A DNA stretch of 64,000 nucleotides from an uncultured Acidobacteriota bacterium (GTDB lineage Bacteria; Acidobacteriota; Vicinamibacteria; Vicinamibacterales; CAVPJW01), in contig CAWFOC010000004.1 in assembly GCA_963817395.1 (NCBI GenBank), forward strand, positions 564,914 through 628,913. The letters run 5' to 3'. Both the position numbers and the translations under genes were made by a program. This document shows, in pieces, positions 1 through 64,000 of the stretch. A model generated the notes under the pieces. It did no database searches. It was not told the origin of the DNA and saw only the letters and a list, made by a program, of their open reading frames with translations. How positions within the stretch are numbered: position 1 is the stretch's first letter; every line of letters begins with the position of its first letter.

Positions 1-940
1 CCAGACACTGACCGAAGCGCTCGACCACGACCGCGAACGGCGGCTGGTGCTCGAGCGGGCGCTCGCCGAAGCGAGCCTTGCCGGTGCCTCCCAGAACCGC
101 TCCGGTCTCCGACGGGGACGGCTCGCACGGCCGGTGGCGTCGCGCCGCTTGCGGGCGTGACGGCGGCCCAGCAGCTGCAGGAGGCGACGCGGGTGTTGCG
201 CGCGATGGAGCTGCGCCTCAAGCCTGAGCACCCGGACATCATCCAACTGAAGCGGACGATTCGTGAGCTCCAGAAGAAGGCGGATACCGAGGCCCTGGAA
301 CGTCCGGTCTCACCGGAGCTGGCCTCCGATTCGTCCACGGTCGATCCCGAGGAAGCACAGCGGCGCCGCCGTATCAGCGAGCTTCGCAGCGAGCTGCGGA
401 GCCTCGAGGTCCAGATGGCGGACCGTCAGGCCGAGGAGAAGCGGTTACGCGCGCAGAATTCGGTCGTACCAGGCCCGGCTCGAGGCGGCGCCCACACGGG
501 AGTCCGAGTTGATCGAGCTGACGCGCGACTACGACACGCTGCAGGGGGCCTACACGAGCCTGTTGTCGAAGAAGGAAGATGCGCAGGTTTCGGCCAATCT
601 CGAACGCCGCCAGATCGGCGAGCAGTTCAAGGTTCTCGATCCGGCGCGCCTGCCGGAGCGGCCTTTCAGTCCGAAGCGCTTGCAGCTGAACCTTTTCGGT
701 GTGCTGTTCGGCCTCGGTTTCGGAGCCGGTCTCGTCGCCCTGATGGAGGTGCGAGATTCGACGCTCAAGACGGACGAGGACGTCGTGAGCACGCTGAATC
801 TGCCAGTGCTGGCCATCATTCCCACGATGCTGACGACAATCGAGCGGAAGCGCCAGCGTCGTCGGCGGATGCTCATTTCGGCAACAACCACAGCCACGAT
901 CATCGTGGCGGCGATTGTTTTCTGGTCGCTGAAGTCCTGA
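1..940 (+). CDS. Polysaccharide chain-length determinant (PCP/Wzz-GumC-like, PEP-CTERM-locus type); 5' partial; at least two frame changes
   Basis: The coiled-coil segment AAQQLQEATRVLRAMELRLKPEHPDIIQLKRTIRELQKK (frame of ORF 157..984) continues in the frame of ORF 263..940 with YQARLEAAPTRESELIELTRDYDTLQ...ERRQIGEQFKVLDPARLPERPFSPKRLQLNLF. A C-terminal TM helix and an RKRQRRRR tail follow. The gene runs off the 5' edge, and frame switches occur near 70-155 and near 470. Confidence 0.6.
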
Positions 941-952
941 TTTGCTGGTGGA

Positions 953-1966
953 GTGATGTACGCACGGTTCTTCGGTCTCAATGAGTCGCCGTTCGAGCTG
1001 ACCTCGAACCTGCGCTACCTGTTCCTGACGCCCAAGCATCGGGCGGTGTTGAGCACCCTTCAGTACGGGATCAGCTCACGGAAAGGCACGACGCTGCTCG
1101 TCGGCGAGGCCGGTACGGGAAAGACGACGCTGATCCGGGCGGCGCTGGCGGCGCAGCGCGACGAATCAGCCAGTTGCATCTATCTCAGCAACCCGACGTT
1201 GAACCGCGAGGAGTTCTTGGAGTTTCTCGCGCGAGGGTTCTCACTGGGACCGTTGGCGGAGCAGTCCAAGACCGACTTTCTGGCCGAGCTCGAGCGTGCC
1301 CTGCGCCGGCAGGTCGACGAGGGCCGCGTGACGGCTCTCGTGATCGACGAGGCGCAGAGCCTGTCGTACGAGCTGCTCGAAGAGGTTCGCCTTCTGGCGA
1401 ACATGGAGACCGATTCGGGAAAGCTGCTGCCGGTCGTGCTGGCGGGACAGCCCGAGCTCGCCGATCGGTTGAACGAGCCGTCGCTCCGGCAGCTGAAGCA
1501 GCGCATTGCCCTTCGATGCGACCTGCGGCCCCTGGACCTGCGCGAAACGGCCGCGTATATCGCGGCGCGACTGCGATCGGCGGGTGGTGACGGACGCGAT
1601 GTGTTTACCCGCGAGGCAGTCGTCGCGATTCACGAGCAGTCACGGGGCATTCCGCGAACCATCAGCGTGATCGGCGACAACGCGCTCATCAACGGATTCG
1701 CCGTCGGCCGCCGGCCTGTGGGTCACGATCTGGTCATGGAAGCGTGCCGCGATCTTGATTTCAACCAGGACCCGGCCCCGGCGCTCGCCGACCCGATCAC
1801 CGACGTCTCCGGAGCGAGTGACCGTGCCGACCGCGATCCCGGCGAGGCCCCGGGAGGACGAGAGTGTTCGGAAGACACCGGAGCTGCCCTCGCTCTTCAG
1901 TCATGTCAACAAGCGCCGGCGTTTCTCATTTTTCTAATCATGAGCACGCGGCACCGACTCTCGTGA
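953..1966 (+). CDS. ExeA/GspA-like AAA ATPase (PEP-CTERM/exosortase-system-associated ATPase type)
   Basis: N-terminus is MYARFFGLNESPFELTSNLRYLFLTPKHRAVLSTLQYGI with Walker A GEAGTGKTT and Walker B LVIDEAQ. The C-terminal end is ambiguous, because alternate-frame ORF 1755..1937 ends in a plausible ...KRRRFSFF tail. Confidence 0.75.
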   Translation: MMYARFFGLNESPFELTSNLRYLFLTPKHRAVLSTLQYGISSRKGTTLLVGEAGTGKTTLIRAALAAQRDESASCIYLSNPTLNREEFLEFLARGFSLGPLAEQSKTDFLAELERALRRQVDEGRVTALVIDEAQSLSYELLEEVRLLANMETDSGKLLPVVLAGQPELADRLNEPSLRQLKQRIALRCDLRPLDLRETAAYIAARLRSAGGDGRDVFTREAVVAIHEQSRGIPRTISVIGDNALINGFAVGRRPVGHDLVMEACRDLDFNQDPAPALADPITDVSGASDRADRDPGEAPGGRECSEDTGAALALQSCQQAPAFLIFLIMSTRHRLS

Positions 1967-1984
1967 GGCCGTTGAGGAATAGCA

Positions 1985-2929
1985 ATGTCTCGCATAGAAG
2001 AAGCACTGAAGAAGTCTGGCGCTACGCTGAAGCTGCCCACTGAAGCGCCGCGGCAGGCCCCGGTCGATCTGGAACAGTTCCCGGCCGGACGCTCGGAGCC
2101 CGTCCCCGCGCCCCCGCTGGCCGATGGTCTGGGGATCTACGCGACCGAGCGCGAAGCGCATGACGAGCCGGTTCATTCCGTGCCGCCCCTGACGGCACCG
2201 GTGCCTCCTCAGGTCGCCTCGACCATGGCCATCTTCAGCGACGCATACAATGAGCGGCTCGTCGTCTCGTCGGCGACGCCTCCCGCACCGGTCGAACAGT
2301 ACCGCCGGCTCGCGGCGACCCTCCATCAAGCGCAGCTCGATCACGGCATCAAGACGGTCATGGTGGCAAGCGCGCTCGCGGGCGAAGGCAAGACCTTGAC
2401 GGCGACGAATCTGGCGCTGACGCTGAGCGAATCCTATCGACGCCGGGTGCTGTTGATCGATGCCGATCTGCGCCGCCCGATGATCCACGAGGTCTTCAAG
2501 ATCCCGAACGTCTCTGGCTTGTCGGAGGGAATCAACGCGTCACGGGATCAGAAGCTGTCACTGGTCGAGCTCTCTCCCCATCTCTCGGTGCTCACCGCAG
2601 GGCGACCCGAGGCGGATCCGATGAGCAGCCTGACGTCCGAACGCATGCGTCGCCTGCTCCAGGAGGCCTCGGAACGATTCGAGTGGGTCGTCCTCGACAC
2701 CCCGCCCGTGGGGTTGTTGTCGGATGCCACGCTTCTTGCGGACATGGTGGATGTCTCCATTCTCGTGATTGCCGCCGGCATGGCTCCCTTTGAAGCGGTC
2801 AACAAAGCCGTGGCTGCCCTCGGACGCGACAAGATCATCGGCGTGGTGCTCAACAGGGTGGAGGAGCGCCCGTCCTCGAACGGAGACTACTACCACCGTT
2901 ACTACTCGAACGACGCCGCGCGCCGGTAG
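1985..2929 (+). CDS. BY-kinase-like chain-length-determinant ATPase (CpsD/CapB family)
   Basis: Carries the P-loop SALAGEGKTLTATNLA, then VLLIDADLRRP and VLDTPPV motifs, and a Tyr-rich C-terminus (NGDYYHRYYSND). It sits directly after the PCP and ExeA-like genes. Confidence 0.75.
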   Translation: MSRIEEALKKSGATLKLPTEAPRQAPVDLEQFPAGRSEPVPAPPLADGLGIYATEREAHDEPVHSVPPLTAPVPPQVASTMAIFSDAYNERLVVSSATPPAPVEQYRRLAATLHQAQLDHGIKTVMVASALAGEGKTLTATNLALTLSESYRRRVLLIDADLRRPMIHEVFKIPNVSGLSEGINASRDQKLSLVELSPHLSVLTAGRPEADPMSSLTSERMRRLLQEASERFEWVVLDTPPVGLLSDATLLADMVDVSILVIAAGMAPFEAVNKAVAALGRDKIIGVVLNRVEERPSSNGDYYHRYYSNDAARR

Positions 2930-2958
2930 ACCGCGACGCGGCAAGGGAGACATGCGGG

Positions 2959-4342
2959 ATGGGTTCCGGCGTCACGATCCGTTCGGTCGCGCTGATCGCA
3001 TTCGAGACCCTGCTCATCGTGGCCGCCGTCGCTGTCAGCGCCTGGATTCGGCTCGGGCCTGACGCCTGGAGCCTGTTCACGCTCGAAGGCTCTCTCAAAG
3101 CCTTCCTGATTGCGGCCGTCTGCCAGCTCTGTCTCTACCTGGGCGATCTGTACGACCTGCGAAGCATCAAGGATCACCGCGACCTGTTCGTTCGCGCGGT
3201 CCGCGCCCTCGCGCTGACATCGTTCGTGCTGGCAGGCGTCTACTACTGGCTGCCGACCCTGATGATCGGGCGCGGCGTGTTCGTGCTGGCCTCGTTCCTC
3301 GTCATCACGACGGTCACCGGATGGCGCCTCGCGTTCGAATGGCTGAGCCGCAGCCTGGGTCCGAGAGAACGGCTGCTTCTCGTGGGCGTCAACGCCGCCG
3401 CCATTGGCCTGGTTCGTGAGCTGTTCGATCGAAGACACGACCTGGGTGTGGAAATCGTCGGCTTCGTGGACGCGGATCCGGCCCGAGTCGGATCGCCGGT
3501 GCTGAATCCGGGAGTGATTGGCACCATCGACGAGATTCCCGCGATCGTCCGTGCCCGTTCGGTGGATCGCGTCGTGGTGAGTCTGGCGGATGCCAGGGGC
3601 AAGCTGCCCATGGACAAGCTGCTGGAGATGAGGCTCGATGGCGTGAGGTTCGATCATCTGGCCTCGGTCTACGAGGAGTACACGGGCAAGATCGCCGTCG
3701 AGAACCTTCGCCCGAGCTGGCTGATCTTCTCGACCGGGTTTCGAAAGACAGCGGCCCTTCTTGGCCTGAAGCGCGCATTCGATCTGACGGTGGCGAGCGT
3801 GGGACTGGTGCTGGCCCTGCCCTTGATGGGTCTGATAGCCGCCGCGTTGAAGCTCTCGTCGCGCGGGCCCGTTTTCTACCACCAGGAGCGGGTCGGGCTC
3901 CAAGGCCGCATTTTCACGGTGCACAAGTTTCGATCGATGAGACCGGACGCCGAAGCGGTCAACCGGCGCGGTCTGGGCGAGCAAGGCCGGCGACGATCGG
4001 GTCACACCGGTTGGAGGATTCCTCAGGCGGGCCCGCCTCGACGAGCTCCCGCAACTCTGGAACGTTCTGAGAGGCGATATGAGCATGGTGGGTCCGCGGC
4101 CCGAACGCCCGGAGTTCATCCAGCGGCTGAGCAGCGTCATTCCGTTCTACGGCCAGCGACATGTCGTGCGGCCAGGGATCACCGGCTGGGCGCAAGTCAA
4201 GTACACCTACGGCGCCAGCGTCGAAGACGCCTTCGAGAAGCTTCAGTACGACCTCTACTACGTCAAGAACATGTCGATCGCGCTGGATTTGTTCATCCTG
4301 TTTTCGACGATCAAGACCGTTCTTCTGAGCCGCGGGGCCTAG
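2959..4342 (+). CDS. Initiating polyprenyl-phosphate sugar-phosphate transferase (EpsB/WbaP-type bacterial sugar transferase); one frameshift near 3960
   Basis: N-terminal TM helices are followed by the catalytic C-terminus ...FTVHKFRSMRPDAEA. This continues in the frame of ORF 4079..4342 as TGAVWASKAGDDRVTPVGGFLRRARLDELPQLWNVLRGDMSMVGPRPE...GITGWAQV. Confidence 0.8.
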
Positions 4343-4343
4343 C

Positions 4344-5381
4344 GTGACGCGACCTCACGAGCTCGAGGTGTCGAGCCGCTGGACCGAAGAGGAGTGGGAC
4401 GAGTTCGTGAACCAGAGCCCCGACGCCTCTGGCTATCACGATCACCGGTGGAGGCGCGTGTTCGAAAATGCATTCGGCCACGAGACCGACTACCTCGTGG
4501 CCCGCGCTGAAGAACAGATTGTGGGCGTCCTGCCGCTCGTCATCATGCGGAGCTGGCTGTTCGGCCGCTTCATGGTGTCGCTGCCCTTCGTCAACTACGG
4601 CGGCGCGCTGGGCGACGCCCCTGCCGTGCGCGCACTCGTCGAGACGGCGGTGGAGCGATGTCGCGCGCGGGGGCTGGCGTACCTCGAACTCAGACACGTG
4701 ACGCGGCGGTTTCCGGAGTACCCGGTGAGGCAGCACAAGGTGGCGATGCTGCTGGCCCTCGAGCCGAATGAGACGTCCATGTGGAAGCGGCTCGATCACA
4801 AGGTGCGGAACCAGGTTCGCAAGGCCGAAAAGAGCGGCCTGCGCGCGGAGGCGGGCGGTGCGGAGCTCGTCGCAGATTTCTATGACGTCTTCGCCGAAAA
4901 CATGCGCGACCTGGGCACGCCGGTCTATTCGCGGCGCTTCTTCGAGCAGATGCTCGCGCAGTTTCCGGGCAGCGTCGAGACGGTGCTGGTGCGGCTGGGA
5001 GACAAGGCCGTCGCGGGAGCCATCAGTTATTCCCATCACGAGCGGTTCGAGGTTCCATGGGCCTGCTCGCTGCGGTCCCATCGCGCGATGTGCCCGAACA
5101 TGCTGCTGTACTGGACGCTGATGACGCGCGCCATCGCCGCGGGCAGGACGACGCTCGATTTTGGGCGCTCAACCCCCGAGGAAGGCACCTTCCACTTCAA
5201 ACGGCAGTGGGGCGCCGTGCCGCAGAGTCTGTCCTGGGAGTACCCGTTTCTGACGGGCCGTCAGCTTCCCGATCAAAGCCCGAAGAATCCGAAGTTCAGG
5301 ACCGGCATCGAGCTCTGGAGGCGACTGCCCGTGCCGGTCGCGACGCTCCTTGGCCCTTCCATTGTCCGCGGCATTCCCTGA
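4344..5381 (+). CDS. FemAB-family protein (PEP-CTERM/exosortase-locus associated type)
   Basis: 345-aa intact ORF containing WDEFVNQSPDASGYHDHRWRRVFENAFGHETDYLVA...LPLVIMRSWLFGRFMVSLPFVNYGGA. Its GTG start lies 1-2 nt after the sugar-transferase stop. Confidence 0.7.
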   Translation: MTRPHELEVSSRWTEEEWDEFVNQSPDASGYHDHRWRRVFENAFGHETDYLVARAEEQIVGVLPLVIMRSWLFGRFMVSLPFVNYGGALGDAPAVRALVETAVERCRARGLAYLELRHVTRRFPEYPVRQHKVAMLLALEPNETSMWKRLDHKVRNQVRKAEKSGLRAEAGGAELVADFYDVFAENMRDLGTPVYSRRFFEQMLAQFPGSVETVLVRLGDKAVAGAISYSHHERFEVPWACSLRSHRAMCPNMLLYWTLMTRAIAAGRTTLDFGRSTPEEGTFHFKRQWGAVPQSLSWEYPFLTGRQLPDQSPKNPKFRTGIELWRRLPVPVATLLGPSIVRGIP

Positions 5382-5390
5382 GCGGGCGAT

Positions 5391-7028
5391 CTACTTCGTC
5401 AGGATGACCTTGCTCGGCGGCGACGGAGGTCTCGGCGGAGCCGACCCGGAAATCCCGCACGCAAGGCCATCGATGCCTGCCCTCGTCGTAGAGCAGGGCG
5501 CCACGGCGCCGTTGAGGGATCCCATACGGAGCCAGTTCTGCTGATTGGTCAGGCCGGGACCGGTGAGCCAAGCAGGCGGGGGTGTTGTCGGAGTTCAGGA
5601 TCGTCCGTGGAACGATGAAGCCCGGCGCCTGCGCGCCGTAGTACACGCGGAAGTTGTCGCCCGCTTGACGATTGTAGTTGTAAACCCGGAGCTCGTCAGG
5701 CGTGACGAGATCGCGCGTGGGATCGGACCTGGACAGAGGTCAATCGCCTGCGTCCCGCGACGCCAGCGGGGGTGGCAAACGTGGAGTCGGTGACATGACC
5801 TGCCGGGGCTGTATGCCGGCGGCGCTGTAAGAGCTCGGTCAGGTCCATGGCCAGATTCGTCTGGTTTCGCAGGTAGCTGTCCAACGCGTGCGGCACCCTG
5901 GAGAGGCCGCGGCGGCCGAGATAAAGATGCCGGTGACATCCCCTGAATGTCCGCGTTCCTGATGACGACGATGGAAGCCGGCATCTTTATCTCGGTACTT
6001 GGGGCCCGCGCCGCGGACGCGCGCGAGGACAGACGGCACCACGAGCGAAGGGGGAAGCAAGCCACCGGCCACGATCGCGCCGCGAGCCGAAACGCCAACG
6101 CGCGCGAGGACAGGGGGGCCCAATCTGATTGGTGCCGACCTGCGTCGGCCCCGATCGCGCGGCGCGGCGCGCCGGCCGCGGCGCGCGCGCTGCGCGCGCC
6201 GCGAGGCGGCGCGCGGCGCCGGAGCGCGGCGGGCCGGCGCGGGGCAGCGAGACGCCGTCGCGTCGCACCGGGGCGCAAGACGCTCGTCAGGTTGAGTGGG
6301 GCGCCGCTGGCGGTACCGAGCGTGAGGTCCTCGCACTGGAGGGAGAACCTCGACCCGGCCTCGTCCCACTTCAGATGTCGGCTATCGGGTATGACCAGGC
6401 GGTCTCCGGCCGCCCAGCCCGCCAGCGTCCGCGATGCCGTGAGCGCCGTGCGGCCGGCCGTCGGCTCGCGAGTCAGGCGATCGAAGGTCGGCGACGTGAC
6501 GGCGCCGTCAATTCTAACGAGTCCGAACGCCATGAACTCGGTGCCGTACTGTTCCGGGTCGGTGCTCGTATTCAAGGGGTCGGCAATGACGATTTCCTCC
6601 GTCACTCCCGCGGCTACCGGTGACGCCAGGGTGCCGATTTCGATCAATCCGCTGGGCGAGACTTCCAGCGTGCCAACCGTCAACCGCGTGTTGATATCGG
6701 TCCGGAATCGCGAGGCCCCATGGACGTCGACACGCGCCAGCGCCGCATTGCTCACGACGTCTTAGGTGACCGTCATTCCATCGCCGATCGACACCCCCTC
6801 GCCGGCGACGGGTGCGCGGCCGGCGCACCAGGTTGCCGGACTCGACCAGGCGCCGCTGCCGACGCTCCTGACGGTGGCTACCTCGCAGAAGTCTGGTATG
6901 TTATGAGGTAACCCGCTTGCACCAGCATGGTGGCCCTGCGCGCCTGCGAGGCCGGGAGAGGCGAAGAACGCCACCCAAGCCGAGACGAGGCACAGTAGGA
7001 CCCGCTTCGGACACCGTGCAACGGTCAT
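5391..7028 (-). pseudogene. Secreted G8-domain / beta-helix-like protein, heavily disrupted (in-frame TAA, several frame changes, near-pure GC tract)
   Basis: ORF 6762..7136 gives the signal peptide MTVARCPKRVLLCLVSAWVAFFASPGLAGA and the G8-like segment SGAWSSPATW...GRAPVAGEGVSIGDGMTVT. A TAA follows, and ORF 5595..6755 continues in the same frame (7136-6755=381). Downstream, coding-like pieces are spread over three frames (ORFs 5839..6369, 5696..5896, 5296..5646). Confidence 0.45.
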
Positions 7029-8887
7029 GGTCAGTCTCGGAACGCGAGACAGGGAGCTTTTGCGCTTGGCTATCCAGGCTGTTACCGACCACGGTCGTTT
7101 CACACCCGGTCGCGGGATTCTGGCGCTCATAGCCATTCTCGTTCTCGGATGGCTTGCGTCAGCGGCCCCGCGTCAAACTGCCCAGGTCACCGAGCTCTCG
7201 GCGTTCCACCGCGCGGGGCAAACCTTCCTCACGTGGCGCGAAGTCAATCCGCCCGATATCCCCGAGCCAGTCTCGGTGGAGCAGCTCAAGCGAATACGAA
7301 CCGACCTGGAGAAGCAGGGGATCCGGTACCGGATCTATCAGTCCGTCCAACCGATTCAATCGATCGCCGGGCTGAAGCCGATCGCCGAGGTGCGGTCGCT
7401 CACTGCTTGGAATTCAGAGTTCCATGGCGAGTACCATGCCCCAAGCGCCAGCGCTCCGTTATGTCATCGAAGACAACGCGGCGCCGCTCGCCAAAAATAC
7501 GGGGCTCGTCGTCCTGAATCCCGCGACCCCGGGACGGTCGTACTACGCCGTCACGGTGACAGTGGGCGGGGTGGAAACCCGCGTCGTCAATGCATCGAAC
7601 GCGTTGACGACGCCGGTCGACGAGACCGTCGCACAGGGTGTACCGGTTCTTCAGCGGGTGGAAAAACCCGCGGTTCACCTCTATATCGAGCGGCCCGAAC
7701 TTCGTTTCTACGTGCGCTGGGAATCGCCGCCGAATGCGAGCGTCGAGGGCAAGCCGTTCGATTATCTGATCGGGCTTCCTCCCATGCGGCGGTCTCCGGC
7801 ACCGGTCGGAATCCACCTGCATGCCTGGGGCGGCAGCCTCATGGGCGGCTACGGCTGGTGGTACAACGCCGAGCAGGGCGCCATACTGCTTGCGACCAAT
7901 CAGATTCCCTACGACTGGTGGACGGGCTACCACGAAGCGTACTTCGACCCAGGTCCTCGCCGCGCACAGGATTGGCAGCGGGGCGTCGTCAGACCGTATA
8001 CCCAACGACGGTTGTTGTCGTTTCTCGACTGGACCGCTGCAAATTTCAAGGTCGATCTCAGCAGAACGTTTACCGGGGGAGCCTCGATGGGCGGCAGCGG
8101 CGCCACGATGCTGGCGATCCGGTATCCAGATCGGATCGGCTGGAGCATCGGCTGGGTTGGCGTGCACCGGCCGAGCCAGTCGCCGACGTTCAAGTCTTCG
8201 TACGTCGGCGCGTACGGCGACCCCGAGTGGGGCGTTCGGTTCGAGGACGGCACGCCCGTCTGGGACTACTACGACGACGTCTGGTATCTTCGGCAGTACC
8301 CGAGCGTGAAACGCGGTTCATCACCTTCTCGAACGGCAAGAACGACGGCGGCATCGGATGGCCCAGGCAGTCGATTTCGCTGCGTGCCCTCCAGGAGACC
8401 AAGACGACCGCACCTCTTCGTCTGGGGCCAGGGGGGACACGGCCAGCGGGCGGTCATGCCCGAATGACCAGCCAGCGAGAAATGCCCATCGATATTCGTC
8501 TCGACCAGACGTTGCCGGCCTTCACCAACAGCAGCCTCGACGACAATCCCGGCAACGGGTCACCCGACGAGCGGGGACCCGGCCGGGCAATTCAACCGTT
8601 ATCTGTCTTGGGCGACCAACGATATCGTCGATCAGGCGGATCGCTGGGAGATGACGCTGCAGATGCCGGAAGCGGCCCCGGCTGCGCGGTGCACGGTCGA
8701 CGTCACTCCCCGGCGGTCTCAGCACTTCAAGGCGAAGCCGGGCGACAGCTTCACATGGTCGACCGGCGGCGGACAATCGGGTCGAGTCGTGGCCGATCGA
8801 TCGGGATTGGTCACGATTCCGGGGGTCGCTATGACGAAGGGAAGCACCCGTCTTCGCATCGTGAGGGATCGGACAACGGCTCAGTGA
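7027..8887 (+). CDS. Secreted alpha/beta-hydrolase-like protein (esterase/peptidase fold), at least 5 frame changes
   Basis: Pieces lie in ORFs 7027..9183, 7424..8467 and 8651..8887. There is a signal-like ILALIAILVLGWLASAAP segment and a GGASMGGSG nucleophile-elbow-like motif. Frame switches occur near 7435, 8300, 8400, 8465 and 8580. Confidence 0.5.
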
Positions 8888-11497
8888 CGGGTGCTTCGGC
8901 CGACGTCCCGTCAGCGCTCGTCCCTCCCTCGACATTCCGATCATCGTTTCCGTCCGCGATCCCGGTACGAGCCGTCGACGCGAACCGGTCACGCTTGGCG
9001 TGCCATTTCCGCCGGGTGCGTGCCCCGACCCGAACCGCTTGTGGCTCTCGGGCCCGGACGATCGTCCCACTCCGGTCCAGACGCGCGTGCTCGATCAGTG
9101 GGCGGATGGCTCGGCCCGATGGCTCTTGTCGATTTTCGCGCCGACAGCCATGCAGCAGGAGACATCGTCTACCGACTGCGTGACGGAGCAACGGAGACGC
9201 CTGCCGCGGAAGGGCGGCTGTTAGTGGAAGCGCTCGAGCGGGCGGTGACCGTTGATATCGGGTGCGGGCGTCTGGTTTTTCCACGCACCGGCGGATTCCG
9301 CATCGAATACGAACGATCCGATTCAACGAGGCACTCAAGGCAATCCTTCGTCGAGGTGGGCGTGCGTGACGACCGGGGAGACGCTGCGCTCGTGGAGCTC
9401 ACCGATCTCCGAATTGAAGAAGAAGGCCCCTTGAGATCGGTGGTGTTCGCGCGGGCTGGCGTGCGTCGTGCGGATGGTGAGTCACTTGTCGATCTGATCG
9501 TGCGCACCCATGTGTTCCATGGACTGGCTGCCGTTCGCTGTCATGTGACCGTTCGCAATCTCCGCCGAGCGCGTCATGCAGGCGGATTCTGGGAGCTCGG
9601 CGACGAGCAGTCGGTCTTCCTCACCGAGATGTTCGTCGCCGTCGAGTCGCTCGGGACGACCGCGGCGGACACTCTCTGTTCGATCGACGAGCATGCGCCG
9701 CTGAGGGTCTTGGGCTCGCCACTGTCGGTGTATCAGGACTCGAGCGGAGGACCGAACTGGCGGAGTGCGGCACACGTGAATCGATTCGGCCAGGTCCGTC
9801 ATCGCTTCCGGGGTTACCGGATGCGCGGTGGCCTGTCGGATGAGCACGGGCTGACGCGCTTCGCCCGTGGTGGTTCGTCGAGACGACGACGGCGAAGTGT
9901 CGGCAACCGTCAGGCACTTCTGGCAAAATTTCCCAATCGCCGCCGAAGCGGACGGACGACGGATCACGTTGCGTCTCCTGGCGCCTCAATACGACGATCT
10001 GCACGAGCTCCAGGCCGGGGAGCAGAAGACATATGAGATCGGTCTTGGACTCGATGCCGATCCAACGCCGATGTCCCGCTCAATTGGTGTCGAGTGCCGC
10101 TGCTCGTGCGCACCGATCCTCCGTGGTATGCCCGGGCGCGCGCCGCACCGTACCTGGTGCCTGCGCGCGACGACCCTCATATCCAACTATCTGCGTCTGG
10201 TGAACGCCGCGATTGAGGGGCCGGATACGTTCGAGCTGAAGCGCGAGCGCGTGGACGAGTACGGCTGGCGTCACTTCGGCGATCTCTACGCCGATCACGA
10301 GGCGGTGCGCGATTCTGGTCCCGAGCCTCTCGTCTCGCACTACAACAACCAATACGATGCCCTGGCAGGGTTCATCTACCACTTTTTCCGGACCGGCGAT
10401 GACCGCTGGTGGAGCCTGCTGGGACCTCTGGCCTCGCACGTTGCCGACATCGACGTGTATCACACGGAGCGCGACCGATCGGCATACAACCGCGGGCTGT
10501 TCTGGCACACCTTCCATTACCTCGATGCCGGGCTGTCCACGCACCGCTGCTACCCGCGCAGCCCCGGCGTCGGCGGCGGTGGACCATCCGCCGAGCACAA
10601 CTACACGACCGGCTTGATGCTCCATTACTTTCTGACGGGCGATCCGCGAAGCCGCGAGGCCGCGTTGGATCTGGCGCGCTGGGTCATCGACATGGACGAT
10701 GGCACGAGGACGCCGTTCAGATGGCTGACCCGCCAAGACACGGGACTGGCGAGCTCCACCGCCGACCTGGGCTATCACGGCCCGGGCCGTGGTGCTGGAA
10801 ACTCGGTCGTGACGCTGCTGAACGCGTGGCGGCTGACGGGTGACCGCCGCTACCTCGAGAAGGCCGAGGGGCTGATTCGCAGATGCATCAACCCCTCGGA
10901 TGACATCGAGGCGCTCAATCTGCTCGATGCCTGAGCGACGCTGGTCGTACCACCGTCTTTCTGCAGGCCCTCGGCCGATACCTCGACCAGAAAGCGGATG
11001 CCGGCGAGCTCGACGCAAGATATCGCTACGCACGGAGCAGCCTGCTGCGCTACGCCACCTGGATGGCGGCGCGAGAGTATCCCTACCTCGAGATACCAGA
11101 AAAGCTCGAATACCCCACTGAAACGTGGGCGGCCCAGGACATGCGCAAGAGCGAGGTGTTCAAGATGGCGGCCCGACACAGCACAGGAACGCCGCGTGAG
11201 CGGTTTCTCGAGCGCTCGGCATTCTTCTTCGAGAACTGCACGCGCACCTTGGCGTCGATGCCGACACGCACGCTGGTGCGCCCCGTGGCGATTCTCCTGA
11301 CGAACGGCTTCTCGCATGCCTACTTCATGCGGCACCCGGACACACGGGCCCCGGCCGTGGAAGAGCGCCGCGAGGACTTCGGTGCCCCCGAGCGTTTCAT
11401 CCCTCAGAAAATCCGCGCCATCCGCCGGGCGATGATGGTGATGGGCGGTCTGCTGCTGACGGCCGCCCTCGGGTGCGCGTATCTGCTCCTGCGGTAA
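8884..11497 (+). CDS. Large conserved protein, tentatively YetA/PcRGLX-like glycan lyase architecture; C-terminal TM helix; at least 6 frame changes
   Basis: Coding pieces occur in ORFs 9000..9224 (EPVTLGVPFPPGACPDPNRLWLSG...VQTRVLDQWADGSARWLL), 8891..10036, 9867..10934 (RHFWQNFPIAAEADG...; YNNQYDALAGFIYHFFRTGDDRWW) and 11063..11497. The GTG start overlaps the upstream stop. The fold assignment is from memory only. Confidence 0.4.
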
Positions 11498-11616
11498 CGC
11501 CCGCATCAACCAATTGCGCCACGGTGCTACCCGCCGTCGTCAGACCGCGGCAGTCTGCACGGACAACGTGAAGACGCCCGCGGCGATTTCGGAATCGAGG
11601 AGGCAAGTTCCGAGGT

Positions 11617-12804
11617 TCAGCGGCGCGCTGCCGACTCGAGAATGCCGGGCAGCGCGGCGAGTTGGTCTGGCCACCCGAGGCGGCTGAGGTCGGCGCACGC
11701 CGCGCGCTTGCGGCGCTCGGTGGAAGGACGGGCCAGCAGGTCGAGCAGGGCGCGCGCAAAGGCGTCCGCCGTGTCCGCGACAGTGCATGCACATCCGACC
11801 TCGCGCGGCAGGCCTTCGGCCACGACCGACGTGACGACGACCGGAAGTCCGGCGGCGATGGCTTCGAGGACCTTGTTCTGGATGCCGCGTGCAGAGCTGA
11901 GCGGCGCGACGGAGACGGCCGCGCGCCAGAGATACGGCCGGACGTCGCTCACCGCGCCCGTAACCTCAACGGTCGGGTCCGTTCGCGCGAGCGACATGAC
12001 GGCCCGGTCGGGATCGGACCCAACCAGCGCAAGGCGGGCGTCTGGACGCTCGCGTCGCACGAGCGGCCACACCGTGCTCGCCAACCAGCGCGCGGCGTCC
12101 ACGTTGGGCGCATAGTTCATGACCCCGCAAAAGACGACGCGCGGATCGCTGGCAGGCGGGTCGGATGGGCGAAAGGCCGACACGTCGACGCCGTTCGGCA
12201 CGACGTGGATGGCCGCGGTTGTCCGGCCCGCCAGGACCGCACGTTCCCGTTCGTTGACGACCAGTGTGGCCTCCGCGCGCTCAGCCGCAGCGACCTCGAA
12301 ACCAGCCAGGCAACGGCCCTCGCGCGCGTAAATCCACCTTCGCGGTCCGTGAACGGTCGTCGCCAGCGTGTGCCACTTTTCCGAATCGACGTCCACCATG
12401 TCCAGGACGAAGGGAACCTCGCTCAAGGGCGCTTCAAGCGCGAACCGTGCCATGCCTGAGCAGTAGGACAGGACCACATCAGGGCGGTGCTCCGTCATGA
12501 GCCTGGAAGCCGCCTGCAGGAGATCCGGCGAATCGAGCAGCGCGTGTGTGAGCGGTCGGGTCGTCGGAAGGCTCAAGAGACCTCGGCCGATGTTTGCAAG
12601 GCGCGGCACGGACGCGGTCGCCACGCGTGCGACCAGGCCACGAAGCTCGGACGTATGCGACTGTTCTTCGATGTCGTGGACCAGCGACAGCAAGTCCACT
12701 TCGATGCGCGCGGCCTCGAGCGTCTTCAGAATATGGAACGCGCGGATTCGATCGCCTCGATTGGGAGCGTATGGCAGGCGGTGGGTGAGAAACAGCACTC
12801 TCAT
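11617..12804 (-). CDS. GT4 glycosyltransferase (PEP-CTERM/EpsH1-associated 'stp1'-like)
   Basis: N-terminus MRVLFLTHRLPYAPNRGDRIRAFHILKTL is characteristic of this family, and the ORF is intact. The ATG at 12804 lies 1 nt after the upstream stop; the ORF-track start at 12828 would overlap that gene. Confidence 0.75.
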   Translation of the reverse strand: MRVLFLTHRLPYAPNRGDRIRAFHILKTLEAARIEVDLLSLVHDIEEQSHTSELRGLVARVATASVPRLANIGRGLLSLPTTRPLTHALLDSPDLLQAASRLMTEHRPDVVLSYCSGMARFALEAPLSEVPFVLDMVDVDSEKWHTLATTVHGPRRWIYAREGRCLAGFEVAAAERAEATLVVNERERAVLAGRTTAAIHVVPNGVDVSAFRPSDPPASDPRVVFCGVMNYAPNVDAARWLASTVWPLVRRERPDARLALVGSDPDRAVMSLARTDPTVEVTGAVSDVRPYLWRAAVSVAPLSSARGIQNKVLEAIAAGLPVVVTSVVAEGLPREVGCACTVADTADAFARALLDLLARPSTERRKRAACADLSRLGWPDQLAALPGILESAARR

Positions 12805-12805
12805 A

Positions 12806-13402
12806 TCACGTAGTGGCCACCCCTTCACGGCTGCTCACCACGCGCGCGGGAACGCCCGCGACGACGACGCGATCAGGTACGGGCTTGGTGACCACCGCGC
12901 CGGCACCGACCACGCTGTCACGGCCGACATCCGCCATGACGATCGCGGCGCTTCCGATCCACGAGCCGGCTCCGATCCGCACCAGTCTGCGGATCCCGGG
13001 CTGGTCGCGGATTGGTGTCGCCACATCGGAAGTGCCGTGGAGACGGCCGCCGCTCGGCACATGAACGCCTGGTGCCAGCAGTACGTCGTGTTCGATGTGC
13101 ACGAGCCCGAGGCAACACCCCGGGCCGACATACGCGCGCGCGTCGATACGCGCGCCCGCTTTCGAGAACACCGTGCCGAACTCGATGGTGGCAGTCCGGT
13201 CGCAGTGATCCAGGGCACGCGCGAGGAACGCGCGTCGCAAGTACTGTCCCAGGATTCCCGGGAAGAGCGACAGCGCCTGCGTCGAGCCTTCGAGCGCCCG
13301 ATCACGGCCGACGACCGCAGATCGAAGCAGGAACGACAGCAGAGCCGGGGCCACCGCCAAGGATGCCGCGGCGTAGCCGAGCAGCTTCAAGGCTTCTCTC
13401 AC
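12806..13402 (-). CDS. Hexapeptide-repeat (LbH) O-acetyltransferase
   Basis: An N-terminal hydrophobic segment is followed by hexapeptide repeats (VRIGAGSWIGSAAIVMADVGRDSVVGAGAVV). Confidence 0.7.
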   Translation of the reverse strand: MREALKLLGYAAASLAVAPALLSFLLRSAVVGRDRALEGSTQALSLFPGILGQYLRRAFLARALDHCDRTATIEFGTVFSKAGARIDARAYVGPGCCLGLVHIEHDVLLAPGVHVPSGGRLHGTSDVATPIRDQPGIRRLVRIGAGSWIGSAAIVMADVGRDSVVGAGAVVTKPVPDRVVVAGVPARVVSSREGVATT

Positions 13403-14583
13403 GCCGATACCCAGGATTCGTGGCCCTCGCGCGGTTCACCGGGCCGGGTGGATGAGGCCAGTTCCTCGTACAGGGATTCCAGCGTGCGCCTCCGTGCAGA
13501 GAATGAGAGATCGTGCTCGACGCGCGAGCGGGCCGTTCGCACGCGCTGTGCGGTACCGACGGGGTCGGCGAATGTTCGTTCGATCGCGGCCGCGAGAGCC
13601 TGCGTATTGCGTGGCGGGACCAGCAATCCATGTACACCGTCGGCCACGAGTTCATCCGTTCCGCCGACCGCAGTCGCCACGATCGGCGTTTCGAGCGCCA
13701 TGGCTTCGAGCACTGCGTTCGGCGTGCCCTCGGAATCGGAAGACTGGACGAACACGTCGAAGGCGTTGTGCAGATCGGCGACGTCCAGTCGCTGACCCAG
13801 AAATGAACAGACGCCTGCGGGCAGTGTCCGGCGGGCCTGGTCCTGAAGATCCTCGAGCAGGCCTCCGGTTCCGGCGATCACCAGACGGATCGCGGGCCGC
13901 GATCGCACGAGTGTCGCGACCGCGGCGATGAGCAGATCGAACCGCTTCACGGGCAGCAGGCTGCCCACCGCTCCCACCACCAGGTGTTCGTTCGTGAAAC
14001 CGAGCGAAGCCCGCACAAGACCCCGGCGCTGAGGCTCACGGCGGAACACGGTCTCGTCAATTGCGTTGAGCACTGTTCGAATTCGTTCCGGGCGCGCGCC
14101 GCTCCGGATGAGCGTGGCGCGGATCTTGCTCGACACGGCCACGAGCAGCGGAAAGGAGGCGAGCAGCCATCGATCAGCCGGGTAGTAGATGTAGCGCTCG
14201 CGGAACGTCCGGCCCGCCCAGCCGTGTACAGTGGACATCACTTTGACTGCGGACGTCCGGGCAAGAATCCATGCCAGAAAGTCGGTCTTGTAGTCGTGCG
14301 CATGCACGATCTGGATATGTCGATCCCGGATGATGCTCGTCAGCGCGGGCCACATCCGCGGATCGAAAGAGCTCCGTTCCAAAATCTCGACATAATCAAC
14401 GCCCAGCTGGCGTGCTCGAGCGTCGATGGCAAAGATGTCGTCACGGTCACTTCTCATGTAGCACACGGTAATGGCGAATCGCCGGGCATCGGCCTGCGCC
14501 GCGCCGAGAAGGATCGTCTTTTCAGGGCCGCCGCCCGTGCCACGGACAGAGCGCAGCTCGAGAATGCGAATGGGCCCCGTCAT
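13399..14583 (-). CDS. GT4 glycosyltransferase
   Basis: Starts MTGPIRILELRSVRGTGGGPEKTIL and has a C-terminal GT1/GT4 core (SDSEGTPNAVLEAMALETPIVATAVGGTDELV). The ATG at 14583 forms an ATGA overlap with the upstream stop. Confidence 0.75.
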   Translation of the reverse strand: MTGPIRILELRSVRGTGGGPEKTILLGAAQADARRFAITVCYMRSDRDDIFAIDARARQLGVDYVEILERSSFDPRMWPALTSIIRDRHIQIVHAHDYKTDFLAWILARTSAVKVMSTVHGWAGRTFRERYIYYPADRWLLASFPLLVAVSSKIRATLIRSGARPERIRTVLNAIDETVFRREPQRRGLVRASLGFTNEHLVVGAVGSLLPVKRFDLLIAAVATLVRSRPAIRLVIAGTGGLLEDLQDQARRTLPAGVCSFLGQRLDVADLHNAFDVFVQSSDSEGTPNAVLEAMALETPIVATAVGGTDELVADGVHGLLVPPRNTQALAAAIERTFADPVGTAQRVRTARSRVEHDLSFSARRRTLESLYEELASSTRPGEPREGHESWVSA

Positions 14584-15590
14584 CTCGCGACCGCACGCGG
14601 GACGGCGGCCGTCGCGTGGCGGCGATGCGGCATCCTGACGACGAGCGCCGCCGCGCGAGCCAGGTCGTATGTGCCGGCCACGGCGAGAGCCTGCAGCAGA
14701 TCCGCGGCGGCAAACGACCGGCGGTGAGCCAGGATCCTGAGCGCGCGCAGCGCGGCGAGCACGACGAACGCCGATGCGGCCAGGACAGCGGGCCACCAGC
14801 CGATGACTCGCGCGGCAGCCACGCCGACGATGGTGCCAGCGACAAGCCCCAGATCGACGATCGGAATGACGATGCTCGGCAGCTCACGCGCGGATACTGG
14901 CCCGCGAACGCTCACACGCAGGTTGTCACGGCCGCGCCACAGCTCGCCGACGAACAGGGCTCTGAGCGTTTCCGGATCGCCAAAGTGCGTATTTTCCATG
15001 CGATCGTCGGCGACGATGCGCCCGCCAGAGTCGCGCAGGCGCCGACAGAAGTCGACGTCCTCGCAGGTTTCGAGGCGTACGTCGAAGCCGCCGAGCTCGT
15101 GGAACGTCTTCGCGGGCACCGCCAGGTTTCCGCTGCCCAGCCAGTCGACATCGCGTCTGCCCGGTTGATGCAGGCGCATCCCGTCGTACATGCGCTGAAC
15201 CCAGGTGCCATCCGCTGGGGCGTGACAGGGCGCACCGGCGGCTAGAACCCCGTCGCCATCGAGCGCGTCGACGGCTGTGTCGATCCACATCCGTCCGATC
15301 TCGTGATCGGCGTCCACGAATGCCAGAATCTGACCTCGAGCGATCTTGGCGCCCGCATTCCGCAGTTCTGCCACACGGGCAGCCGGGTCGACCAGTGTCA
15401 CGGCACCTGCGGCCCGCGCGACGGCGACGGAGTCGTCAGTGGAGCCGTTGTCGATGACCACGGTTTCGACCAGCTCGGTCGGGTAGGTGTTATGCCGGAT
15501 CGATGCGAGACACCGCTCCAGTCTGCGGGCATCGTTTCTGACCGGAATCACGAACGAGACAGTCGGGTGCGCACGCTGGCCTGCAGTCAC
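14580..15590 (-). CDS. GT2 glycosyltransferase with C-terminal TM segments
   Basis: Contains VSFVIPVRNDARRLERCLASI...VIDNGSTDDS...LAFVDADH (DxD), followed by C-terminal hydrophobic helices. Confidence 0.8.
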   Translation of the reverse strand: MTAGQRAHPTVSFVIPVRNDARRLERCLASIRHNTYPTELVETVVIDNGSTDDSVAVARAAGAVTLVDPAARVAELRNAGAKIARGQILAFVDADHEIGRMWIDTAVDALDGDGVLAAGAPCHAPADGTWVQRMYDGMRLHQPGRRDVDWLGSGNLAVPAKTFHELGGFDVRLETCEDVDFCRRLRDSGGRIVADDRMENTHFGDPETLRALFVGELWRGRDNLRVSVRGPVSARELPSIVIPIVDLGLVAGTIVGVAAARVIGWWPAVLAASAFVVLAALRALRILAHRRSFAAADLLQALAVAGTYDLARAAALVVRMPHRRHATAAVPRAVAR

Positions 15591-16848
15591 GGATTGCGGC
15601 TCGGCTGAAGCTCGAACGCGCCTGCGTCGGACGTATCTGGGTCGCGCGGGCTCTTGTCGAAGTCGTCGACAATGTCGGCCAGCGGCACGCCGGCGTTAAC
15701 GGCCGGAACGGTCGGTCCCGCGAGATGCAGATCGGCCGCCGCCGCATCGACGAACCACGGGCGAGCGGCTGTGGCGAGATTGCCATGCTGGTCGGCCTGG
15801 CCGCCGTCGCGCAGGGTGATGGCCCGGTTCGTCAGGTTGTTCCGGACTTTGACGCTCGTCAGCGGGAACCGAATGCTGATGGACCAGGGAAGCTGGCCTT
15901 CGACCAAAACGGTGTTGTGGTCGATCGAGAGGTCGCGTGCGGCGTTCGCCTCAATCCCCTCGTCGCCCCAGGAGTTGAGGTTCCAGACGACGTTGTTGAG
16001 GATTCGACCGCCCTGATGATCGAAGTATCGTTCGCCGTCGCGCGCAGTACCGTTCACCGGGCCCAGACCGAATGCGATTCCCCGGAAAGAATCGACAATC
16101 AGATTGCGCTCGACGATGGTGTTCTGGGAATTGGCCCAGAAGAGCACCGCGGGGCCGGCGTTGCGGCGATTCTGGGGTCCGCGAATCCTCGAAAACCTAT
16201 TGTCGCGAACGATCCATCCTCGGCCAGAGAGGATGTCGATGCCGTTCGTATAGTCCCCCGGGGCGTGATCGGTGTATCGATCAACGAACACGCCAGCAAC
16301 CCATCGTCCGGTCCTCGCCCGTCGGAGCCGACGCTGCCCTTGATGAGCTGCTGTCCCGTGTTGACCACTCGGATGTTCTGCAGCACGACATTCGAGGCTC
16401 CGCGCTCGCCACGAACCTGCACGCCGTGAAAGCGCACGTACCCAACCGTCAGGTCGGCCAGCGTGACGTGGCTCGCACTGATCGACAGGGCGACGCCCAC
16501 GTTCGGTTCCTGCATTCCGTCGCCGCGCACGATCACCTTGCCGCGATCACCGCTTCGGCCACGAATCACGACGCGCTCCGTCGAGATGTCCAGCATGCGA
16601 TCGAGGCGATATTCTCCCTCTTCCAGCAGAATCGTGGTCCCTGGTTTCGCGTCTGCCACCAGCCTGCGAAGTTCGTCCATGTTCCTGGCCGTGCGAGTGA
16701 TCGACGTCTGGGGCGGCGTCCACCCGCAACGTGGATCTGTCGCCGGACTCTGCGGGCCACCGGACGTCGAGGTACCGTGCGCGGCAACGATAGTTGCAAG
16801 CGCGGCGACGAACGAAAAGCCGAGGCGCGATCCGCGGCTACGGTGCAT
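15587..16848 (-). CDS. Secreted right-handed beta-helix protein (pectate-lyase-superfamily-like); one frameshift near 16294
   Basis: ORF 16099..16869 supplies a signal peptide (RLGFSFVAALATIVAAHG), and ORF 15587..16291 supplies repeated NxxI/V beta-helix rungs (IVRDNRF, IVERNLI, ILNNVVW, SIDHNTV, KVRNNL). TAATG couples it to the upstream gene and ATGA to the downstream gene. Confidence 0.55.
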
Positions 16849-18674
16849 TACAGGTTCTCCCTTTGCCAAAGCTCGATCACGAGGAGCCCTTCGAGCAGGT
16901 AGACGCGATCGGCGCGGCCCTCGCGAGTTTCTGCGACGAGTCGTTTCAGGGCATCCTCACGGAAGACTCCCCGTGACAGAGTGCGTTCATCGAGCAACAC
17001 CGCCTCGACCGATTCGAGCAAGCTGCGACGCATCCACCGCTCGAAGCTATGGTAGTGCCGATAACCGTAGACATTCAGCCGCTTCAGCACGGTGTTGAGC
17101 TTGTCGTGGAGCACCTCAGCGGTAGGACCCGCTCCGGCCGGTGCGCCGGTGTTCGAATTGCGCACACGCAGCAGCCGTGGGTTCCCGTCGCGGATGATCG
17201 CCTGGTGGATGTCGCACTTGTCCCGCCAGCGGGCCGGCGCGCGAAAAAGAGCCGCGAGAAAATCGGTGTCCGTGAACGGCAGCCGGACCTCGACGGCGTG
17301 CCGGAAGAGCTCCAGCGAGGGAACGGTAAGGCGCCGGTGCTGCTCCATCAGATAGAGATACGTGCACAAATCCGGCGGCGACAGATCGACCTGATCGAGG
17401 CTCTCTTCCAGTGACCGACGAGGTTGGCCTTCAACAGGCTCGTACCATTGCGGCATGAGCAGATCGCGCAACGTGACGTCGCGGCTGACGTAACTGGCCC
17501 GGTGGAGCAGATAGGCGATCAGCTGGGACTTGTCGCGCATCGCGTAGATCTGCGCATCGGTTTGAAACGGCCACGCCAGGCTGGCCTTGGCGAGCTCGCC
17601 CCCGTGGCCGCGGAGCAGCACACTGCACTCGGCCGCCCGGACCGCCTCAAGGGCGAGGATCTCGGTGAGCCCGTGACTCAGGTACATCCCGTCAGTGAGC
17701 GACACCATGCGCTCGAAATTCGACTGAAAGTTGATCAGATATGTGCCGTTCAACTCGCTGAACGTATTGCGGACACCCGAGATGCGCGCGAGCTCGATGG
17801 CGATCACTTCATCCGCACAGCCCTTGACGCCCAACGTAAAAGTGGAGAGATCGTGATTCGCCATGGCGAGCACGGCACGGCTGTCGAGGCCGCCCGACAG
17901 TGACAGGCCGAATCGATGGTCGCCCGACAAGGCCCGCCTCACCGCGCTCTGGAAGGCGTCCGTGAGCTCTTCGATATACGCCTGGTGACTGCCGGTCCAT
18001 GACGTGAACAGATCGGCCACGTGGAAATACTGGTCGACTACGCACCGGCCGTCGTTCCACGAATAGGTGAGCGTCGACCCTGGTGGCAGCAGCTGAACGC
18101 CCGCGGCGGGCGTCTTGGCGCCAAAGATGACGCCGAACGTCAGAAAATCTGCAATTGCGCGGGGATCGAGCGCCCTCGGCACCAGCGGATCCCGCAGCGC
18201 CGACTTCAACGCTGAAGAGAATGTGAAACGTTCGGCCCCGTGGTACCAGTACAGCGGATACGACCCGATTGGATCGCTCACCAGTATGAGACGACGGAGA
18301 CCCTCATCGAGGATGACCAGGCAGTAGGCACCCCTCAGCTGTGAGAGACCCTGGACGTCGTGTCGTTCATACAGGCGGCGGATGATGTTCGCGGGAGCGT
18401 TCGACCCGGCATGTGGGTCCTCGCGCAGGGACGACTGCAATTCGGACGCGTTGGACAGGTCGCCGTGAAAAAGGACTTGAATCGGACGCCCATCCAACTG
18501 AGCATCCGGTTCGAGCACGCCGAGGTGCGCACGGCCGAGACCCCAGTGTCCTTCGGGATCGACAGCAGACTCGCGCGCCAGCCCGCCGTCGCCGTGAAGC
18601 GGCTCCAACAGCGTTCGGATGAGCGCGCCGGCGCCAGTCGTTGCGTGTTGAACGAAACCAGCAAGTCCTGGCAC
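16848..18674 (-). CDS. Asparagine-synthetase-B-like protein lacking the N-terminal Cys nucleophile
   Basis: PP-loop SLSGGLDSR is present in the C-terminal synthetase domain. The N-terminus reads M-P-G-L-A-G-F where AsnB-type enzymes have M-C-G-I-A-G. Confidence 0.75.
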   Translation of the reverse strand: MPGLAGFVQHATTGAGALIRTLLEPLHGDGGLARESAVDPEGHWGLGRAHLGVLEPDAQLDGRPIQVLFHGDLSNASELQSSLREDPHAGSNAPANIIRRLYERHDVQGLSQLRGAYCLVILDEGLRRLILVSDPIGSYPLYWYHGAERFTFSSALKSALRDPLVPRALDPRAIADFLTFGVIFGAKTPAAGVQLLPPGSTLTYSWNDGRCVVDQYFHVADLFTSWTGSHQAYIEELTDAFQSAVRRALSGDHRFGLSLSGGLDSRAVLAMANHDLSTFTLGVKGCADEVIAIELARISGVRNTFSELNGTYLINFQSNFERMVSLTDGMYLSHGLTEILALEAVRAAECSVLLRGHGGELAKASLAWPFQTDAQIYAMRDKSQLIAYLLHRASYVSRDVTLRDLLMPQWYEPVEGQPRRSLEESLDQVDLSPPDLCTYLYLMEQHRRLTVPSLELFRHAVEVRLPFTDTDFLAALFRAPARWRDKCDIHQAIIRDGNPRLLRVRNSNTGAPAGAGPTAEVLHDKLNTVLKRLNVYGYRHYHSFERWMRRSLLESVEAVLLDERTLSRGVFREDALKRLVAETREGRADRVYLLEGLLVIELWQRENL

Positions 18675-18675
18675 G

Positions 18676-20052
18676 TTACTTCTCGGCCGGGTGCCAGGCT
18701 GGTGGAGCCATCGGGCGCGGCGTGGGCTTGGGTGCCCACACCGGGACCCCTTTGAAGGCCGGGACCGGTTTCGGAGTCTCGGCCGCAGGGGTCGAAACCG
18801 TCGCCCTCTCCATGGTGGTCACGGCAATCGAATGAAGCGCCATCGTCAGCGCAATGACATGCCAAACAATTTCGGTGTACTGAAAAATCACGAAGCTTCC
18901 TCCCACCATGAAGATGACCAGGCTCGCTTCGAGGGCCGACGCGTAGAATCCCAATTCGTTGATCGCTGGTGTCTTCGCCGCCAGCTTCCGAACCTTGCGG
19001 CACGTGAACAGAGCTGCTCCGACGTTCGCCGCGAACAAGATCAATCCTGGATATCCGCACTCGGCCAGTACCGCAAATATCGAGCTGTGGACCGATCGGT
19101 TGTGGCCGTACTCGCCGCCAGAAAAATCGTACTGGTCGTAGGCGTTGTTGAAGGCGAGGTGGCCCACACCCGTGAACGGTCGGTCGTTTGCCATCTCGAC
19201 TGCGACCGCCCAGAAATGCAAGCGACCTTGCGCCGACGCATCCCGCTCCTCGGAGCTCGCGCCGATGGTGAGCATGCGATCCCAAAACGCGTCCGGGAGC
19301 ACCGGTGCAATGAGGGCGCCCACGAAGCACATCGCCAGAAGGGAGCGAAGCTTCCAGCGCGACCGAAACCAGTGCACGGTGCCGAACGCCATGAGCGCGA
19401 GGAAGCCTCCACGCGAATACGTGACAATCGCTCGATACAACACGCCGACCGCGACGAACCGGTGTAGGTAGCGCTCCCACCGCTTCTGGGCGGTGTTAGC
19501 GAGCGACAGGGTGATTGGCACGATCATCAGCGTGCCAATGGCGGCACCGTTGTTGTCTCCGATCGACGGCAGCATGTTGAAATTCTGGCCACCGGGATTG
19601 AGAACGAGCTGTACCCACCCTTGCTTGGTGGCCTCGAAGCCGAGAGAGAACGTGATAACCAGAAGAACCGTCCGCAAGCGCCAGACGTCGGTGACCAGCG
19701 TGGCGATGGCGTAGCTGACAAGCGTGGATTTGAGGAAGTCCACCCAGAATGGATAGGAGAACTCTGCATGCGGCGAAACGGCGAGCGACAGCGCGCTTTG
19801 CGCCAGGAAGAGGCCCATCAGGAGGATGCGCCAGTCGAACCGGAACCGCTCGCGGCTGAACACCAGCAATCCGACGAGTACGAACCCAGACACGAGCGAG
19901 AGGCGCAGGCTTGAGATGAGGTTGCTCCAGACCCACGTTTCCGGGCGGAAGTAGGCGATCCAGAGGTACCAGAGCAGGGCATAGAACGGCCCGCGGAAGG
20001 CGGCGAGCCCTCCCATGGTGGCGATGATCAGAACGAACAACGTTCGCAGCAC
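18676..20052 (-). CDS. O-antigen-ligase/Wzy-like membrane protein (exosortase-locus 'O-glycosylation ligase' type)
   Basis: Polytopic protein (FRGPFYALLWYLWIAYFRPETWVW...) with a Pro-rich C-terminal tail. The start is chosen at the GTG (20052) or ATG (20016) so it does not overlap the upstream gene; the ORF-track maximum is 20196. Confidence 0.7.
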   Translation of the reverse strand: MLRTLFVLIIATMGGLAAFRGPFYALLWYLWIAYFRPETWVWSNLISSLRLSLVSGFVLVGLLVFSRERFRFDWRILLMGLFLAQSALSLAVSPHAEFSYPFWVDFLKSTLVSYAIATLVTDVWRLRTVLLVITFSLGFEATKQGWVQLVLNPGGQNFNMLPSIGDNNGAAIGTLMIVPITLSLANTAQKRWERYLHRFVAVGVLYRAIVTYSRGGFLALMAFGTVHWFRSRWKLRSLLAMCFVGALIAPVLPDAFWDRMLTIGASSEERDASAQGRLHFWAVAVEMANDRPFTGVGHLAFNNAYDQYDFSGGEYGHNRSVHSSIFAVLAECGYPGLILFAANVGAALFTCRKVRKLAAKTPAINELGFYASALEASLVIFMVGGSFVIFQYTEIVWHVIALTMALHSIAVTTMERATVSTPAAETPKPVPAFKGVPVWAPKPTPRPMAPPAWHPAEK

Positions 20053-20089
20053 GTGCTTCTTTTCTCTTAGATCCCGTGTACCGGCATTC

Positions 20090-21541
20090 TCAACCCAGCG
20101 ATTGTAGCAGCGCCGCAACTCGCGAGAAGTCCGTGAACGCCAGTTGCCTGATCCAGATGGCGGCCAACACCAGAACGCCGGCGACGGGAACACCAATCAT
20201 TCGAAAGTCGCCACCGAGCCGTCGCCAGCTTCGGTCGACCCATGCTGATCCCGCATACAGCAGCAGAATCGGCACGAGCGGCAGGTGGTACCGCGAGTGG
20301 CCGAATGCCAACACATGCAATGCGCAGACGAAGAGGACGATCAGAAGCAGCAGCCGGTGAATTCGCACATCCGCAGGTCGAGCCAGACACAAGCCAAAGA
20401 CAGCGGCGCTCATCATCAACGGATAGACGATGCCGATGGCGACCACCGCGAAGACCGCAATCACTTTCGGTGGCCGAAAGATCCCCTGCTGGAGGCCGGC
20501 CGCGTATTCGCGTTCGAGTCCCCAGAAGTCGGCGAACTTAATTGCTGAGCGGCGAAGGGTAATGAGCGGGTGGTGCCACATGTACGACAATGCCATACCC
20601 TGAGCCCATTTATCCTTCTCGCCTTCAGTGAAAGTGACGCCCGGATGCGCCTCACGAAGGGCCGATGCCCAGTTTTGAGACCCTTCGAGCGATACGGCAT
20701 CCCACATCCGATCGTCGGGGGTATGCTCGTAGTTGCCCGTGCGAAGGTTCGAGCCGCCCATCGTGTCGACTATCGTCAGAACCTTCTGCAGTCTGGTGTT
20801 GCGGATCGCCCATGGCGCGACGACGGCAACGTAGCCGATCAGCAGGAATCCAACCGTGGCCAGCCGGGCCATGCGGGTACCGGTAAGCGACAGGTAGGTC
20901 CACGGCGCCAGAAGGATCGGAAAGGGCCAGAGAACGCTGCGCGTCAGGGCTGCCAGGGCGAGCGCGCCGCCGGTCGCCAGTGCGACGAGGGTGCGGGGAC
21001 GGCGGAGCAACGCGATATATCCATGGATGAAGACGAGGAGAAGAAACGTAAAGAGTGTTTCCGTGAGCAGCAGGTAGTTCCCGATCAACAGCGACGGATA
21101 GAAACACAGCCCGGCCGCCGCCAGGACGGCCGCTCTTCGGTCCAGGAGCTGTGTCCCAATGCGGTAGAGCAGCACGACGCTCGCCAGGCTGAGAGCGATT
21201 TGAGCGGCGCGAACGAGCTGTAGGCTTTCCTGACCCGCAAGCCGCCAAAGTCCCGCAATGAACGCCGGATAAAGAGGGGGTCGCATGGACGTCGGTTGGC
21301 CCGGGGTCATAGCAAAAACGCCGGAATGCGTCAGGTTTCCCGCCAGCGCCGCGTAATGCTGTTCGTCCACAATATGCAGCTGGAGATCGGCCGTGCCGAC
21401 GAGGATCACGAGGCGAAGGACCGCTCCGGCCGCCAGGATCCAGATGAGCGCTCTGTCGACGCGCCGAGGGTGTGTCGAATCCGATCTCGACGAGACGCTG
21501 GTCGCGGGCACGGGGGCTCTTTCGAGCAAGAAGCTAGCCAC
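20090..21541 (-). CDS. GT-C fold glycosyltransferase (ArnT/PMT, GT39/83-like)
   Basis: Contains VDEQHYAALAGNLTHSGVFAM...MRPPLYPAFIAGLWRL and about 10 predicted TM helices. The start is uncertain: the ORF-track start is 21619, but 21541-21619 looks like AT-richer leader sequence. Confidence 0.65.
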   Translation of the reverse strand: MASFLLERAPVPATSVSSRSDSTHPRRVDRALIWILAAGAVLRLVILVGTADLQLHIVDEQHYAALAGNLTHSGVFAMTPGQPTSMRPPLYPAFIAGLWRLAGQESLQLVRAAQIALSLASVVLLYRIGTQLLDRRAAVLAAAGLCFYPSLLIGNYLLLTETLFTFLLLVFIHGYIALLRRPRTLVALATGGALALAALTRSVLWPFPILLAPWTYLSLTGTRMARLATVGFLLIGYVAVVAPWAIRNTRLQKVLTIVDTMGGSNLRTGNYEHTPDDRMWDAVSLEGSQNWASALREAHPGVTFTEGEKDKWAQGMALSYMWHHPLITLRRSAIKFADFWGLEREYAAGLQQGIFRPPKVIAVFAVVAIGIVYPLMMSAAVFGLCLARPADVRIHRLLLLIVLFVCALHVLAFGHSRYHLPLVPILLLYAGSAWVDRSWRRLGGDFRMIGVPVAGVLVLAAIWIRQLAFTDFSRVAALLQSLG

Positions 21542-21746
21542 TCGAAGGCCGCTTTCAATCCTATATCTCTTTCGATTACAGTTGTTTAAGGAAATCAGGT
21601 GAACCAAGGGGTGAGACAAGAACCCATTCTGAGAAGAATTTCAGCCCGTCCGTGCCATAAAGTCAACCCTTTCGGCGACATGCCACCGGCCTGCGCGCCT
21701 GCTCTGAAGGGCCGGCTGCCGGCAGCTCCCATGAATTCCCTGTGCC

Positions 21747-21762
21747 TGGCACACTATTGGCG
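21747..21762 (+). promoter_or_regulatory. Sigma-54 (-24/-12) promoter candidate: TGGCACA-CTAT-TGGC
   Basis: TGGCAC matches the -24 element perfectly, and the GC of the -12 element sits at the canonical spacing (10 nt between GG and GC). It lies 7 nt upstream of ORF start 21769 and about 40 nt upstream of the ATGATG at 21802. Confidence 0.5.
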
Positions 21763-21768
21763 TGAGAC

Positions 21769-22978
21769 GTGGTCGTGACTATCAATCACCTCGTCGTGCA
21801 GATGATGGCCGACCAGGCCTCGTCTGCCGAGGGTGGTGCCCTCCTGGTCGTCAGCGAGATATTCCCGCCAGCCATCGGTGGCAGCGGCGAGTTGCTCGAC
21901 AACATCTACGGCCGGCTCCCGAATCAGCGGGTCGTGGTTCTCGCTCACGGCGATGTCGATGGCGAGGAGCGTCGCGGAGCGCTGCAGATCCTCCGCCGGA
22001 GCGTGGCCACCGATGCCTGGGGCGCACTGTCTGTCCAGGGTCTGGTGCACTACGGGGCGCTGGCCAGATTGATCCGACGTGTCGACGCCAGTCTCGTCCA
22101 CTGCGGCCGGGTGTTGCCTGAAGGTCTGGCTGCTCTCGTGGCTTCGTCGTGGGGTGGTTCACCCTATCTCTGTTGGGCGCACGGCGAGGAGGTGCGCTAC
22201 ACCTCCGTATCGCGGGAATTTCGGATTCTGACGCGCTGGGTGTATCGACAAGCTGCGGCCGTTGTCGCCAACAGCCGCAACACTGCCGGCATGATCGAAC
22301 AGCTCGGAATCCCGAAGCACAAGATCGAGATAGTCCTTCCCGGTGTCGACGCCGCCCGGTTCCGTCCCGACATTCCATGCCAAGAGCTTCGACAGAGGCT
22401 GGCGCCCAACGGTGAGCTGGTAATCCTCTCGGTGGGTCGTCTGGAACGCCGCAAAGGTCACGATCTCGTGCTTCGCGCGCTGAAGTCCTCAATTCTTCGG
22501 GGTCTGTCGCTTCGCTACGTGATCGTGGGCGATGGTCGCGAGCGGCAACCGCTACAGGCCATGGTCAGCGAAGCAGGTCTGGGCGATGTCGTGCGCTTCG
22601 ATGGAGAAGTGCCATCTTCGGGGCTTCCGTCGTACTACGCGGCAGCCGACCTGTTCCTGATGCCGAATCGTGTCGACGGCGTCGATGTGGAAGGCTTCGG
22701 CATTGTCTTCCTCGAAGCTGCGGCCGCCGGGCGACCCACCATCGGTGGAAGTAGCGGCGGCGTGAGCGAAGCGGTGGAAGACGGTGTCACAGGGCTGCTC
22801 GTGAGCGGAACGGACGCGGAGGAGCTTGCACAGGGCGATTCATCGTCTCGCGACCTCGCCCGAGTTACGCCACAAGATGGGCACTGCCGGTCGTGAACGG
22901 GTACTCAAAGGGTTCACGTGGGAACGCGCGGCACTCCAGGTTGAACGCTTACACCAACGACTGACGACGGGACAGTGA
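21769..22978 (+). CDS. GT4 glycosyltransferase; one frameshift near 22828; true start probably ATG 21802/21805
   Basis: Contains LLVVSEIFPPAIGGSG and a GT4 core (VEGFGIVFLEAAAAGRPTIGGSSGGVSEAVEDGVTGLLV). The C-terminus is recovered in another frame as AIHRLATSPELRHKMGTAGRERVLKGFTWERAA...TTGQ*. Confidence 0.7.
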
Positions 22979-24153
22979 CACGAGCGTGGGCGGATAGCCC
23001 GGCGGCAGCGCAGCAGGACATCCAGACGGAACATCCGCCCAGCGCCAGACTCCGGGTCGTGCACGTGGTGCTCAGCCTGTCGCCGGGAGGCACCGAGCGT
23101 CTCGTCATCGACATGGCCACCGGCCTTCGCCGCGACGTTGACGCCTCGGTGTGCTGCCTCGATGAGCCGGGCGCGTGGGCGGCGGAGGTCGAAGCGGCTG
23201 GCATCGGTGTCACCTCGCTCACTCGGCGTCCCGGCTTCCATCCGAGCCTCGGACGTCGGCTTGTCGCGGTGGCTGATCGGTGTCGCGCCGATCTGTTGCA
23301 CTGCCACCAGTACTCGTCGTTCGTCTACGGTGCCCTCGCGAGGATGTGGAGACCTCGCCTGGGCTTGATATTCACCGAACATGGCCGGCTCTCCGATGCG
23401 CCAGCGTCACTCAAGCGCAGGCTGGTGAACCCGTGGCTCGCCCGCATACCCAATCGCCTCTTCGCCGTGTCCGAAGACCTCCGTCGTGAGCTGATCGGTC
23501 AGGGATTTCCCGCTAGTCGTCTGGGCGTGATCTTCAATGGCATCGATCCGGGCGTGCTGACCACGGACGAGGATCGCCGGCGCGCGAGGCTGCTGATGGG
23601 TATCTCGGACTCGACCCTCGTTGTCGGGAGCGTGGCGCGCCTCGATCCGGTCAAGGATCTGACAACGTTGATCGCCGGCTTCGCCGAGCTCCATCGCCAG
23701 CGAGCGGATTCGGTGCTGCTGATCGTGGGTGATGGCCCGGAGCGCGGCGCCTTGGCCGGCGCCGCGGCGGCTCAGGGCCTCGACCGCCACGTCCACTTCA
23801 CCGGATACCGTTCCGATGCGCGCGCCCTGCTGCCAGCCCTGAATATCTACGCAAGCACCTCGATTAGCGAAGGGATTTCTCTGACGTTGCTCGAGGCCAT
23901 GGCGGCGGGGCTCCCCATCGTTGCGACTCGGGTAGGCGGAACGCCCGAAGTGGTGATCGACGGAGAGACGGGCCTTCTCGTCCCGGCGAGAAACGTGCCG
24001 GCCTTGTCGTCACGGCTGATGACCCTGGCCGAATCGCCCGACACGCGGCGGGAGATGGGCTCCCGCGCGCGGCTGCGCGTCGAACGGCACTTTTCACTGG
24101 ATCGGATGCTCGCCGAGTATCATCGAACGTATCGTCAACTGGCCCGGTGCTGA
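22975..24153 (+). CDS. GT4 glycosyltransferase (PEP-CTERM/EpsH1-associated 'stp2'-like)
   Basis: Contains RVVHVVLSLSPGGTERLVIDMATGL... and SISEGISLTLLEAMAAGLPIVATRVGGTPEVV. The ORF is intact and its start overlaps the upstream stop. Confidence 0.75.
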   Translation: MTRAWADSPAAAQQDIQTEHPPSARLRVVHVVLSLSPGGTERLVIDMATGLRRDVDASVCCLDEPGAWAAEVEAAGIGVTSLTRRPGFHPSLGRRLVAVADRCRADLLHCHQYSSFVYGALARMWRPRLGLIFTEHGRLSDAPASLKRRLVNPWLARIPNRLFAVSEDLRRELIGQGFPASRLGVIFNGIDPGVLTTDEDRRRARLLMGISDSTLVVGSVARLDPVKDLTTLIAGFAELHRQRADSVLLIVGDGPERGALAGAAAAQGLDRHVHFTGYRSDARALLPALNIYASTSISEGISLTLLEAMAAGLPIVATRVGGTPEVVIDGETGLLVPARNVPALSSRLMTLAESPDTRREMGSRARLRVERHFSLDRMLAEYHRTYRQLARC

Positions 24154-24154
24154 C

Positions 24155-26083
24155 ATGTGTGGAATTGCTGGAATCTTTGCGATGGACGGACACCTCGATC
24201 CCGCGCTCAGCGCCGCGCTGCCAGCCATGACGCATGCGATTCGCCACCGCGGGCCGGATGGAGACGGGTTTTTCGACGATGGCCGGGCGGGTCTCGGGCA
24301 TCGTCGTCTGGCGATCATCGATATTGCGCGCGGGGCCCAGCCCATCGCCAACGAGGATGGCTCGTGCTGGGTGATGTTCAACGGCGAGATCTACAACCAC
24401 ACGTCGGTGCGCAAGACGCTGGAGGCCAGGGGCCATGTCTTCCGGACATTCTCCGACACCGAAGTCATCGTTCACGCGTATGAGGAGTACGGCCCATCGT
24501 GTGTCGAGTCGCTTGACGGTATGTTCGCGCTGGTCGTCTACGATCAGCGAGACCGCACGTTGTTCATCGCTCGCGACCGGCTTGGCAAGAAGCCCCTGTT
24601 CTATGCGACCTTCGGCGGGGCTTTTCATTTCGCGAGCGAAATCAAGGCGCTCAAGGCCAGCCCGTTCTGGAACGGCGAGATCGATCTCTCCTCGCTCGAA
24701 GGTTACCTCTCGCTCGGCTACTTTCTGGCGCCGGACACGGCCTATCGGCACGTGCGGAAGCTCGAGCCCGGCCACTGGCTTCGCGTTCGCAACGGGCATA
24801 TCGAGATTCGCAAGTACTGGGATGTCGAGCAGTTCGACGACGACCAGCGACCTGAAGAAGATCTTCTGGAAGAGTTGACCGCACGATTGCGTCAGTCAGT
24901 CCAGGATCGGCTCGAGAGCGAGGTGCCGTTGGGCGCCTTCCTCTCCGGCGGCATCGATTCGGGCCTCGTGGTCTCGTTCATGTCCGAGTCGTTGGGCGCC
25001 AGTCTCCAGACGAACTCGGTCGGGTTCGGAGAAGCCGCACACAACGAGCTGCGTGCCGCGGCGTTGACCGCAGGCTGCTTCAATACCCGGCATCACGAGG
25101 CCATCATCGAGCCACAGCTCGAACAGGTGCTCGATCCGATTCTCGAGGCGTTCGACGAGCCGTTCGCCGATTCGTCGGCTATCCCCACCTACTATGTCTC
25201 CAAGTTCGCGCGGCAATTCGTCACGGTGGCGCTCACCGGGGACGGCGGTGACGAGACATTCGGTGGGTACGACTTCCGCTACGTGCCCCACGCTCTCGAG
25301 AGCCGGGCCAGACGCGTCGTGCGAGGTGCGGCTGGAAGGCGTCTCGCGCGCACGCTCGGCGGGCGATGGCCGCGCTCGAGCGCGCTACCACGCCCGCTGC
25401 GCGTCGGCAATGTGCTCGAGAATCTCGGACGTGACGCCGCCGCGGCGTACTACGCGGACCTGTGTTTCCTCAAGCCGTGGGATGCGCGCGCGCTCATGGG
25501 CCGTCCGAGCGGGCGCGATCCCCTCGACAGCCCTGTGTACGCCGCCGTCACCGAGCCTTACCGACGGTGTCCGTCGCCGAGCGCCGTGCAACGTGCGCAG
25601 TACGCCGACCTCAAGGTCTACATGCCCAATGATCCGCTGGTGAAGGTGGACCGAATGAGCATGGCCCACGCTCTGGAAATCAGGTGTCCATTGCTGGATC
25701 ACAAGCTCGTGGAGTTTGCGTTCCGGATTCCGACCGAGCGCAAGATGCCGAAGCTCCGATCCAAGCACTTGCTTCGTGAGCTGGCGGCCACGCGCCTGCC
25801 CGCCGAGCTTGCGACCCTACCCAAACGAGGGTTCACCGCGCCGATCGGCCGATGGATCGCCGGGCCTTACGCCGACGCCTTTCGCAGCCAGACGCTGGGA
25901 ACCAGTTCGCCGCTCGCAGGCCTCATCGATGTGCCACGACTGACCGAAGCGTTCGACGATCACCGGGCTGGCCGCGCCGATCATGCCTATCTGCTGTGGG
26001 CGACGTGGGTACTGGCACGCTGGTGCCGGATCGAGCGGGTGGTCATGCCCGGAGTAGTTCGCGCAGGGTCCGGAGGGTCGTGA
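24155..26083 (+). CDS. asnB: Glutamine-hydrolysing asparagine synthase family amidotransferase (exosortase-A-associated amidotransferase type)
   Basis: Begins MCGIAGIF with the Cys2 nucleophile. Also has RGPDG, the PP-loop FLSGGIDSG, and is an intact 642-aa ORF. Confidence 0.85.
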   Translation: MCGIAGIFAMDGHLDPALSAALPAMTHAIRHRGPDGDGFFDDGRAGLGHRRLAIIDIARGAQPIANEDGSCWVMFNGEIYNHTSVRKTLEARGHVFRTFSDTEVIVHAYEEYGPSCVESLDGMFALVVYDQRDRTLFIARDRLGKKPLFYATFGGAFHFASEIKALKASPFWNGEIDLSSLEGYLSLGYFLAPDTAYRHVRKLEPGHWLRVRNGHIEIRKYWDVEQFDDDQRPEEDLLEELTARLRQSVQDRLESEVPLGAFLSGGIDSGLVVSFMSESLGASLQTNSVGFGEAAHNELRAAALTAGCFNTRHHEAIIEPQLEQVLDPILEAFDEPFADSSAIPTYYVSKFARQFVTVALTGDGGDETFGGYDFRYVPHALESRARRVVRGAAGRRLARTLGGRWPRSSALPRPLRVGNVLENLGRDAAAAYYADLCFLKPWDARALMGRPSGRDPLDSPVYAAVTEPYRRCPSPSAVQRAQYADLKVYMPNDPLVKVDRMSMAHALEIRCPLLDHKLVEFAFRIPTERKMPKLRSKHLLRELAATRLPAELATLPKRGFTAPIGRWIAGPYADAFRSQTLGTSSPLAGLIDVPRLTEAFDDHRAGRADHAYLLWATWVLARWCRIERVVMPGVVRAGSGGS

Positions 26084-26266
26084 GGGTCGTACGACACGAC
26101 ATCATCCATCGGCGAATAGGGCACGGATGGACGCGACCGATGATGGTTGGCGAGGCGCGAGCGCATCCGCGCGTCGAAAGGAGACGCGGGCGCCGTTGCG
26201 AGTGTCTCGGTTCTCGGTGGACAGACACGAACGGTGTGGCGTGAGCCAGCTGGTGTGCGGTGCGGG

Positions 26267-27016
26267 ATGGTAATCAAAGGGGAGAAAGGGGTGCGCGAGG
26301 CGTATCAGGACGAACGCCTTGCGCAGGCGTACGTCGGTGAGCGTTTCCGCGAGCCGCTGGGCGCCTTGCTTCACGATCGCCAGAAACGGGCCCTGCTCCG
26401 GCTGTTGGCCCGGCACCGGCCAGATCGAATTCTCGAGATTGCGCCAGGCCCGGCCCGCCTGACTATCGAGCTGCCATCGAACCCGGAGCATCCGGGCATT
26501 CTCATCGACTCCAGCCGTCAGATGCTGGATGTCGCACGAGCGCGGCTCGAGAGCGCTGCACCAGGGGCATGGCGCTACGTACAAGGTGACGTCTTTCGGC
26601 TGCCGATCCGGTCGCAGTTCGACCTCGTGTACAGCTTCAGGCTGATTCGACATTTCGAGGAGCCCGAACGGGCACGCATCTACTCGGAGATTGCCCGGGT
26701 GCTACGGCCAGGCGGCTTTCTGGTGTTCGATGCGGTCAACATTGCGGTGTCCGCTCCGCTTCGCCGCGAATCCCCCTATGCGTATCCGGTGTTCGACGCC
26801 CTGCTGACGGAGGCGCAGTTGCGCGCCGAGCTCGGCCAGAACGGGTTCGAGCCGGTCCTGCTGGAGGGTGTGCAGCACGATTATCGTCGGCTCTCACGCC
26901 TGCAGGTGCTCGTCTCTCCACGCTCGCGCGTTCTGTCACGCTTGCTGATGGAGTTGGTGGATCGTGCGCGCCGGAACGAGCCGCTCGAATGGATTGTCGT
27001 GTGCCGCCGCGCGTAA
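26267..27016 (+). CDS. Class I SAM-dependent methyltransferase
   Basis: Motif I-like ILEIAPGPARLT and motif post-I/II (DLVYSFRLIRHF, LRPGGFLVFD) are present. The start is chosen at MVIKGEKG. Confidence 0.65.
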   Translation: MVIKGEKGVREAYQDERLAQAYVGERFREPLGALLHDRQKRALLRLLARHRPDRILEIAPGPARLTIELPSNPEHPGILIDSSRQMLDVARARLESAAPGAWRYVQGDVFRLPIRSQFDLVYSFRLIRHFEEPERARIYSEIARVLRPGGFLVFDAVNIAVSAPLRRESPYAYPVFDALLTEAQLRAELGQNGFEPVLLEGVQHDYRRLSRLQVLVSPRSRVLSRLLMELVDRARRNEPLEWIVVCRRA

Positions 27017-28035
27017 CTTACTGGACTGGCAACTGGAACCCCACCCGCGACGCCATTTCGAGTGAAATTCAGGCGCTCCGGCAGACGCTGCAGCCTGGAA
27101 GTCTGGTCGTGTCGTTCGCGCCGGCTCAGCGCTCGGCACTGCTCTGGCGAGAACGCGTCCTCGTGCTGGGTGCACACCGATGGTTGGTCTACCGGACGCT
27201 ATCGTCACTGCTCGAGCCGCTGGGCGACATCACCCACATCTTCGGCGGCTTCGACTCCTGGCATCCTCTTCGTTCGCTGGGGCGGAAGCCTTTGCTGTTC
27301 ACCGTTGCCATTTCAGGTGAGCCGCTCGCGCCCGCACTCTACGAGCGGGTGACGTTGTTCGTAGCCGAGACGGAACCTCTGGCTTCAGAGCTGAGAGCAG
27401 CCGGCATCGGCGAGGAGCGCATCCGCACGATCTATCCGGGTGTCGATCTGACGAGGTTCGCGCCGTCTCCGTTGCGGCCTGGTGGCCCGTTTCGTCTGTT
27501 GTTCGCGAGCACACCCGCCGATCCGCGAGAGATCGAATCGCGCGGCATTCCGTTGCTCTTCGACGTCGCACGCTGCTGTCCGGATGTTGAAGTGGTCATC
27601 CCGTGGCGACTATGGGGTGACCAGACGGCGGCAAGGGCCATGCTCGCCACCCTCGCGCCGCCCCCCAACGTTCGGATCGAGTGGGGTGATGTAGCCGACA
27701 TGGCATCCCTGTACCGAGAAGTGCATGCCACAGTTGTCTGTTTTGCCCCTGGCGTTGGGAAATCGTGTCCCAACTCGATCATCGAGGGCCTGGCGTGTGG
27801 GCGCCCGGCCGTGGTGACGGAGGCGAGCGGTATTGCCGGAACGATTCGTGCCGCGGCTGCCGGCATCGTCGTACCGCGAACAGTCGATGACGTTGCGGCG
27901 GCAGTCATGGCGCTTGCCAACGAACGCGAGGCATTTTCAAAGGCGGCGCGCCGCCTCGCCGAGGACTGCTTCGATGTTCGCCGCTTCTGCGAAGCTTATG
28001 GCGGGCTCTACCAGACCTTGGCCGGCCGTGCGTGA
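26989..28035 (+). CDS. Glycosyltransferase (GT1/GT4-like, divergent)
   Basis: C-terminal half contains FRLLFASTPADPREIESRGIPLL... and CPNSIIEGLACGRPAVVTEASGIAG. The ORF is intact. Confidence 0.6.
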   Translation: MDCRVPPRVTYWTGNWNPTRDAISSEIQALRQTLQPGSLVVSFAPAQRSALLWRERVLVLGAHRWLVYRTLSSLLEPLGDITHIFGGFDSWHPLRSLGRKPLLFTVAISGEPLAPALYERVTLFVAETEPLASELRAAGIGEERIRTIYPGVDLTRFAPSPLRPGGPFRLLFASTPADPREIESRGIPLLFDVARCCPDVEVVIPWRLWGDQTAARAMLATLAPPPNVRIEWGDVADMASLYREVHATVVCFAPGVGKSCPNSIIEGLACGRPAVVTEASGIAGTIRAAAAGIVVPRTVDDVAAAVMALANEREAFSKAARRLAEDCFDVRRFCEAYGGLYQTLAGRA

Positions 28036-28062
28036 CTCATCGCAGGTTCGTTCCTGCATGAG
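28036..28062. terminator. Hairpin between convergent operons (CTCAT(C)GCAGG-ttcgtt-CCTGCATGAG)
   Basis: 10-bp stem with one bulge, placed directly after the stop at 28035 and before the convergent stop at 28092. There is no U-tract. Confidence 0.25.
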
Positions 28063-28091
28063 CCTGACGTTGGAGGACATGGTGACGACCC

Positions 28092-29516
28092 TCAGGCGCC
28101 GCGCAAGTGGTGAGCCACGCCCATGGACCAGGTCGCCGGGCCGAACCGTTGAGTTGCGCGTACGAGACCGTATGCTGCGAATATGCAAAGGAATGGCACC
28201 AACGGCGTGCGGAATCTCGAGTAGGCGTCGAGGCCGCCGAGGGCCGCGGTCAGCGTGTAATACGCCGTGCAGCTCAGCAGCCCGCCCGCGACGGCCCGAG
28301 TCTTCACCTCGACAAGCGCGAGCGCGATGCCCACCGCGGCGAGCATGAGGACGGCTGCCGCATGCAGGACCTGCCACACAAACACGGCCAACAAGATCGC
28401 ATCGTTCTGAACGACAACCTGCAGAGATTCCGCAACACGGCCACTGAGGATTCGCCCCAACCCCGGTGGATTCCACGGGAGCCCTGCGGCATAGGCGAGA
28501 TCGGCAGTGTTGTGGCCGATCGACGCCTTTCCGAGGCCGATGAGCGACGACTTCACGACCGCCAATGGGTGCCCGGACACGATTCGCAGGGCCACCTGGC
28601 GCTGACGCGCGTCCATCGAGGCCACGCTCTCGTCGGCCCTCCAGAAGTTGATGCTGCTCGCCATCGGCGTCAACGCGTACTCTTCGGCGATTCGTTGGCG
28701 GGCGGCGTCAGCCGTGAGCCCGTATTCCACCTGGTACACTCCGGCGGCGACGAAGTACACCAGGTTGATGGACTCCACACTCGACAGCTTCCAGATGCCG
28801 TAGAGGCGATGGTTCCGAGCCATCCACGGCAAGACCAACAGGGCTACGACACAGAGCATGATTCCTGCAGCCACCGGCCCCCGCCGAACCCGCCACGTGA
28901 TGAGCTGGGGAACTGTGATCGCAGCCAGAATGACCGGCAGATACAGCCCGGCCGGGCGGACCAGCAGCGCCAGCCCGACCAGGAGGCCAGTGAGCACCGG
29001 CCGATATCCGACGGGCTGCGAGTCGACCAACCTGGGACGTCCGAATGATCCGAACCAGACCGCAACTGCGAGCGTCGCGAGAAACACATAGAGTGCTTCG
29101 CTGAGCGGCTTGAGACTCAGCACCTTCGTCATCAGGTCGCCTGCGTACAAGAAGCCGGCCATCAGCCCGACGGTTCGTCCGGCAAATCGGGCGCCCAGAC
29201 GGTAGACCACGCACGCAGTCGCCGCGACCAACAGTCCCTGCAACACATAAAGCGGCCAGACCTGACCGAACAGCGCGTCCAGGCCACCAGCCAGCAGCGG
29301 GTAGACCGGCGTACGGAAAACGTCGGGCAGGTATGGCGGTTCGGCCTGGCGGGAGTACACCCCGAGCAACCAGAAATTCCTTCCCAGCAGGACGTATTGA
29401 TGCGCGTCGGGACTGTCGGTCAACCGATAGTCAGCAAGATATTGTGGGCGGTGAACAGCGACGAACAGAAGCAGCAGCGCGTGAAGCACGAAGGCGATTA
29501 CGCCGATCGTTATCAT
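28092..29516 (-). CDS. Polytopic membrane protein, GT-C/PMT_2-like glycosyltransferase (tentative)
   Basis: Contains MITIGVIAFVLHALLLLFVAVHRPQYLADYRLTDSPDAHQYVLLGRNF...FRTPVYPLLAGG, at least 10 TM helices and a large loop. The start is chosen at MITIGV. Confidence 0.5.
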   Translation of the reverse strand: MITIGVIAFVLHALLLLFVAVHRPQYLADYRLTDSPDAHQYVLLGRNFWLLGVYSRQAEPPYLPDVFRTPVYPLLAGGLDALFGQVWPLYVLQGLLVAATACVVYRLGARFAGRTVGLMAGFLYAGDLMTKVLSLKPLSEALYVFLATLAVAVWFGSFGRPRLVDSQPVGYRPVLTGLLVGLALLVRPAGLYLPVILAAITVPQLITWRVRRGPVAAGIMLCVVALLVLPWMARNHRLYGIWKLSSVESINLVYFVAAGVYQVEYGLTADAARQRIAEEYALTPMASSINFWRADESVASMDARQRQVALRIVSGHPLAVVKSSLIGLGKASIGHNTADLAYAAGLPWNPPGLGRILSGRVAESLQVVVQNDAILLAVFVWQVLHAAAVLMLAAVGIALALVEVKTRAVAGGLLSCTAYYTLTAALGGLDAYSRFRTPLVPFLCIFAAYGLVRATQRFGPATWSMGVAHHLRGA

Positions 29517-29599
29517 GTCGCGCGTTGCGACAGAGCCGTGGCCAAGCGGGGTCGTTTGGTGAGCCGGCGGTGTGATGGGTTGCACGCGCGGCGTCCGTC

Positions 29600-30872
29600 T
29601 CAAATCCGGCCGGGTCCGGGGCTTCCCGACATGTGCGGAACGTCGGCCTGTGGGACAGAGGGGTTGGGCTGCACCGCGACGGCTGAGCACCTGGCATTGA
29701 GGTACGCCAGGCCGCTCTGGCTGACGGTCTCGGCTACGGCAAACGTCGCGGCCGGATGGAGCCGGCACAGGATGTTCAGGGTGACCGTGTCGAACAGATA
29801 CAGCTCCACGGAATAGTGTCCACGGGTCAGATTAGCGGCGAGCCTCCAGGTCATCTCAATCGTCTGCCCTGACCGTACGCTGACGGGGTCGCAATCGAGT
29901 GACGTGCTGAGGGCGGCGTACACGACCTCGCTCTTTTCGAGGCTCCGAAACCGGATACCCGATGCCAGAGAGGCCCGGGTGTCTGCAACGAGGACGCGCG
30001 CCCAGAGGGCAATCTCATCACCGGCATGCACTCGTTGGGTCGGCAGCCCCTGGGCGTCCCGCAGTTCGACGATGACTTCAGTGGATCCACTGGTCGAGTC
30101 GGCCGGCCCATGGTCCTGGACCATCTTGGCGTAGGCGGCGATGCCCTCGTCGACCGGCGCAAGTGCCTCGATCCCGCCGCGTCTGAGCACCAGCGCATGG
30201 TCACAGAGCGAGGCGACGACCGAAAGGTTGTGGGAAACGAACACGATCCCGACGCCAGCACTCTTGAACCGCATCATGCGTTCGAAGCATCGTTCCTGAA
30301 ATCTCATGTCTCCCACCGACAGCACCTCGTCGATGAGCAGCACCTCCGGATCCAGATGGGCGGCAATCGAAAAACCAAGCCTCGCTTGCATGCCGGAACT
30401 GTAGCGCTTGATCTGCGTGTCCACGAACTCGCCAACTTCGGCAAACTCGACGATCTCATCGAATGTTCTGGCGATCTCGGCGCGCTTCATGCCCATGACC
30501 GCGCCCTGGAGATAGATGTTCTCCCGGCCCGTGAGGTCCGGGTGAAATCCGGCGGCCAGTTCGATGAGCGCACCCGTGCGCCCGCGGACGATCAGGGATC
30601 CCCGGGTGGGTTTGAGAATCTTCGTCAGGAGCTTCAGAGACGGTCGACTTGCCCGCGCCGTTCGGACCGATGATGGCCAGGGCGGTCCCTGGCTGAACCT
30701 CGAACGACACATCCTTGACGGCCCAGAACTCGTCCTCCTGGAGATCCGACGCCAGGAGCCGGTCGCGAAGGCCATTGAAGAACGACGGAATGAGATCTCG
30801 CAGGCTGTCGTGGCGCTCGCCACGCCGGAATTTCTTCCAGACGCCATCGAACTCGACACAGGGAGCTCCCAC
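29600..30872 (-). CDS. wzt: Polysaccharide ABC exporter ATP-binding protein with extended C-terminal domain (Wzt-like); one frameshift near 30640
   Basis: Walker A IIGPNGAGKST lies in ORF 30456..30920. ORF 29600..30859 carries the signature YSSGMQARLGFS, Walker B LLIDEVLSVGD, and about 170 extra C-terminal residues. The GTG start overlaps the wzm stop (TAGTG). Confidence 0.75.
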
Positions 30873-31675
30873 TAGATATTCTCCGCGAACCTGAACTCGG
30901 CGCGGTGGAACACCAGCCACGCGACAGCCAAGGTTGTCAGCGACACGGCCGTCGCCATCATGAAGGGACCCGCTGGCGGCAATTCGCCCAGGAGCAACAC
31001 TGAGCGGTACGCATCGATGATGGCCGTCATCGGGTTGACCTTCAATACGGCGCCGATTGGCCCCTGTACCAGCTCCGTCGGATAGAGGACGGAGGTGGCG
31101 AACATCCAGACGGTAATGGTCACTTCGAAGAGGTACTTCACGTCGCGATAGAAGAGATTCCCCATCGCCAGGATCAACGCCACGCCGGCGGTAAAGATGA
31201 TCTGGACGAGCAGCACGACTGGCAGAAAAGCCACCGCCGTCGTGATACCGATTCGATAGTAGATCATCATCCCAATCAGGACGATGGAGCCCACGGCGAA
31301 GTCGCCGAGCGACACGAGGATGGTGGAGAACGGAAAAATCTCTCGCGGAAAATAGATCTTGGTCACCAGGCTGACATTGCTCGTGAGCGAGATCACCGAG
31401 AAGCGAAGTGACGAGGCGAAGAAATTCCAGGCAAGCAGTCCGCAGTAGGCGAAGATGGGATAGGGTACGCCGACGTCAATGGGGGCAACCCGCGTGAAGA
31501 TCACCGAAAAGACCGCCGTGTTCACCAGCGGCATGAACACCGCCCAGCCAAATCCCATGACGGTCTGCTTGTACCGCAGCAGCAGGTCGCGCATAGTCAT
31601 CTGGTAGAGGAGCTCGCGGTACTGGAGCTGCTCCGTCACCATTTCGGTGAAGTCTTCACGCAATCGAGTGAACAT
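30872..31675 (-). CDS. wzm: ABC-2 type polysaccharide exporter permease (Wzm-like)
   Basis: 267 aa with 6 TM helices and a typical N-terminus (LQYRELLYQMTMRDLLLRYKQTVMGFGWAVFMPL). A GGGAGAG RBS precedes the ATG. Confidence 0.75.
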   Translation of the reverse strand: MFTRLREDFTEMVTEQLQYRELLYQMTMRDLLLRYKQTVMGFGWAVFMPLVNTAVFSVIFTRVAPIDVGVPYPIFAYCGLLAWNFFASSLRFSVISLTSNVSLVTKIYFPREIFPFSTILVSLGDFAVGSIVLIGMMIYYRIGITTAVAFLPVVLLVQIIFTAGVALILAMGNLFYRDVKYLFEVTITVWMFATSVLYPTELVQGPIGAVLKVNPMTAIIDAYRSVLLLGELPPAGPFMMATAVSLTTLAVAWLVFHRAEFRFAENI

Positions 31676-31907
31676 GCTGACTACGCTCTCCCTTTCGTTT
31701 CAACTTCGAACAACAACGTGGCATCGACGGAGCGATGCTCGGGACGGCAGGTTTCTGCACATCCTCTCACAGTAGTGCACCCGCACGAACCACGCATCAG
31801 GTTGAGACTGCCGCCCGACGGGCTAATCCGGTATCGGCGCAGGGACTCGCAGCCGGAGTGATTGACCGCGTCCGGCACGGGCGTCACGGGCCCTCGGCGG
31901 TTGGCGC

Positions 31908-34180
31908 TTAGCCCTGAATCTCGGCCAGCGCTTTCCGCGCGTCGTCCGCACCGTCGAAGTTCGGACTGAGTTTGAGCGCCTGACTGAGGGCCTCTCGCGC
32001 TTTCACCTTGTCGCCACTGAGCGCGAGCGCGAGACCGAGGTGGTAATGGTAGACGGGGTTCTTCGGGTCTTTGGCGACGCTCTCCTGCAGCGGTGGAATG
32101 GCGAGGTGTGCGAGGCCGCGCTTGTAGTAGATCCAGCCCAGCGTGTCGTTCACTTCAGGCTGGTCCGTCAGCTTGGACTTCGCCGCTTGCGCGAGTTGCA
32201 GCGCGACGTCCATGTTGCCGCCACGCTCGGCATACAGCCAGGCGAGGTTGTTCGCGGCGACGGCGGCTCCCGGATCGATCTGCACGACCGTTTCATAGCG
32301 CTTTTGCGCTTCCTCGTGGCGGCCCTGCATCTGCAAGATCATGCCGACCATGGTGTGCGCGGCCACGGAACGAGGGCTGCGTTTGGCGGCGTTCTCGAAC
32401 TCCTGACGTGCCTGGTCGAGCTTGTTCTGGCCGAGATAGAGCTGGCCCAGCAGACCGTACGCCTGCAGGTTCGCCGGATCGACCGCGATGGCGCTTCGCA
32501 ACAGCTCTTCGCTCTTGGTGAACTCACCAGAGGTGGCGTAGGTGCGCGCGGCCAGCATCAGCACCGCCTGGTCTTTCGGAGCGCGAGCAACGGCCGCGTC
32601 CACCCGCGCGCGTGCCGCTGGAAGATTCTTCGACATCACGTCGATGCCGACGAGGCCCGTGAGCGCTTCGATCGACGTGGGATCAAGCTCCAACGCCCGG
32701 TTGTACGCCGCTTTCGCGGCGGCCACGTCCTTCCTGACCAGCGCCAGCGAGCCCGCGAGTGCGTGCACAGCGGCAGATTTCGGGAACGCCGTCAGCAGCG
32801 GCTTGAGCTCGACTTCGGCTTGCGTGAAGTTCCGTTCGGCGGCGAGCGTGCGTGCGAGGAGCAACCGGGCGTCGGGGTTCCTTGGGGCGTTCTTCACCGC
32901 GTCGGTGGTCAGCTGACGCGCGGTGTCGACGCGCCCGGCGGCCATTTGCAGCCGGGCCAGATCCATCTGCGCCGCCGCCGCTCGCGGGTTGAGCCGCAGG
33001 GTTTCGTTGAGCGCCGCAGTCGCCGCGTCCGTGTCCTTCCGCGCCATATGGACCATGGCCAACGTGTATTGCGCGTCCGCGGACGCTGGATTCGCCGCCA
33101 CGGCCGCCTCGGCGCGCTTCAACGCTTCAACGGTTTGGTTTTCGGCCAGCAGGAATCGGGCTTTCAGCAGGAGCGACAGCACATGGCGCGGGTCCTTCCC
33201 CAACGCTTCGTCGAGCGCCGCGTGCGCCTCCGCGCGCCTGTTCCGTGCGTATTCGACGGTGGCGATGCGAGCCCGCGCCGGACAAATCCCTCGGGCGTGG
33301 CGCCAACCTCCTTCAGGACCTTCATCCCCTCGTCTTGACGTCTCATCAGCAGGTAGTACTCGGCCAGCGCGAGATGCTGCGTCGGATTTTTCGAGGCCTT
33401 GGCCGCCGCCTGGAAATAGGGTTCGGCTTCGGCGGGGCGCCTCGACCTCATGTAATACGTGGCCATCACCCGGTTCGCCAGTAGATCCTTCGGATCGACC
33501 TCGAGCGCCCGCTTGAGCGATTGCTCGCTTTCGATGGGCCGATTCGTGGACCAATAGAGGTTGGCCAGCGCCAGATGTGCGGGAATCGACTTGGGGGCAA
33601 GCCTGACCGCCTCGAGGAAGGCCTTCTCAGCCTCCGCCTGGTTTCCGCGGGCGAGCTGCAGCGCGCCGAGCGTCCCGTAGCCCCTGCTCTCGTCCGGATT
33701 CTCCTGGATGCCCTTTTCGATCTCGGTGACCGCTTGATCCAGGTCCTTCAGGCCGGCCGTGGCGTGCCCGAGCAAGATATGGGCGTCCAGACTCGTCGGC
33801 TCCACCTTCAGAGCCTGTTCTGCCCTGGCCTTGGCGTCGTCGTATCGTCCGGCCAACAGCAGCATCGTCCCGGCCTTGAGCTGCACGTCAGCGCGATCGG
33901 GTAGCAAGTCCGCCGCGCGGATGTACTCGCGAAAGGCGTTTGGAAGATCATTCAGCTGCGTGTAGACCTCGGCCAGCTTGTACCGCGCGTCGCCAAAACG
34001 CGCGTCCTGCTGAATCGCGTTTCGATACTCGATGACCGCTTCGTTGAGCTTCCCCTGCTTCACATAGGAATCGCCGCTGGCAAGATATTCGCGCTTGAGG
34101 GTCTCCGGGTCGCGCGAACAGCCAATGGCGAGCAGGAGCATCAGCCCTGCAGAGCATCGAAGAAATGAGCCGCGTAACAT
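31908..34180 (-). CDS. prsT: PEP-CTERM-system TPR-repeat lipoprotein (PrsT-like); one frameshift near 33285
   Basis: Lipobox LLLAIGCS followed by about 20 TPR repeats spread across ORFs 33164..34180 and 31908..33554. It lies immediately downstream of exosortase and EpsI. Confidence 0.7.
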
Positions 34181-34201
34181 ATCGTCAAACTCCTTGGCGT
34201 A

Positions 34202-34855
34202 TCAGGCGGGCAGGTACCGGCTCAGCATCGGAAAGATTGACTGCACGAAGTCGATGGCCTCTCGTTCGGCGTCATCCGCGCTGTCCCCAACGGGTACGAT
34301 GATCCGCACCAGCGCGCCGTCGGTGCGATTGGTCCGCAAGGCGTCGAGCACCATGTAGATCTTGTTCCAGTACTCGCTGGCGACCACGCGGCCATGACCC
34401 TGGTACCAGTAGATCACGAGTTGTCGATCGATCCCCTTCTCGATCACAAGTCGATTGACTTCAATCGTCTGGGGTGCTGAATCTGCATCCCGCACTGGTA
34501 CCTGGAGGCGAGTCGTGTCGGCTGGTATCCAGCCTCCGCCGGGAAGGCAATTCATGGGTGAATGAATCGTGTCGCCTTCGCGTTGACTGCGGTAGTAGCC
34601 AATGTAGAGTCCGACCGTCGCGCCTCGCCTATTGACATAGACGCGATGGAGGTACTCATCCACCCCGAGCACGGCGAGCACCTTTTCATCGAACGCTTCG
34701 GCATTCTGGCCGCTCCAGTCGGAAATCTCGACCGGACACGCGCTCAACGGGTCGCGCGCGACTGTTGGTTCGGTCTTGCCAGCGCGCGCGAGCGCGACGC
34801 CGACGGTCAGCAGGCAGCCAGCCACGACGAGGACACGGACCGTCATTGAATTCAT
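34202..34855 (-). CDS. epsI: EpsI family protein (exosortase-associated)
   Basis: N-terminal anchor plus the hallmark GDTIHSPMNCLPGGGW, together with YWYQGHGRVVASEYWNK. Confidence 0.8.
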   Translation of the reverse strand: MNSMTVRVLVVAGCLLTVGVALARAGKTEPTVARDPLSACPVEISDWSGQNAEAFDEKVLAVLGVDEYLHRVYVNRRGATVGLYIGYYRSQREGDTIHSPMNCLPGGGWIPADTTRLQVPVRDADSAPQTIEVNRLVIEKGIDRQLVIYWYQGHGRVVASEYWNKIYMVLDALRTNRTDGALVRIIVPVGDSADDAEREAIDFVQSIFPMLSRYLPA

Positions 34856-35730
34856 AGGGATGTTTGGGTGACTGTCTGCGCCGCCGGATGCGGCAGGCGC
34901 GCCGGCGGCATGAAGAGGATGAGCGCTCGTTGAAAAGCGATCAGCAGCACGAACGCCATGCCAAAGAGCAGCCAGCCGGAGAAGGTGTGAAAAAACCCTT
35001 CCGCAGCGGCAGCACCGTAGTAGTGGGCCGCGATGCCCGTACCCGCCACACGGAAGCCGTTGGCGAGAATGGCGATGGGAATCGAGGCGAGCGCGAGGGC
35101 AACCCGAACGCTGATGCGTTTATCCGCGAGGTATCCGAAGACGATGCCCAGCGTCAGGAGCGACACGAGCGATCGGATGCCGCTGCAGGCCTCCGCCACC
35201 TCCAGCTCGGTATTGGCGAGGACGATGATATTGCCGTCGCGGAACACGGGAATTCCGGCCGCTGAGAGCGCGGTTTCGCCGAAGCGAGACGCCAGCAGCT
35301 GAAGCGGGAAGGCAATCTGATTGAACAGAATCGCGGGGATGGGAATCATCAGGACGAGGAATCCCAGCGGGAAGGCCAGAATCCGCAAGTAGTCCCATCC
35401 CCAGAAGACCAGGACGATACCGGCGAGCACGCACAGCAGAGAAATCCGGGTCAGGAACAGCTCGGCGCCTAAAGTGCCTGCGACGAGAAGCGCTAAGCCG
35501 CCGAGGAGAACAACGAGGCCGAACCAATTGGGACGACGCGTCGCGGCCTCGAGACGGTGGCGCCGCTCCCAGGCAAAGAACAGCGCGATCGGCACAATGA
35601 GAAAGCCGTGGGAGTAGTTGTCATCCGTAGCCCAATCGCGGACCAGGCGGAGTATCACCTCGTGATATGCGAAGAGAAAGCACGCGGCGACCAGGCTCCC
35701 CAGCAAGAGGGCGCGTGATGACAGCTTCAT
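34852..35730 (-). CDS. xrtA: Exosortase (XrtA-type by gene context)
   Basis: Contains DNYSHGFLIVPIALFFAWERR, the catalytic-Cys motif EVAEACSGIRSLVSLL, the conserved Arg (ANGFRVAG) and His (FFHTFSGW). It forms an ATGA overlap with epsI. Confidence 0.85.
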   Translation of the reverse strand: MKLSSRALLLGSLVAACFLFAYHEVILRLVRDWATDDNYSHGFLIVPIALFFAWERRHRLEAATRRPNWFGLVVLLGGLALLVAGTLGAELFLTRISLLCVLAGIVLVFWGWDYLRILAFPLGFLVLMIPIPAILFNQIAFPLQLLASRFGETALSAAGIPVFRDGNIIVLANTELEVAEACSGIRSLVSLLTLGIVFGYLADKRISVRVALALASIPIAILANGFRVAGTGIAAHYYGAAAAEGFFHTFSGWLLFGMAFVLLIAFQRALILFMPPARLPHPAAQTVTQTSL

Positions 35731-35783
35731 GCAAGGACACTCGCGCGGAACGGCCGATTCGTCAACACTTCACCTGCCAACAC

Positions 35784-35798
35784 GCAAACTGCCGACCA
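35784..35798 (-). promoter_or_regulatory. Weaker sigma-54 promoter candidate: TGGTCGG-CAGT-TTGC
   Basis: The minus strand reads TGGTCGGCAGTTTGC with correct GG-N10-GC spacing and an exact TTGC. It sits about 50 nt upstream of the exosortase ATG. Positions 4-6 of the -24 element mismatch the consensus. Confidence 0.35.
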
Positions 35799-35912
35799 AT
35801 ACTCGACCCGCGAGTGCAGCAATTAAGTATATGCCTTTTAAAGGTTTAACAATCGCCGCCCGCCAAGTCTTCGTAAAGTTGGGCAGAAAACCCCTATTAC
35901 GGTGACTTAAAT

Positions 35913-35938
35913 CCCGTGGCCGGGCGCCCGGCCACGGG
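35913..35938. repeat. Perfect 26-bp palindrome CCCGTGGCCGGGCGCCCGGCCACGGG
   Basis: The sequence equals its own reverse complement. It lies in the divergent non-coding region between the exosortase operon and sigma-54 activator 1, flanked by an AT-rich patch on one side and CCACCCCCTCCCC on the other. Confidence 0.9.
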
Positions 35939-36139
35939 CCACCCCCTCCCCGCCTACTCGTCCGCCAGCGGCGCGGGACGAGACAACACCACGTTCGGGC
36001 CAGCGAGACCCCACACCGATGTGCGATTCGGTGCACCACCCCCTGTCATATCCTGAGGCTGCCTCCGGCTCAGCCAAGTCTGCCGTCGAATACGACGGGC
36101 GGCCACGTCATGACATTTCCCCGCGAACGCCAGGACGAC

Positions 36140-37258
36140 ATGCAGGACACACCGCAACTAGTCGGGGCGAGCCGATCGATGGTGGCGCTCCACCACCAGA
36201 TCGGAATCGCGGCGAAATCGGACGCGAAAATCCTAATCACGGGCGAGAGCGGTGTTGGGAAAGAGATCGTCGCCCGCCTGATACATGCCAGTAGCGCCCG
36301 GCGGTCTCATGCCTTGGTGGCAGTCAATTGCGCGGGCGTGCCCGAATCACTCCTGGAAAGCGAGCTGTTCGGCCACGTGCGAGGCAGCTTTACGGATGCC
36401 TATCGCGATCGTCCGGGGCTGGTGGATCGAGCCCATCGTGGCACCTTGTTCATGGACGAGGTGTCCGAGATGGGCCTTCGCATGCAGGGACTCCTGCTGC
36501 GGTTTCTCGAGACCGGCGAAATCCAGCCCGTGGGCGGTGAACGACTGCTGCAGCGCGTGGACGTACGGGTGGTCGCCGCCAGCAATCGCGATCTACGGGA
36601 ACAGCTCCAGCGCAAGACGTTCCGCGAGGATCTCTACTATCGCCTGAACGTGATTCATCTCGTGGTGCCGCCGCTCCGGGACCGACGCGATGACATCAGC
36701 GTGTTGCTCGAGCATTTTCTGGCCGTCTTCGAGCAGCAGTATCGTGTGAGCCGACCCAGGTTCAGCGACGACACGTTGAAACGGCTCGTCCGTTACGACT
36801 GGCCTGGCAACGTGAGGGAGCTGCGCAACCTGGTCGAGCGACTGACGGTGAGCACACCGGGAAAGCTCCTGGGGGTGATGGACCTGCCGATGGAGATTCG
36901 TCAGGAGCCGGTGGCGGCATCAGCCTTGGATGCGCCCGCGCGTCAGGTTGCGGACGGGGTCTTCGATCAGATGGTCGACGACGGGCAGTCGTTCTGGGCG
37001 GTCGTCTATGCACCGTTCATGGCGCGCGATCTCACTCGCGACGATCTGCGACAGATCGTCGTACGTGGACTCGAGCGAACCTCCGGCAGCTACAAGATGC
37101 TCGTGCAGCTCTTCAACATGGGGCCGAACGACTACAAGCGTGTGCTGAACTTCCTCCGGAAGCACGAGTGCCACATGCCGTTCCAGAACTTTCGAAATCC
37201 TCCTCTCAAGGCCGCAGGACCGCGCCAGAGCGGGTCATCACGTCCGACGGCTGCGTGA
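36140..37258 (+). CDS. Sigma-54-dependent transcriptional activator, AAA+ core plus C-terminal DNA-binding-like domain, no N-terminal regulatory domain (copy 1)
   Basis: Walker A ITGESGVGKE, GAFTGA-loop variant GSFTDA, Walker B LFMDEV, and RFLETGEIQPVG, REDLYYRLNV, WPGNVRELRN. The AAA+ core starts about 8 aa after MQDTPQLVGAS. The C-terminus is SGSYKMLVQLFNMGPNDYKRVLNFLRKHECHMPF. Confidence 0.8.
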   Translation: MQDTPQLVGASRSMVALHHQIGIAAKSDAKILITGESGVGKEIVARLIHASSARRSHALVAVNCAGVPESLLESELFGHVRGSFTDAYRDRPGLVDRAHRGTLFMDEVSEMGLRMQGLLLRFLETGEIQPVGGERLLQRVDVRVVAASNRDLREQLQRKTFREDLYYRLNVIHLVVPPLRDRRDDISVLLEHFLAVFEQQYRVSRPRFSDDTLKRLVRYDWPGNVRELRNLVERLTVSTPGKLLGVMDLPMEIRQEPVAASALDAPARQVADGVFDQMVDDGQSFWAVVYAPFMARDLTRDDLRQIVVRGLERTSGSYKMLVQLFNMGPNDYKRVLNFLRKHECHMPFQNFRNPPLKAAGPRQSGSSRPTAA

Positions 37259-37421
37259 GCGCGCCGTCGCCGGAGGCGGAGCAACGCGTCTCACAACGAT
37301 GGCTCCGACGTATCCCTGCCTCGGCTGAAGCAGCGACCTCCGGAAGTCGGCGAGACCTGTTGAGTGGAGTGTGCTGCGAATTCCGCGTGATTGGAGGTGT
37401 ACCTAGCGATTCGTCGCCTTG

Positions 37422-37458
37422 TACGCAGATCCGCGGGTTCTTACGCAGACCCCGCGGG
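37422..37458. repeat. Tandem direct repeat TACGCAGATCCGCGGG / TACGCAGACCCCGCGGG (4-nt spacer)
   Basis: Two 16/17-nt copies, each ending in a CCGCGG-type palindromic core. They lie in the convergent gap between activator 1 (stop 37258) and small protein 1 (stop about 37544). Confidence 0.6.
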
Positions 37459-37543
37459 ATGGGCGTCATGGAACGACTGGCGGCGCAGGCGAACAGAGGA
37501 ACCGGTCTGCGACACCGGCTACAGGACACCGAGCGCCCGGTGC

Positions 37544-37739
37544 TCAGTGGGCTTGTTGCGGGGGTTGGGTGTCGTCGTTCAAATGGGAGTGTTGCCAGAC
37601 CTTGCCGTCCGAGGTCTCCACGCGCAGCGTGTAGGCGATCGGCAGAGGTTCGAGCAGTGTGCTGAGCGCCTTCAGGACGACTGGCGCAAAGACGTCCCTC
37701 GTCATCGAGGGTCAGGGTCGAAATAAATCGCACGTGCAT
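37544..37739 (-). CDS. Small conserved protein, paralog 1 (about 64 aa after correcting a 1-nt frameshift in a GGG run at 37696-37698)
   Basis: ORF 37206..37739 starts MHVRFISTLTLDDEG. Shifting one base gives DVFAPVVLKALSTLLEPLPIAYTLRVETSDGKVWQHSHLNDDTQPPQQAH*, which aligns along its length with the 39872..40114 product. Confidence 0.5.
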
Positions 37740-37797
37740 GGTCTGATCACCTGGACAAGAAGCCGAATCAAACAGAAGAAGAGGCCGCCTTCAATAC

Positions 37798-37813
37798 AGC
37801 AAATCCTGTTCCC
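37798..37813 (-). promoter_or_regulatory. Sigma-54 promoter candidate: GGGAACA-GGAT-TTGCT
   Basis: Correct GG-N10-GC spacing with an exact TTGC. It is about 58 nt upstream of the small-protein-1 ATG and shares the GGAAC -24 variant with the site at 40142. Confidence 0.45.
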
Positions 37814-38026
37814 TCCCGCGGTTTCTGTCGATTGCGCCCGATCCGACTCGGGTCTCTCCTGGAAAGACAGGTGAAAATGACGTGCAACCTTACACGCTTT
37901 TTACACGGTGGGAGTACGCGACACGGCGGTTGTTCTTGATTCCGGCGACTTTTGCAAGCTGGAGTGTGAACTTAGCGGACCTATAGGAGCAAGCCTTACG
38001 TAGCCGGACCTGGCGATCCGAGGGAG

Positions 38027-39808
38027 CTAGGGAGAGCGGCTGTCCAGCTTCTTCCTGAGCTCCTGCACGTCGGCCCGGGTCTCGAGCGCTTTGTCCAGCC
38101 CGACCGCTCGTGTGAGTTCGAGCGCGGCCTCTTGCGGCCGGCCGGTTGCTTCCAGAACGAACGCATGGTGCAAGCGGATCTCCGCATTGAGCGGCTCGGC
38201 CCCGAGCTGCCTCAGACAGGAGTTCCGCAGCGCGACCGAAGTCGCCCGTCAGGAACAGAATCCATCCGAGCGTATCCGCCACGCGCCGGACTCCGGTTGG
38301 AAAATGCGTAGGCCCTTTCCGCAGGCCCGAGCGCCTCGGCGGGCGACTTCTTGTGCACGGCCAGGGCATAGGCCAGATTGTTCAGCGCTGGCACGTTTTC
38401 CGGGGTGAATTGCAGGATTTTCCGGTAGCGCTCGATCGCCCGATCGTGGTCGCCGGATTGTTCGTAGAGGGACGCCAGCACCGTTTCCGCATGGAGCAGG
38501 CGGCCGTCGAGGGCGGTCGCCTCTTCCAGCGCCGCTCGGGCGCCGGCAAAGTCTTGACGCGCCAGCCGCGACTCGGCGCGCATCACCATTTTCAAGACCT
38601 CACGGGACCCGCCGGCGCGAGCCAAGACCTCGAGTCGCCGTCGGGAGAATATCGATGGAAGCTCCGTTTCGGCGTCCAAGGTTTCCTCGAGCACCACATC
38701 TCCTGCGCGCCGTGGGAAGGGGGTGCAGAGCGGATCTCCGACCACGATAGTCTGCCAGCTCAGATACGGAACGGCGAGGTAGAACGATTCGATCAGATTG
38801 AATCCCTCGACGTACGCGGGAAACAGCACATAGGGACGTACTGCGCCGTCAAAGAGCGGCTCCGACACCTGTCCCGCCACACCGGTAGCGCCTTCACGAA
38901 CGAGATCCCCAGTGAGTGACTGCGGCGATCCGGCATAGAAGTCTCCGGGATTCGTCGGGGACCCGATCGTCCACCCCGGGGGAGGTTCCGTGAATGTCCG
39001 GGCGTCCGAGCTCAAATAGGTGGCCGCGATCGAGCCGGGGACGAAACCGAGCTTCAGGGTCCGCGTGCGGATCGCCGGGTCGTTCGAGGCCCACGAGTAG
39101 TATCCCAGCACGTCGTTCACGCCCGTCAACGCTTCACGCGTGGCCTCGAGGACGACCCGATCGCCCAGCCCGCGATCTCGCAGCGCCTCGGCGGCACTTG
39201 CGAGCCACGGGTCGCCGCCACGTTCGGCCTGTGTGGCCCGCTGGTCGAGCACGATTTTTCCGTCAGTGGTCGGCGAGAGGCCGCGATCGATCAGGCGCGT
39301 GACGTCAGCGACAGAGAAACCATCGAGGCGCGAAACCAGGAAGACATCGTGATCACGGCGCGAGAAGGGCCTGGCCTCGGTAAGCGGCCGATCCCCGAGG
39401 AAATACGGATTCTCAACACGCCCCGAATCCGAAATCGCGACGCCGGTCATCCGGCGATAGAGGAGCGTCAACTTCTGAATCGACGCTCGCGATGCTCCCC
39501 TGAGGTCCTGGTGTGCCGGCAATCCGAACGGGCAGACCTTTGGTGAGAACGATATAGAGAATGCGATCGTGCAGCCTCCCGGCGACAATCGCGCGCGCGA
39601 TCGGGTCCTCGATCAAGGTCCGGTAATCGGCTCGCGCGATCTCGTCGCCGTCCGCCACCGCGACGTGGACGATGTTCTCCGCTGGCACGCCCCGCTTCTG
39701 CGCGTAGTAGTCGGCCACCGTCTGTGAGAAGGGACTTCGATCGTTGACGACGAGAAGCACGTTGTCGCCCGTTTGGCCAGCGACTGGACGCGCCAGCAGC
39801 AGAGCCAC
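38027..39808 (-). CDS. TIGR03790-like uncharacterised protein with C-terminal TPR repeats; 3 frame changes (about 39475, 38290, 38210)
   Basis: Pieces occur in ORFs 39413..39808 (GDNVLLVVNDRSPFSQTVADYYAQKRGVPAENIVHV...ILYIVLTKGLPVRIAG...SVDSE), 38212..39588 (ENPYFLG...VFLVSRLDG...YYSWASND...WQTIVVGDPLCTPF, then TPRs) and 37890..38369. The family name is from memory. Confidence 0.55.
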
Positions 39809-39871
39809 GACGCATGCGATCGCGACGCCGATGTGATTCGGTTGGGGAGGTGCGAAAAAAGCGACGACAGG

Positions 39872-40114
39872 CTAATGCCCGGAGGAAGGATTCGCCGCGA
39901 ACCCGCTTGGCAGCACGGCGGGCTCGGCGTCTGTCGAAGCCGACTCCTGAGCCACGACGTGAGTGTGCTGATAGATTTTCGCACCGCTTGTCTCGATGCG
40001 GACGACATAGGCAATAGGCAACTGGTCAAGCAGGGCCTGAATCGCTGAAATCATCCCCTGAGCCAGTTGGCTTTCGTCCTCGGGGGTCAACGATGAGATG
40101 AAGCGGATGTCCAT
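39872..40114 (-). CDS. Small conserved protein, paralog 2 (80 aa), first gene of the operon with the TIGR03790-like gene
   Basis: MDIRFISSLTPEDESQLAQGMISAIQALLDQLPIAYVVRIETSGAKIYQHTHVVAQES... The ATG at 40114 lies downstream of the predicted sigma-54 transcription start, which excludes the longer ORF start at 40186. Its stop is 63 nt before the next gene. Confidence 0.55.
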   Translation of the reverse strand: MDIRFISSLTPEDESQLAQGMISAIQALLDQLPIAYVVRIETSGAKIYQHTHVVAQESASTDAEPAVLPSGFAANPSSGH

Positions 40115-40141
40115 GGAGCGGGAGCCGTTGTCTCGATCCAG

Positions 40142-40157
40142 TGCAATCCGCGTTCCG
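40142..40157 (-). promoter_or_regulatory. Sigma-54 promoter candidate: CGGAACG-CGGA-TTGCA
   Basis: Matches GGxACG-N4-TTGCA with canonical spacing. It is 27 nt upstream of the small-protein-2 ATG. Confidence 0.5.
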
Positions 40158-40531
40158 CACTGTGATTCTCGCGCATTTTGCTGCACTTATGCCCGCCGAA
40201 CCACCTGTAAGTCGCCGCAGGGTTGAACAATTTTCTCCTCCAGGTCGCCCTCTTCGACGCGTCTACGACCATCCCAACCATGTGAAAATGCCAATTGTCT
40301 CATGGGTTCGGTCCGACAACATCATATTGTAGAGCATTTTACAGCGATAATCTCGAGGTAGCACCTTCGTGTAGCTCGGATCCCCCTAGAGCGCCTTGCG
40401 TTCTGCCTATCGGCCGACTATTCTCTTCCAGACGCTTGACGAGAAGACTTTCGTGCTCGCCCGCCCGTCGACAAGCCTTTATAACCTCCCCGGCCGAGAG
40501 CACTCATACTTAACCGTTCGAGGCACACGTA

Positions 40532-41653
40532 ATGAGCAGTGATTACCACCAGTTGATTGGGTCGAGTAGTGTCGTTCAGCGGCTGGACCAGGCGATTGAA
40601 TCGGCCGCCAGCTCTGACGCAAAGGTCCTCATCGTCGGGGAAAGCGGTGTGGGCAAGGAAATCGTGGCCCGCCTGATCCATGCCCGCAGCCGTCGGCGGG
40701 TTGCCCCGATGATCACGATGAACTGCGCGAGCGTGCCGGATACCTTGCTCGAGAGCGAGATGTTCGGCCATCTGCGCGGCAGCTTCACCGGGGCCTATCG
40801 GGATCGGCCGGGCGTCCTGCAGATGGCTCACCGGGGCACGCTCTTCATGGACGAAGTGGGTGAGATGAGCCTGCGGATGCAGGGGCTTCTGCTTCGTTTT
40901 CTCGAGACGGGCGAGATCCAGCGTGTGGGCGATACCCGGACCGAGCCCAAGGTCGATGTGCGGGTCATTGCGGCGACAAATCGCAACCTCGCGGAACAAC
41001 TGGCGAGCAAGAGCTTCCGCGAAGATCTCTACTATCGCTTGAATGTCATCCATATCGTGGTTCCGCCGCTCAGGGAGCGTGCCGAGGACGTGGTTCCCCT
41101 TCTCGAGCATTTCCTGACGATGTTTGCCCGGCAGTATCAGATCCTGAAGCCGGAGTTCACCCCCGAAGCGCGCCAGTGTCTCGTGGAGTACCGTTGGCCC
41201 GGGAACGTGCGGGAGCTGCGCAACTTCGTGGAACGGCTCATGGTGACCTCGCCTGGCCGGCTGGTCACGGTAGACGATCTGCCTTCCGAGGTTCAGCATC
41301 ATCCGATCGTCGAGCGGATCGTGAGGCCACTGCGTCGATCGGTCGCCGATGAGGTCTTCGATCAGATGGTCAACGGCCGTGAGTCTTTCTGGTCGGTCGT
41401 CTATGGTCCCTTCATGTCACGCGACATGACGCGCGACGATTTGCGTCAGATCGTGGCGAAGGGACTCGAGCAGACCTCAGGCAGCTACAAGATTCTCGTG
41501 CAGTTGTTCAACATGGAACCGAACGACTACAAGCGGGTCCTGAACTTTCTGCGAAAGCACAACTGCCACATGCCGTTCCAGCGCTTCCGCAACGCGCCGG
41601 CGAGACCCGAGACCGCCCGGGTGACTCACTCGTCGGGAGCCTCCGCCGCATAG
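40532..41653 (+). CDS. Sigma-54-dependent transcriptional activator without N-terminal regulatory domain (copy 2, paralog of 36140..37258)
   Basis: Contains MSSDYHQLIGSSS, Walker A IVGESGVGKE, GSFTGA loop, LFMDEV, RFLETGEIQRVG and WPGNVRELRN. It has the same unusual C-terminus as copy 1 (SGSYKILVQLFNMEPNDYKRVLNFLRKHNCHMPF). Confidence 0.8.
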   Translation: MSSDYHQLIGSSSVVQRLDQAIESAASSDAKVLIVGESGVGKEIVARLIHARSRRRVAPMITMNCASVPDTLLESEMFGHLRGSFTGAYRDRPGVLQMAHRGTLFMDEVGEMSLRMQGLLLRFLETGEIQRVGDTRTEPKVDVRVIAATNRNLAEQLASKSFREDLYYRLNVIHIVVPPLRERAEDVVPLLEHFLTMFARQYQILKPEFTPEARQCLVEYRWPGNVRELRNFVERLMVTSPGRLVTVDDLPSEVQHHPIVERIVRPLRRSVADEVFDQMVNGRESFWSVVYGPFMSRDMTRDDLRQIVAKGLEQTSGSYKILVQLFNMEPNDYKRVLNFLRKHNCHMPFQRFRNAPARPETARVTHSSGASAA

Positions 41654-41681
41654 CGGCGGGTGCCGCCGTCGTGTTTCAATT
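41654..41681 (+). terminator. Possible intrinsic terminator after activator 2
   Basis: CGGCGG-gtg-CCGCCG stem followed by the U-containing tail tcgtgtttcaatt. The stem is short. Confidence 0.3.
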
Positions 41682-41922
41682 CGCCGTCTGACGCCAACCG
41701 GCCGGGCCGCTGTGCCGGCCGGTGTGGCCACCCGCGTCTCCGACCACCGACAGGACCATTCCAGCGCTGACGCTTCTGAAATCGAGGCTCCAACCAAGCC
41801 CCGGTTGATACTGGATTCACGGCTCAGAAAACGTGGACCAGGAATTCGGTTCAGCGGGCCGATGGGTCAGGCGACAGCGTCCGCAGGCATTTCAGGCCGG
41901 TATCCCATATACTTCGACGTCC

Positions 41923-43233
41923 ATGCGGGCGGTCGACATCATCCAGGCCAAGCGCGACGGCGGGTCCCTGTCGCGTGACCAGATCGAATGTTTTGTGCGC
42001 GGAGCCACAACGCTCGAATGGCCCGACTATCAGGTTTCTGCGTTGCTCATGGCGATTGTCGTGAAGGGGATGACTTCGGAGGAGACAGCCGTTCTGACCG
42101 ACGCCATGGTCCGCTCGGGCGCCCGAGTCGATCTGTCCTCGATTCCAGGCCTCAAGGTTGACAAGCACAGCACGGGCGGTGTCGGCGACAAGATCTCGCT
42201 CGTGCTCGCCCCGCTCGCTGCCGCGTGCGGTGTGATCGTTCCCATGATGTCGGGGCGCGGCCTCGGGCACTCGGGCGGGACGCTGGACAAGCTCGAAGCC
42301 ATTCCCGGGTTTCGCGTGGGCTTGTCGCTCGACGAGTTCCGCGCTGCCCTCTCGGATGTTGGCTGCTGCATGATCGGGCAGACTGACGAAATCGCACCGG
42401 CCGATCGCAAGCTCTATGCGCTCAGAGACGTCACGGGCACCGTCGAGAGCATTCCTCTGATCTCGGCATCGATCATGAGCAAGAAGATCGCGGAAGGCAT
42501 CGACGCGCTCGTGCTGGACGTCAAGGTGGGGCGCGGCGCGTTCATGCGGACCGAGGCCGATGCGCGTGAGCTGGCTCAGTCGCTCGTGGCCATTGGTCGC
42601 GCAGCGGGTGTCGCGACCGAAGCGACGCTCAGCGCCATGGATGTCCCGCTCGGGCGTGCCGTCGGCAACGGACTGGAAGTGGCCGAGTCCATCGAGACGC
42701 TCAAAGGGCAGGGCCCTCCCGACGTCGAAGCGCTCTCGGTCTGGCTCGCGGCCAGAATGATGGTGCGTGCTCGGGTTGTCCAGCGAACGTCGGAGGGCGA
42801 GGCGCTGGCGCGCCGCGCGCTCGCGTCGGGCGAGGCGCTCGAGAAGTTCCGGCAGATCATCGCTCGCCAGGGCGGTGATCCCCGCGTGGTGGACGACGAG
42901 CGCCGGCTGGCGTCGGCTCCGATGCGCACGCTCGTGCGCGCCCCTCGAGCGGGATGGCTGTCGCTGCTCGATGCGGGCCTCGTGGGCCGGGCCTCGGTGG
43001 CACTTGGCGCAGGACGCGATCGCGTCGACGCCGTGATCGATCCATCGGCCGGCATTGTGCTGCACGCGCGGCCCGGCGATCTGCTCGGTCAGGGTGATGC
43101 CGTCATGGAGTTGCATTACGGACCAGCCGCGCGCGTCGACGAGGCCGAGGTGCTGGCCGCCTCAGCGGTCGTGCTGGCAGACGAGGCGCCACCGCCCCAG
43201 CCGCTCATCGTCGGGACGATCGGGAGCGATTGA
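41923..43233 (+). CDS. deoA: Thymidine (pyrimidine-nucleoside) phosphorylase
   Basis: Contains MRAVDIIQAKRDGGSLSRDQI..., VDKHSTGGVGDK, MSGRGLGHSGGTLDKLE and LYALRDVTGTVES. Confidence 0.85.
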   Translation: MRAVDIIQAKRDGGSLSRDQIECFVRGATTLEWPDYQVSALLMAIVVKGMTSEETAVLTDAMVRSGARVDLSSIPGLKVDKHSTGGVGDKISLVLAPLAAACGVIVPMMSGRGLGHSGGTLDKLEAIPGFRVGLSLDEFRAALSDVGCCMIGQTDEIAPADRKLYALRDVTGTVESIPLISASIMSKKIAEGIDALVLDVKVGRGAFMRTEADARELAQSLVAIGRAAGVATEATLSAMDVPLGRAVGNGLEVAESIETLKGQGPPDVEALSVWLAARMMVRARVVQRTSEGEALARRALASGEALEKFRQIIARQGGDPRVVDDERRLASAPMRTLVRAPRAGWLSLLDAGLVGRASVALGAGRDRVDAVIDPSAGIVLHARPGDLLGQGDAVMELHYGPAARVDEAEVLAASAVVLADEAPPPQPLIVGTIGSD

Positions 43234-43265
43234 GGTGCGCATGGGCGTTCCGCACGAGGATCTCG

Positions 43266-44082
43266 ATGTCTGAATACGATCTGTCGCGTGAGGCCGCAGA
43301 TTGGATCGGTCGCACGGGCGCCACGCCTGACGTCGCCGTCGTGCTGGGTTCAGGCCTGGGGGAGTTTGCAGCCCATCTCGACGCAGGCCCGGTCGATTGC
43401 CTACCAGGAGATTCCTCACTGGCCGGTCACTGGAGTGCCCGGCCACGACGGTCGTCTGGTCCTGGGCAGGATCGGCGAACGGAGGGTGGCCGCCCTGTCG
43501 GGACGAGTCCATTTCTATGAAGGGCACAGCCTCAGCCGCGTGACATTCGCCGTCCGCGTGCTTGGCCTGCTCGGCGTTCGCGTGCTGATCCTGACCAATG
43601 CGGCCGGAGGTATCAACACGGGCTTTCGCCAGGGCGCGCTGATGATCATCGACGACCACATCAATGCGATGGGCAGCAACCCGCTCGTCGGCCCCAACGA
43701 AGATCGCTTCGGCGTGCGATTTCCCGACATGAGCGAGGTCTATTCCACGCGTCTCAGGGCGCTCGCCGAGCGCGTGGGCCAGGAACGGGGATTGGATCTG
43801 GTCCATGGCGTCTATCTCGGCCTTCACGGGCCGAGTTTCGAGACGCCTGCGGAAATCAGGGCTTTTCGGGTGCTTGGCGCCGATGCCGTCGGCATGTCCA
43901 CGGTGCCCGAGGCGATTGTGGCGCGGCACATGGGCATCGAGGTGCTGGGCGTTTCGTGCATCACGAACATGGCCGCGGGAGTGTTTCCCGAGCCGCTGAG
44001 CCACGAGGAAGTGATGGAGACCACGCACCGCGTGCGCGGACAGTTTCTGGCCCTGCTGGAGGGTGTCATTGCCGGGCTCTGA
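43266..44082 (+). CDS. punA: Purine nucleoside phosphorylase (trimeric PunA/PNP-I family); one frameshift near 43385
   Basis: VAVVLGSGLGEF lies in ORF 43230..43520. ORF 43288..44082 continues with YQEIPHWPVTGVPGHDGRLVLG...GRVHFYEGHS...GPSFETPAEIR...GMSTVPE. Confidence 0.8.
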
Positions 44083-44774
44083 GCGCACGCGCGTGTCGAT
44101 TGTGGCCTTCGACGTGGAGCCGGACCGGCGCGATCGGTTTCTGGAGTTGATGGACGCGTTACATGCCATCGCGCGCCGCAAGGGTTATGGCACGCATGAT
44201 CTCGTTGTGGACCCAAGCAAGCCGTTGGCCTATTTCAACCTCCAGGCGTGGGCGACCGAAGAGGCCGTCCGACACTACCAGGACGACCCGGATGTTCGGG
44301 TGCTCGTCGACGCGCTCGGCGAGACCGCGACCATGAGGCCGATCGTGGAGGCGGCCACTCCCGTTAGCCGGTCGGCTCCGGATGAGAGAGATCTGCTCGA
44401 CGCCGCGCGCGACGCGCGCGATCGCGCGCACGCACGGTTCTCCGGCTTCAAGGTGGGCGCAGCGCTCGAGACCGCGGACGGCGCCATAGTCACCGGCTGC
44501 AACGTCGAGAACGCGACCTACGGTCTCACCCTCTGCGCTGAACGCGTCGCCGTGTTCCGGGCGCATTGCCGAAGGGCACCGTTCGTTCCGTCGTGTTGCG
44601 GTGGTGGCCGACACGGACACGCTCACTCCGCCTTGCGGTGCGTGCCGCCAGATACTCTGGGAATTCGGCGGTGACCTCGGACTCGTCCTGGGTAACCTTG
44701 ATGGGAAAATTCTCCGCCTCACGATGAAGGATCTCCTGCCGCTTCCCTTCGACGCCAGTTTCCTCGACGGGTAG
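44063..44774 (+). CDS. cdd: ABM-like domain fused to cytidine deaminase; one frameshift near 44563
   Basis: The N-terminal ~95 aa resemble an antibiotic-biosynthesis-monooxygenase-like fold ([23 protein letters not shown]...[19 protein letters not shown]). The Cdd core follows with [18 protein letters not shown] and, in the shifted frame, [14 protein letters not shown]...FLDG*. Confidence 0.65.
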
Positions 44775-44899
44775 TCTGTCGCACGCCCGGCGCACGGACG
44801 AGGACCTCCGTGCTGCAATCACGTCGAGGCGGGTGTCGAGCGCGGCGCGCGCCGAGGCTCCGACGGGCTGCCGGCGCTTTTTGCAGTATCATTTTTTGC

Positions 44900-45961
44900 A
44901 TGCTCCCCACCATCGACTGGACGGACGATGTCGTCGTCATGATCGACCAGCGGAAGCTGCCGACGGCGGAGGTGTTCGTCCGGTGCCGCACCGCGCAGGA
45001 CGTGGCACGCGCAATCAAGAGCATGGTCATCCGCGGGGCGCCGGCCATCGGCGTGGCCGCAGCGATGGGCATCGCCCTCGGGATCGGTCAGAGCAAGGCG
45101 ACGGGCACGCAGAAACTCGCGGTCGATCTGGCAAAGCTCTGTGAGCTCATGGCGGGCACCAGGCCGACGGCGGTGAATCTGTTCTGGGCGATCGACCGGA
45201 TGAAACGCGCGTTTGCGGCGGGGGCCTCGGCGGGGGAGTCCGTTGTCGAGCTCCGGGATCGACTCGCGAGAGAAGCCCGGCGCATCCACGACGAGGATGT
45301 CGCGAGTTGCCGTGCGATGGGTGCGCACGGCGCAAGCCTGATCGCCGATCAGGCACGCATCCTGACGCACTGCAATGCCGGGGCGCTCGCGACGGCCGGC
45401 TATGGCAGTGCACTCGGCGTCGTTCGCGCAGCGGTCGAGCAGGGCAAGCAAGTCTCGGTGCTCGCCGATGAGACGCGTCCGTTCCTGCAGGGTGCCAGGC
45501 TGACGGCATGGGAGCTGATGCGCGAGGGGATCGATACGACGGTGATCACCGACAACATGGCCGGCTCGCTGATGCGCGGAGGCCAGATCGACGTGGTCGT
45601 GGTCGGTGCCGATCGTATTGCGGCCAACGGTGACGTCGCCAACAAGATCGGGACCTATCCCGTGGCCGTTCTTGCGAGGGAGCACGGGTTACCCTTCTAT
45701 GTGGCAGCGCCGACTTCGACCATCGATCTCTCGACGCCGGACGGCGATCACATTCCGATCGAAGAACGCAGCGCGCGCGAGGTGACTCACTACGGGTCAG
45801 CTCGGCTCACCCCGGACGGTGTTCGAGTGAGGAATCCGGCGTTTGATGTCACGCCCCATCGACTGGTCACCGCCATCATCACCGAGACCGGCATCTTCAG
45901 GTCGCCGTACGATCAGTCGTTGCCGACGGCATTCGCGCAGCCGGTGGCGGGTACCGTCTGA
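44900..45961 (+). CDS. mtnA: S-methyl-5-thioribose-1-phosphate isomerase
   Basis: Contains [21 protein letters not shown]...[20 protein letters not shown]... and [18 protein letters not shown]. Confidence 0.8.
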
Positions 45962-46000
45962 ACACGCAAATCGCTCCACGCCGCCTGAACCGCGGCTCCT

Positions 46001-47077
46001 GTGCTGATACTGGGAATTGAAACGTCGTGCGACGAAACCTCGGCGGCCGTCGTCGAAGAGACCGCTGACACGGCCAGGCCCTGGCGTATCCGCTCGAATG
46101 TCGTCGCCTCACAAGACGACGTGCATCGAGAGTGGGGCGGCGTGGTGCCGGAGCTGGCGGCTCGTCAGCATGTCCGCGACATCTGTCCGGTTGTCGACCG
46201 GGCGCTCGCGGACGCCGGCTGCGGCTGGTCCGCTCTCGGTGCCGTCGCGGTGACCCAGGGGCCGGGCCTGGTGGGCTCGCTCCTCGTCGGCGTGGCCTAT
46301 GCCAAGGCGGTCGCCTACTCGCTCGGCCTGCCGCTCGTGCCGGTGCATCATCTCGCAGGACACATCGAATCGCTCTTCCTCGAGCACGGCACGATCGAGT
46401 TGCCCTCGGTGGTTCTGGTCGTCTCGGGCGGTCACACGAGTCTCTTCGAGGTGCCGGAGCCCGGCATCTATCGCCTTCTTGGCCGGACCAGAGACGACGC
46501 CGCCGGCGAGGCGTACGACAAGGTCGCGAAGTTGATGGGTCTTGGCTATCCCGGGGGACCGATCATCGATCGGCTGGCTGCCGAGGGTCACGACAGGGCC
46601 ATCGAATTTTCTGTGGCCCGCATGACGCATGCGGACCGCAATCGGCCATGGCTCAAAGGAGATCTCGACTTCAGCTTCAGTGGGCTGAAGACCGCCGTGC
46701 TTCGCTACGTGCGCACGACCGGGGATTCACTGAACGCCGCCGATCTGGCCGCGAGCTTCCAGCGGGTGGTCGTCGAAACACTCGTGGAGCGTGTGTTCGA
46801 CGCGGCGGAGCGATCCGAGGCCCGCAGCATCGGCATCGCGGGAGGCGTGTCTGCGAACAGCCGGCTGCGGCGTGATGCGCACGCGCGCGGGACACAATCG
46901 GGCGTCCCGGTGTATCTGCCCAGTCTCAAGCTGTCCACTGACAATGCAGCCATGATTGCGGCGGCCGGGCTGCGGCGGCTGGCATCAGGCGTCCGTGCGG
47001 ACTGGAGTCTGAACGCCGATGCCGCGTTGGCAATCGAGGTGGATCCAGGCGTCGCTCGGTCGCAAGCAGGATCATGA
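46001..47077 (+). CDS. tsaD: tRNA N6-adenosine threonylcarbamoyltransferase
   Basis: Contains [20 protein letters not shown]...GH metal-binding motifs ([10 protein letters not shown]) and VSGGHTSL. The 358-aa ORF is intact. Confidence 0.9.
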
Positions 47078-47505
47078 TCGTTCACACCGACTACCTGTGG
47101 TTCGACACGAAGAGCCGGCAGGAATTCATCCGCATCACCGATCAGGTCGCTGCCGTCGTCAAGAAGAGCGGCGTCGAAGAGGGCTTCGCCCTGGTGTCGG
47201 CGATGCACATCACCTCGGGTGTGTACGTCAACGATTGGGAAAACGGACTCATCGAGGACTTTCAGAGCTGGCTGGAGAAGTTGGCGCCTGCCGGGCTGCC
47301 GTATCGGCACCATCAAACCGGCGAAGACAACGCCGATGCGCATCTGAAGCGAACGCTGATGGGTCATCAGGTGCTGCTGCCCATTACGGCTGGCGAGCTC
47401 GATCTCGGACCGTGGGAGCAGGTGTTCTATGCGGAATTCGACGGGCAGCGTCGTAAGCGCGTGATCGTCAAAGTGATGGGCCATGGCCGACGTCGAGGAA
47501 ACTGA
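47074..47505 (+). CDS. yjbQ: YjbQ/UPF0047 family protein (secondary thiamine-phosphate synthase)
   Basis: Contains FIRITDQV...[23 protein letters not shown]...[40 protein letters not shown]. It forms an ATGA overlap with tsaD. Confidence 0.8.
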
Positions 47506-47850
47506 CGCGCTGACGCTGGTGCGGCGAATGGTTCGAGGCCTTCAACCGATCGGACGCGGAACGAGCGGCTCGACTCTATGCGGTCGATTGTGAGAACGAC
47601 CAGGCCGGTGACGGGCGTTATGTCGGCCGGGAGGCGCAGCGTGACTGGTTGGCTGCCCGGTTTCGGCTCCTGGACGGCGCGCGCGAGGGCGGTTCCCGGC
47701 GCCAGGTCACGACGCTCGGGCGCGTGGAGCGGGGCTGGACCCACGCTGAATGGATTGGCCGCGAGAGGCGCCGGGACACCGCTCAGATTGTCGAGACGGC
47801 CGGCTACGAGCACTTTCTGGTGGAGGAGGGGCGTCATCCGGCGTCAGCGC
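47484..47850 (+). CDS. NTF2/SnoaL-like domain protein (frameshift near 47528), possibly fused to the downstream Nudix domain
   Basis: [15 protein letters not shown] is followed, in the frame of ORF 47649..48065, by [24 protein letters not shown]...HFLVEEG. No stop separates it from the Nudix frame. Confidence 0.4.
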
Positions 47851-48360
47851 GGCGTCGCGCATCCCTTCGTGGCCCCCGCCGATCCGGACGAGCGGCCAGA
47901 CGCCGGCACGGAGCCGCCGAGGCGTTCGCGCCGCTATCCGTCGCACCCCATTGTTGGCGTGGGAGCCGTCATCGAACAGCACGGGCGTGTGGTGCTGGTC
48001 CGGCGACGATTCGAGCCGCTGGCCGGGCAATGGAGTCTGCCAGGCGGCACGCTCGAAGTGGGTGAAACGCTCGAGGCCGGTGTGGCAAGGGAGATGCTCG
48101 AGGAAACCGGACTCGTCGTCGCAGTCGGTCCCGTTGTCGAGGTCTTCGATCGCATTCTGCTCGACGACCAGCGGCGCGTGAAGTTTCACTTCGTGCTCGT
48201 CGATTACCTTTGCCGCCCCTCCGGTGGTGTGCTGCGACACGGGTCCGACGTCGATGACGCCGTGTTCGTCCCTCCGAGCGAACTCGACAAGTACCACCTG
48301 ACTCCAAAGGCCCTGGCGATTATCGACCGCGCTCTCGAGCTGGCGGGAACTCGTCCGTGA
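47851..48360 (+). CDS. Nudix hydrolase domain (C-terminal part of ORF 47578..48360)
   Basis: Nudix box GGTLEVGETLEAGVAREMLEETGL, preceded by VGVGAVIEQHGRVVLVRR. The true start is unresolved. Confidence 0.65.
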   Translation, partial: GVAHPFVAPADPDERPDAGTEPPRRSRRYPSHPIVGVGAVIEQHGRVVLVRRRFEPLAGQWSLPGGTLEVGETLEAGVAREMLEETGLVVAVGPVVEVFDRILLDDQRRVKFHFVLVDYLCRPSGGVLRHGSDVDDAVFVPPSELDKYHLTPKALAIIDRALELAGTRP

Positions 48361-49154
48361 CGTCCGACGGCCCGCGCACTGTCGCACTGGTGACCGGCGC
48401 GTCGACCGGCATCGGTCGGGAGCTGGCACGATTGCTCGCACGAGACGGCATCAATCTCGTGCTCGTCGCCCGATCCGTGGACCTCCTCGAAGCCCTTGCC
48501 CGTGAGATTCAGCACGCCCACGGCGTCGAGGTGATGACCATCGCTGGCGATCTCAGCGATCCGGACACCCCGGACCGGGTTTTCGAGCGGATACGGGATC
48601 GAGGACTGACCATCGACACGCTGGTCAACAATGCCGGAGTCGGCATTTATGGTGAGTTCTCGAACACGAACCTGGACGACGAGCTGCGAATGATTTCGCT
48701 CAATACGTCGGCCCTGGTCGCCTTGACGAAGCATTGTCTTATGGACATGCGCGCGCGGAATCGTGGTCGCATCCTTCAGGTCGCCTCGACGGCCGCTTTC
48801 GTCCCCGGACCGAAGATGTCGGTCTACTACGCCACCAAGGCGTTCGTGCTCTCGTTCTCGGAAGCCCTACGCGACGAACTGCGCGGGACGGCCATTACCG
48901 TGAGCGTGCTCTGTGCGGGACCCACCGCCACCGAATTTCACAAGCGCGCAGGCGCCGAGCGCTCGAAGCTGTTTGCGGGAATCGTGATGGACCCGGCGGT
49001 CGTTGCGGCGACCGCGTACGAGGGTCTTCGTGACGGGAAGGCCATCATCGTGCCGGGTCTCAGGAACAAGGTCGTTCCTCTCGTCGCGAGATGTCTCCCT
49101 CGTCGCATGGTGCTCTGGCTCTCCCACCGCGCCTCCGCCGCCACACATCGATAG
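48357..49154 (+). CDS. Short-chain dehydrogenase/reductase (SDR)
   Basis: Contains TGASTGIGRELA, NNAG and the catalytic Y-x3-K (YYATKAF). It forms a GTGA overlap with the upstream stop. Confidence 0.8.
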   Translation: MTSDGPRTVALVTGASTGIGRELARLLARDGINLVLVARSVDLLEALAREIQHAHGVEVMTIAGDLSDPDTPDRVFERIRDRGLTIDTLVNNAGVGIYGEFSNTNLDDELRMISLNTSALVALTKHCLMDMRARNRGRILQVASTAAFVPGPKMSVYYATKAFVLSFSEALRDELRGTAITVSVLCAGPTATEFHKRAGAERSKLFAGIVMDPAVVAATAYEGLRDGKAIIVPGLRNKVVPLVARCLPRRMVLWLSHRASAATHR

Positions 49155-49186
49155 CCGTCCCCAGAAGGACTCGAGCGGCAGCTCAA

Positions 49187-50678
49187 TCAGTTCTTTCGGC
49201 GCCACAGGAAATATACCGGCAAGCCAAGCATGACAATCACCAGACCTGGCAAAGTCGTCGACGCGCGATAGCCGAAGAGCACAAGCAGCAGAATCAGAGC
49301 ACCCACGATGTACAGACCTGGCACCCAGGGGTAGCCGAATGCCCGGTAGGGACGATCGGCGAGTGGCCTGGTCACGCGCAGCCGGAAGATGCCGACGATC
49401 GTGAGGATGTAGAAGATGAGTGCCGCCGAGATGATGTAGTCGAGCAGGTTGCCATAGAGATTGCCGTAGGCGAGGGTCGTCGTGTTGAACGTCCTCGGCA
49501 GCACCAGCGCGCATGCCCACAGGCCTTGAATGGTGAGCCCCCATGCCGGCACCTTCGCCTCATTCAGGCTTCCGGCCGGCTTGAAGAAGACCCCATCGCG
49601 GCTCATCGCGTAGTAGGCGCGCGCACCAGCGAGAATCAGTCCATTCGCACAGCCAAAGGTGGAAATCATGACGGCAAGCGCCATCAGCGTGGCGCCAGCT
49701 GTCGGGAAGACGGCCTCGACCGACGCCGTGGCCACTCGATCGCCGGGCGCCTGCTGAATGCTCTCCAGAGGCAGTGTCGCCAGATAGGCGACGTTCGCGA
49801 GGAGGTAGAGGGTAATCACGATCGCCGTGCCGAGCGCGAGCGACAACGGGACGTTGCGGCGTGGATCCTTCACCTCGCCAGCCGTAAAGGTGATGTTGTT
49901 CCACGCGTCGGCTGAGAAGAGCGATCCCGTTTGGGAGACGCACAGGGCGACGAACAGGCCGAACGCCGTGGCGGCCGACACGCCGGGCACGATCTCGATG
50001 TAGCCGCGCGGCGTCCAGAAGTTGCCGAAGTTGCTCGTCACGGCTTCGGCGCTCCAGCCAAACAGCAAGCCGATCGCGATGAGCGCGACCAGCGCCCCGG
50101 TCTTTCGCCGTGGTGAAGACATTCTGGATGACCCGGCCGTACTCGAGCCCTCGCGTGTTCGTCCAGGTGAGCAGAGCGATGAGCAGCATCGCCACCAGTT
50201 GTGCGCTCGAGAGTGACACGGCATAGCCGGTGGACACGTGAAGAGGCGGAATCAGGTAGGCATCTTCCGCAATCCCGGGAACGAGAGCCCCGAGGAACCG
50301 GGCGAACGCCACGGCCACGGCGGCGATGGTGCCGGTCTGAATCACGAGGAAGAGCGTCCAGCCGTACAGAAACCCCCAAAGGGGGGAGAACGCCTCGCGC
50401 AGATAGACGTACTGACCGCCAGCTCTCGGCATCATCGCGGCCAGCTCGCCGTACGAGAGCCCCGCCGCCACGGTCAGAACGCCGGTTACCACCCACGCTG
50501 TCAACAGCCAGCCAGGACTGCCAAGCTGTCTGGCCATGTCTGCAGAGACGATGAAGATGCCTGAGCCGATCATCGACCCGACGACAACCATGGTGGAGTC
50601 GTAAAGGCCGAGGCCGCGGGTGAATTCGGTATCGAGTGAAGTTGCCGGCGCCGCCGGCCGTGGATTCGTCATGCGCAC
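49187..50678 (-). CDS. APC-family amino acid permease; one frameshift near 50101
   Basis: ORF 49560..50678 (VVVGSMIGSGIFIV...) joins ORF 49187..50224 at ...FTTAK|TGALVALIAIG. There are about 12 TM helices. Confidence 0.75.
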
Positions 50679-50774
50679 GCTCCTGGGTTACGATGCTCGA
50701 CGAATTCGTCGGGCACTATAGCTCGAATCGTGCGGACCGGCCAGGACGGTTCGTCGGCTGCAGGAGGCCGCGTC

Positions 50775-52016
50775 GTGTCGCTGGATCTGATCAACACGCT
50801 GGCGTTCGCCGGTGTTGTGTTGTTCGTCGGATATCGCCTCAAGCGGGCGATGACGCCGCTCTCGCGCTACAACATTCCCGCGCCCGTCGTGGGAGGCCTC
50901 CTCGTGGCCGTCCTGATGACGGTGGCGCGCAACTGGAACCTGACGCCGCTCAAGTTCGACACCACGCTTCAAACGCCGCTGATGATTGCCTTCTTTACCT
51001 CCATCGGTTTCGGCGCCAGCCTGGCCCTTCTGAAAATCGGTGGGCCGCTCGTGGTCTTCTTCTTCGTGGCGTCCACGCTCGCGGCTGTCGCTCAGAACGT
51101 GCTCGGCGTGGTCGTGGCCGGGGTGCTCGGACAGCCGCCGCTGCTCGGCGTGCTCGCTGGCTCGGTGACCCTGACCGGTGGGCCGGCGACGGGCCTGGCG
51201 TTCGCCCCGCTCTTCGAGACAGCGGGCATCGGGGGAGCCGCGACGCTTGCCGTCGCCGCGGCCATGGTGGGCATCGTTTCTGGAGGCGTCATTGGCGGAC
51301 CAATCGGAACGTTTCTGATCGAGCGCGGCAGGCTCAAAGCTCCGCGCGCTCGTGCGATCGATCTTCACGTGCCCACCGCCGCCAACATCGCCGAAAGCCA
51401 GCTGGGGGAGCCCGCCGCCCGAGCCCCCGAGGGTGAGGACCGCGAAGCCTATGTGCTGCTCAAGAGCCTGGTGGTGATTCTGGCGGCCATGTGGATCGGC
51501 GGCTGGATCAGCCGTGGGTTCTCGGCGCTCGGTGCCACCTTGCCGGCGTACATCGGCGCCATGCTCGCGGCGGCGGCCATTCGAAACCTCGACGATGCGA
51601 CCAGTCTCATCGGGCTTTCTCAACGCACCGTTGACGACATCGGGAGCGTTGCGCTCTCCATGTTTCTGGTGCTTGCGCTGATGACGCTGCGCCTGTGGGA
51701 ACTGGTGGGTCTGGCGATTCCGCTCACCATCATCCTGCTGGCACAGGTCGGCCTGATCGCCGCGCTCTGCGTGCTGGTGATTCCACGACTGATGGGCCGC
51801 GACTACGATGCGGCCGTCATTTCCAGTGGATTCTGCGGGTTCATGCTCGGCACGACGGCCAATGCGATGGCGAACATGGAAGCGCTCGTCGAGCGCTACG
51901 GTCCATCGCCGAAGGCGTTTCTGGTGGTGCCGATGGTTGGGGCCTTTTTCATCGACTTCACCAATGCCATTATCATTACGATCTTTCTGAATATCTTCGC
52001 CGCGGCAGGGCCGTGA
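50775..52016 (+). CDS. gltS: Sodium/glutamate symporter
   Basis: Contains LINTLAFAGVVLFVGYRLKRAMTPLSRYNIPAPVVGGLL and GSVTLTGGPATGLAFAPLFE. The start is chosen at the GTG (VSLDL). Confidence 0.75.
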   Translation: MSLDLINTLAFAGVVLFVGYRLKRAMTPLSRYNIPAPVVGGLLVAVLMTVARNWNLTPLKFDTTLQTPLMIAFFTSIGFGASLALLKIGGPLVVFFFVASTLAAVAQNVLGVVVAGVLGQPPLLGVLAGSVTLTGGPATGLAFAPLFETAGIGGAATLAVAAAMVGIVSGGVIGGPIGTFLIERGRLKAPRARAIDLHVPTAANIAESQLGEPAARAPEGEDREAYVLLKSLVVILAAMWIGGWISRGFSALGATLPAYIGAMLAAAAIRNLDDATSLIGLSQRTVDDIGSVALSMFLVLALMTLRLWELVGLAIPLTIILLAQVGLIAALCVLVIPRLMGRDYDAAVISSGFCGFMLGTTANAMANMEALVERYGPSPKAFLVVPMVGAFFIDFTNAIIITIFLNIFAAAGP

Positions 52017-52043
52017 GCGATCGGTCGGCATGGGAGATCGCAT

Positions 52044-52652
52044 ATGGACACGAGCCGGTTCAGCCGTGACGAGGCGTGGCAGCTGCTCACCGAGTACACG
52101 TCGAGTGAGAGCCTCAGAAAGCACGCGCTTGCGGTTGAGGCCTCGGTGCGATCCTATGCGCGGCGCTTCGGGGAGGACGAAGAGACGTGGGGAGTCGTCG
52201 CACTCCTTCACGACTTCGACTACGAGCGCTGGCCCGATCCCGCCGATCATCCGTTCCGGGGTTGCGAGATTCTGCGCGAGCGCGGATATCCGGACTTCGT
52301 CACGCGCGCCATCCTGTCTCATGCCGACTACAGCAACGTGACGCGCGAGTCGCGCCTGGAGCACACGCTCTACGCCTGCGACGAGATGGCCGGCTTCGTG
52401 ACGGCCGCGGCACTGGTGCGGCCGAGCAGAAGCGTGCTCGATCTCGAGCCTGCATCGGTCGTCAAGCGGATGAAGGACAAGGCGTTCGCCCGTGCCGTCA
52501 AGCGGGAGGATCTCCGCCGGGGCGCAGACGAGATCGGCCTGCCCATCGAGGACCACATTGCCAACGTCATTGCCGCCATGCGCGAGAAGGCCGACGCGCT
52601 GGGCCTGAGGGGCACATTCGGTGCCACTACCCCCGCCGACGGTTCGGCCTGA
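52044..52652 (+). CDS. HD-domain phosphohydrolase
   Basis: Contains KHALAVEA...ALLHDFDYE...ILSHAD. Confidence 0.7.
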   Translation: MDTSRFSRDEAWQLLTEYTSSESLRKHALAVEASVRSYARRFGEDEETWGVVALLHDFDYERWPDPADHPFRGCEILRERGYPDFVTRAILSHADYSNVTRESRLEHTLYACDEMAGFVTAAALVRPSRSVLDLEPASVVKRMKDKAFARAVKREDLRRGADEIGLPIEDHIANVIAAMREKADALGLRGTFGATTPADGSA

Positions 52653-52686
52653 ACCCGACCCTTCGCCACCGCGTATAGTCGTTCAG

Positions 52687-53658
52687 ATGGATGCACCAGA
52701 GGCCGTCGAGGTTCCCACACAACCGGAGGTGCCCGCAGACTCGCCACCTGCCGTCAGGCTCGATGGTGTGAGCATCGCCTATGGCTCGGCCTGGGCCCTG
52801 CGAGATGTCACGGTGAGCTTTCAGTCCGGAGCTGTGGGCCTGCTGGGCCCCAACGGCGCCGGCAAGAGCACCCTCCTCAAATCGCTGCTGGGCTTCATCG
52901 CGCCCGACCGGGGCCGCCTGACGGTGCTCGGTCTGGACGTGGCATCGTCTGCGCCCGCGGTGCGTGCGCGGATCGGCTACATGCCTGAGAACGACGCGCA
53001 CATTCCAGGCATGAACGCGGTGACCTTCGTGGCCTATTGCGGAAGGCTGTGCGGCTTGCCCGCAGTCGATGCCATGCAGCGAGCACACGAGGTGCTTTAT
53101 TACGTCGGGCTGGGAGAGGCGCGGTATCGCAATCTGGAGACCTACTCGACCGGCATGAAGCAGCGCATCAAACTGGCGCAGGCGCTGGTCCATGATCCGG
53201 ATCTGCTATTTCTCGATGAGCCGACCAATGGCATGGACCCGAAGGGTCGAGACGAGATGCTCGAGCTCATTCGGGATCTCGGGCACGACCAGGGCGTCAG
53301 CCTGATTGTCTCGTCGCATCTCCTGCCCGACGTGGAGTACACGTGCGACCACATCGTCGTGCTCGACAAGGGGGAGGTGGCTGCCGACGGACCGATCGAA
53401 CGCCTCAAAGGATCCGGCGGTCAGGTATTCGAGCTGCGCGTCAAGGGCGACCTCGAGAGCTTCGTCCGCGTCCTTCGCGCGAGGGGCATCGACTGCCACG
53501 AAACCGACGAGGATGTGATGCGGGTCTTCGTACCCCCCGGTCATGGCGCCGAGCTGCTGTTCCAGCTCGCGGCACGCCAGGGAATGCAGGTTCGCCACCT
53601 CCGTGCCAGCGTTCCCACACTCGAAGACGTGTTCGCGCGTGCCGTCGGGGACGAGTAG
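52687..53658 (+). CDS. ABC transporter ATP-binding protein (ABC-2 subfamily) with C-terminal extension
   Basis: Contains LLGPNGAGKSTLL, YSTGMKQRIKLAQAL and LLFLDEPTNGMD. Confidence 0.8.
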   Translation: MDAPEAVEVPTQPEVPADSPPAVRLDGVSIAYGSAWALRDVTVSFQSGAVGLLGPNGAGKSTLLKSLLGFIAPDRGRLTVLGLDVASSAPAVRARIGYMPENDAHIPGMNAVTFVAYCGRLCGLPAVDAMQRAHEVLYYVGLGEARYRNLETYSTGMKQRIKLAQALVHDPDLLFLDEPTNGMDPKGRDEMLELIRDLGHDQGVSLIVSSHLLPDVEYTCDHIVVLDKGEVAADGPIERLKGSGGQVFELRVKGDLESFVRVLRARGIDCHETDEDVMRVFVPPGHGAELLFQLAARQGMQVRHLRASVPTLEDVFARAVGDE

Positions 53659-54498
53659 ATGCCCATCCACGACCAGGGCTACCGGCGGTACAGCGGAGCG
53701 CGAGACGGGCTAGGCCGGGCGTGGACGGTTATTGCCGCAACCGGCGTGCGAACCGTCCTTCAACGACGGCTGTTCCTGATGCTCCTGCTCGTCGCCTGGG
53801 GGCCGTTCATCGTCAGAGCCGTCCAGATTTACGCCACCGTGAACTTCCCGGGTGCATCGTTTCTGTCGGTCACGTCCCGAACATTCCGCGACTTCCTCGA
53901 TACGCAGGGGTTGTTCGTCTTTTTCATCACCATCTACGTGGGAGCAGGTCTCATCGCCAACGATAGGCGGGCCAATGCGCTTCAGATCTACCTGTCGAAG
54001 CCGCTGACACGCGCCGAATATGTCACCGGCAAGCTCGCCACCCTGATGTTCTTCCTGCTCCTCACCACCTGGGTGCCGGCCATCCTGCTACTCGTCGTGC
54101 AGGTGGTATTCGCCGGCAGCGTTTCATTTCTGAGGTCGAACCTCTATCTGATTCCCGCCATCACCGTCTTCTCGTTGCTGCAGGTTCTGGTGGCGTCGTT
54201 CACGATGCTGGGCCTTTCGTCGCTTTCGCGTAGCAGCCGATTCGTCGCCGTCATGTACGCCGGATTGGTGTTCTTTTCCGAAGCGATCGCAGACGTCGTC
54301 GAAGCCATTACCGGCGGGACCTCGTCGGCCTGGGTCTCCTTGTCGGCCAACCTGGCCCAGTTGGGAGATGCGATCTTCAGATTGCCGCATCGTTACGACA
54401 TGCCTGTGGTCGTGTCGCTGGCCATTGTGTCCGGCTTGGTCGGCCTCTCGATTCTGGTGCTCGAACGCCGCGTCCGCGGCGTGGAAGTGGTCACGTGA
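53659..54498 (+). CDS. ABC-2-type membrane permease (uncharacterised)
   Basis: 279 aa with about 6 TM helices. Its ATG immediately follows the upstream stop. Confidence 0.6.
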   Translation: MPIHDQGYRRYSGARDGLGRAWTVIAATGVRTVLQRRLFLMLLLVAWGPFIVRAVQIYATVNFPGASFLSVTSRTFRDFLDTQGLFVFFITIYVGAGLIANDRRANALQIYLSKPLTRAEYVTGKLATLMFFLLLTTWVPAILLLVVQVVFAGSVSFLRSNLYLIPAITVFSLLQVLVASFTMLGLSSLSRSSRFVAVMYAGLVFFSEAIADVVEAITGGTSSAWVSLSANLAQLGDAIFRLPHRYDMPVVVSLAIVSGLVGLSILVLERRVRGVEVVT

Positions 54499-55436
54499 CC
54501 TCGCCCGCCGCGCAGCCGCCGCTCGTGCAGGCGGAGCATCTGTCCAAGTGGTATGGCCAGGTGATCGGACTGAACGACGTCAGTGTGGCGCTCCCACCAG
54601 GCATCACGGGGTTGCTGGGCCCGAACGGAGCCGGCAAATCGACCCTGATGAAGCTCATTACCGGGCAGCTCCGACCCAGTAAGGGTGACATCCGCGTTCT
54701 CGGGCAGCCCATCTGGGGTAACCATGCGCTCTACAGCCGCCTCGGCTTCTGTCCGGAACAGGATGCGTTCTACGAGCGGATGACCGGGCTGGACTGGGTG
54801 ACGGCGCTCGTCAGCGTGAGCGGCTTCGGCGATCGCGAAGCCCGTGCCGCAGCTGAGAAGGCCCTGGCGGCCGTCGATCTGACCGATGCGGCGCACAAGA
54901 AGATCGGCGCCTACAGCAAGGGCATGCGCCAGCGGGTGAAGCTGGCCCAGGCCATTGCCCACGAACCCGAGCTGCTGATTCTCGACGAACCTCTGGCCGG
55001 GATGGATCCGCTCGGCCGACGGAAGACCATTCGCCTCATCAAGGACTGGGCGCGTCGCGGCCAGAGCATTCTCGTGTCGAGTCACATCCTGCACGAGATC
55101 GAAGCCATGACCGCCAATATCCTCCTCATCAACAACGGTCGAATCGTGGCCGAGGGCAACGTTCACCAGATCCGCGATCTCATCGATGAACATCCGCATA
55201 CCGTCCACATCCGCGCCGACGAGCCTCGAACCCTCGCTCGCATCATCCTGGCGCAGGACGACGTGCTCAGCCTGAAGCTGGAACGGGAGGCTGTCGTGGT
55301 TGAGACCGCACGCCCCGATGTGTTCTACGCGCGATTGACGGAACTCGCCGCCAGCGGCGAGGCGGGAGTTGTGCACGAAGTGACCTCTCCCGACGACAAC
55401 CTGCAGGCGGTGTTCAAGTATCTGGTGAAACAATGA
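54495..55436 (+). CDS. ABC transporter ATP-binding protein
   Basis: Contains LLGPNGAGKSTLMKL, YSKGMRQRVKLAQAI and LLILDEPLAGMD. Its start overlaps the upstream stop. Confidence 0.85.
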   Translation: MTSPAAQPPLVQAEHLSKWYGQVIGLNDVSVALPPGITGLLGPNGAGKSTLMKLITGQLRPSKGDIRVLGQPIWGNHALYSRLGFCPEQDAFYERMTGLDWVTALVSVSGFGDREARAAAEKALAAVDLTDAAHKKIGAYSKGMRQRVKLAQAIAHEPELLILDEPLAGMDPLGRRKTIRLIKDWARRGQSILVSSHILHEIEAMTANILLINNGRIVAEGNVHQIRDLIDEHPHTVHIRADEPRTLARIILAQDDVLSLKLEREAVVVETARPDVFYARLTELAASGEAGVVHEVTSPDDNLQAVFKYLVKQ

Positions 55437-56248
55437 AGTTCCTCGCGGCCTCGCTGAAGATCTTCGATCTCTCGCTCGGCGAGATGCTCTGGTCGCGGCG
55501 CACCATTTTCATGGCCCTGGTCGTGGGCGGTCCCGTCATCATGGCGATTGTCTTTCGGGCGCTCGAGCTGGCTGGGTTCCCGGCGCTCCGGGTGAACGGC
55601 GCCCGCGTTGGCGGACCGGCCATCTTCGGGATCGTCATCGGGTTCGTCTACCTGCGCTTCATCGTGCCGGTGCTCGGCGCCTTCTACGGAACCTCGCTCA
55701 TCGCCGACGAGGTCGACGACAAGACCATCACCTATCTTTTCACCCGCCCGATTCCTCGGGGCGCGATCGCCATCGGCAAGTACTTGAGTTACCTGGTCTG
55801 CACCGGACTGGTCGTGCTGCCGTCGGTCGTCCTGGTCTTCTTCCTGGTCGTCCCTATCGGCGGGGGAGCGATCGCGCCCGCGTTTCCCGGGCTCGTCCGC
55901 GACGTGGTGCTGCTTGGTCTGGGACTGGCAGCCTACGGGGCTTTTTTTGCCTTCATTGGCGCACGCGTGAAGCGCCCACTGCTCTTCGGGCTCGGCTTCG
56001 CGTTCGGGTGGGAGACCGCGGTGCTCCTGTTTCCCGGGTACCTGCGCCGCCTGACGATTGCGTACTACCTCCAGTCGCTCGTGCCGCACGCCGCGCCCGG
56101 GGGTGAACTGGCCAGCCTGTTACGCGCGGTTTTCCCGGATCAGCCGTCAGCCTGGGGGTCGGTGCTCGCGCTTCTGATCATCACCGGGATTTTTCTCGCC
56201 TGGACCGCGCATACCGTGGCCCGGCGGGAATACGTCCTGGAACAGTAG
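55433..56248 (+). CDS. ABC-2-type membrane permease
   Basis: 271 aa with 6 TM helices and an ATGA overlap with the ATPase. Confidence 0.65.
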   Translation: MKFLAASLKIFDLSLGEMLWSRRTIFMALVVGGPVIMAIVFRALELAGFPALRVNGARVGGPAIFGIVIGFVYLRFIVPVLGAFYGTSLIADEVDDKTITYLFTRPIPRGAIAIGKYLSYLVCTGLVVLPSVVLVFFLVVPIGGGAIAPAFPGLVRDVVLLGLGLAAYGAFFAFIGARVKRPLLFGLGFAFGWETAVLLFPGYLRRLTIAYYLQSLVPHAAPGGELASLLRAVFPDQPSAWGSVLALLIITGIFLAWTAHTVARREYVLEQ

Positions 56249-56307
56249 CGCGCCGCAGGAACCGACTGGCCCGACCATTCGTATATGCTGTCAAGGGCGT
56301 CGAATCG

Positions 56308-57294
56308 ATGACCAAGGGCACTCGTTATTTCATCTGGGGCGCGCTGGCGACTCTGGGCATCGGCCTGAGCGTGGGGTTGGTTGCCTACTATGCGGGCTTC
56401 CCCCTGGGCGCACGCTCGCAGGCCGACGACCTCGCCGAGCTTCAATACGTGCCCAGGGATGCGGATGTGGTCGCCTACGCGAACGTTCGCGACGTGATGG
56501 ATTCCGAGTTCCGGCAGCGACTGCGGGCGCGCGAATCGGGTACCGAGCGTGACGGACAGGCGGAGTTCCAGAAGCGCACCGGGATCAACATCGAGACCGA
56601 CGTGGATAGGGTAGTGGCTTACATGACGCACCGACCCGGCGAGTCTTCGTCCGAGAATGGGCTTGTGCTGGCGCGTGGCCGGTTCGACGCGGTGCGGCTC
56701 GAGGGACTGGCGCGCGAACACGGCGGAACGGTCGAGGACTACAAGGGCAAGCGTGTTCTGACGCACCGGGGCGAATCGACTGACAAGGACATGACGTTGG
56801 CGTTTCTAGAGGCCGGCCTCGTCGCGCTTGGCAGTGACCGTGTCGTGCGTCAGGCCATCGATGTGGCGTCAGGCGGGCAGAACGTGACCGCGAACGGCGA
56901 GATCATGAGGCTCGTCCAGGACCTCGACGACGGCAATGCGTGGGCCGTAGGCCGTTTCGACGCGTTGACAAGTTCGGGCCGGTTGCCCGAAGGAGTGCTG
57001 ACACAGCTGCCGGCCATCTCGTGGATCTCGGCCAGTGGCCGCGTCAACGGAGGCGTGACGGCGACGATCCGGGCAGAGACGCGTGACGATGCGGCAGCCG
57101 ACAGCCTTCGCGACGTCGTCCGTGGCATCGTGGCTCTGGCCGAGCTCCAGGGCAAGTCTCAGCCGGGCGTGGAGACGATTGTGCGATCGGTCCAGCTGGG
57201 CGGAACCGGGCGGAGCGTCTCGCTTTCGTTCACCGTGCCCGCCGAAGTCTTCGAGGCCGTCACCGGAACCGGGCCAGGAGCGCCACAGCCATAG
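56308..57294 (+). CDS. Membrane-anchored periplasmic protein of unknown function
   Basis: Single N-terminal TM (YFIWGALATLGIGLSVGLVAYYAG) followed by a soluble domain. It is co-directional with the ABC genes, and no family was recognised. Confidence 0.4.
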   Translation: MTKGTRYFIWGALATLGIGLSVGLVAYYAGFPLGARSQADDLAELQYVPRDADVVAYANVRDVMDSEFRQRLRARESGTERDGQAEFQKRTGINIETDVDRVVAYMTHRPGESSSENGLVLARGRFDAVRLEGLAREHGGTVEDYKGKRVLTHRGESTDKDMTLAFLEAGLVALGSDRVVRQAIDVASGGQNVTANGEIMRLVQDLDDGNAWAVGRFDALTSSGRLPEGVLTQLPAISWISASGRVNGGVTATIRAETRDDAAADSLRDVVRGIVALAELQGKSQPGVETIVRSVQLGGTGRSVSLSFTVPAEVFEAVTGTGPGAPQP

Positions 57295-57302
57295 CAGGAC
57301 GC

Positions 57303-57331
57303 TTGACTCGGTCTAGCCGGTCCCCTACACT
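57303..57331 (+). promoter_or_regulatory. Sigma-70-type promoter candidate TTGACT-N17-TACACT
   Basis: -35 TTGACT (57303-57308), a 17-nt spacer, and -10 TACACT (57326-57331). It is about 64 nt upstream of the ATG at 57395. Confidence 0.35.
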
Positions 57332-57394
57332 CGCTCTCTCACGGAACAAGCAGCCGACGATACCCACTCGAAGGTGCACCGCGACCCGCGAGCC

Positions 57395-57796
57395 ATGTCC
57401 ACGCGCGTCTTCTTCTACGGTACGCTGCGCACGGGGTTCAGCCGGCGTCCGCGCACGGGCGTGGATCCCAAGCTCACCTTCATCGGCCACGGATCCATCG
57501 AAGCAGCGCTGTTCGACGTCGGGTTGTACCCGGCCGCAGTGCCGACGCCGGACTCTCGCGTGTTCGGCGAAGTCTTTGAGATGGAGACACCCGACGAAGT
57601 GCTCGCAACGCTTGACGAGTTCGAGGGCTATCGTCCGTCGGAACCGGATAGCAGCCTGTACACGCGCGCCGAGACCCCGGTGACGCTGGATGACGGTCGC
57701 ATCGAGCTGGCGTGGGTCTACTTCTACAACGCGCCGCTCGGGCGCGCCGCCCGGATCCCGTCGGGCGACTATCTGCGGCACCTTCGCGTCAAGTAA
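57395..57796 (+). CDS. Gamma-glutamylcyclotransferase (AIG2/GGACT-like) family protein
   Basis: Contains MSTRVFFYGTLR...LYPAAVP...VFGEVFEM...LDEFEGY. Confidence 0.7.
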   Translation: MSTRVFFYGTLRTGFSRRPRTGVDPKLTFIGHGSIEAALFDVGLYPAAVPTPDSRVFGEVFEMETPDEVLATLDEFEGYRPSEPDSSLYTRAETPVTLDDGRIELAWVYFYNAPLGRAARIPSGDYLRHLRVK

Positions 57797-57853
57797 GGCG
57801 AGGCGAGCCGTCGTGACTGCGTCGAGAATCGGCGATGGCGGTCGTTCGCACGC

Positions 57854-58268
57854 TCAGTTCATTCGCAGGGCAGCCTGCGGCGTGAACAGCTCGTCGGCCA
57901 TCCGCGTGAAGCGCTCCTCCTCGTCCTGACCCTCGTATTCGGTGGTGTAGGTCAGTACCCGGAATCTGGCGCGTCTCGTCATCGAGTTTCAACATCGAGA
58001 GGAGATGGAAGCCGTCGAGATCCTCGATCCGCACGCAGAGGACGACCAGATTCGGCTCCATCGTTTTGATTTCGGAGTACGCGCGGTCGCTGGCGTCGAC
58101 GAAGGCCAGCTCGTACTGCCCTGCATCGAGCACCGTCTCGAGGAGATCGATGACGTCGCTGCTCCCGTTGACGACTGCGACCTTGCAGCATCGATGCGGC
58201 TCTTGCATTCTCCGTTCGACCTCCAGGTGTTCGACCATGGCGGCCCTCCGTGCCGTCTTTCTATTCAA
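57854..58268 (-). CDS. Single-domain receiver-like protein lacking the phospho-acceptor pocket (pseudo-receiver); one frameshift near 57955; start uncertain
   Basis: KVAVVNGSSDVIDLL...PNLVVLCVRIEDLDGFHLLSMLKLDDETRQIP, then in the shifted frame VLTYTTEYEGQDEEERFTRMADELFTPQAALRMN*. By CheY alignment the DD pair becomes NG and Asp57 becomes Cys. Confidence 0.5.
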
Positions 58269-58453
58269 GAATCACGCCACAGGACGCCCGATTAAAACGG
58301 CACGAATCGGCCCGAAAGTGCGGGGTTGCGAGCGGCGCACCCGCCGCCGTCTCGCGGATGGCTCCAAAATGAAGCAGTCACTGCTCCAATCCGCATGATC
58401 GGAGTCCTCGCGGCTTGCACGGCCGCAGCTGAGTACGGCACTCTGGGGCGGTC

Positions 58454-59961
<1,508 letters not shown>

Positions 59962-59968
59962 GTGATGC

Positions 59969-60727
59969 CTAGCTTCCCGAACGCCGCTTCCTCAGATCTT
60001 CCTTGAGCATCGGGTTCACTTTGAACCCTGCCTGCTCCGCCAGTCGCACTTCCTTCTCCGCCTCGTCCAGGCGGCCGTTGATCATGTAGATGACGGCGAG
60101 GTTGTTGTGGGCTTCGCCCATGCGCGGACTCACGCTGATAGCGGCCAGATAGGCCGTCTCGGCTTCCGACAGATCGCCGGCACGGAAGTAGGCGCTCCCG
60201 AGGGCCAGTGAGACCTCGGAGGGCGTCCTGAACTCTCCAACCCCCGTCAGGCCCTCGTTCTTGGTCTTTTCCAGCTCGCGCACGCGATCCTGCATCCGGC
60301 TCACCGTGACTGGATTGAGTCCCTTGACGCGGCCGCTCTGCATGCCCATCAGATTGTCCTCGAGCTCGCGAATCTCGTCTTCTCGCCGACGCTCGACCGC
60401 GATCTTGTTGGTGGCGGCCAGGTTGTGAAGCGAGCGGAAGGCCTCGCGGCATCCTGAGTACGCCCGGATCGCGCTTCGATACTCCTTGAGGCCCATGTAG
60501 GCCTGACCGAGCCCATAGTGTGCGAGCGTCAGGAGCGGGTCGATCTTGATCGCCGCGTTGAATCGCTCGACAGCCTTCTCGTACTGTTCGGCCAGCAAGA
60601 GCTCCTGTCCGGCGCGATACTCCTCGAGCGCGGCTCTCCGCGCCGTTTCATCGACCAACTGCCGACCGACGGGTCCACCTGCGGAGATGACGACGAGAGA
60701 GGCCACCAGAAACGACAGAAGTCGCAT
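59969..60727 (-). CDS. Secreted TPR-repeat protein
   Basis: Signal-like MRLLSFLVASLVVISAGG followed by TPR repeats (AHYGLGQAYMGLKEYRSAIRAY; AHNNLAVIYMINGRLDEAE). The start is chosen at 60727 because the longer ORF would include the terminator hairpin. Confidence 0.65.
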   Translation of the reverse strand: MRLLSFLVASLVVISAGGPVGRQLVDETARRAALEEYRAGQELLLAEQYEKAVERFNAAIKIDPLLTLAHYGLGQAYMGLKEYRSAIRAYSGCREAFRSLHNLAATNKIAVERRREDEIRELEDNLMGMQSGRVKGLNPVTVSRMQDRVRELEKTKNEGLTGVGEFRTPSEVSLALGSAYFRAGDLSEAETAYLAAISVSPRMGEAHNNLAVIYMINGRLDEAEKEVRLAEQAGFKVNPMLKEDLRKRRSGS

Positions 60728-60754
60728 GTCACACCGCCTTGTGGGGCCACCAGG

Positions 60755-60794
60755 AAAAAACAAAGGGGGGTCACCGAGGTGACCCCCCTTTTCT
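60755..60794 (-). terminator. Rho-independent terminator of the TonB-dependent receptor gene
   Basis: Perfect 11-bp GC-rich stem GGGGGGTCACC/GGTGACCCCCC (60765-60788). On the minus strand TTTGTTTTTT follows, and on the plus strand TTTTCT (bidirectional form). It sits about 30 nt after the stop at 60820. Confidence 0.8.
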
Positions 60795-60819
60795 AGCACG
60801 AACCCGATCGACGCGGCTT

Positions 60820-63755
60820 CTAGAACTGGAAGCGCACGCCGAGCCGCAGGTAGAACGGCCGATTCAGGCGGGCCTGGCTGTCGACTGCCGGCACACCGTA
60901 GTCGGGATTGAGGACGGTCGGGCTGGTTTCGGTGTTCTGATCGTAGTCCCGGGCTTCCTGCGAGTTGAACAGGTTGAAGACGTCGGCCAGCAGCGTGAGC
61001 CGCCGGTTGCCGCCCATGGCAAACGAGTAGTCGGTGTGGAAGTTCACGTCGTACTCGAACGGCGTCCGGGTGCGGAAGCCATCGTCAACGGTCTGGATTC
61101 CAGATCCTCGGGGACCCTCGGGGATTTCGCCGTCGCTCTCGTAGATTGGATTGGCGGCGAAAGCGGTCAACGGACGACCCGAGCTGAAAATCACCCCGGC
61201 GCCGAAGTTGAGCCCGTTGTCCATGGCATAGCTGCCGAACGTCTTGAACTGGTGCGTACGGTCGTTCGGGAGTGGACCTTCACCGAGCGCGCCGAGGAAC
61301 CGGATGTCGCCGCGGTAGCCGAACTGCGGCACGCCGATTTCGGTGTAGCTCGGATCGTTCGTCGGGAAGTCGTAGAGCGACGTGATGGCCGGGTCGGACT
61401 GGCCGTTGTCGTTCCGGAAGAAGCCCTCGAACGTGCCGGTCAGCTGCGAGTAGCGATAGGAGCCTTGCAGCGCCCAGTTGTCGCGGAAGCGCTTGTCTGC
61501 CGTGAGCTCGAGGGCGTGGTAGTGGTGAATCGGGTCCTCGAAGGCGCCCACGTTGTCGATGGTATCGGGATAACCGTCACGAGGGTTCGTGATGAAGTAC
61601 TCGACGCTGTCGAGGCCCGGGGCCCCCTGCGAGTAGAGCACCATGGCCGCCGACCCGATGTCCTCGAGCACGCGCGGCATGTCGCGGTAAACGTAGCGGA
61701 CGCCGAGATTGAGGCCTGGAGCGACTTCGTACTCACCACCCACCAGGAACTCATCCTGGTAGGTCGACTTCGACGTGTCGTCGAAGTCGGCCGGGAAAAG
61801 TCCCGCCGTGACGACATGGGTCGTCTGTCCGGCAGCCAAAACGCCGTTCGGCACCTGGTCCGTCAGACTCCGGATTGAAGAAGTCCGCGCGTGTCACGCC
61901 AGCATCGGCTGACAGCGCGCGGGCGGCGAGGTCGTTCGGAATCTTCGCGAAGAAGCGACCCCACGCGCCGTAGATCTTTGAGCGGCCGTTGCCGCGCGGA
62001 TCGTAGGTGATACCCAGGCGAGGCGCCCAGTTGCCGTCCCACTGGAACTCGGCGAGGTTGCCAACGAGCTTCTGCTGCTCGTACCGGAGGCCAGGCTTGA
62101 TGGTCAGCCGAGGCCCGAGCTTCCAGGTGTCCTGGATGAAGAAGTTGAGGTACTCCTGCTCGGTCTCGCGCGTGTTTTCGAAGTTGGCGCGACGTCACCC
62201 GGTAGATTCGGCCGAAGACCGGATCCGGAAGAACTGTGACCTGAGCGCCTGTCGCCGTCGTCTGAGTTCGTCCGTCCGCCAACTCAATGTCGAAGTTGGG
62301 ACCGGTGCGGTCGATGACGTTGTTGTACTTGATGTCCTCGTACGTCATACCGTAACGAATCTGGTGATCCCCGAAAATGTGAGTGGATTTGGCGGCGTAC
62401 TGCATATTCGTGCCGTCGTTCCCGACTTCGTAGAAGCCGATCCCGCCAGTCCGCACCTGCGGCGTCACGGTGGTGTCGAGCACGTCCCAGTCGTCGATCG
62501 AGGGGGTCTCCTCGATGTTGTTGTACGCGCGAGCGAAGGAGGCTTCTACCAGCCAGGTCGGCGTGATGACACCATCGTAGCGAACGATCTGATTGTGCCC
62601 GCCGTACTTGATCTCGCTGAAGGCCGCCGTGTCCTCCCGCAGGAGCGACGTTACCCGCTGCGGGCCGTTGTCACCGGTCGCCGGGTCGCCGAAGAACGAG
62701 GCGTCGAGCTTGTGGCTGCTGGTGAGCTGATAGCTGCCCTTGGCCGAGTAGGTCACGATGTTACGCTTCCGCTCCACTTCGCCGAGACTCTCGAGGGTGA
62801 AGCCCGCTGGCGCAACCACCGTCCGCGTTTCCCACTGCGGGTCGAGCGCGCCGAAGAAAAACAGCCTGTCCCGGATTATGGGACCGCCCATCTCGAATCC
62901 GACGTCGTGCTGGGTCTGGGCCCTGGTGTTGATGGTGCCGTTCGCCGATTGCACCTGGTCGTAGGACCCTTCGAGCGCGTTGGGTTGGAAGTAGCTGAAT
63001 ACACTGCCGCGCAGGTTGTTCGTGCCGCTCTTGGTGAGGACGTTGATCACGCCGCCCGTGGACTGCCCGTACTCAGCCTCGTAACCGCCCGTCTTGATTT
63101 CGATTTCCTTGATGAAGTCGAAGGTCACGCCGTTGCCGAGCGATCCGAACACGATGGAATAGGAGCCGATAGCCCCATATCCGCTGTTCGTGATGTTCAC
63201 GCCATCGACGATGTACTGGTTCTCGAGCCCGCTGCCGCCGCCGACTGACGGATTGGCGGTGCCCGTGCGACCGCTGCTGCTGACGCCAGGTGCGATGTAC
63301 AGCGCGTCGGTCATTCGGCGACCCACCGGGACGCGCGTCAGGAGCTCGCTATCCAGGTTGGCGCCAATCGTCGTCGTGCTCATGTCGACGATGGGGGATG
63401 TCGCCGCAACCTCCACGACTTCGGAGATCGCGCCGACCTCCATGGCCAGAGGCAGGTCGACGGTCTGCGAGAGCCGGACGGTGACGTTCTGCCGCTCGAC
63501 AGACTTGAAGCCCTGGAGCTCGGCCCGGACGAGATAGTCGCCGGGGACCAGGAACGGAATCGAATAGCGACCTTCAGAGTCGGTGACGCCGGAACGCGTC
63601 CCCTGAGGACCCTGTGCCGTGACCGTGGCACCAGGCATGGCCAGCCCCTGAGAATCGGTGACGCGGCCAGCAATCGTGCCGCTGCCCTGGGCAAAGGTTG
63701 TTGCAGCCCCGGCGAGCAGGACGATCGCGAGCACTGCCAAACTACGCAATCGCAT
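60820..63755 (-). CDS. TonB-dependent receptor with N-terminal carboxypeptidase-regulatory-like domain; two frameshifts (about 62195, 61860)
   Basis: Signal MRLRSLAVLAIVLLAGAATTFAQG and CarboxypepD_reg-like GRVTDSQGLAMPGATVTAQG...GRYSIPFLVPGDY. It also has a plug-like region, the barrel terminus ...FYLRLGVRFQF*, and an AAGGAG RBS. Confidence 0.8.
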
Positions 63756-64000
63756 GTGTGTGACTCCTTGAAGAACTATTGCCTGCGTGTAGAACCCGGC
63801 GGCTGGAAGCCCGCCGACGAACTTATCCCTAGAATCAAGCCGTCTATCCCATTAACAAAACCGATACCACCCCATGAGATTTACTATCTAACTGACAAAT
63901 AACGACTTATAGCTCTGTGACGAACGGCGAACGACTCACGTATCCAATTCATCGTTGATAGCCATCCAAAAAACAGGATTTTGGATCGTGCGTAGTTGAT

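Follow-up and report, generated by a model that had tools for sequence, protein, structure and literature searches.

Probable local consensus errors around a predicted G8 pseudogene in an exosortase-type exopolysaccharide locus

We have analyzed three adjacent genes, coding for a G8/CEMIP-type beta-helix protein, an esterase-like alpha/beta-hydrolase and a PcRGLX/YetA-like protein, that lie in a strongly degraded zone of an exopolysaccharide (EPS) locus within a 64-kb stretch of DNA (called the window below). We will argue that this zone reflects mostly local long-read consensus errors, combined with one genuine pseudogene, the G8 gene, and we estimate the probability of this explanation to be ca 0.7. 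Nearly all lesions are read as consensus errors because they are private to this assembly, avoid homopolymers, and occur in bursts and in a ramp that crosses gene boundaries. An earlier note on this DNA had left the choice between a failure of the assembly and the pseudogenization of an EPS module. The former would account for most of the lesions, while the latter applies to G8 only, by virtue of an inherited stop codon.

The comparison that separates the two kinds of lesion is a four-way alignment of this assembly with its closest relatives, the assemblies L084 (95–97% identity), L081 and L082. Every indel in the hot spot that changes the frame is private to the present assembly, and the 0.7-kb collapse and a 122-nt intergenic deletion described below are likewise absent from the three relatives. 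Orthologous loci, whose comparison had been proposed as a check in the earlier note, show thus a private set of frame-changing indels and one inherited stop. Several independent noisy assemblies can in this way, without reads, separate inherited from private lesions, here one stop from about 27 indels.

Lesion density in the window

Lesions were called by frameshift-aware protein-to-DNA alignment against intact orthologues, together with 3- and 4-way DNA alignments. Positions 5391–11497 contain about 27 indels that change the frame, together with one in-frame stop and a stretch of about 0.7 kb that is collapsed. The earlier count for the three genes, at least 17 frame changes plus one in-frame stop, is therefore correct as a lower limit, the real number of frame changes being higher. 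Outside this interval, when only frameshifts backed by homology or by split Pfam profiles are counted, about 14–20 are present in 57.9 kb, to be compared with the approximately 22 reported previously for the other 58 kb. This background predicts 1.5–2.1 lesions per 6.1 kb, while at least 26 were found (Poisson P 1e-23 to 9e-20). The Poisson test on formally aligned lesions, which had also been proposed, confirms thus the excess at P < 1e-19. Uniform sequencing error is inadequate to describe this pattern, as the note had held; the error would be local. Also relative to the immediate flank (1321–4650) the lesion rate is elevated, 4.3 versus 0.9 per kb (binomial P = 0.002).

The lesions are unevenly distributed along the zone, with bursts at 5519–5937 and 8302–8569, and the degradation begins already at about 4650, i.e. 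before 5391 and within an intact gene of the FemAB family. The deposited ORF products P0001 (7424–8467) and P0137 match this DNA exactly, so that the public record contains the lesions.

The long neighbors had been described as intact. This is true of GT2 (14583–15569), but the adjoining gene of about 413 aa has a frameshift at about 16277. Damage of the same kind is seen elsewhere in the 64 kb, the broken conserved genes including an aldehyde dehydrogenase and a TonB-type barrel (three pieces each), an amino-acid permease, a GNVR gene and a priming transferase. Codon-usage Viterbi frame tracking gave 40 frame switches, which served only to pick candidates, these being verified by homology or by split Pfam profiles; gene overlaps look like frameshifts in this tracking, and closely spaced compensating indels are missed. 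An apparent stop at 15698 was rejected as an aligner artefact, the 756-aa ORF of L081 at this place being a fusion of two genes via a +1 of L081's own. For the gene at 28095–29831, a search for a close orthologue along the L081 genome found none (best match 44–45%, a GT39-like family) and did not improve the background estimate. An Rfam search of 5000–12000 yielded no family at threshold.

The locus and the condition of its genes

To classify the locus, we considered the co-located genes specific to the XrtA/PEP-CTERM system, namely the TIGR03019 FemAB gene, TIGR03097, a tyrosine autokinase, a priming glycosyltransferase and an amidotransferase. On the basis of these genes the stretch is assigned as an XrtA/PEP-CTERM (exosortase A) exopolysaccharide locus. 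In addition to the FemAB match (Table 1), TIGR03097 (O-glycosylation-ligase-like) scores 206.9 bits (cut-off 188); TIGR03018, TIGR03013 and TIGR03108 each give the top match for the gene concerned, yet remain below cut-off. The FemAB gene has no frameshift, its 3' end is within the error ramp, and it carries 20 private substitutions here versus 0 in L084. The trio of G8, esterase and PcRGLX sits between this gene and the glycosyltransferases. PcRGLX homologues adjoin similar EPS genes in many loci of Acidobacteriota and Planctomycetota. The trio is not kept as a unit, an esterase homologue being found in 0 of 80 distant loci and G8 in a few.

Table 1. Genes and lesions of the degraded zone, in window coordinates.
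Feature	Coordinates	Strand	Basis or description
FemAB-family XrtA/PEP-CTERM-associated gene	4344–5381	+	TIGR03019, 378 bits (cut-off 260)
One-sided error ramp	4651–6300		Private substitutions and indels in 150-nt profile
G8/CEMIP-beta-helix gene	5391–7028	−	ATG at 7028, stop 5391–5393; homologues and GC-frame pattern on minus strand
Private deletion burst, 3' third of G8	5519–5937		11–12 deletions of 1–2 nt (one 5 nt), zero insertions
Putative collapsed segment, 306 nt	5969–6274		>80% GC, (CG)n-rich, palindromic
In-frame stop TAA (TAC>TAA, Tyr)	6762–6764	−	Common to this assembly and L084; TAC in L081 and L082
Private 122-nt deletion, divergent G8/esterase intergenic region	7058–7066		4-way alignment
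Alpha/beta-hydrolase (esterase-like) gene, ~605 aa	7066–8887	+	Pfam; intact L081 orthologue P0124 (605 aa)
PcRGLX/YetA-like gene, ~860 aa	8916–11497	+	Pfam, homologues

A plus-strand reading of the G8 gene was considered and rejected, as Pfam searches with the plus-strand translations of 5254–6908 are empty and both homologues and GC-frame pattern indicate the opposite strand. The L081 orthologue is intact (799 aa) and matches PF10162 G8 with 51.9 bits (cut-off 22.9) and PF24606 CEMIP_beta-hel with 60.9 bits (cut-off 27.3). The parts retained in the present copy have about 89–94% DNA identity to this orthologue. The fragments of the present copy gave no Pfam match, since the G8 domain is interrupted by the stop and the collapsed block takes in the beta-helix region; membership in the G8/CEMIP family is predicted here from orthology.

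The in-frame stop falls at about codon 92 of the G8 reading frame, and its occurrence in two independent assemblies implies that it is inherited and real. Codon deletions are present at 6578 and 7000, the one at 6578 being common to L084, and a conserved Arg codon is removed by a deletion that this copy and L084 have in common. For the N-terminal and C-terminal parts the dN/dS is 0.39 and 0.68, respectively. In outgroup relative-rate tests the G8 lineage is accelerated (26 vs 7, 66 vs 23 and 63 vs 32 changes), the first pair being amino-acid changes in the indel-free N-terminal part (P = 0.001). The substitutions on the shared branch are distributed as 18/7/12 over the codon positions, without third-position bias. 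An inherited inactivating lesion and relaxed selection, the two marks of a pseudogene, are both found in G8 only. As judged from its sequence, this gene is a genuine but ordinary pseudogene that has probably been further damaged by lesions at the assembly level.

For the esterase-like gene, a start at ATG 7027 had been suggested previously, but a TTG at 7066, which aligns to the start of the orthologue, is most likely the correct one. The gene carries eight private 1-nt indels (7437, 8302, 8364, 8381, 8403, 8459, 8472 and 8569). Its fragment 7376–8464 matches PF00756 'Putative esterase' with 22.2 bits (gathering cut-off 22), the L081 orthologue does so with 31.9 bits along with a weaker Peptidase_S9 match, and the same profile is found in more than 100 homologues with a length of about 600 aa. 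The dN/dS of 0.16 is within the range of the intact neighbors (0.09–0.42), and relative-rate tests are balanced (e.g. 25 vs 20 and 29 vs 27). An inherited lesion was sought across the four assemblies and none is common to any two of them. The gene is thus probably intact in the organism. Its private substitutions are weakly third-position biased (16/9/21 by codon position, P = 0.09), which leaves room for a very recent real inactivation.

The PcRGLX-like gene contains six to seven private 1-nt indels, at 9125, 9853, 10066, 10181, 10929, 10950 and possibly 8929. The PF19501 PcRGLX_1st profile scores 36.6 bits at 8865–9221 (cut-off 22.1). The central part of this copy gave no Pfam match of its own; a full-length homologue that is ~54% identical throughout (L018) matches both PcRGLX_1st and PcRGLX_2nd (PF21345). 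The dN/dS is 0.20, again within the range of the intact neighbors, with no relative-rate excess, and the private substitutions are distributed as 17/13/43 over the codon positions (uniformity P = 2e-5), similar numbers being obtained for the terminal branch of L081 (13/14/35). The private lesions amount to 6–7 here, 5 in L081, 3 in L084 and 1 in L082, and the search for an inherited one found none common to any two of the four assemblies. A candidate at about 10950, which shares one MAFFT column with L084, was dismissed, as the bases are different and 4 nt apart, making these independent events. We conclude that this gene, too, is probably intact in the organism. The five lesions in L081 are all +1 insertions, versus one other lesion found across the rest of its locus. 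A concentration on particular genes is unexpected for errors, yet the PcRGLX gene is a hot spot in L081 too, and in L084 private insertions are enriched in G8.

The error ramp is seen when private events are counted per 150 nt. The values (substitutions+indels) are 5, 1, 3, 7, 4+1, 8+2, 5+2, 14+4, 24+5, 36+15 and 45+6, and then 2. The ramp climbs across the FemAB/G8 boundary, has its maximum at 5850–6300, and is abruptly at baseline again at 6301; the part 6301–6900 is free of 1-nt indels and has 2–4 private substitutions in each 150 nt. Within the deletion burst the indel:substitution ratio is 0.22–0.36, and the counts are 2:68 in the N-terminal part of G8 versus 13:41 in the burst part (Fisher P = 5e-4). 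The 306-nt segment takes the place of about 990–998 nt that L081, L082 and L084 all retain, a portion of the G8 coding sequence that comprises the beta-helix core. It is the sole stretch of the window above 80% GC, and it retains colinear residual homology to the G8 orthologue (z = 8 vs shuffles). A foreign or repeated element was also considered for this block and rejected, given this homology and the lack of a second copy in the 64 kb or in 84 loci. The block is taken to be a collapsed derivative of G8 sequence, not an insertion.

Origin of the lesions

Among the 36 events private to this assembly, 26 are exactly 1 nt, and 23 of these 26 fall on isolated bases outside homopolymers, versus 59% for the background. 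Indel:substitution ratios reach 0.2–0.3, with 0.30 in the C-terminal part of G8 and 0.18 in the esterase. No convincing 4-mer enrichment was found at the indels; GATC occurs 12 times versus 5.8 expected (z = 2.7), short of significance when 136 tests are taken into account.

The related assemblies have similar defects of their own. In L084, the private indels are 15 insertions and 2 deletions, all but one of 1 nt, and indels stand to substitutions as 4:7 in Bac_transf and as 2:0 in FemAB. The private indels of L082 amount to about 1 per kb, and the related contig L083 shows 76 gap openings over 4.8 kb. Since these sister contigs carry their own private 1-nt indels, the best reading of the lesions in the esterase and PcRGLX genes is that of long-read consensus errors. 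We infer that the source is an error-prone long-read metagenome assembly and that the platform is Nanopore. A project with matching contig naming assembled Nanopore reads alone with Flye and one Medaka round, and did no polishing with short reads (PMC12313526). The local failure would be caused by low local coverage and co-occurring strains. Strain mixing at the locus is plausible, since L083 and L084 come from the same sample and both span it, the L084 contig stops directly after PcRGLX, and L082 is a 13.7-kb fragment.

The scenario that we propose is as follows. The zone from ~4.6 to 11 kb, lying within a strain-variable XrtA/PEP-CTERM locus, would have obtained a far poorer consensus than the rest. 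Its worst part, 4650–6275, may be near raw-read quality, with about 1 kb of G8 collapsed to a 0.3-kb GC-rich block of low complexity, and the 1-nt indels in the esterase and PcRGLX genes would be the same kind of consensus error. The Tyr-to-stop change in G8 would have preceded the split from the closest sampled relative, with drift of the gene afterwards.

Another option considered is that all three genes are genuine pseudogenes, the loss of G8 having made the esterase and PcRGLX dispensable, so that they decay independently in each lineage. G8 is truly inactivated, the adjacent genes plausibly have the same polymer as substrate, private PcRGLX lesions are present in all four assemblies and in L081 are concentrated there, and the larger deletions (122 nt and about 690 nt) are compatible with a deletional bias. 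However, we consider this scenario unlikely. The two genes lack any lesion common to two assemblies, they have dN/dS values of 0.16–0.20 and balanced relative rates, and the third-position bias of PcRGLX, both here and in L081, is incompatible with several successive frameshifts there. The proposed order of events fails in L081, where G8 and the esterase are intact but PcRGLX is 'broken'. Furthermore, the ramp enters the intact FemAB gene, and the indels are almost all of 1 nt and avoid homopolymers, in which they differ from natural bacterial slippage mutations. The coordinated decay of a three-gene EPS-remodeling module, one of the two options of the earlier note, is not upheld. We also give little credence to the idea that the trio is a real gene-loss hot spot in a soil clade, with PcRGLX decaying in parallel in this lineage, L081 and L084, and G8 already dead in two lineages. 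If this were true, the EPS-processing enzymes of exosortase loci would be shed repeatedly and very recently, with the biosynthetic genes kept.

At the other extreme, everything could be artefactual, including the G8 stop, which would then be a basecalling or consensus error made systematically at one site in this assembly and in L084, with G8 intact in vivo. Both this assembly and L084 are noisy, and systematic, motif-linked errors are known in Nanopore data. Against this stands that the TAA is a clean substitution within the clean stretch 6301–6900, that L081 and L082 show TAC in identical sequence context, and that the accelerated N-terminal part, the unbiased shared-branch substitutions and the inherited Arg-codon deletion come in addition to the stop. 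An intact G8 is thus highly improbable. Under a mosaic origin of the zone, by recombination with a divergent unsampled strain in a hypervariable EPS island, the apparent erosion would be divergence and not damage. This would fit with the divergence to L081, which rises from 3–8% to 15–29% inside the locus, with the larger number of private substitutions here than in L084 over 4.6–11.5 kb, and with the selection-filtered appearance of those in PcRGLX. Recombination, however, makes no frame-breaking 1-nt indels, low-complexity collapse or one-sided ramp; it may account for part of the extra substitutions but not for the lesions, and we regard it as very unlikely to be the origin of the zone. In the GT4b segment (13–14.5 kb), the relatives are even more divergent from each other and there are zero lesions, which shows that divergence alone fails to predict errors. 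Programmed frameshifting, phase variation and diversity-generating retroelements were rejected, as the indels are outside repeats and slippery sites, too many per gene, and private.

Relation to known systems

In Nanopore-only metagenome assemblies made with Flye and Medaka, indel errors truncate ORFs, especially at low coverage. The present case is similar in that 1-nt indels break conserved genes here and in four related contigs, that each assembly has its private set of indels, and that protein conservation is back once the frames are restored. It is different from the textbook Nanopore consensus error, which affects homopolymers, by its preference for isolated bases. It is also different from uniform residual error, the bursts, the ramp and the collapsed block indicating a stretch that was left unpolished or in which strains are mixed. 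The long-read workflow of MFD relies on Nanopore data alone and includes a single Medaka round; errors of this type were checked for by its authors (PMC12313526).

The G8 gene resembles an ordinary nonsense pseudogene in its inherited TAC>TAA change, relaxed substitutions and lost conserved codon, all common to L084. Unlike in such a pseudogene, the deletion burst and the collapse, which make up most of the visible damage here, are private and resemble errors. The real result would then be unremarkable, namely the loss of a G8/CEMIP-type beta-helix gene from an exosortase-type EPS locus in a soil bacterium and in its closest sampled relative, while a decaying EPS-remodeling module would be a false biological story resting on consensus errors. 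Left uncorrected, such a region gives rise to truncated or fused database proteins, as exemplified by the 347-aa P0001, the 268-aa P0137 and the fused L081 ORF. Finally, enzymes that cleave or modify polysaccharides, for example PslG, PelA, AlgL and BcsZ, are also encoded inside EPS loci, as the trio is here; the trio differs in not being kept together.

Locus and comparators

The three lesion-rich genes, encoding a G8/CEMIP-beta-helix protein (G8), an alpha/beta-hydrolase (esterase) and a PcRGLX/YetA-like protein (PcRGLX), sit within an XrtA/PEP-CTERM (exosortase-type) exopolysaccharide (EPS) locus. They are preceded by genes for a GNVR chain-length determinant, an AAA ATPase, an XrtA-associated tyrosine autokinase, a priming glycosyltransferase and a FemAB-family protein (TIGR03019 above cut-off), and followed by glycosyltransferases, a hexapeptide transferase, two AsnB-type amidotransferases and an exosortase-associated O-glycosylation-ligase-like protein (TIGR03097 above cut-off).

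Through the 90% cluster of an esterase fragment three relatives were reached, each an ENA-analysis contig with a Flye-style name ('contig_N'): L081 (548 kb, with G8 of 799 aa and esterase of 605 aa both intact), L082 (13.7 kb) and L083 (4.7 kb). The closest relative, L084 (261 kb, ending directly after PcRGLX), was found via the cluster of a PcRGLX fragment; its identity is 97.3% over window 284-5968 and 95.2% over 7063-11498. Full-length PcRGLX and some G8 homologues came from 80 remoter Acidobacteriota/Planctomycetota loci. Lesions (frame-changing indels and in-frame stops) were called from frameshift-aware alignments of the window DNA with intact protein orthologues, together with three- and four-way DNA alignments. 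Changes found in only one assembly of the four-way alignment (window, L084, L081, L082) are called private.

The 80 remoter loci were picked solely for a PcRGLX-like gene, and their ORFs span most of window 1-26 kb, so such genes commonly lie within similar EPS loci in both phyla. G8 homologues are adjacent in few of them (e.g. L057, L063, L038), and an esterase homologue in none. The GT39/PMT_2-like glycosyltransferase of the window has no close relative, its best match in a collection of 5.8 billion proteins being 44-45% identical.

Features and lesions, in window coordinates
Feature	Position	Strand	Detail
G8/CEMIP-beta-helix gene	7028->5391	-	
'Esterase' gene	7066-8887	+	
PcRGLX/YetA-like gene	8916-11497	+	
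G8 small deletions	5519-5937		11-12 events
Collapsed block in G8	5969-6274		306 nt; ~990 nt in relatives
G8 stop	6762-6764		TAC>TAA; two codon deletions lie elsewhere in G8
Esterase 1-nt indels	7437; 8302-8569		8 events
Inverted repeat	5916-5933 / 5978-5995		18 nt, perfect; 44-nt spacer; at block edge
Recurring motifs	6012-6089; 6093-6169		two, ~25-30 nt, ~80 nt apart
Low-complexity array	6156-6242		palindromic, (CG)n-like
GT2 gene	14583-15569		intact
GT39/PMT_2-like gene	28095-29831	-	stop-to-stop frame 579 aa, ~100 aa beyond ~475-aa homologues
Background frameshifts	84-123, 467, 1806, 3961, 16277, 22826, 30640, about 50105		those near 22826 and 30640 lone
Broken conserved genes far from the trio	58433-59958, 49190-50687, 60823-63851		
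L081 PcRGLX +1 insertions	9303, 10106, 10374, 10410, 10557		window-equivalent; gene at L081:11818-14432

Lesion density and indel spectrum

PcRGLX carries six to seven 1-nt indels, and 122 nt are absent between G8 and the esterase. In total, at least 26 lesions are observed in 6.1 kb, against about 2 expected at the background rate (P < 1e-19). The heterogeneity on which the earlier note remarked is thus real and exceeds its estimate. That note offered pseudogenisation or a local assembly fault, and both hold, for separate parts: the former for G8, the latter most probably for nearly all other lesions. The finding is best classed as a local assembly artefact over one ordinary pseudogene.

The rest of the window has about 14-20 supportable frameshifts, a few of them uncertain, including two each in an aldehyde dehydrogenase and a TonB-type barrel. 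The dehydrogenase is split in three (Pfam positions 1-149, 148-360 and 343-461), as is the outer-membrane barrel, and an amino-acid permease is split in two. Compared with L081, the GNVR/Wzz-type gene has four 1-nt indels inside 42 nt (82-123) and one more at 465-467.

None of the frame-changing indels of the trio, nor the collapsed block or the 122-nt deletion, occurs in L084, L081 or L082. The sister contigs each have their own private single-base indels, also in functional-looking genes: in L084 there are 15 insertions and 2 deletions, only one of them longer than 1 nt, and indels against substitutions number 4:7 in the priming transferase and 2:0 in FemAB; L082 averages roughly one such indel per kb, and L083 shows 76 gap openings over 4.8 kb. 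One-base events fall on isolated bases outside homopolymers in 23 of 26 cases (background 59%), and the local indel:substitution ratio reaches 0.2-0.36. This spectrum is unlike natural slippage. Moreover, window-private substitutions and indels rise steadily from about 4650, within the intact FemAB gene on the opposite strand, to a maximum at 5850-6300, and are back at baseline at 6301. Such a one-sided ramp, crossing gene boundaries, is something that ill-supported consensus produces and selection on genes does not.

The collapsed block, the sole stretch above 80% GC in a window of 65% GC, retains colinear remnants of G8 sequence (z = 8), which mark it as a degraded copy of that gene. The distal arm of the inverted repeat at its edge looks like an inverted copy of true G8 sequence.

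Selection in the three genes and decay of G8

Two independent assemblies, the window and L084, carry the G8 stop, where L081 and L082 read TAC; loss of a conserved Arg by deletion is likewise common to the former two. Even the N-terminal third of G8, which is free of indels, has evolved faster in this lineage than in L081 (26 vs 7, P = 0.001), and substitutions on the shared branch lack third-position bias (18/7/12 at codon positions 1/2/3). G8 is therefore a genuine pseudogene and became one before the window and L084 diverged. The burst of deletions and the collapsed block, within the 3' two-thirds of the gene, are window-private; their indel:substitution ratio differs from the N-terminal part's (Fisher P = 5e-4), and they are assigned to assembly, not decay.

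The esterase and PcRGLX, judged by their sequences, look like functioning genes. Their dN/dS values against L081 are 0.16 and 0.20 (intact neighbours 0.09-0.42). Comparisons that take distant homologues as outgroups show no more change in the window esterase, once its frame is restored, than in the intact L081 one (25 vs 20, 29 vs 27, 20 vs 23, 21 vs 21, etc.), and for PcRGLX the change is if anything smaller than in relatives. PcRGLX substitutions on the terminal window branch, polarised with L084, are 17/13/43 (P = 2e-5), which cannot be reconciled with six successive true frameshifts on that branch. For the esterase the bias is less clear-cut (16/9/21, P = 0.09), and a very recent genuine inactivation on the window branch is possible. 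It is also conceivable that PcRGLX is truly decaying in parallel: the otherwise nearly clean L081 has five private +1 insertions there, so that lesions cluster in this gene in two independent assemblies. L081-private substitutions in PcRGLX are still third-position biased (13/14/35). We consider parallel decay quite improbable.

Possible causes of the local error

The EPS locus is mosaic. Under the assembly reading, co-occurring variants would leave each haplotype with less effective coverage and mislead the polishing step. Divergence to L081 rises abruptly within the locus, from 3-8% to 15-29%; to L081 and L082 it is 3-8% (500-5000), 15-26% (7000-10500) and 23-31% (13000-14500). This pattern suggests recombination or allele replacement. 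L083 and L084, from one sample (ENA ERZ25039469), cover the same locus and are, respectively, ca 81-88% and 95-97% identical to the window; their overlap and the end of L084 after PcRGLX suggest that variants co-occur and that the assembly graph breaks at the EPS island. L082 is a short fragment. The Microflora Danica long-read workflow uses Nanopore reads, Flye --meta and one Medaka round, without short-read polishing (PMC12313526). Its contig naming matches the comparator records, and the window's record is a candidate member of that project.

The highly divergent segment at 13-14.5 kb (GT4b) has zero lesions, and private insertions in L084 are over-represented within G8; together with the L081 insertions in PcRGLX, these indicate some further cause of the local error rate. 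GATC lies within 7 nt of 12 of the 68 private indels in the four assemblies (window 1321-11497; 5.8 expected, z = 2.7), which is not significant after multiple testing.

It should also be noted that GT2 is intact in the window, as first reported, and the ~413-aa gene beside it is frameshifted at about 16277. In L081 a 756-aa 'GT2 + Pel9A-like' ORF (L081:17515-19785; window 14583-16848) is two genes fused because of that contig's own +1 at window-equivalent 15860; distant relatives have separate genes there, of ~413 and ~325 aa.
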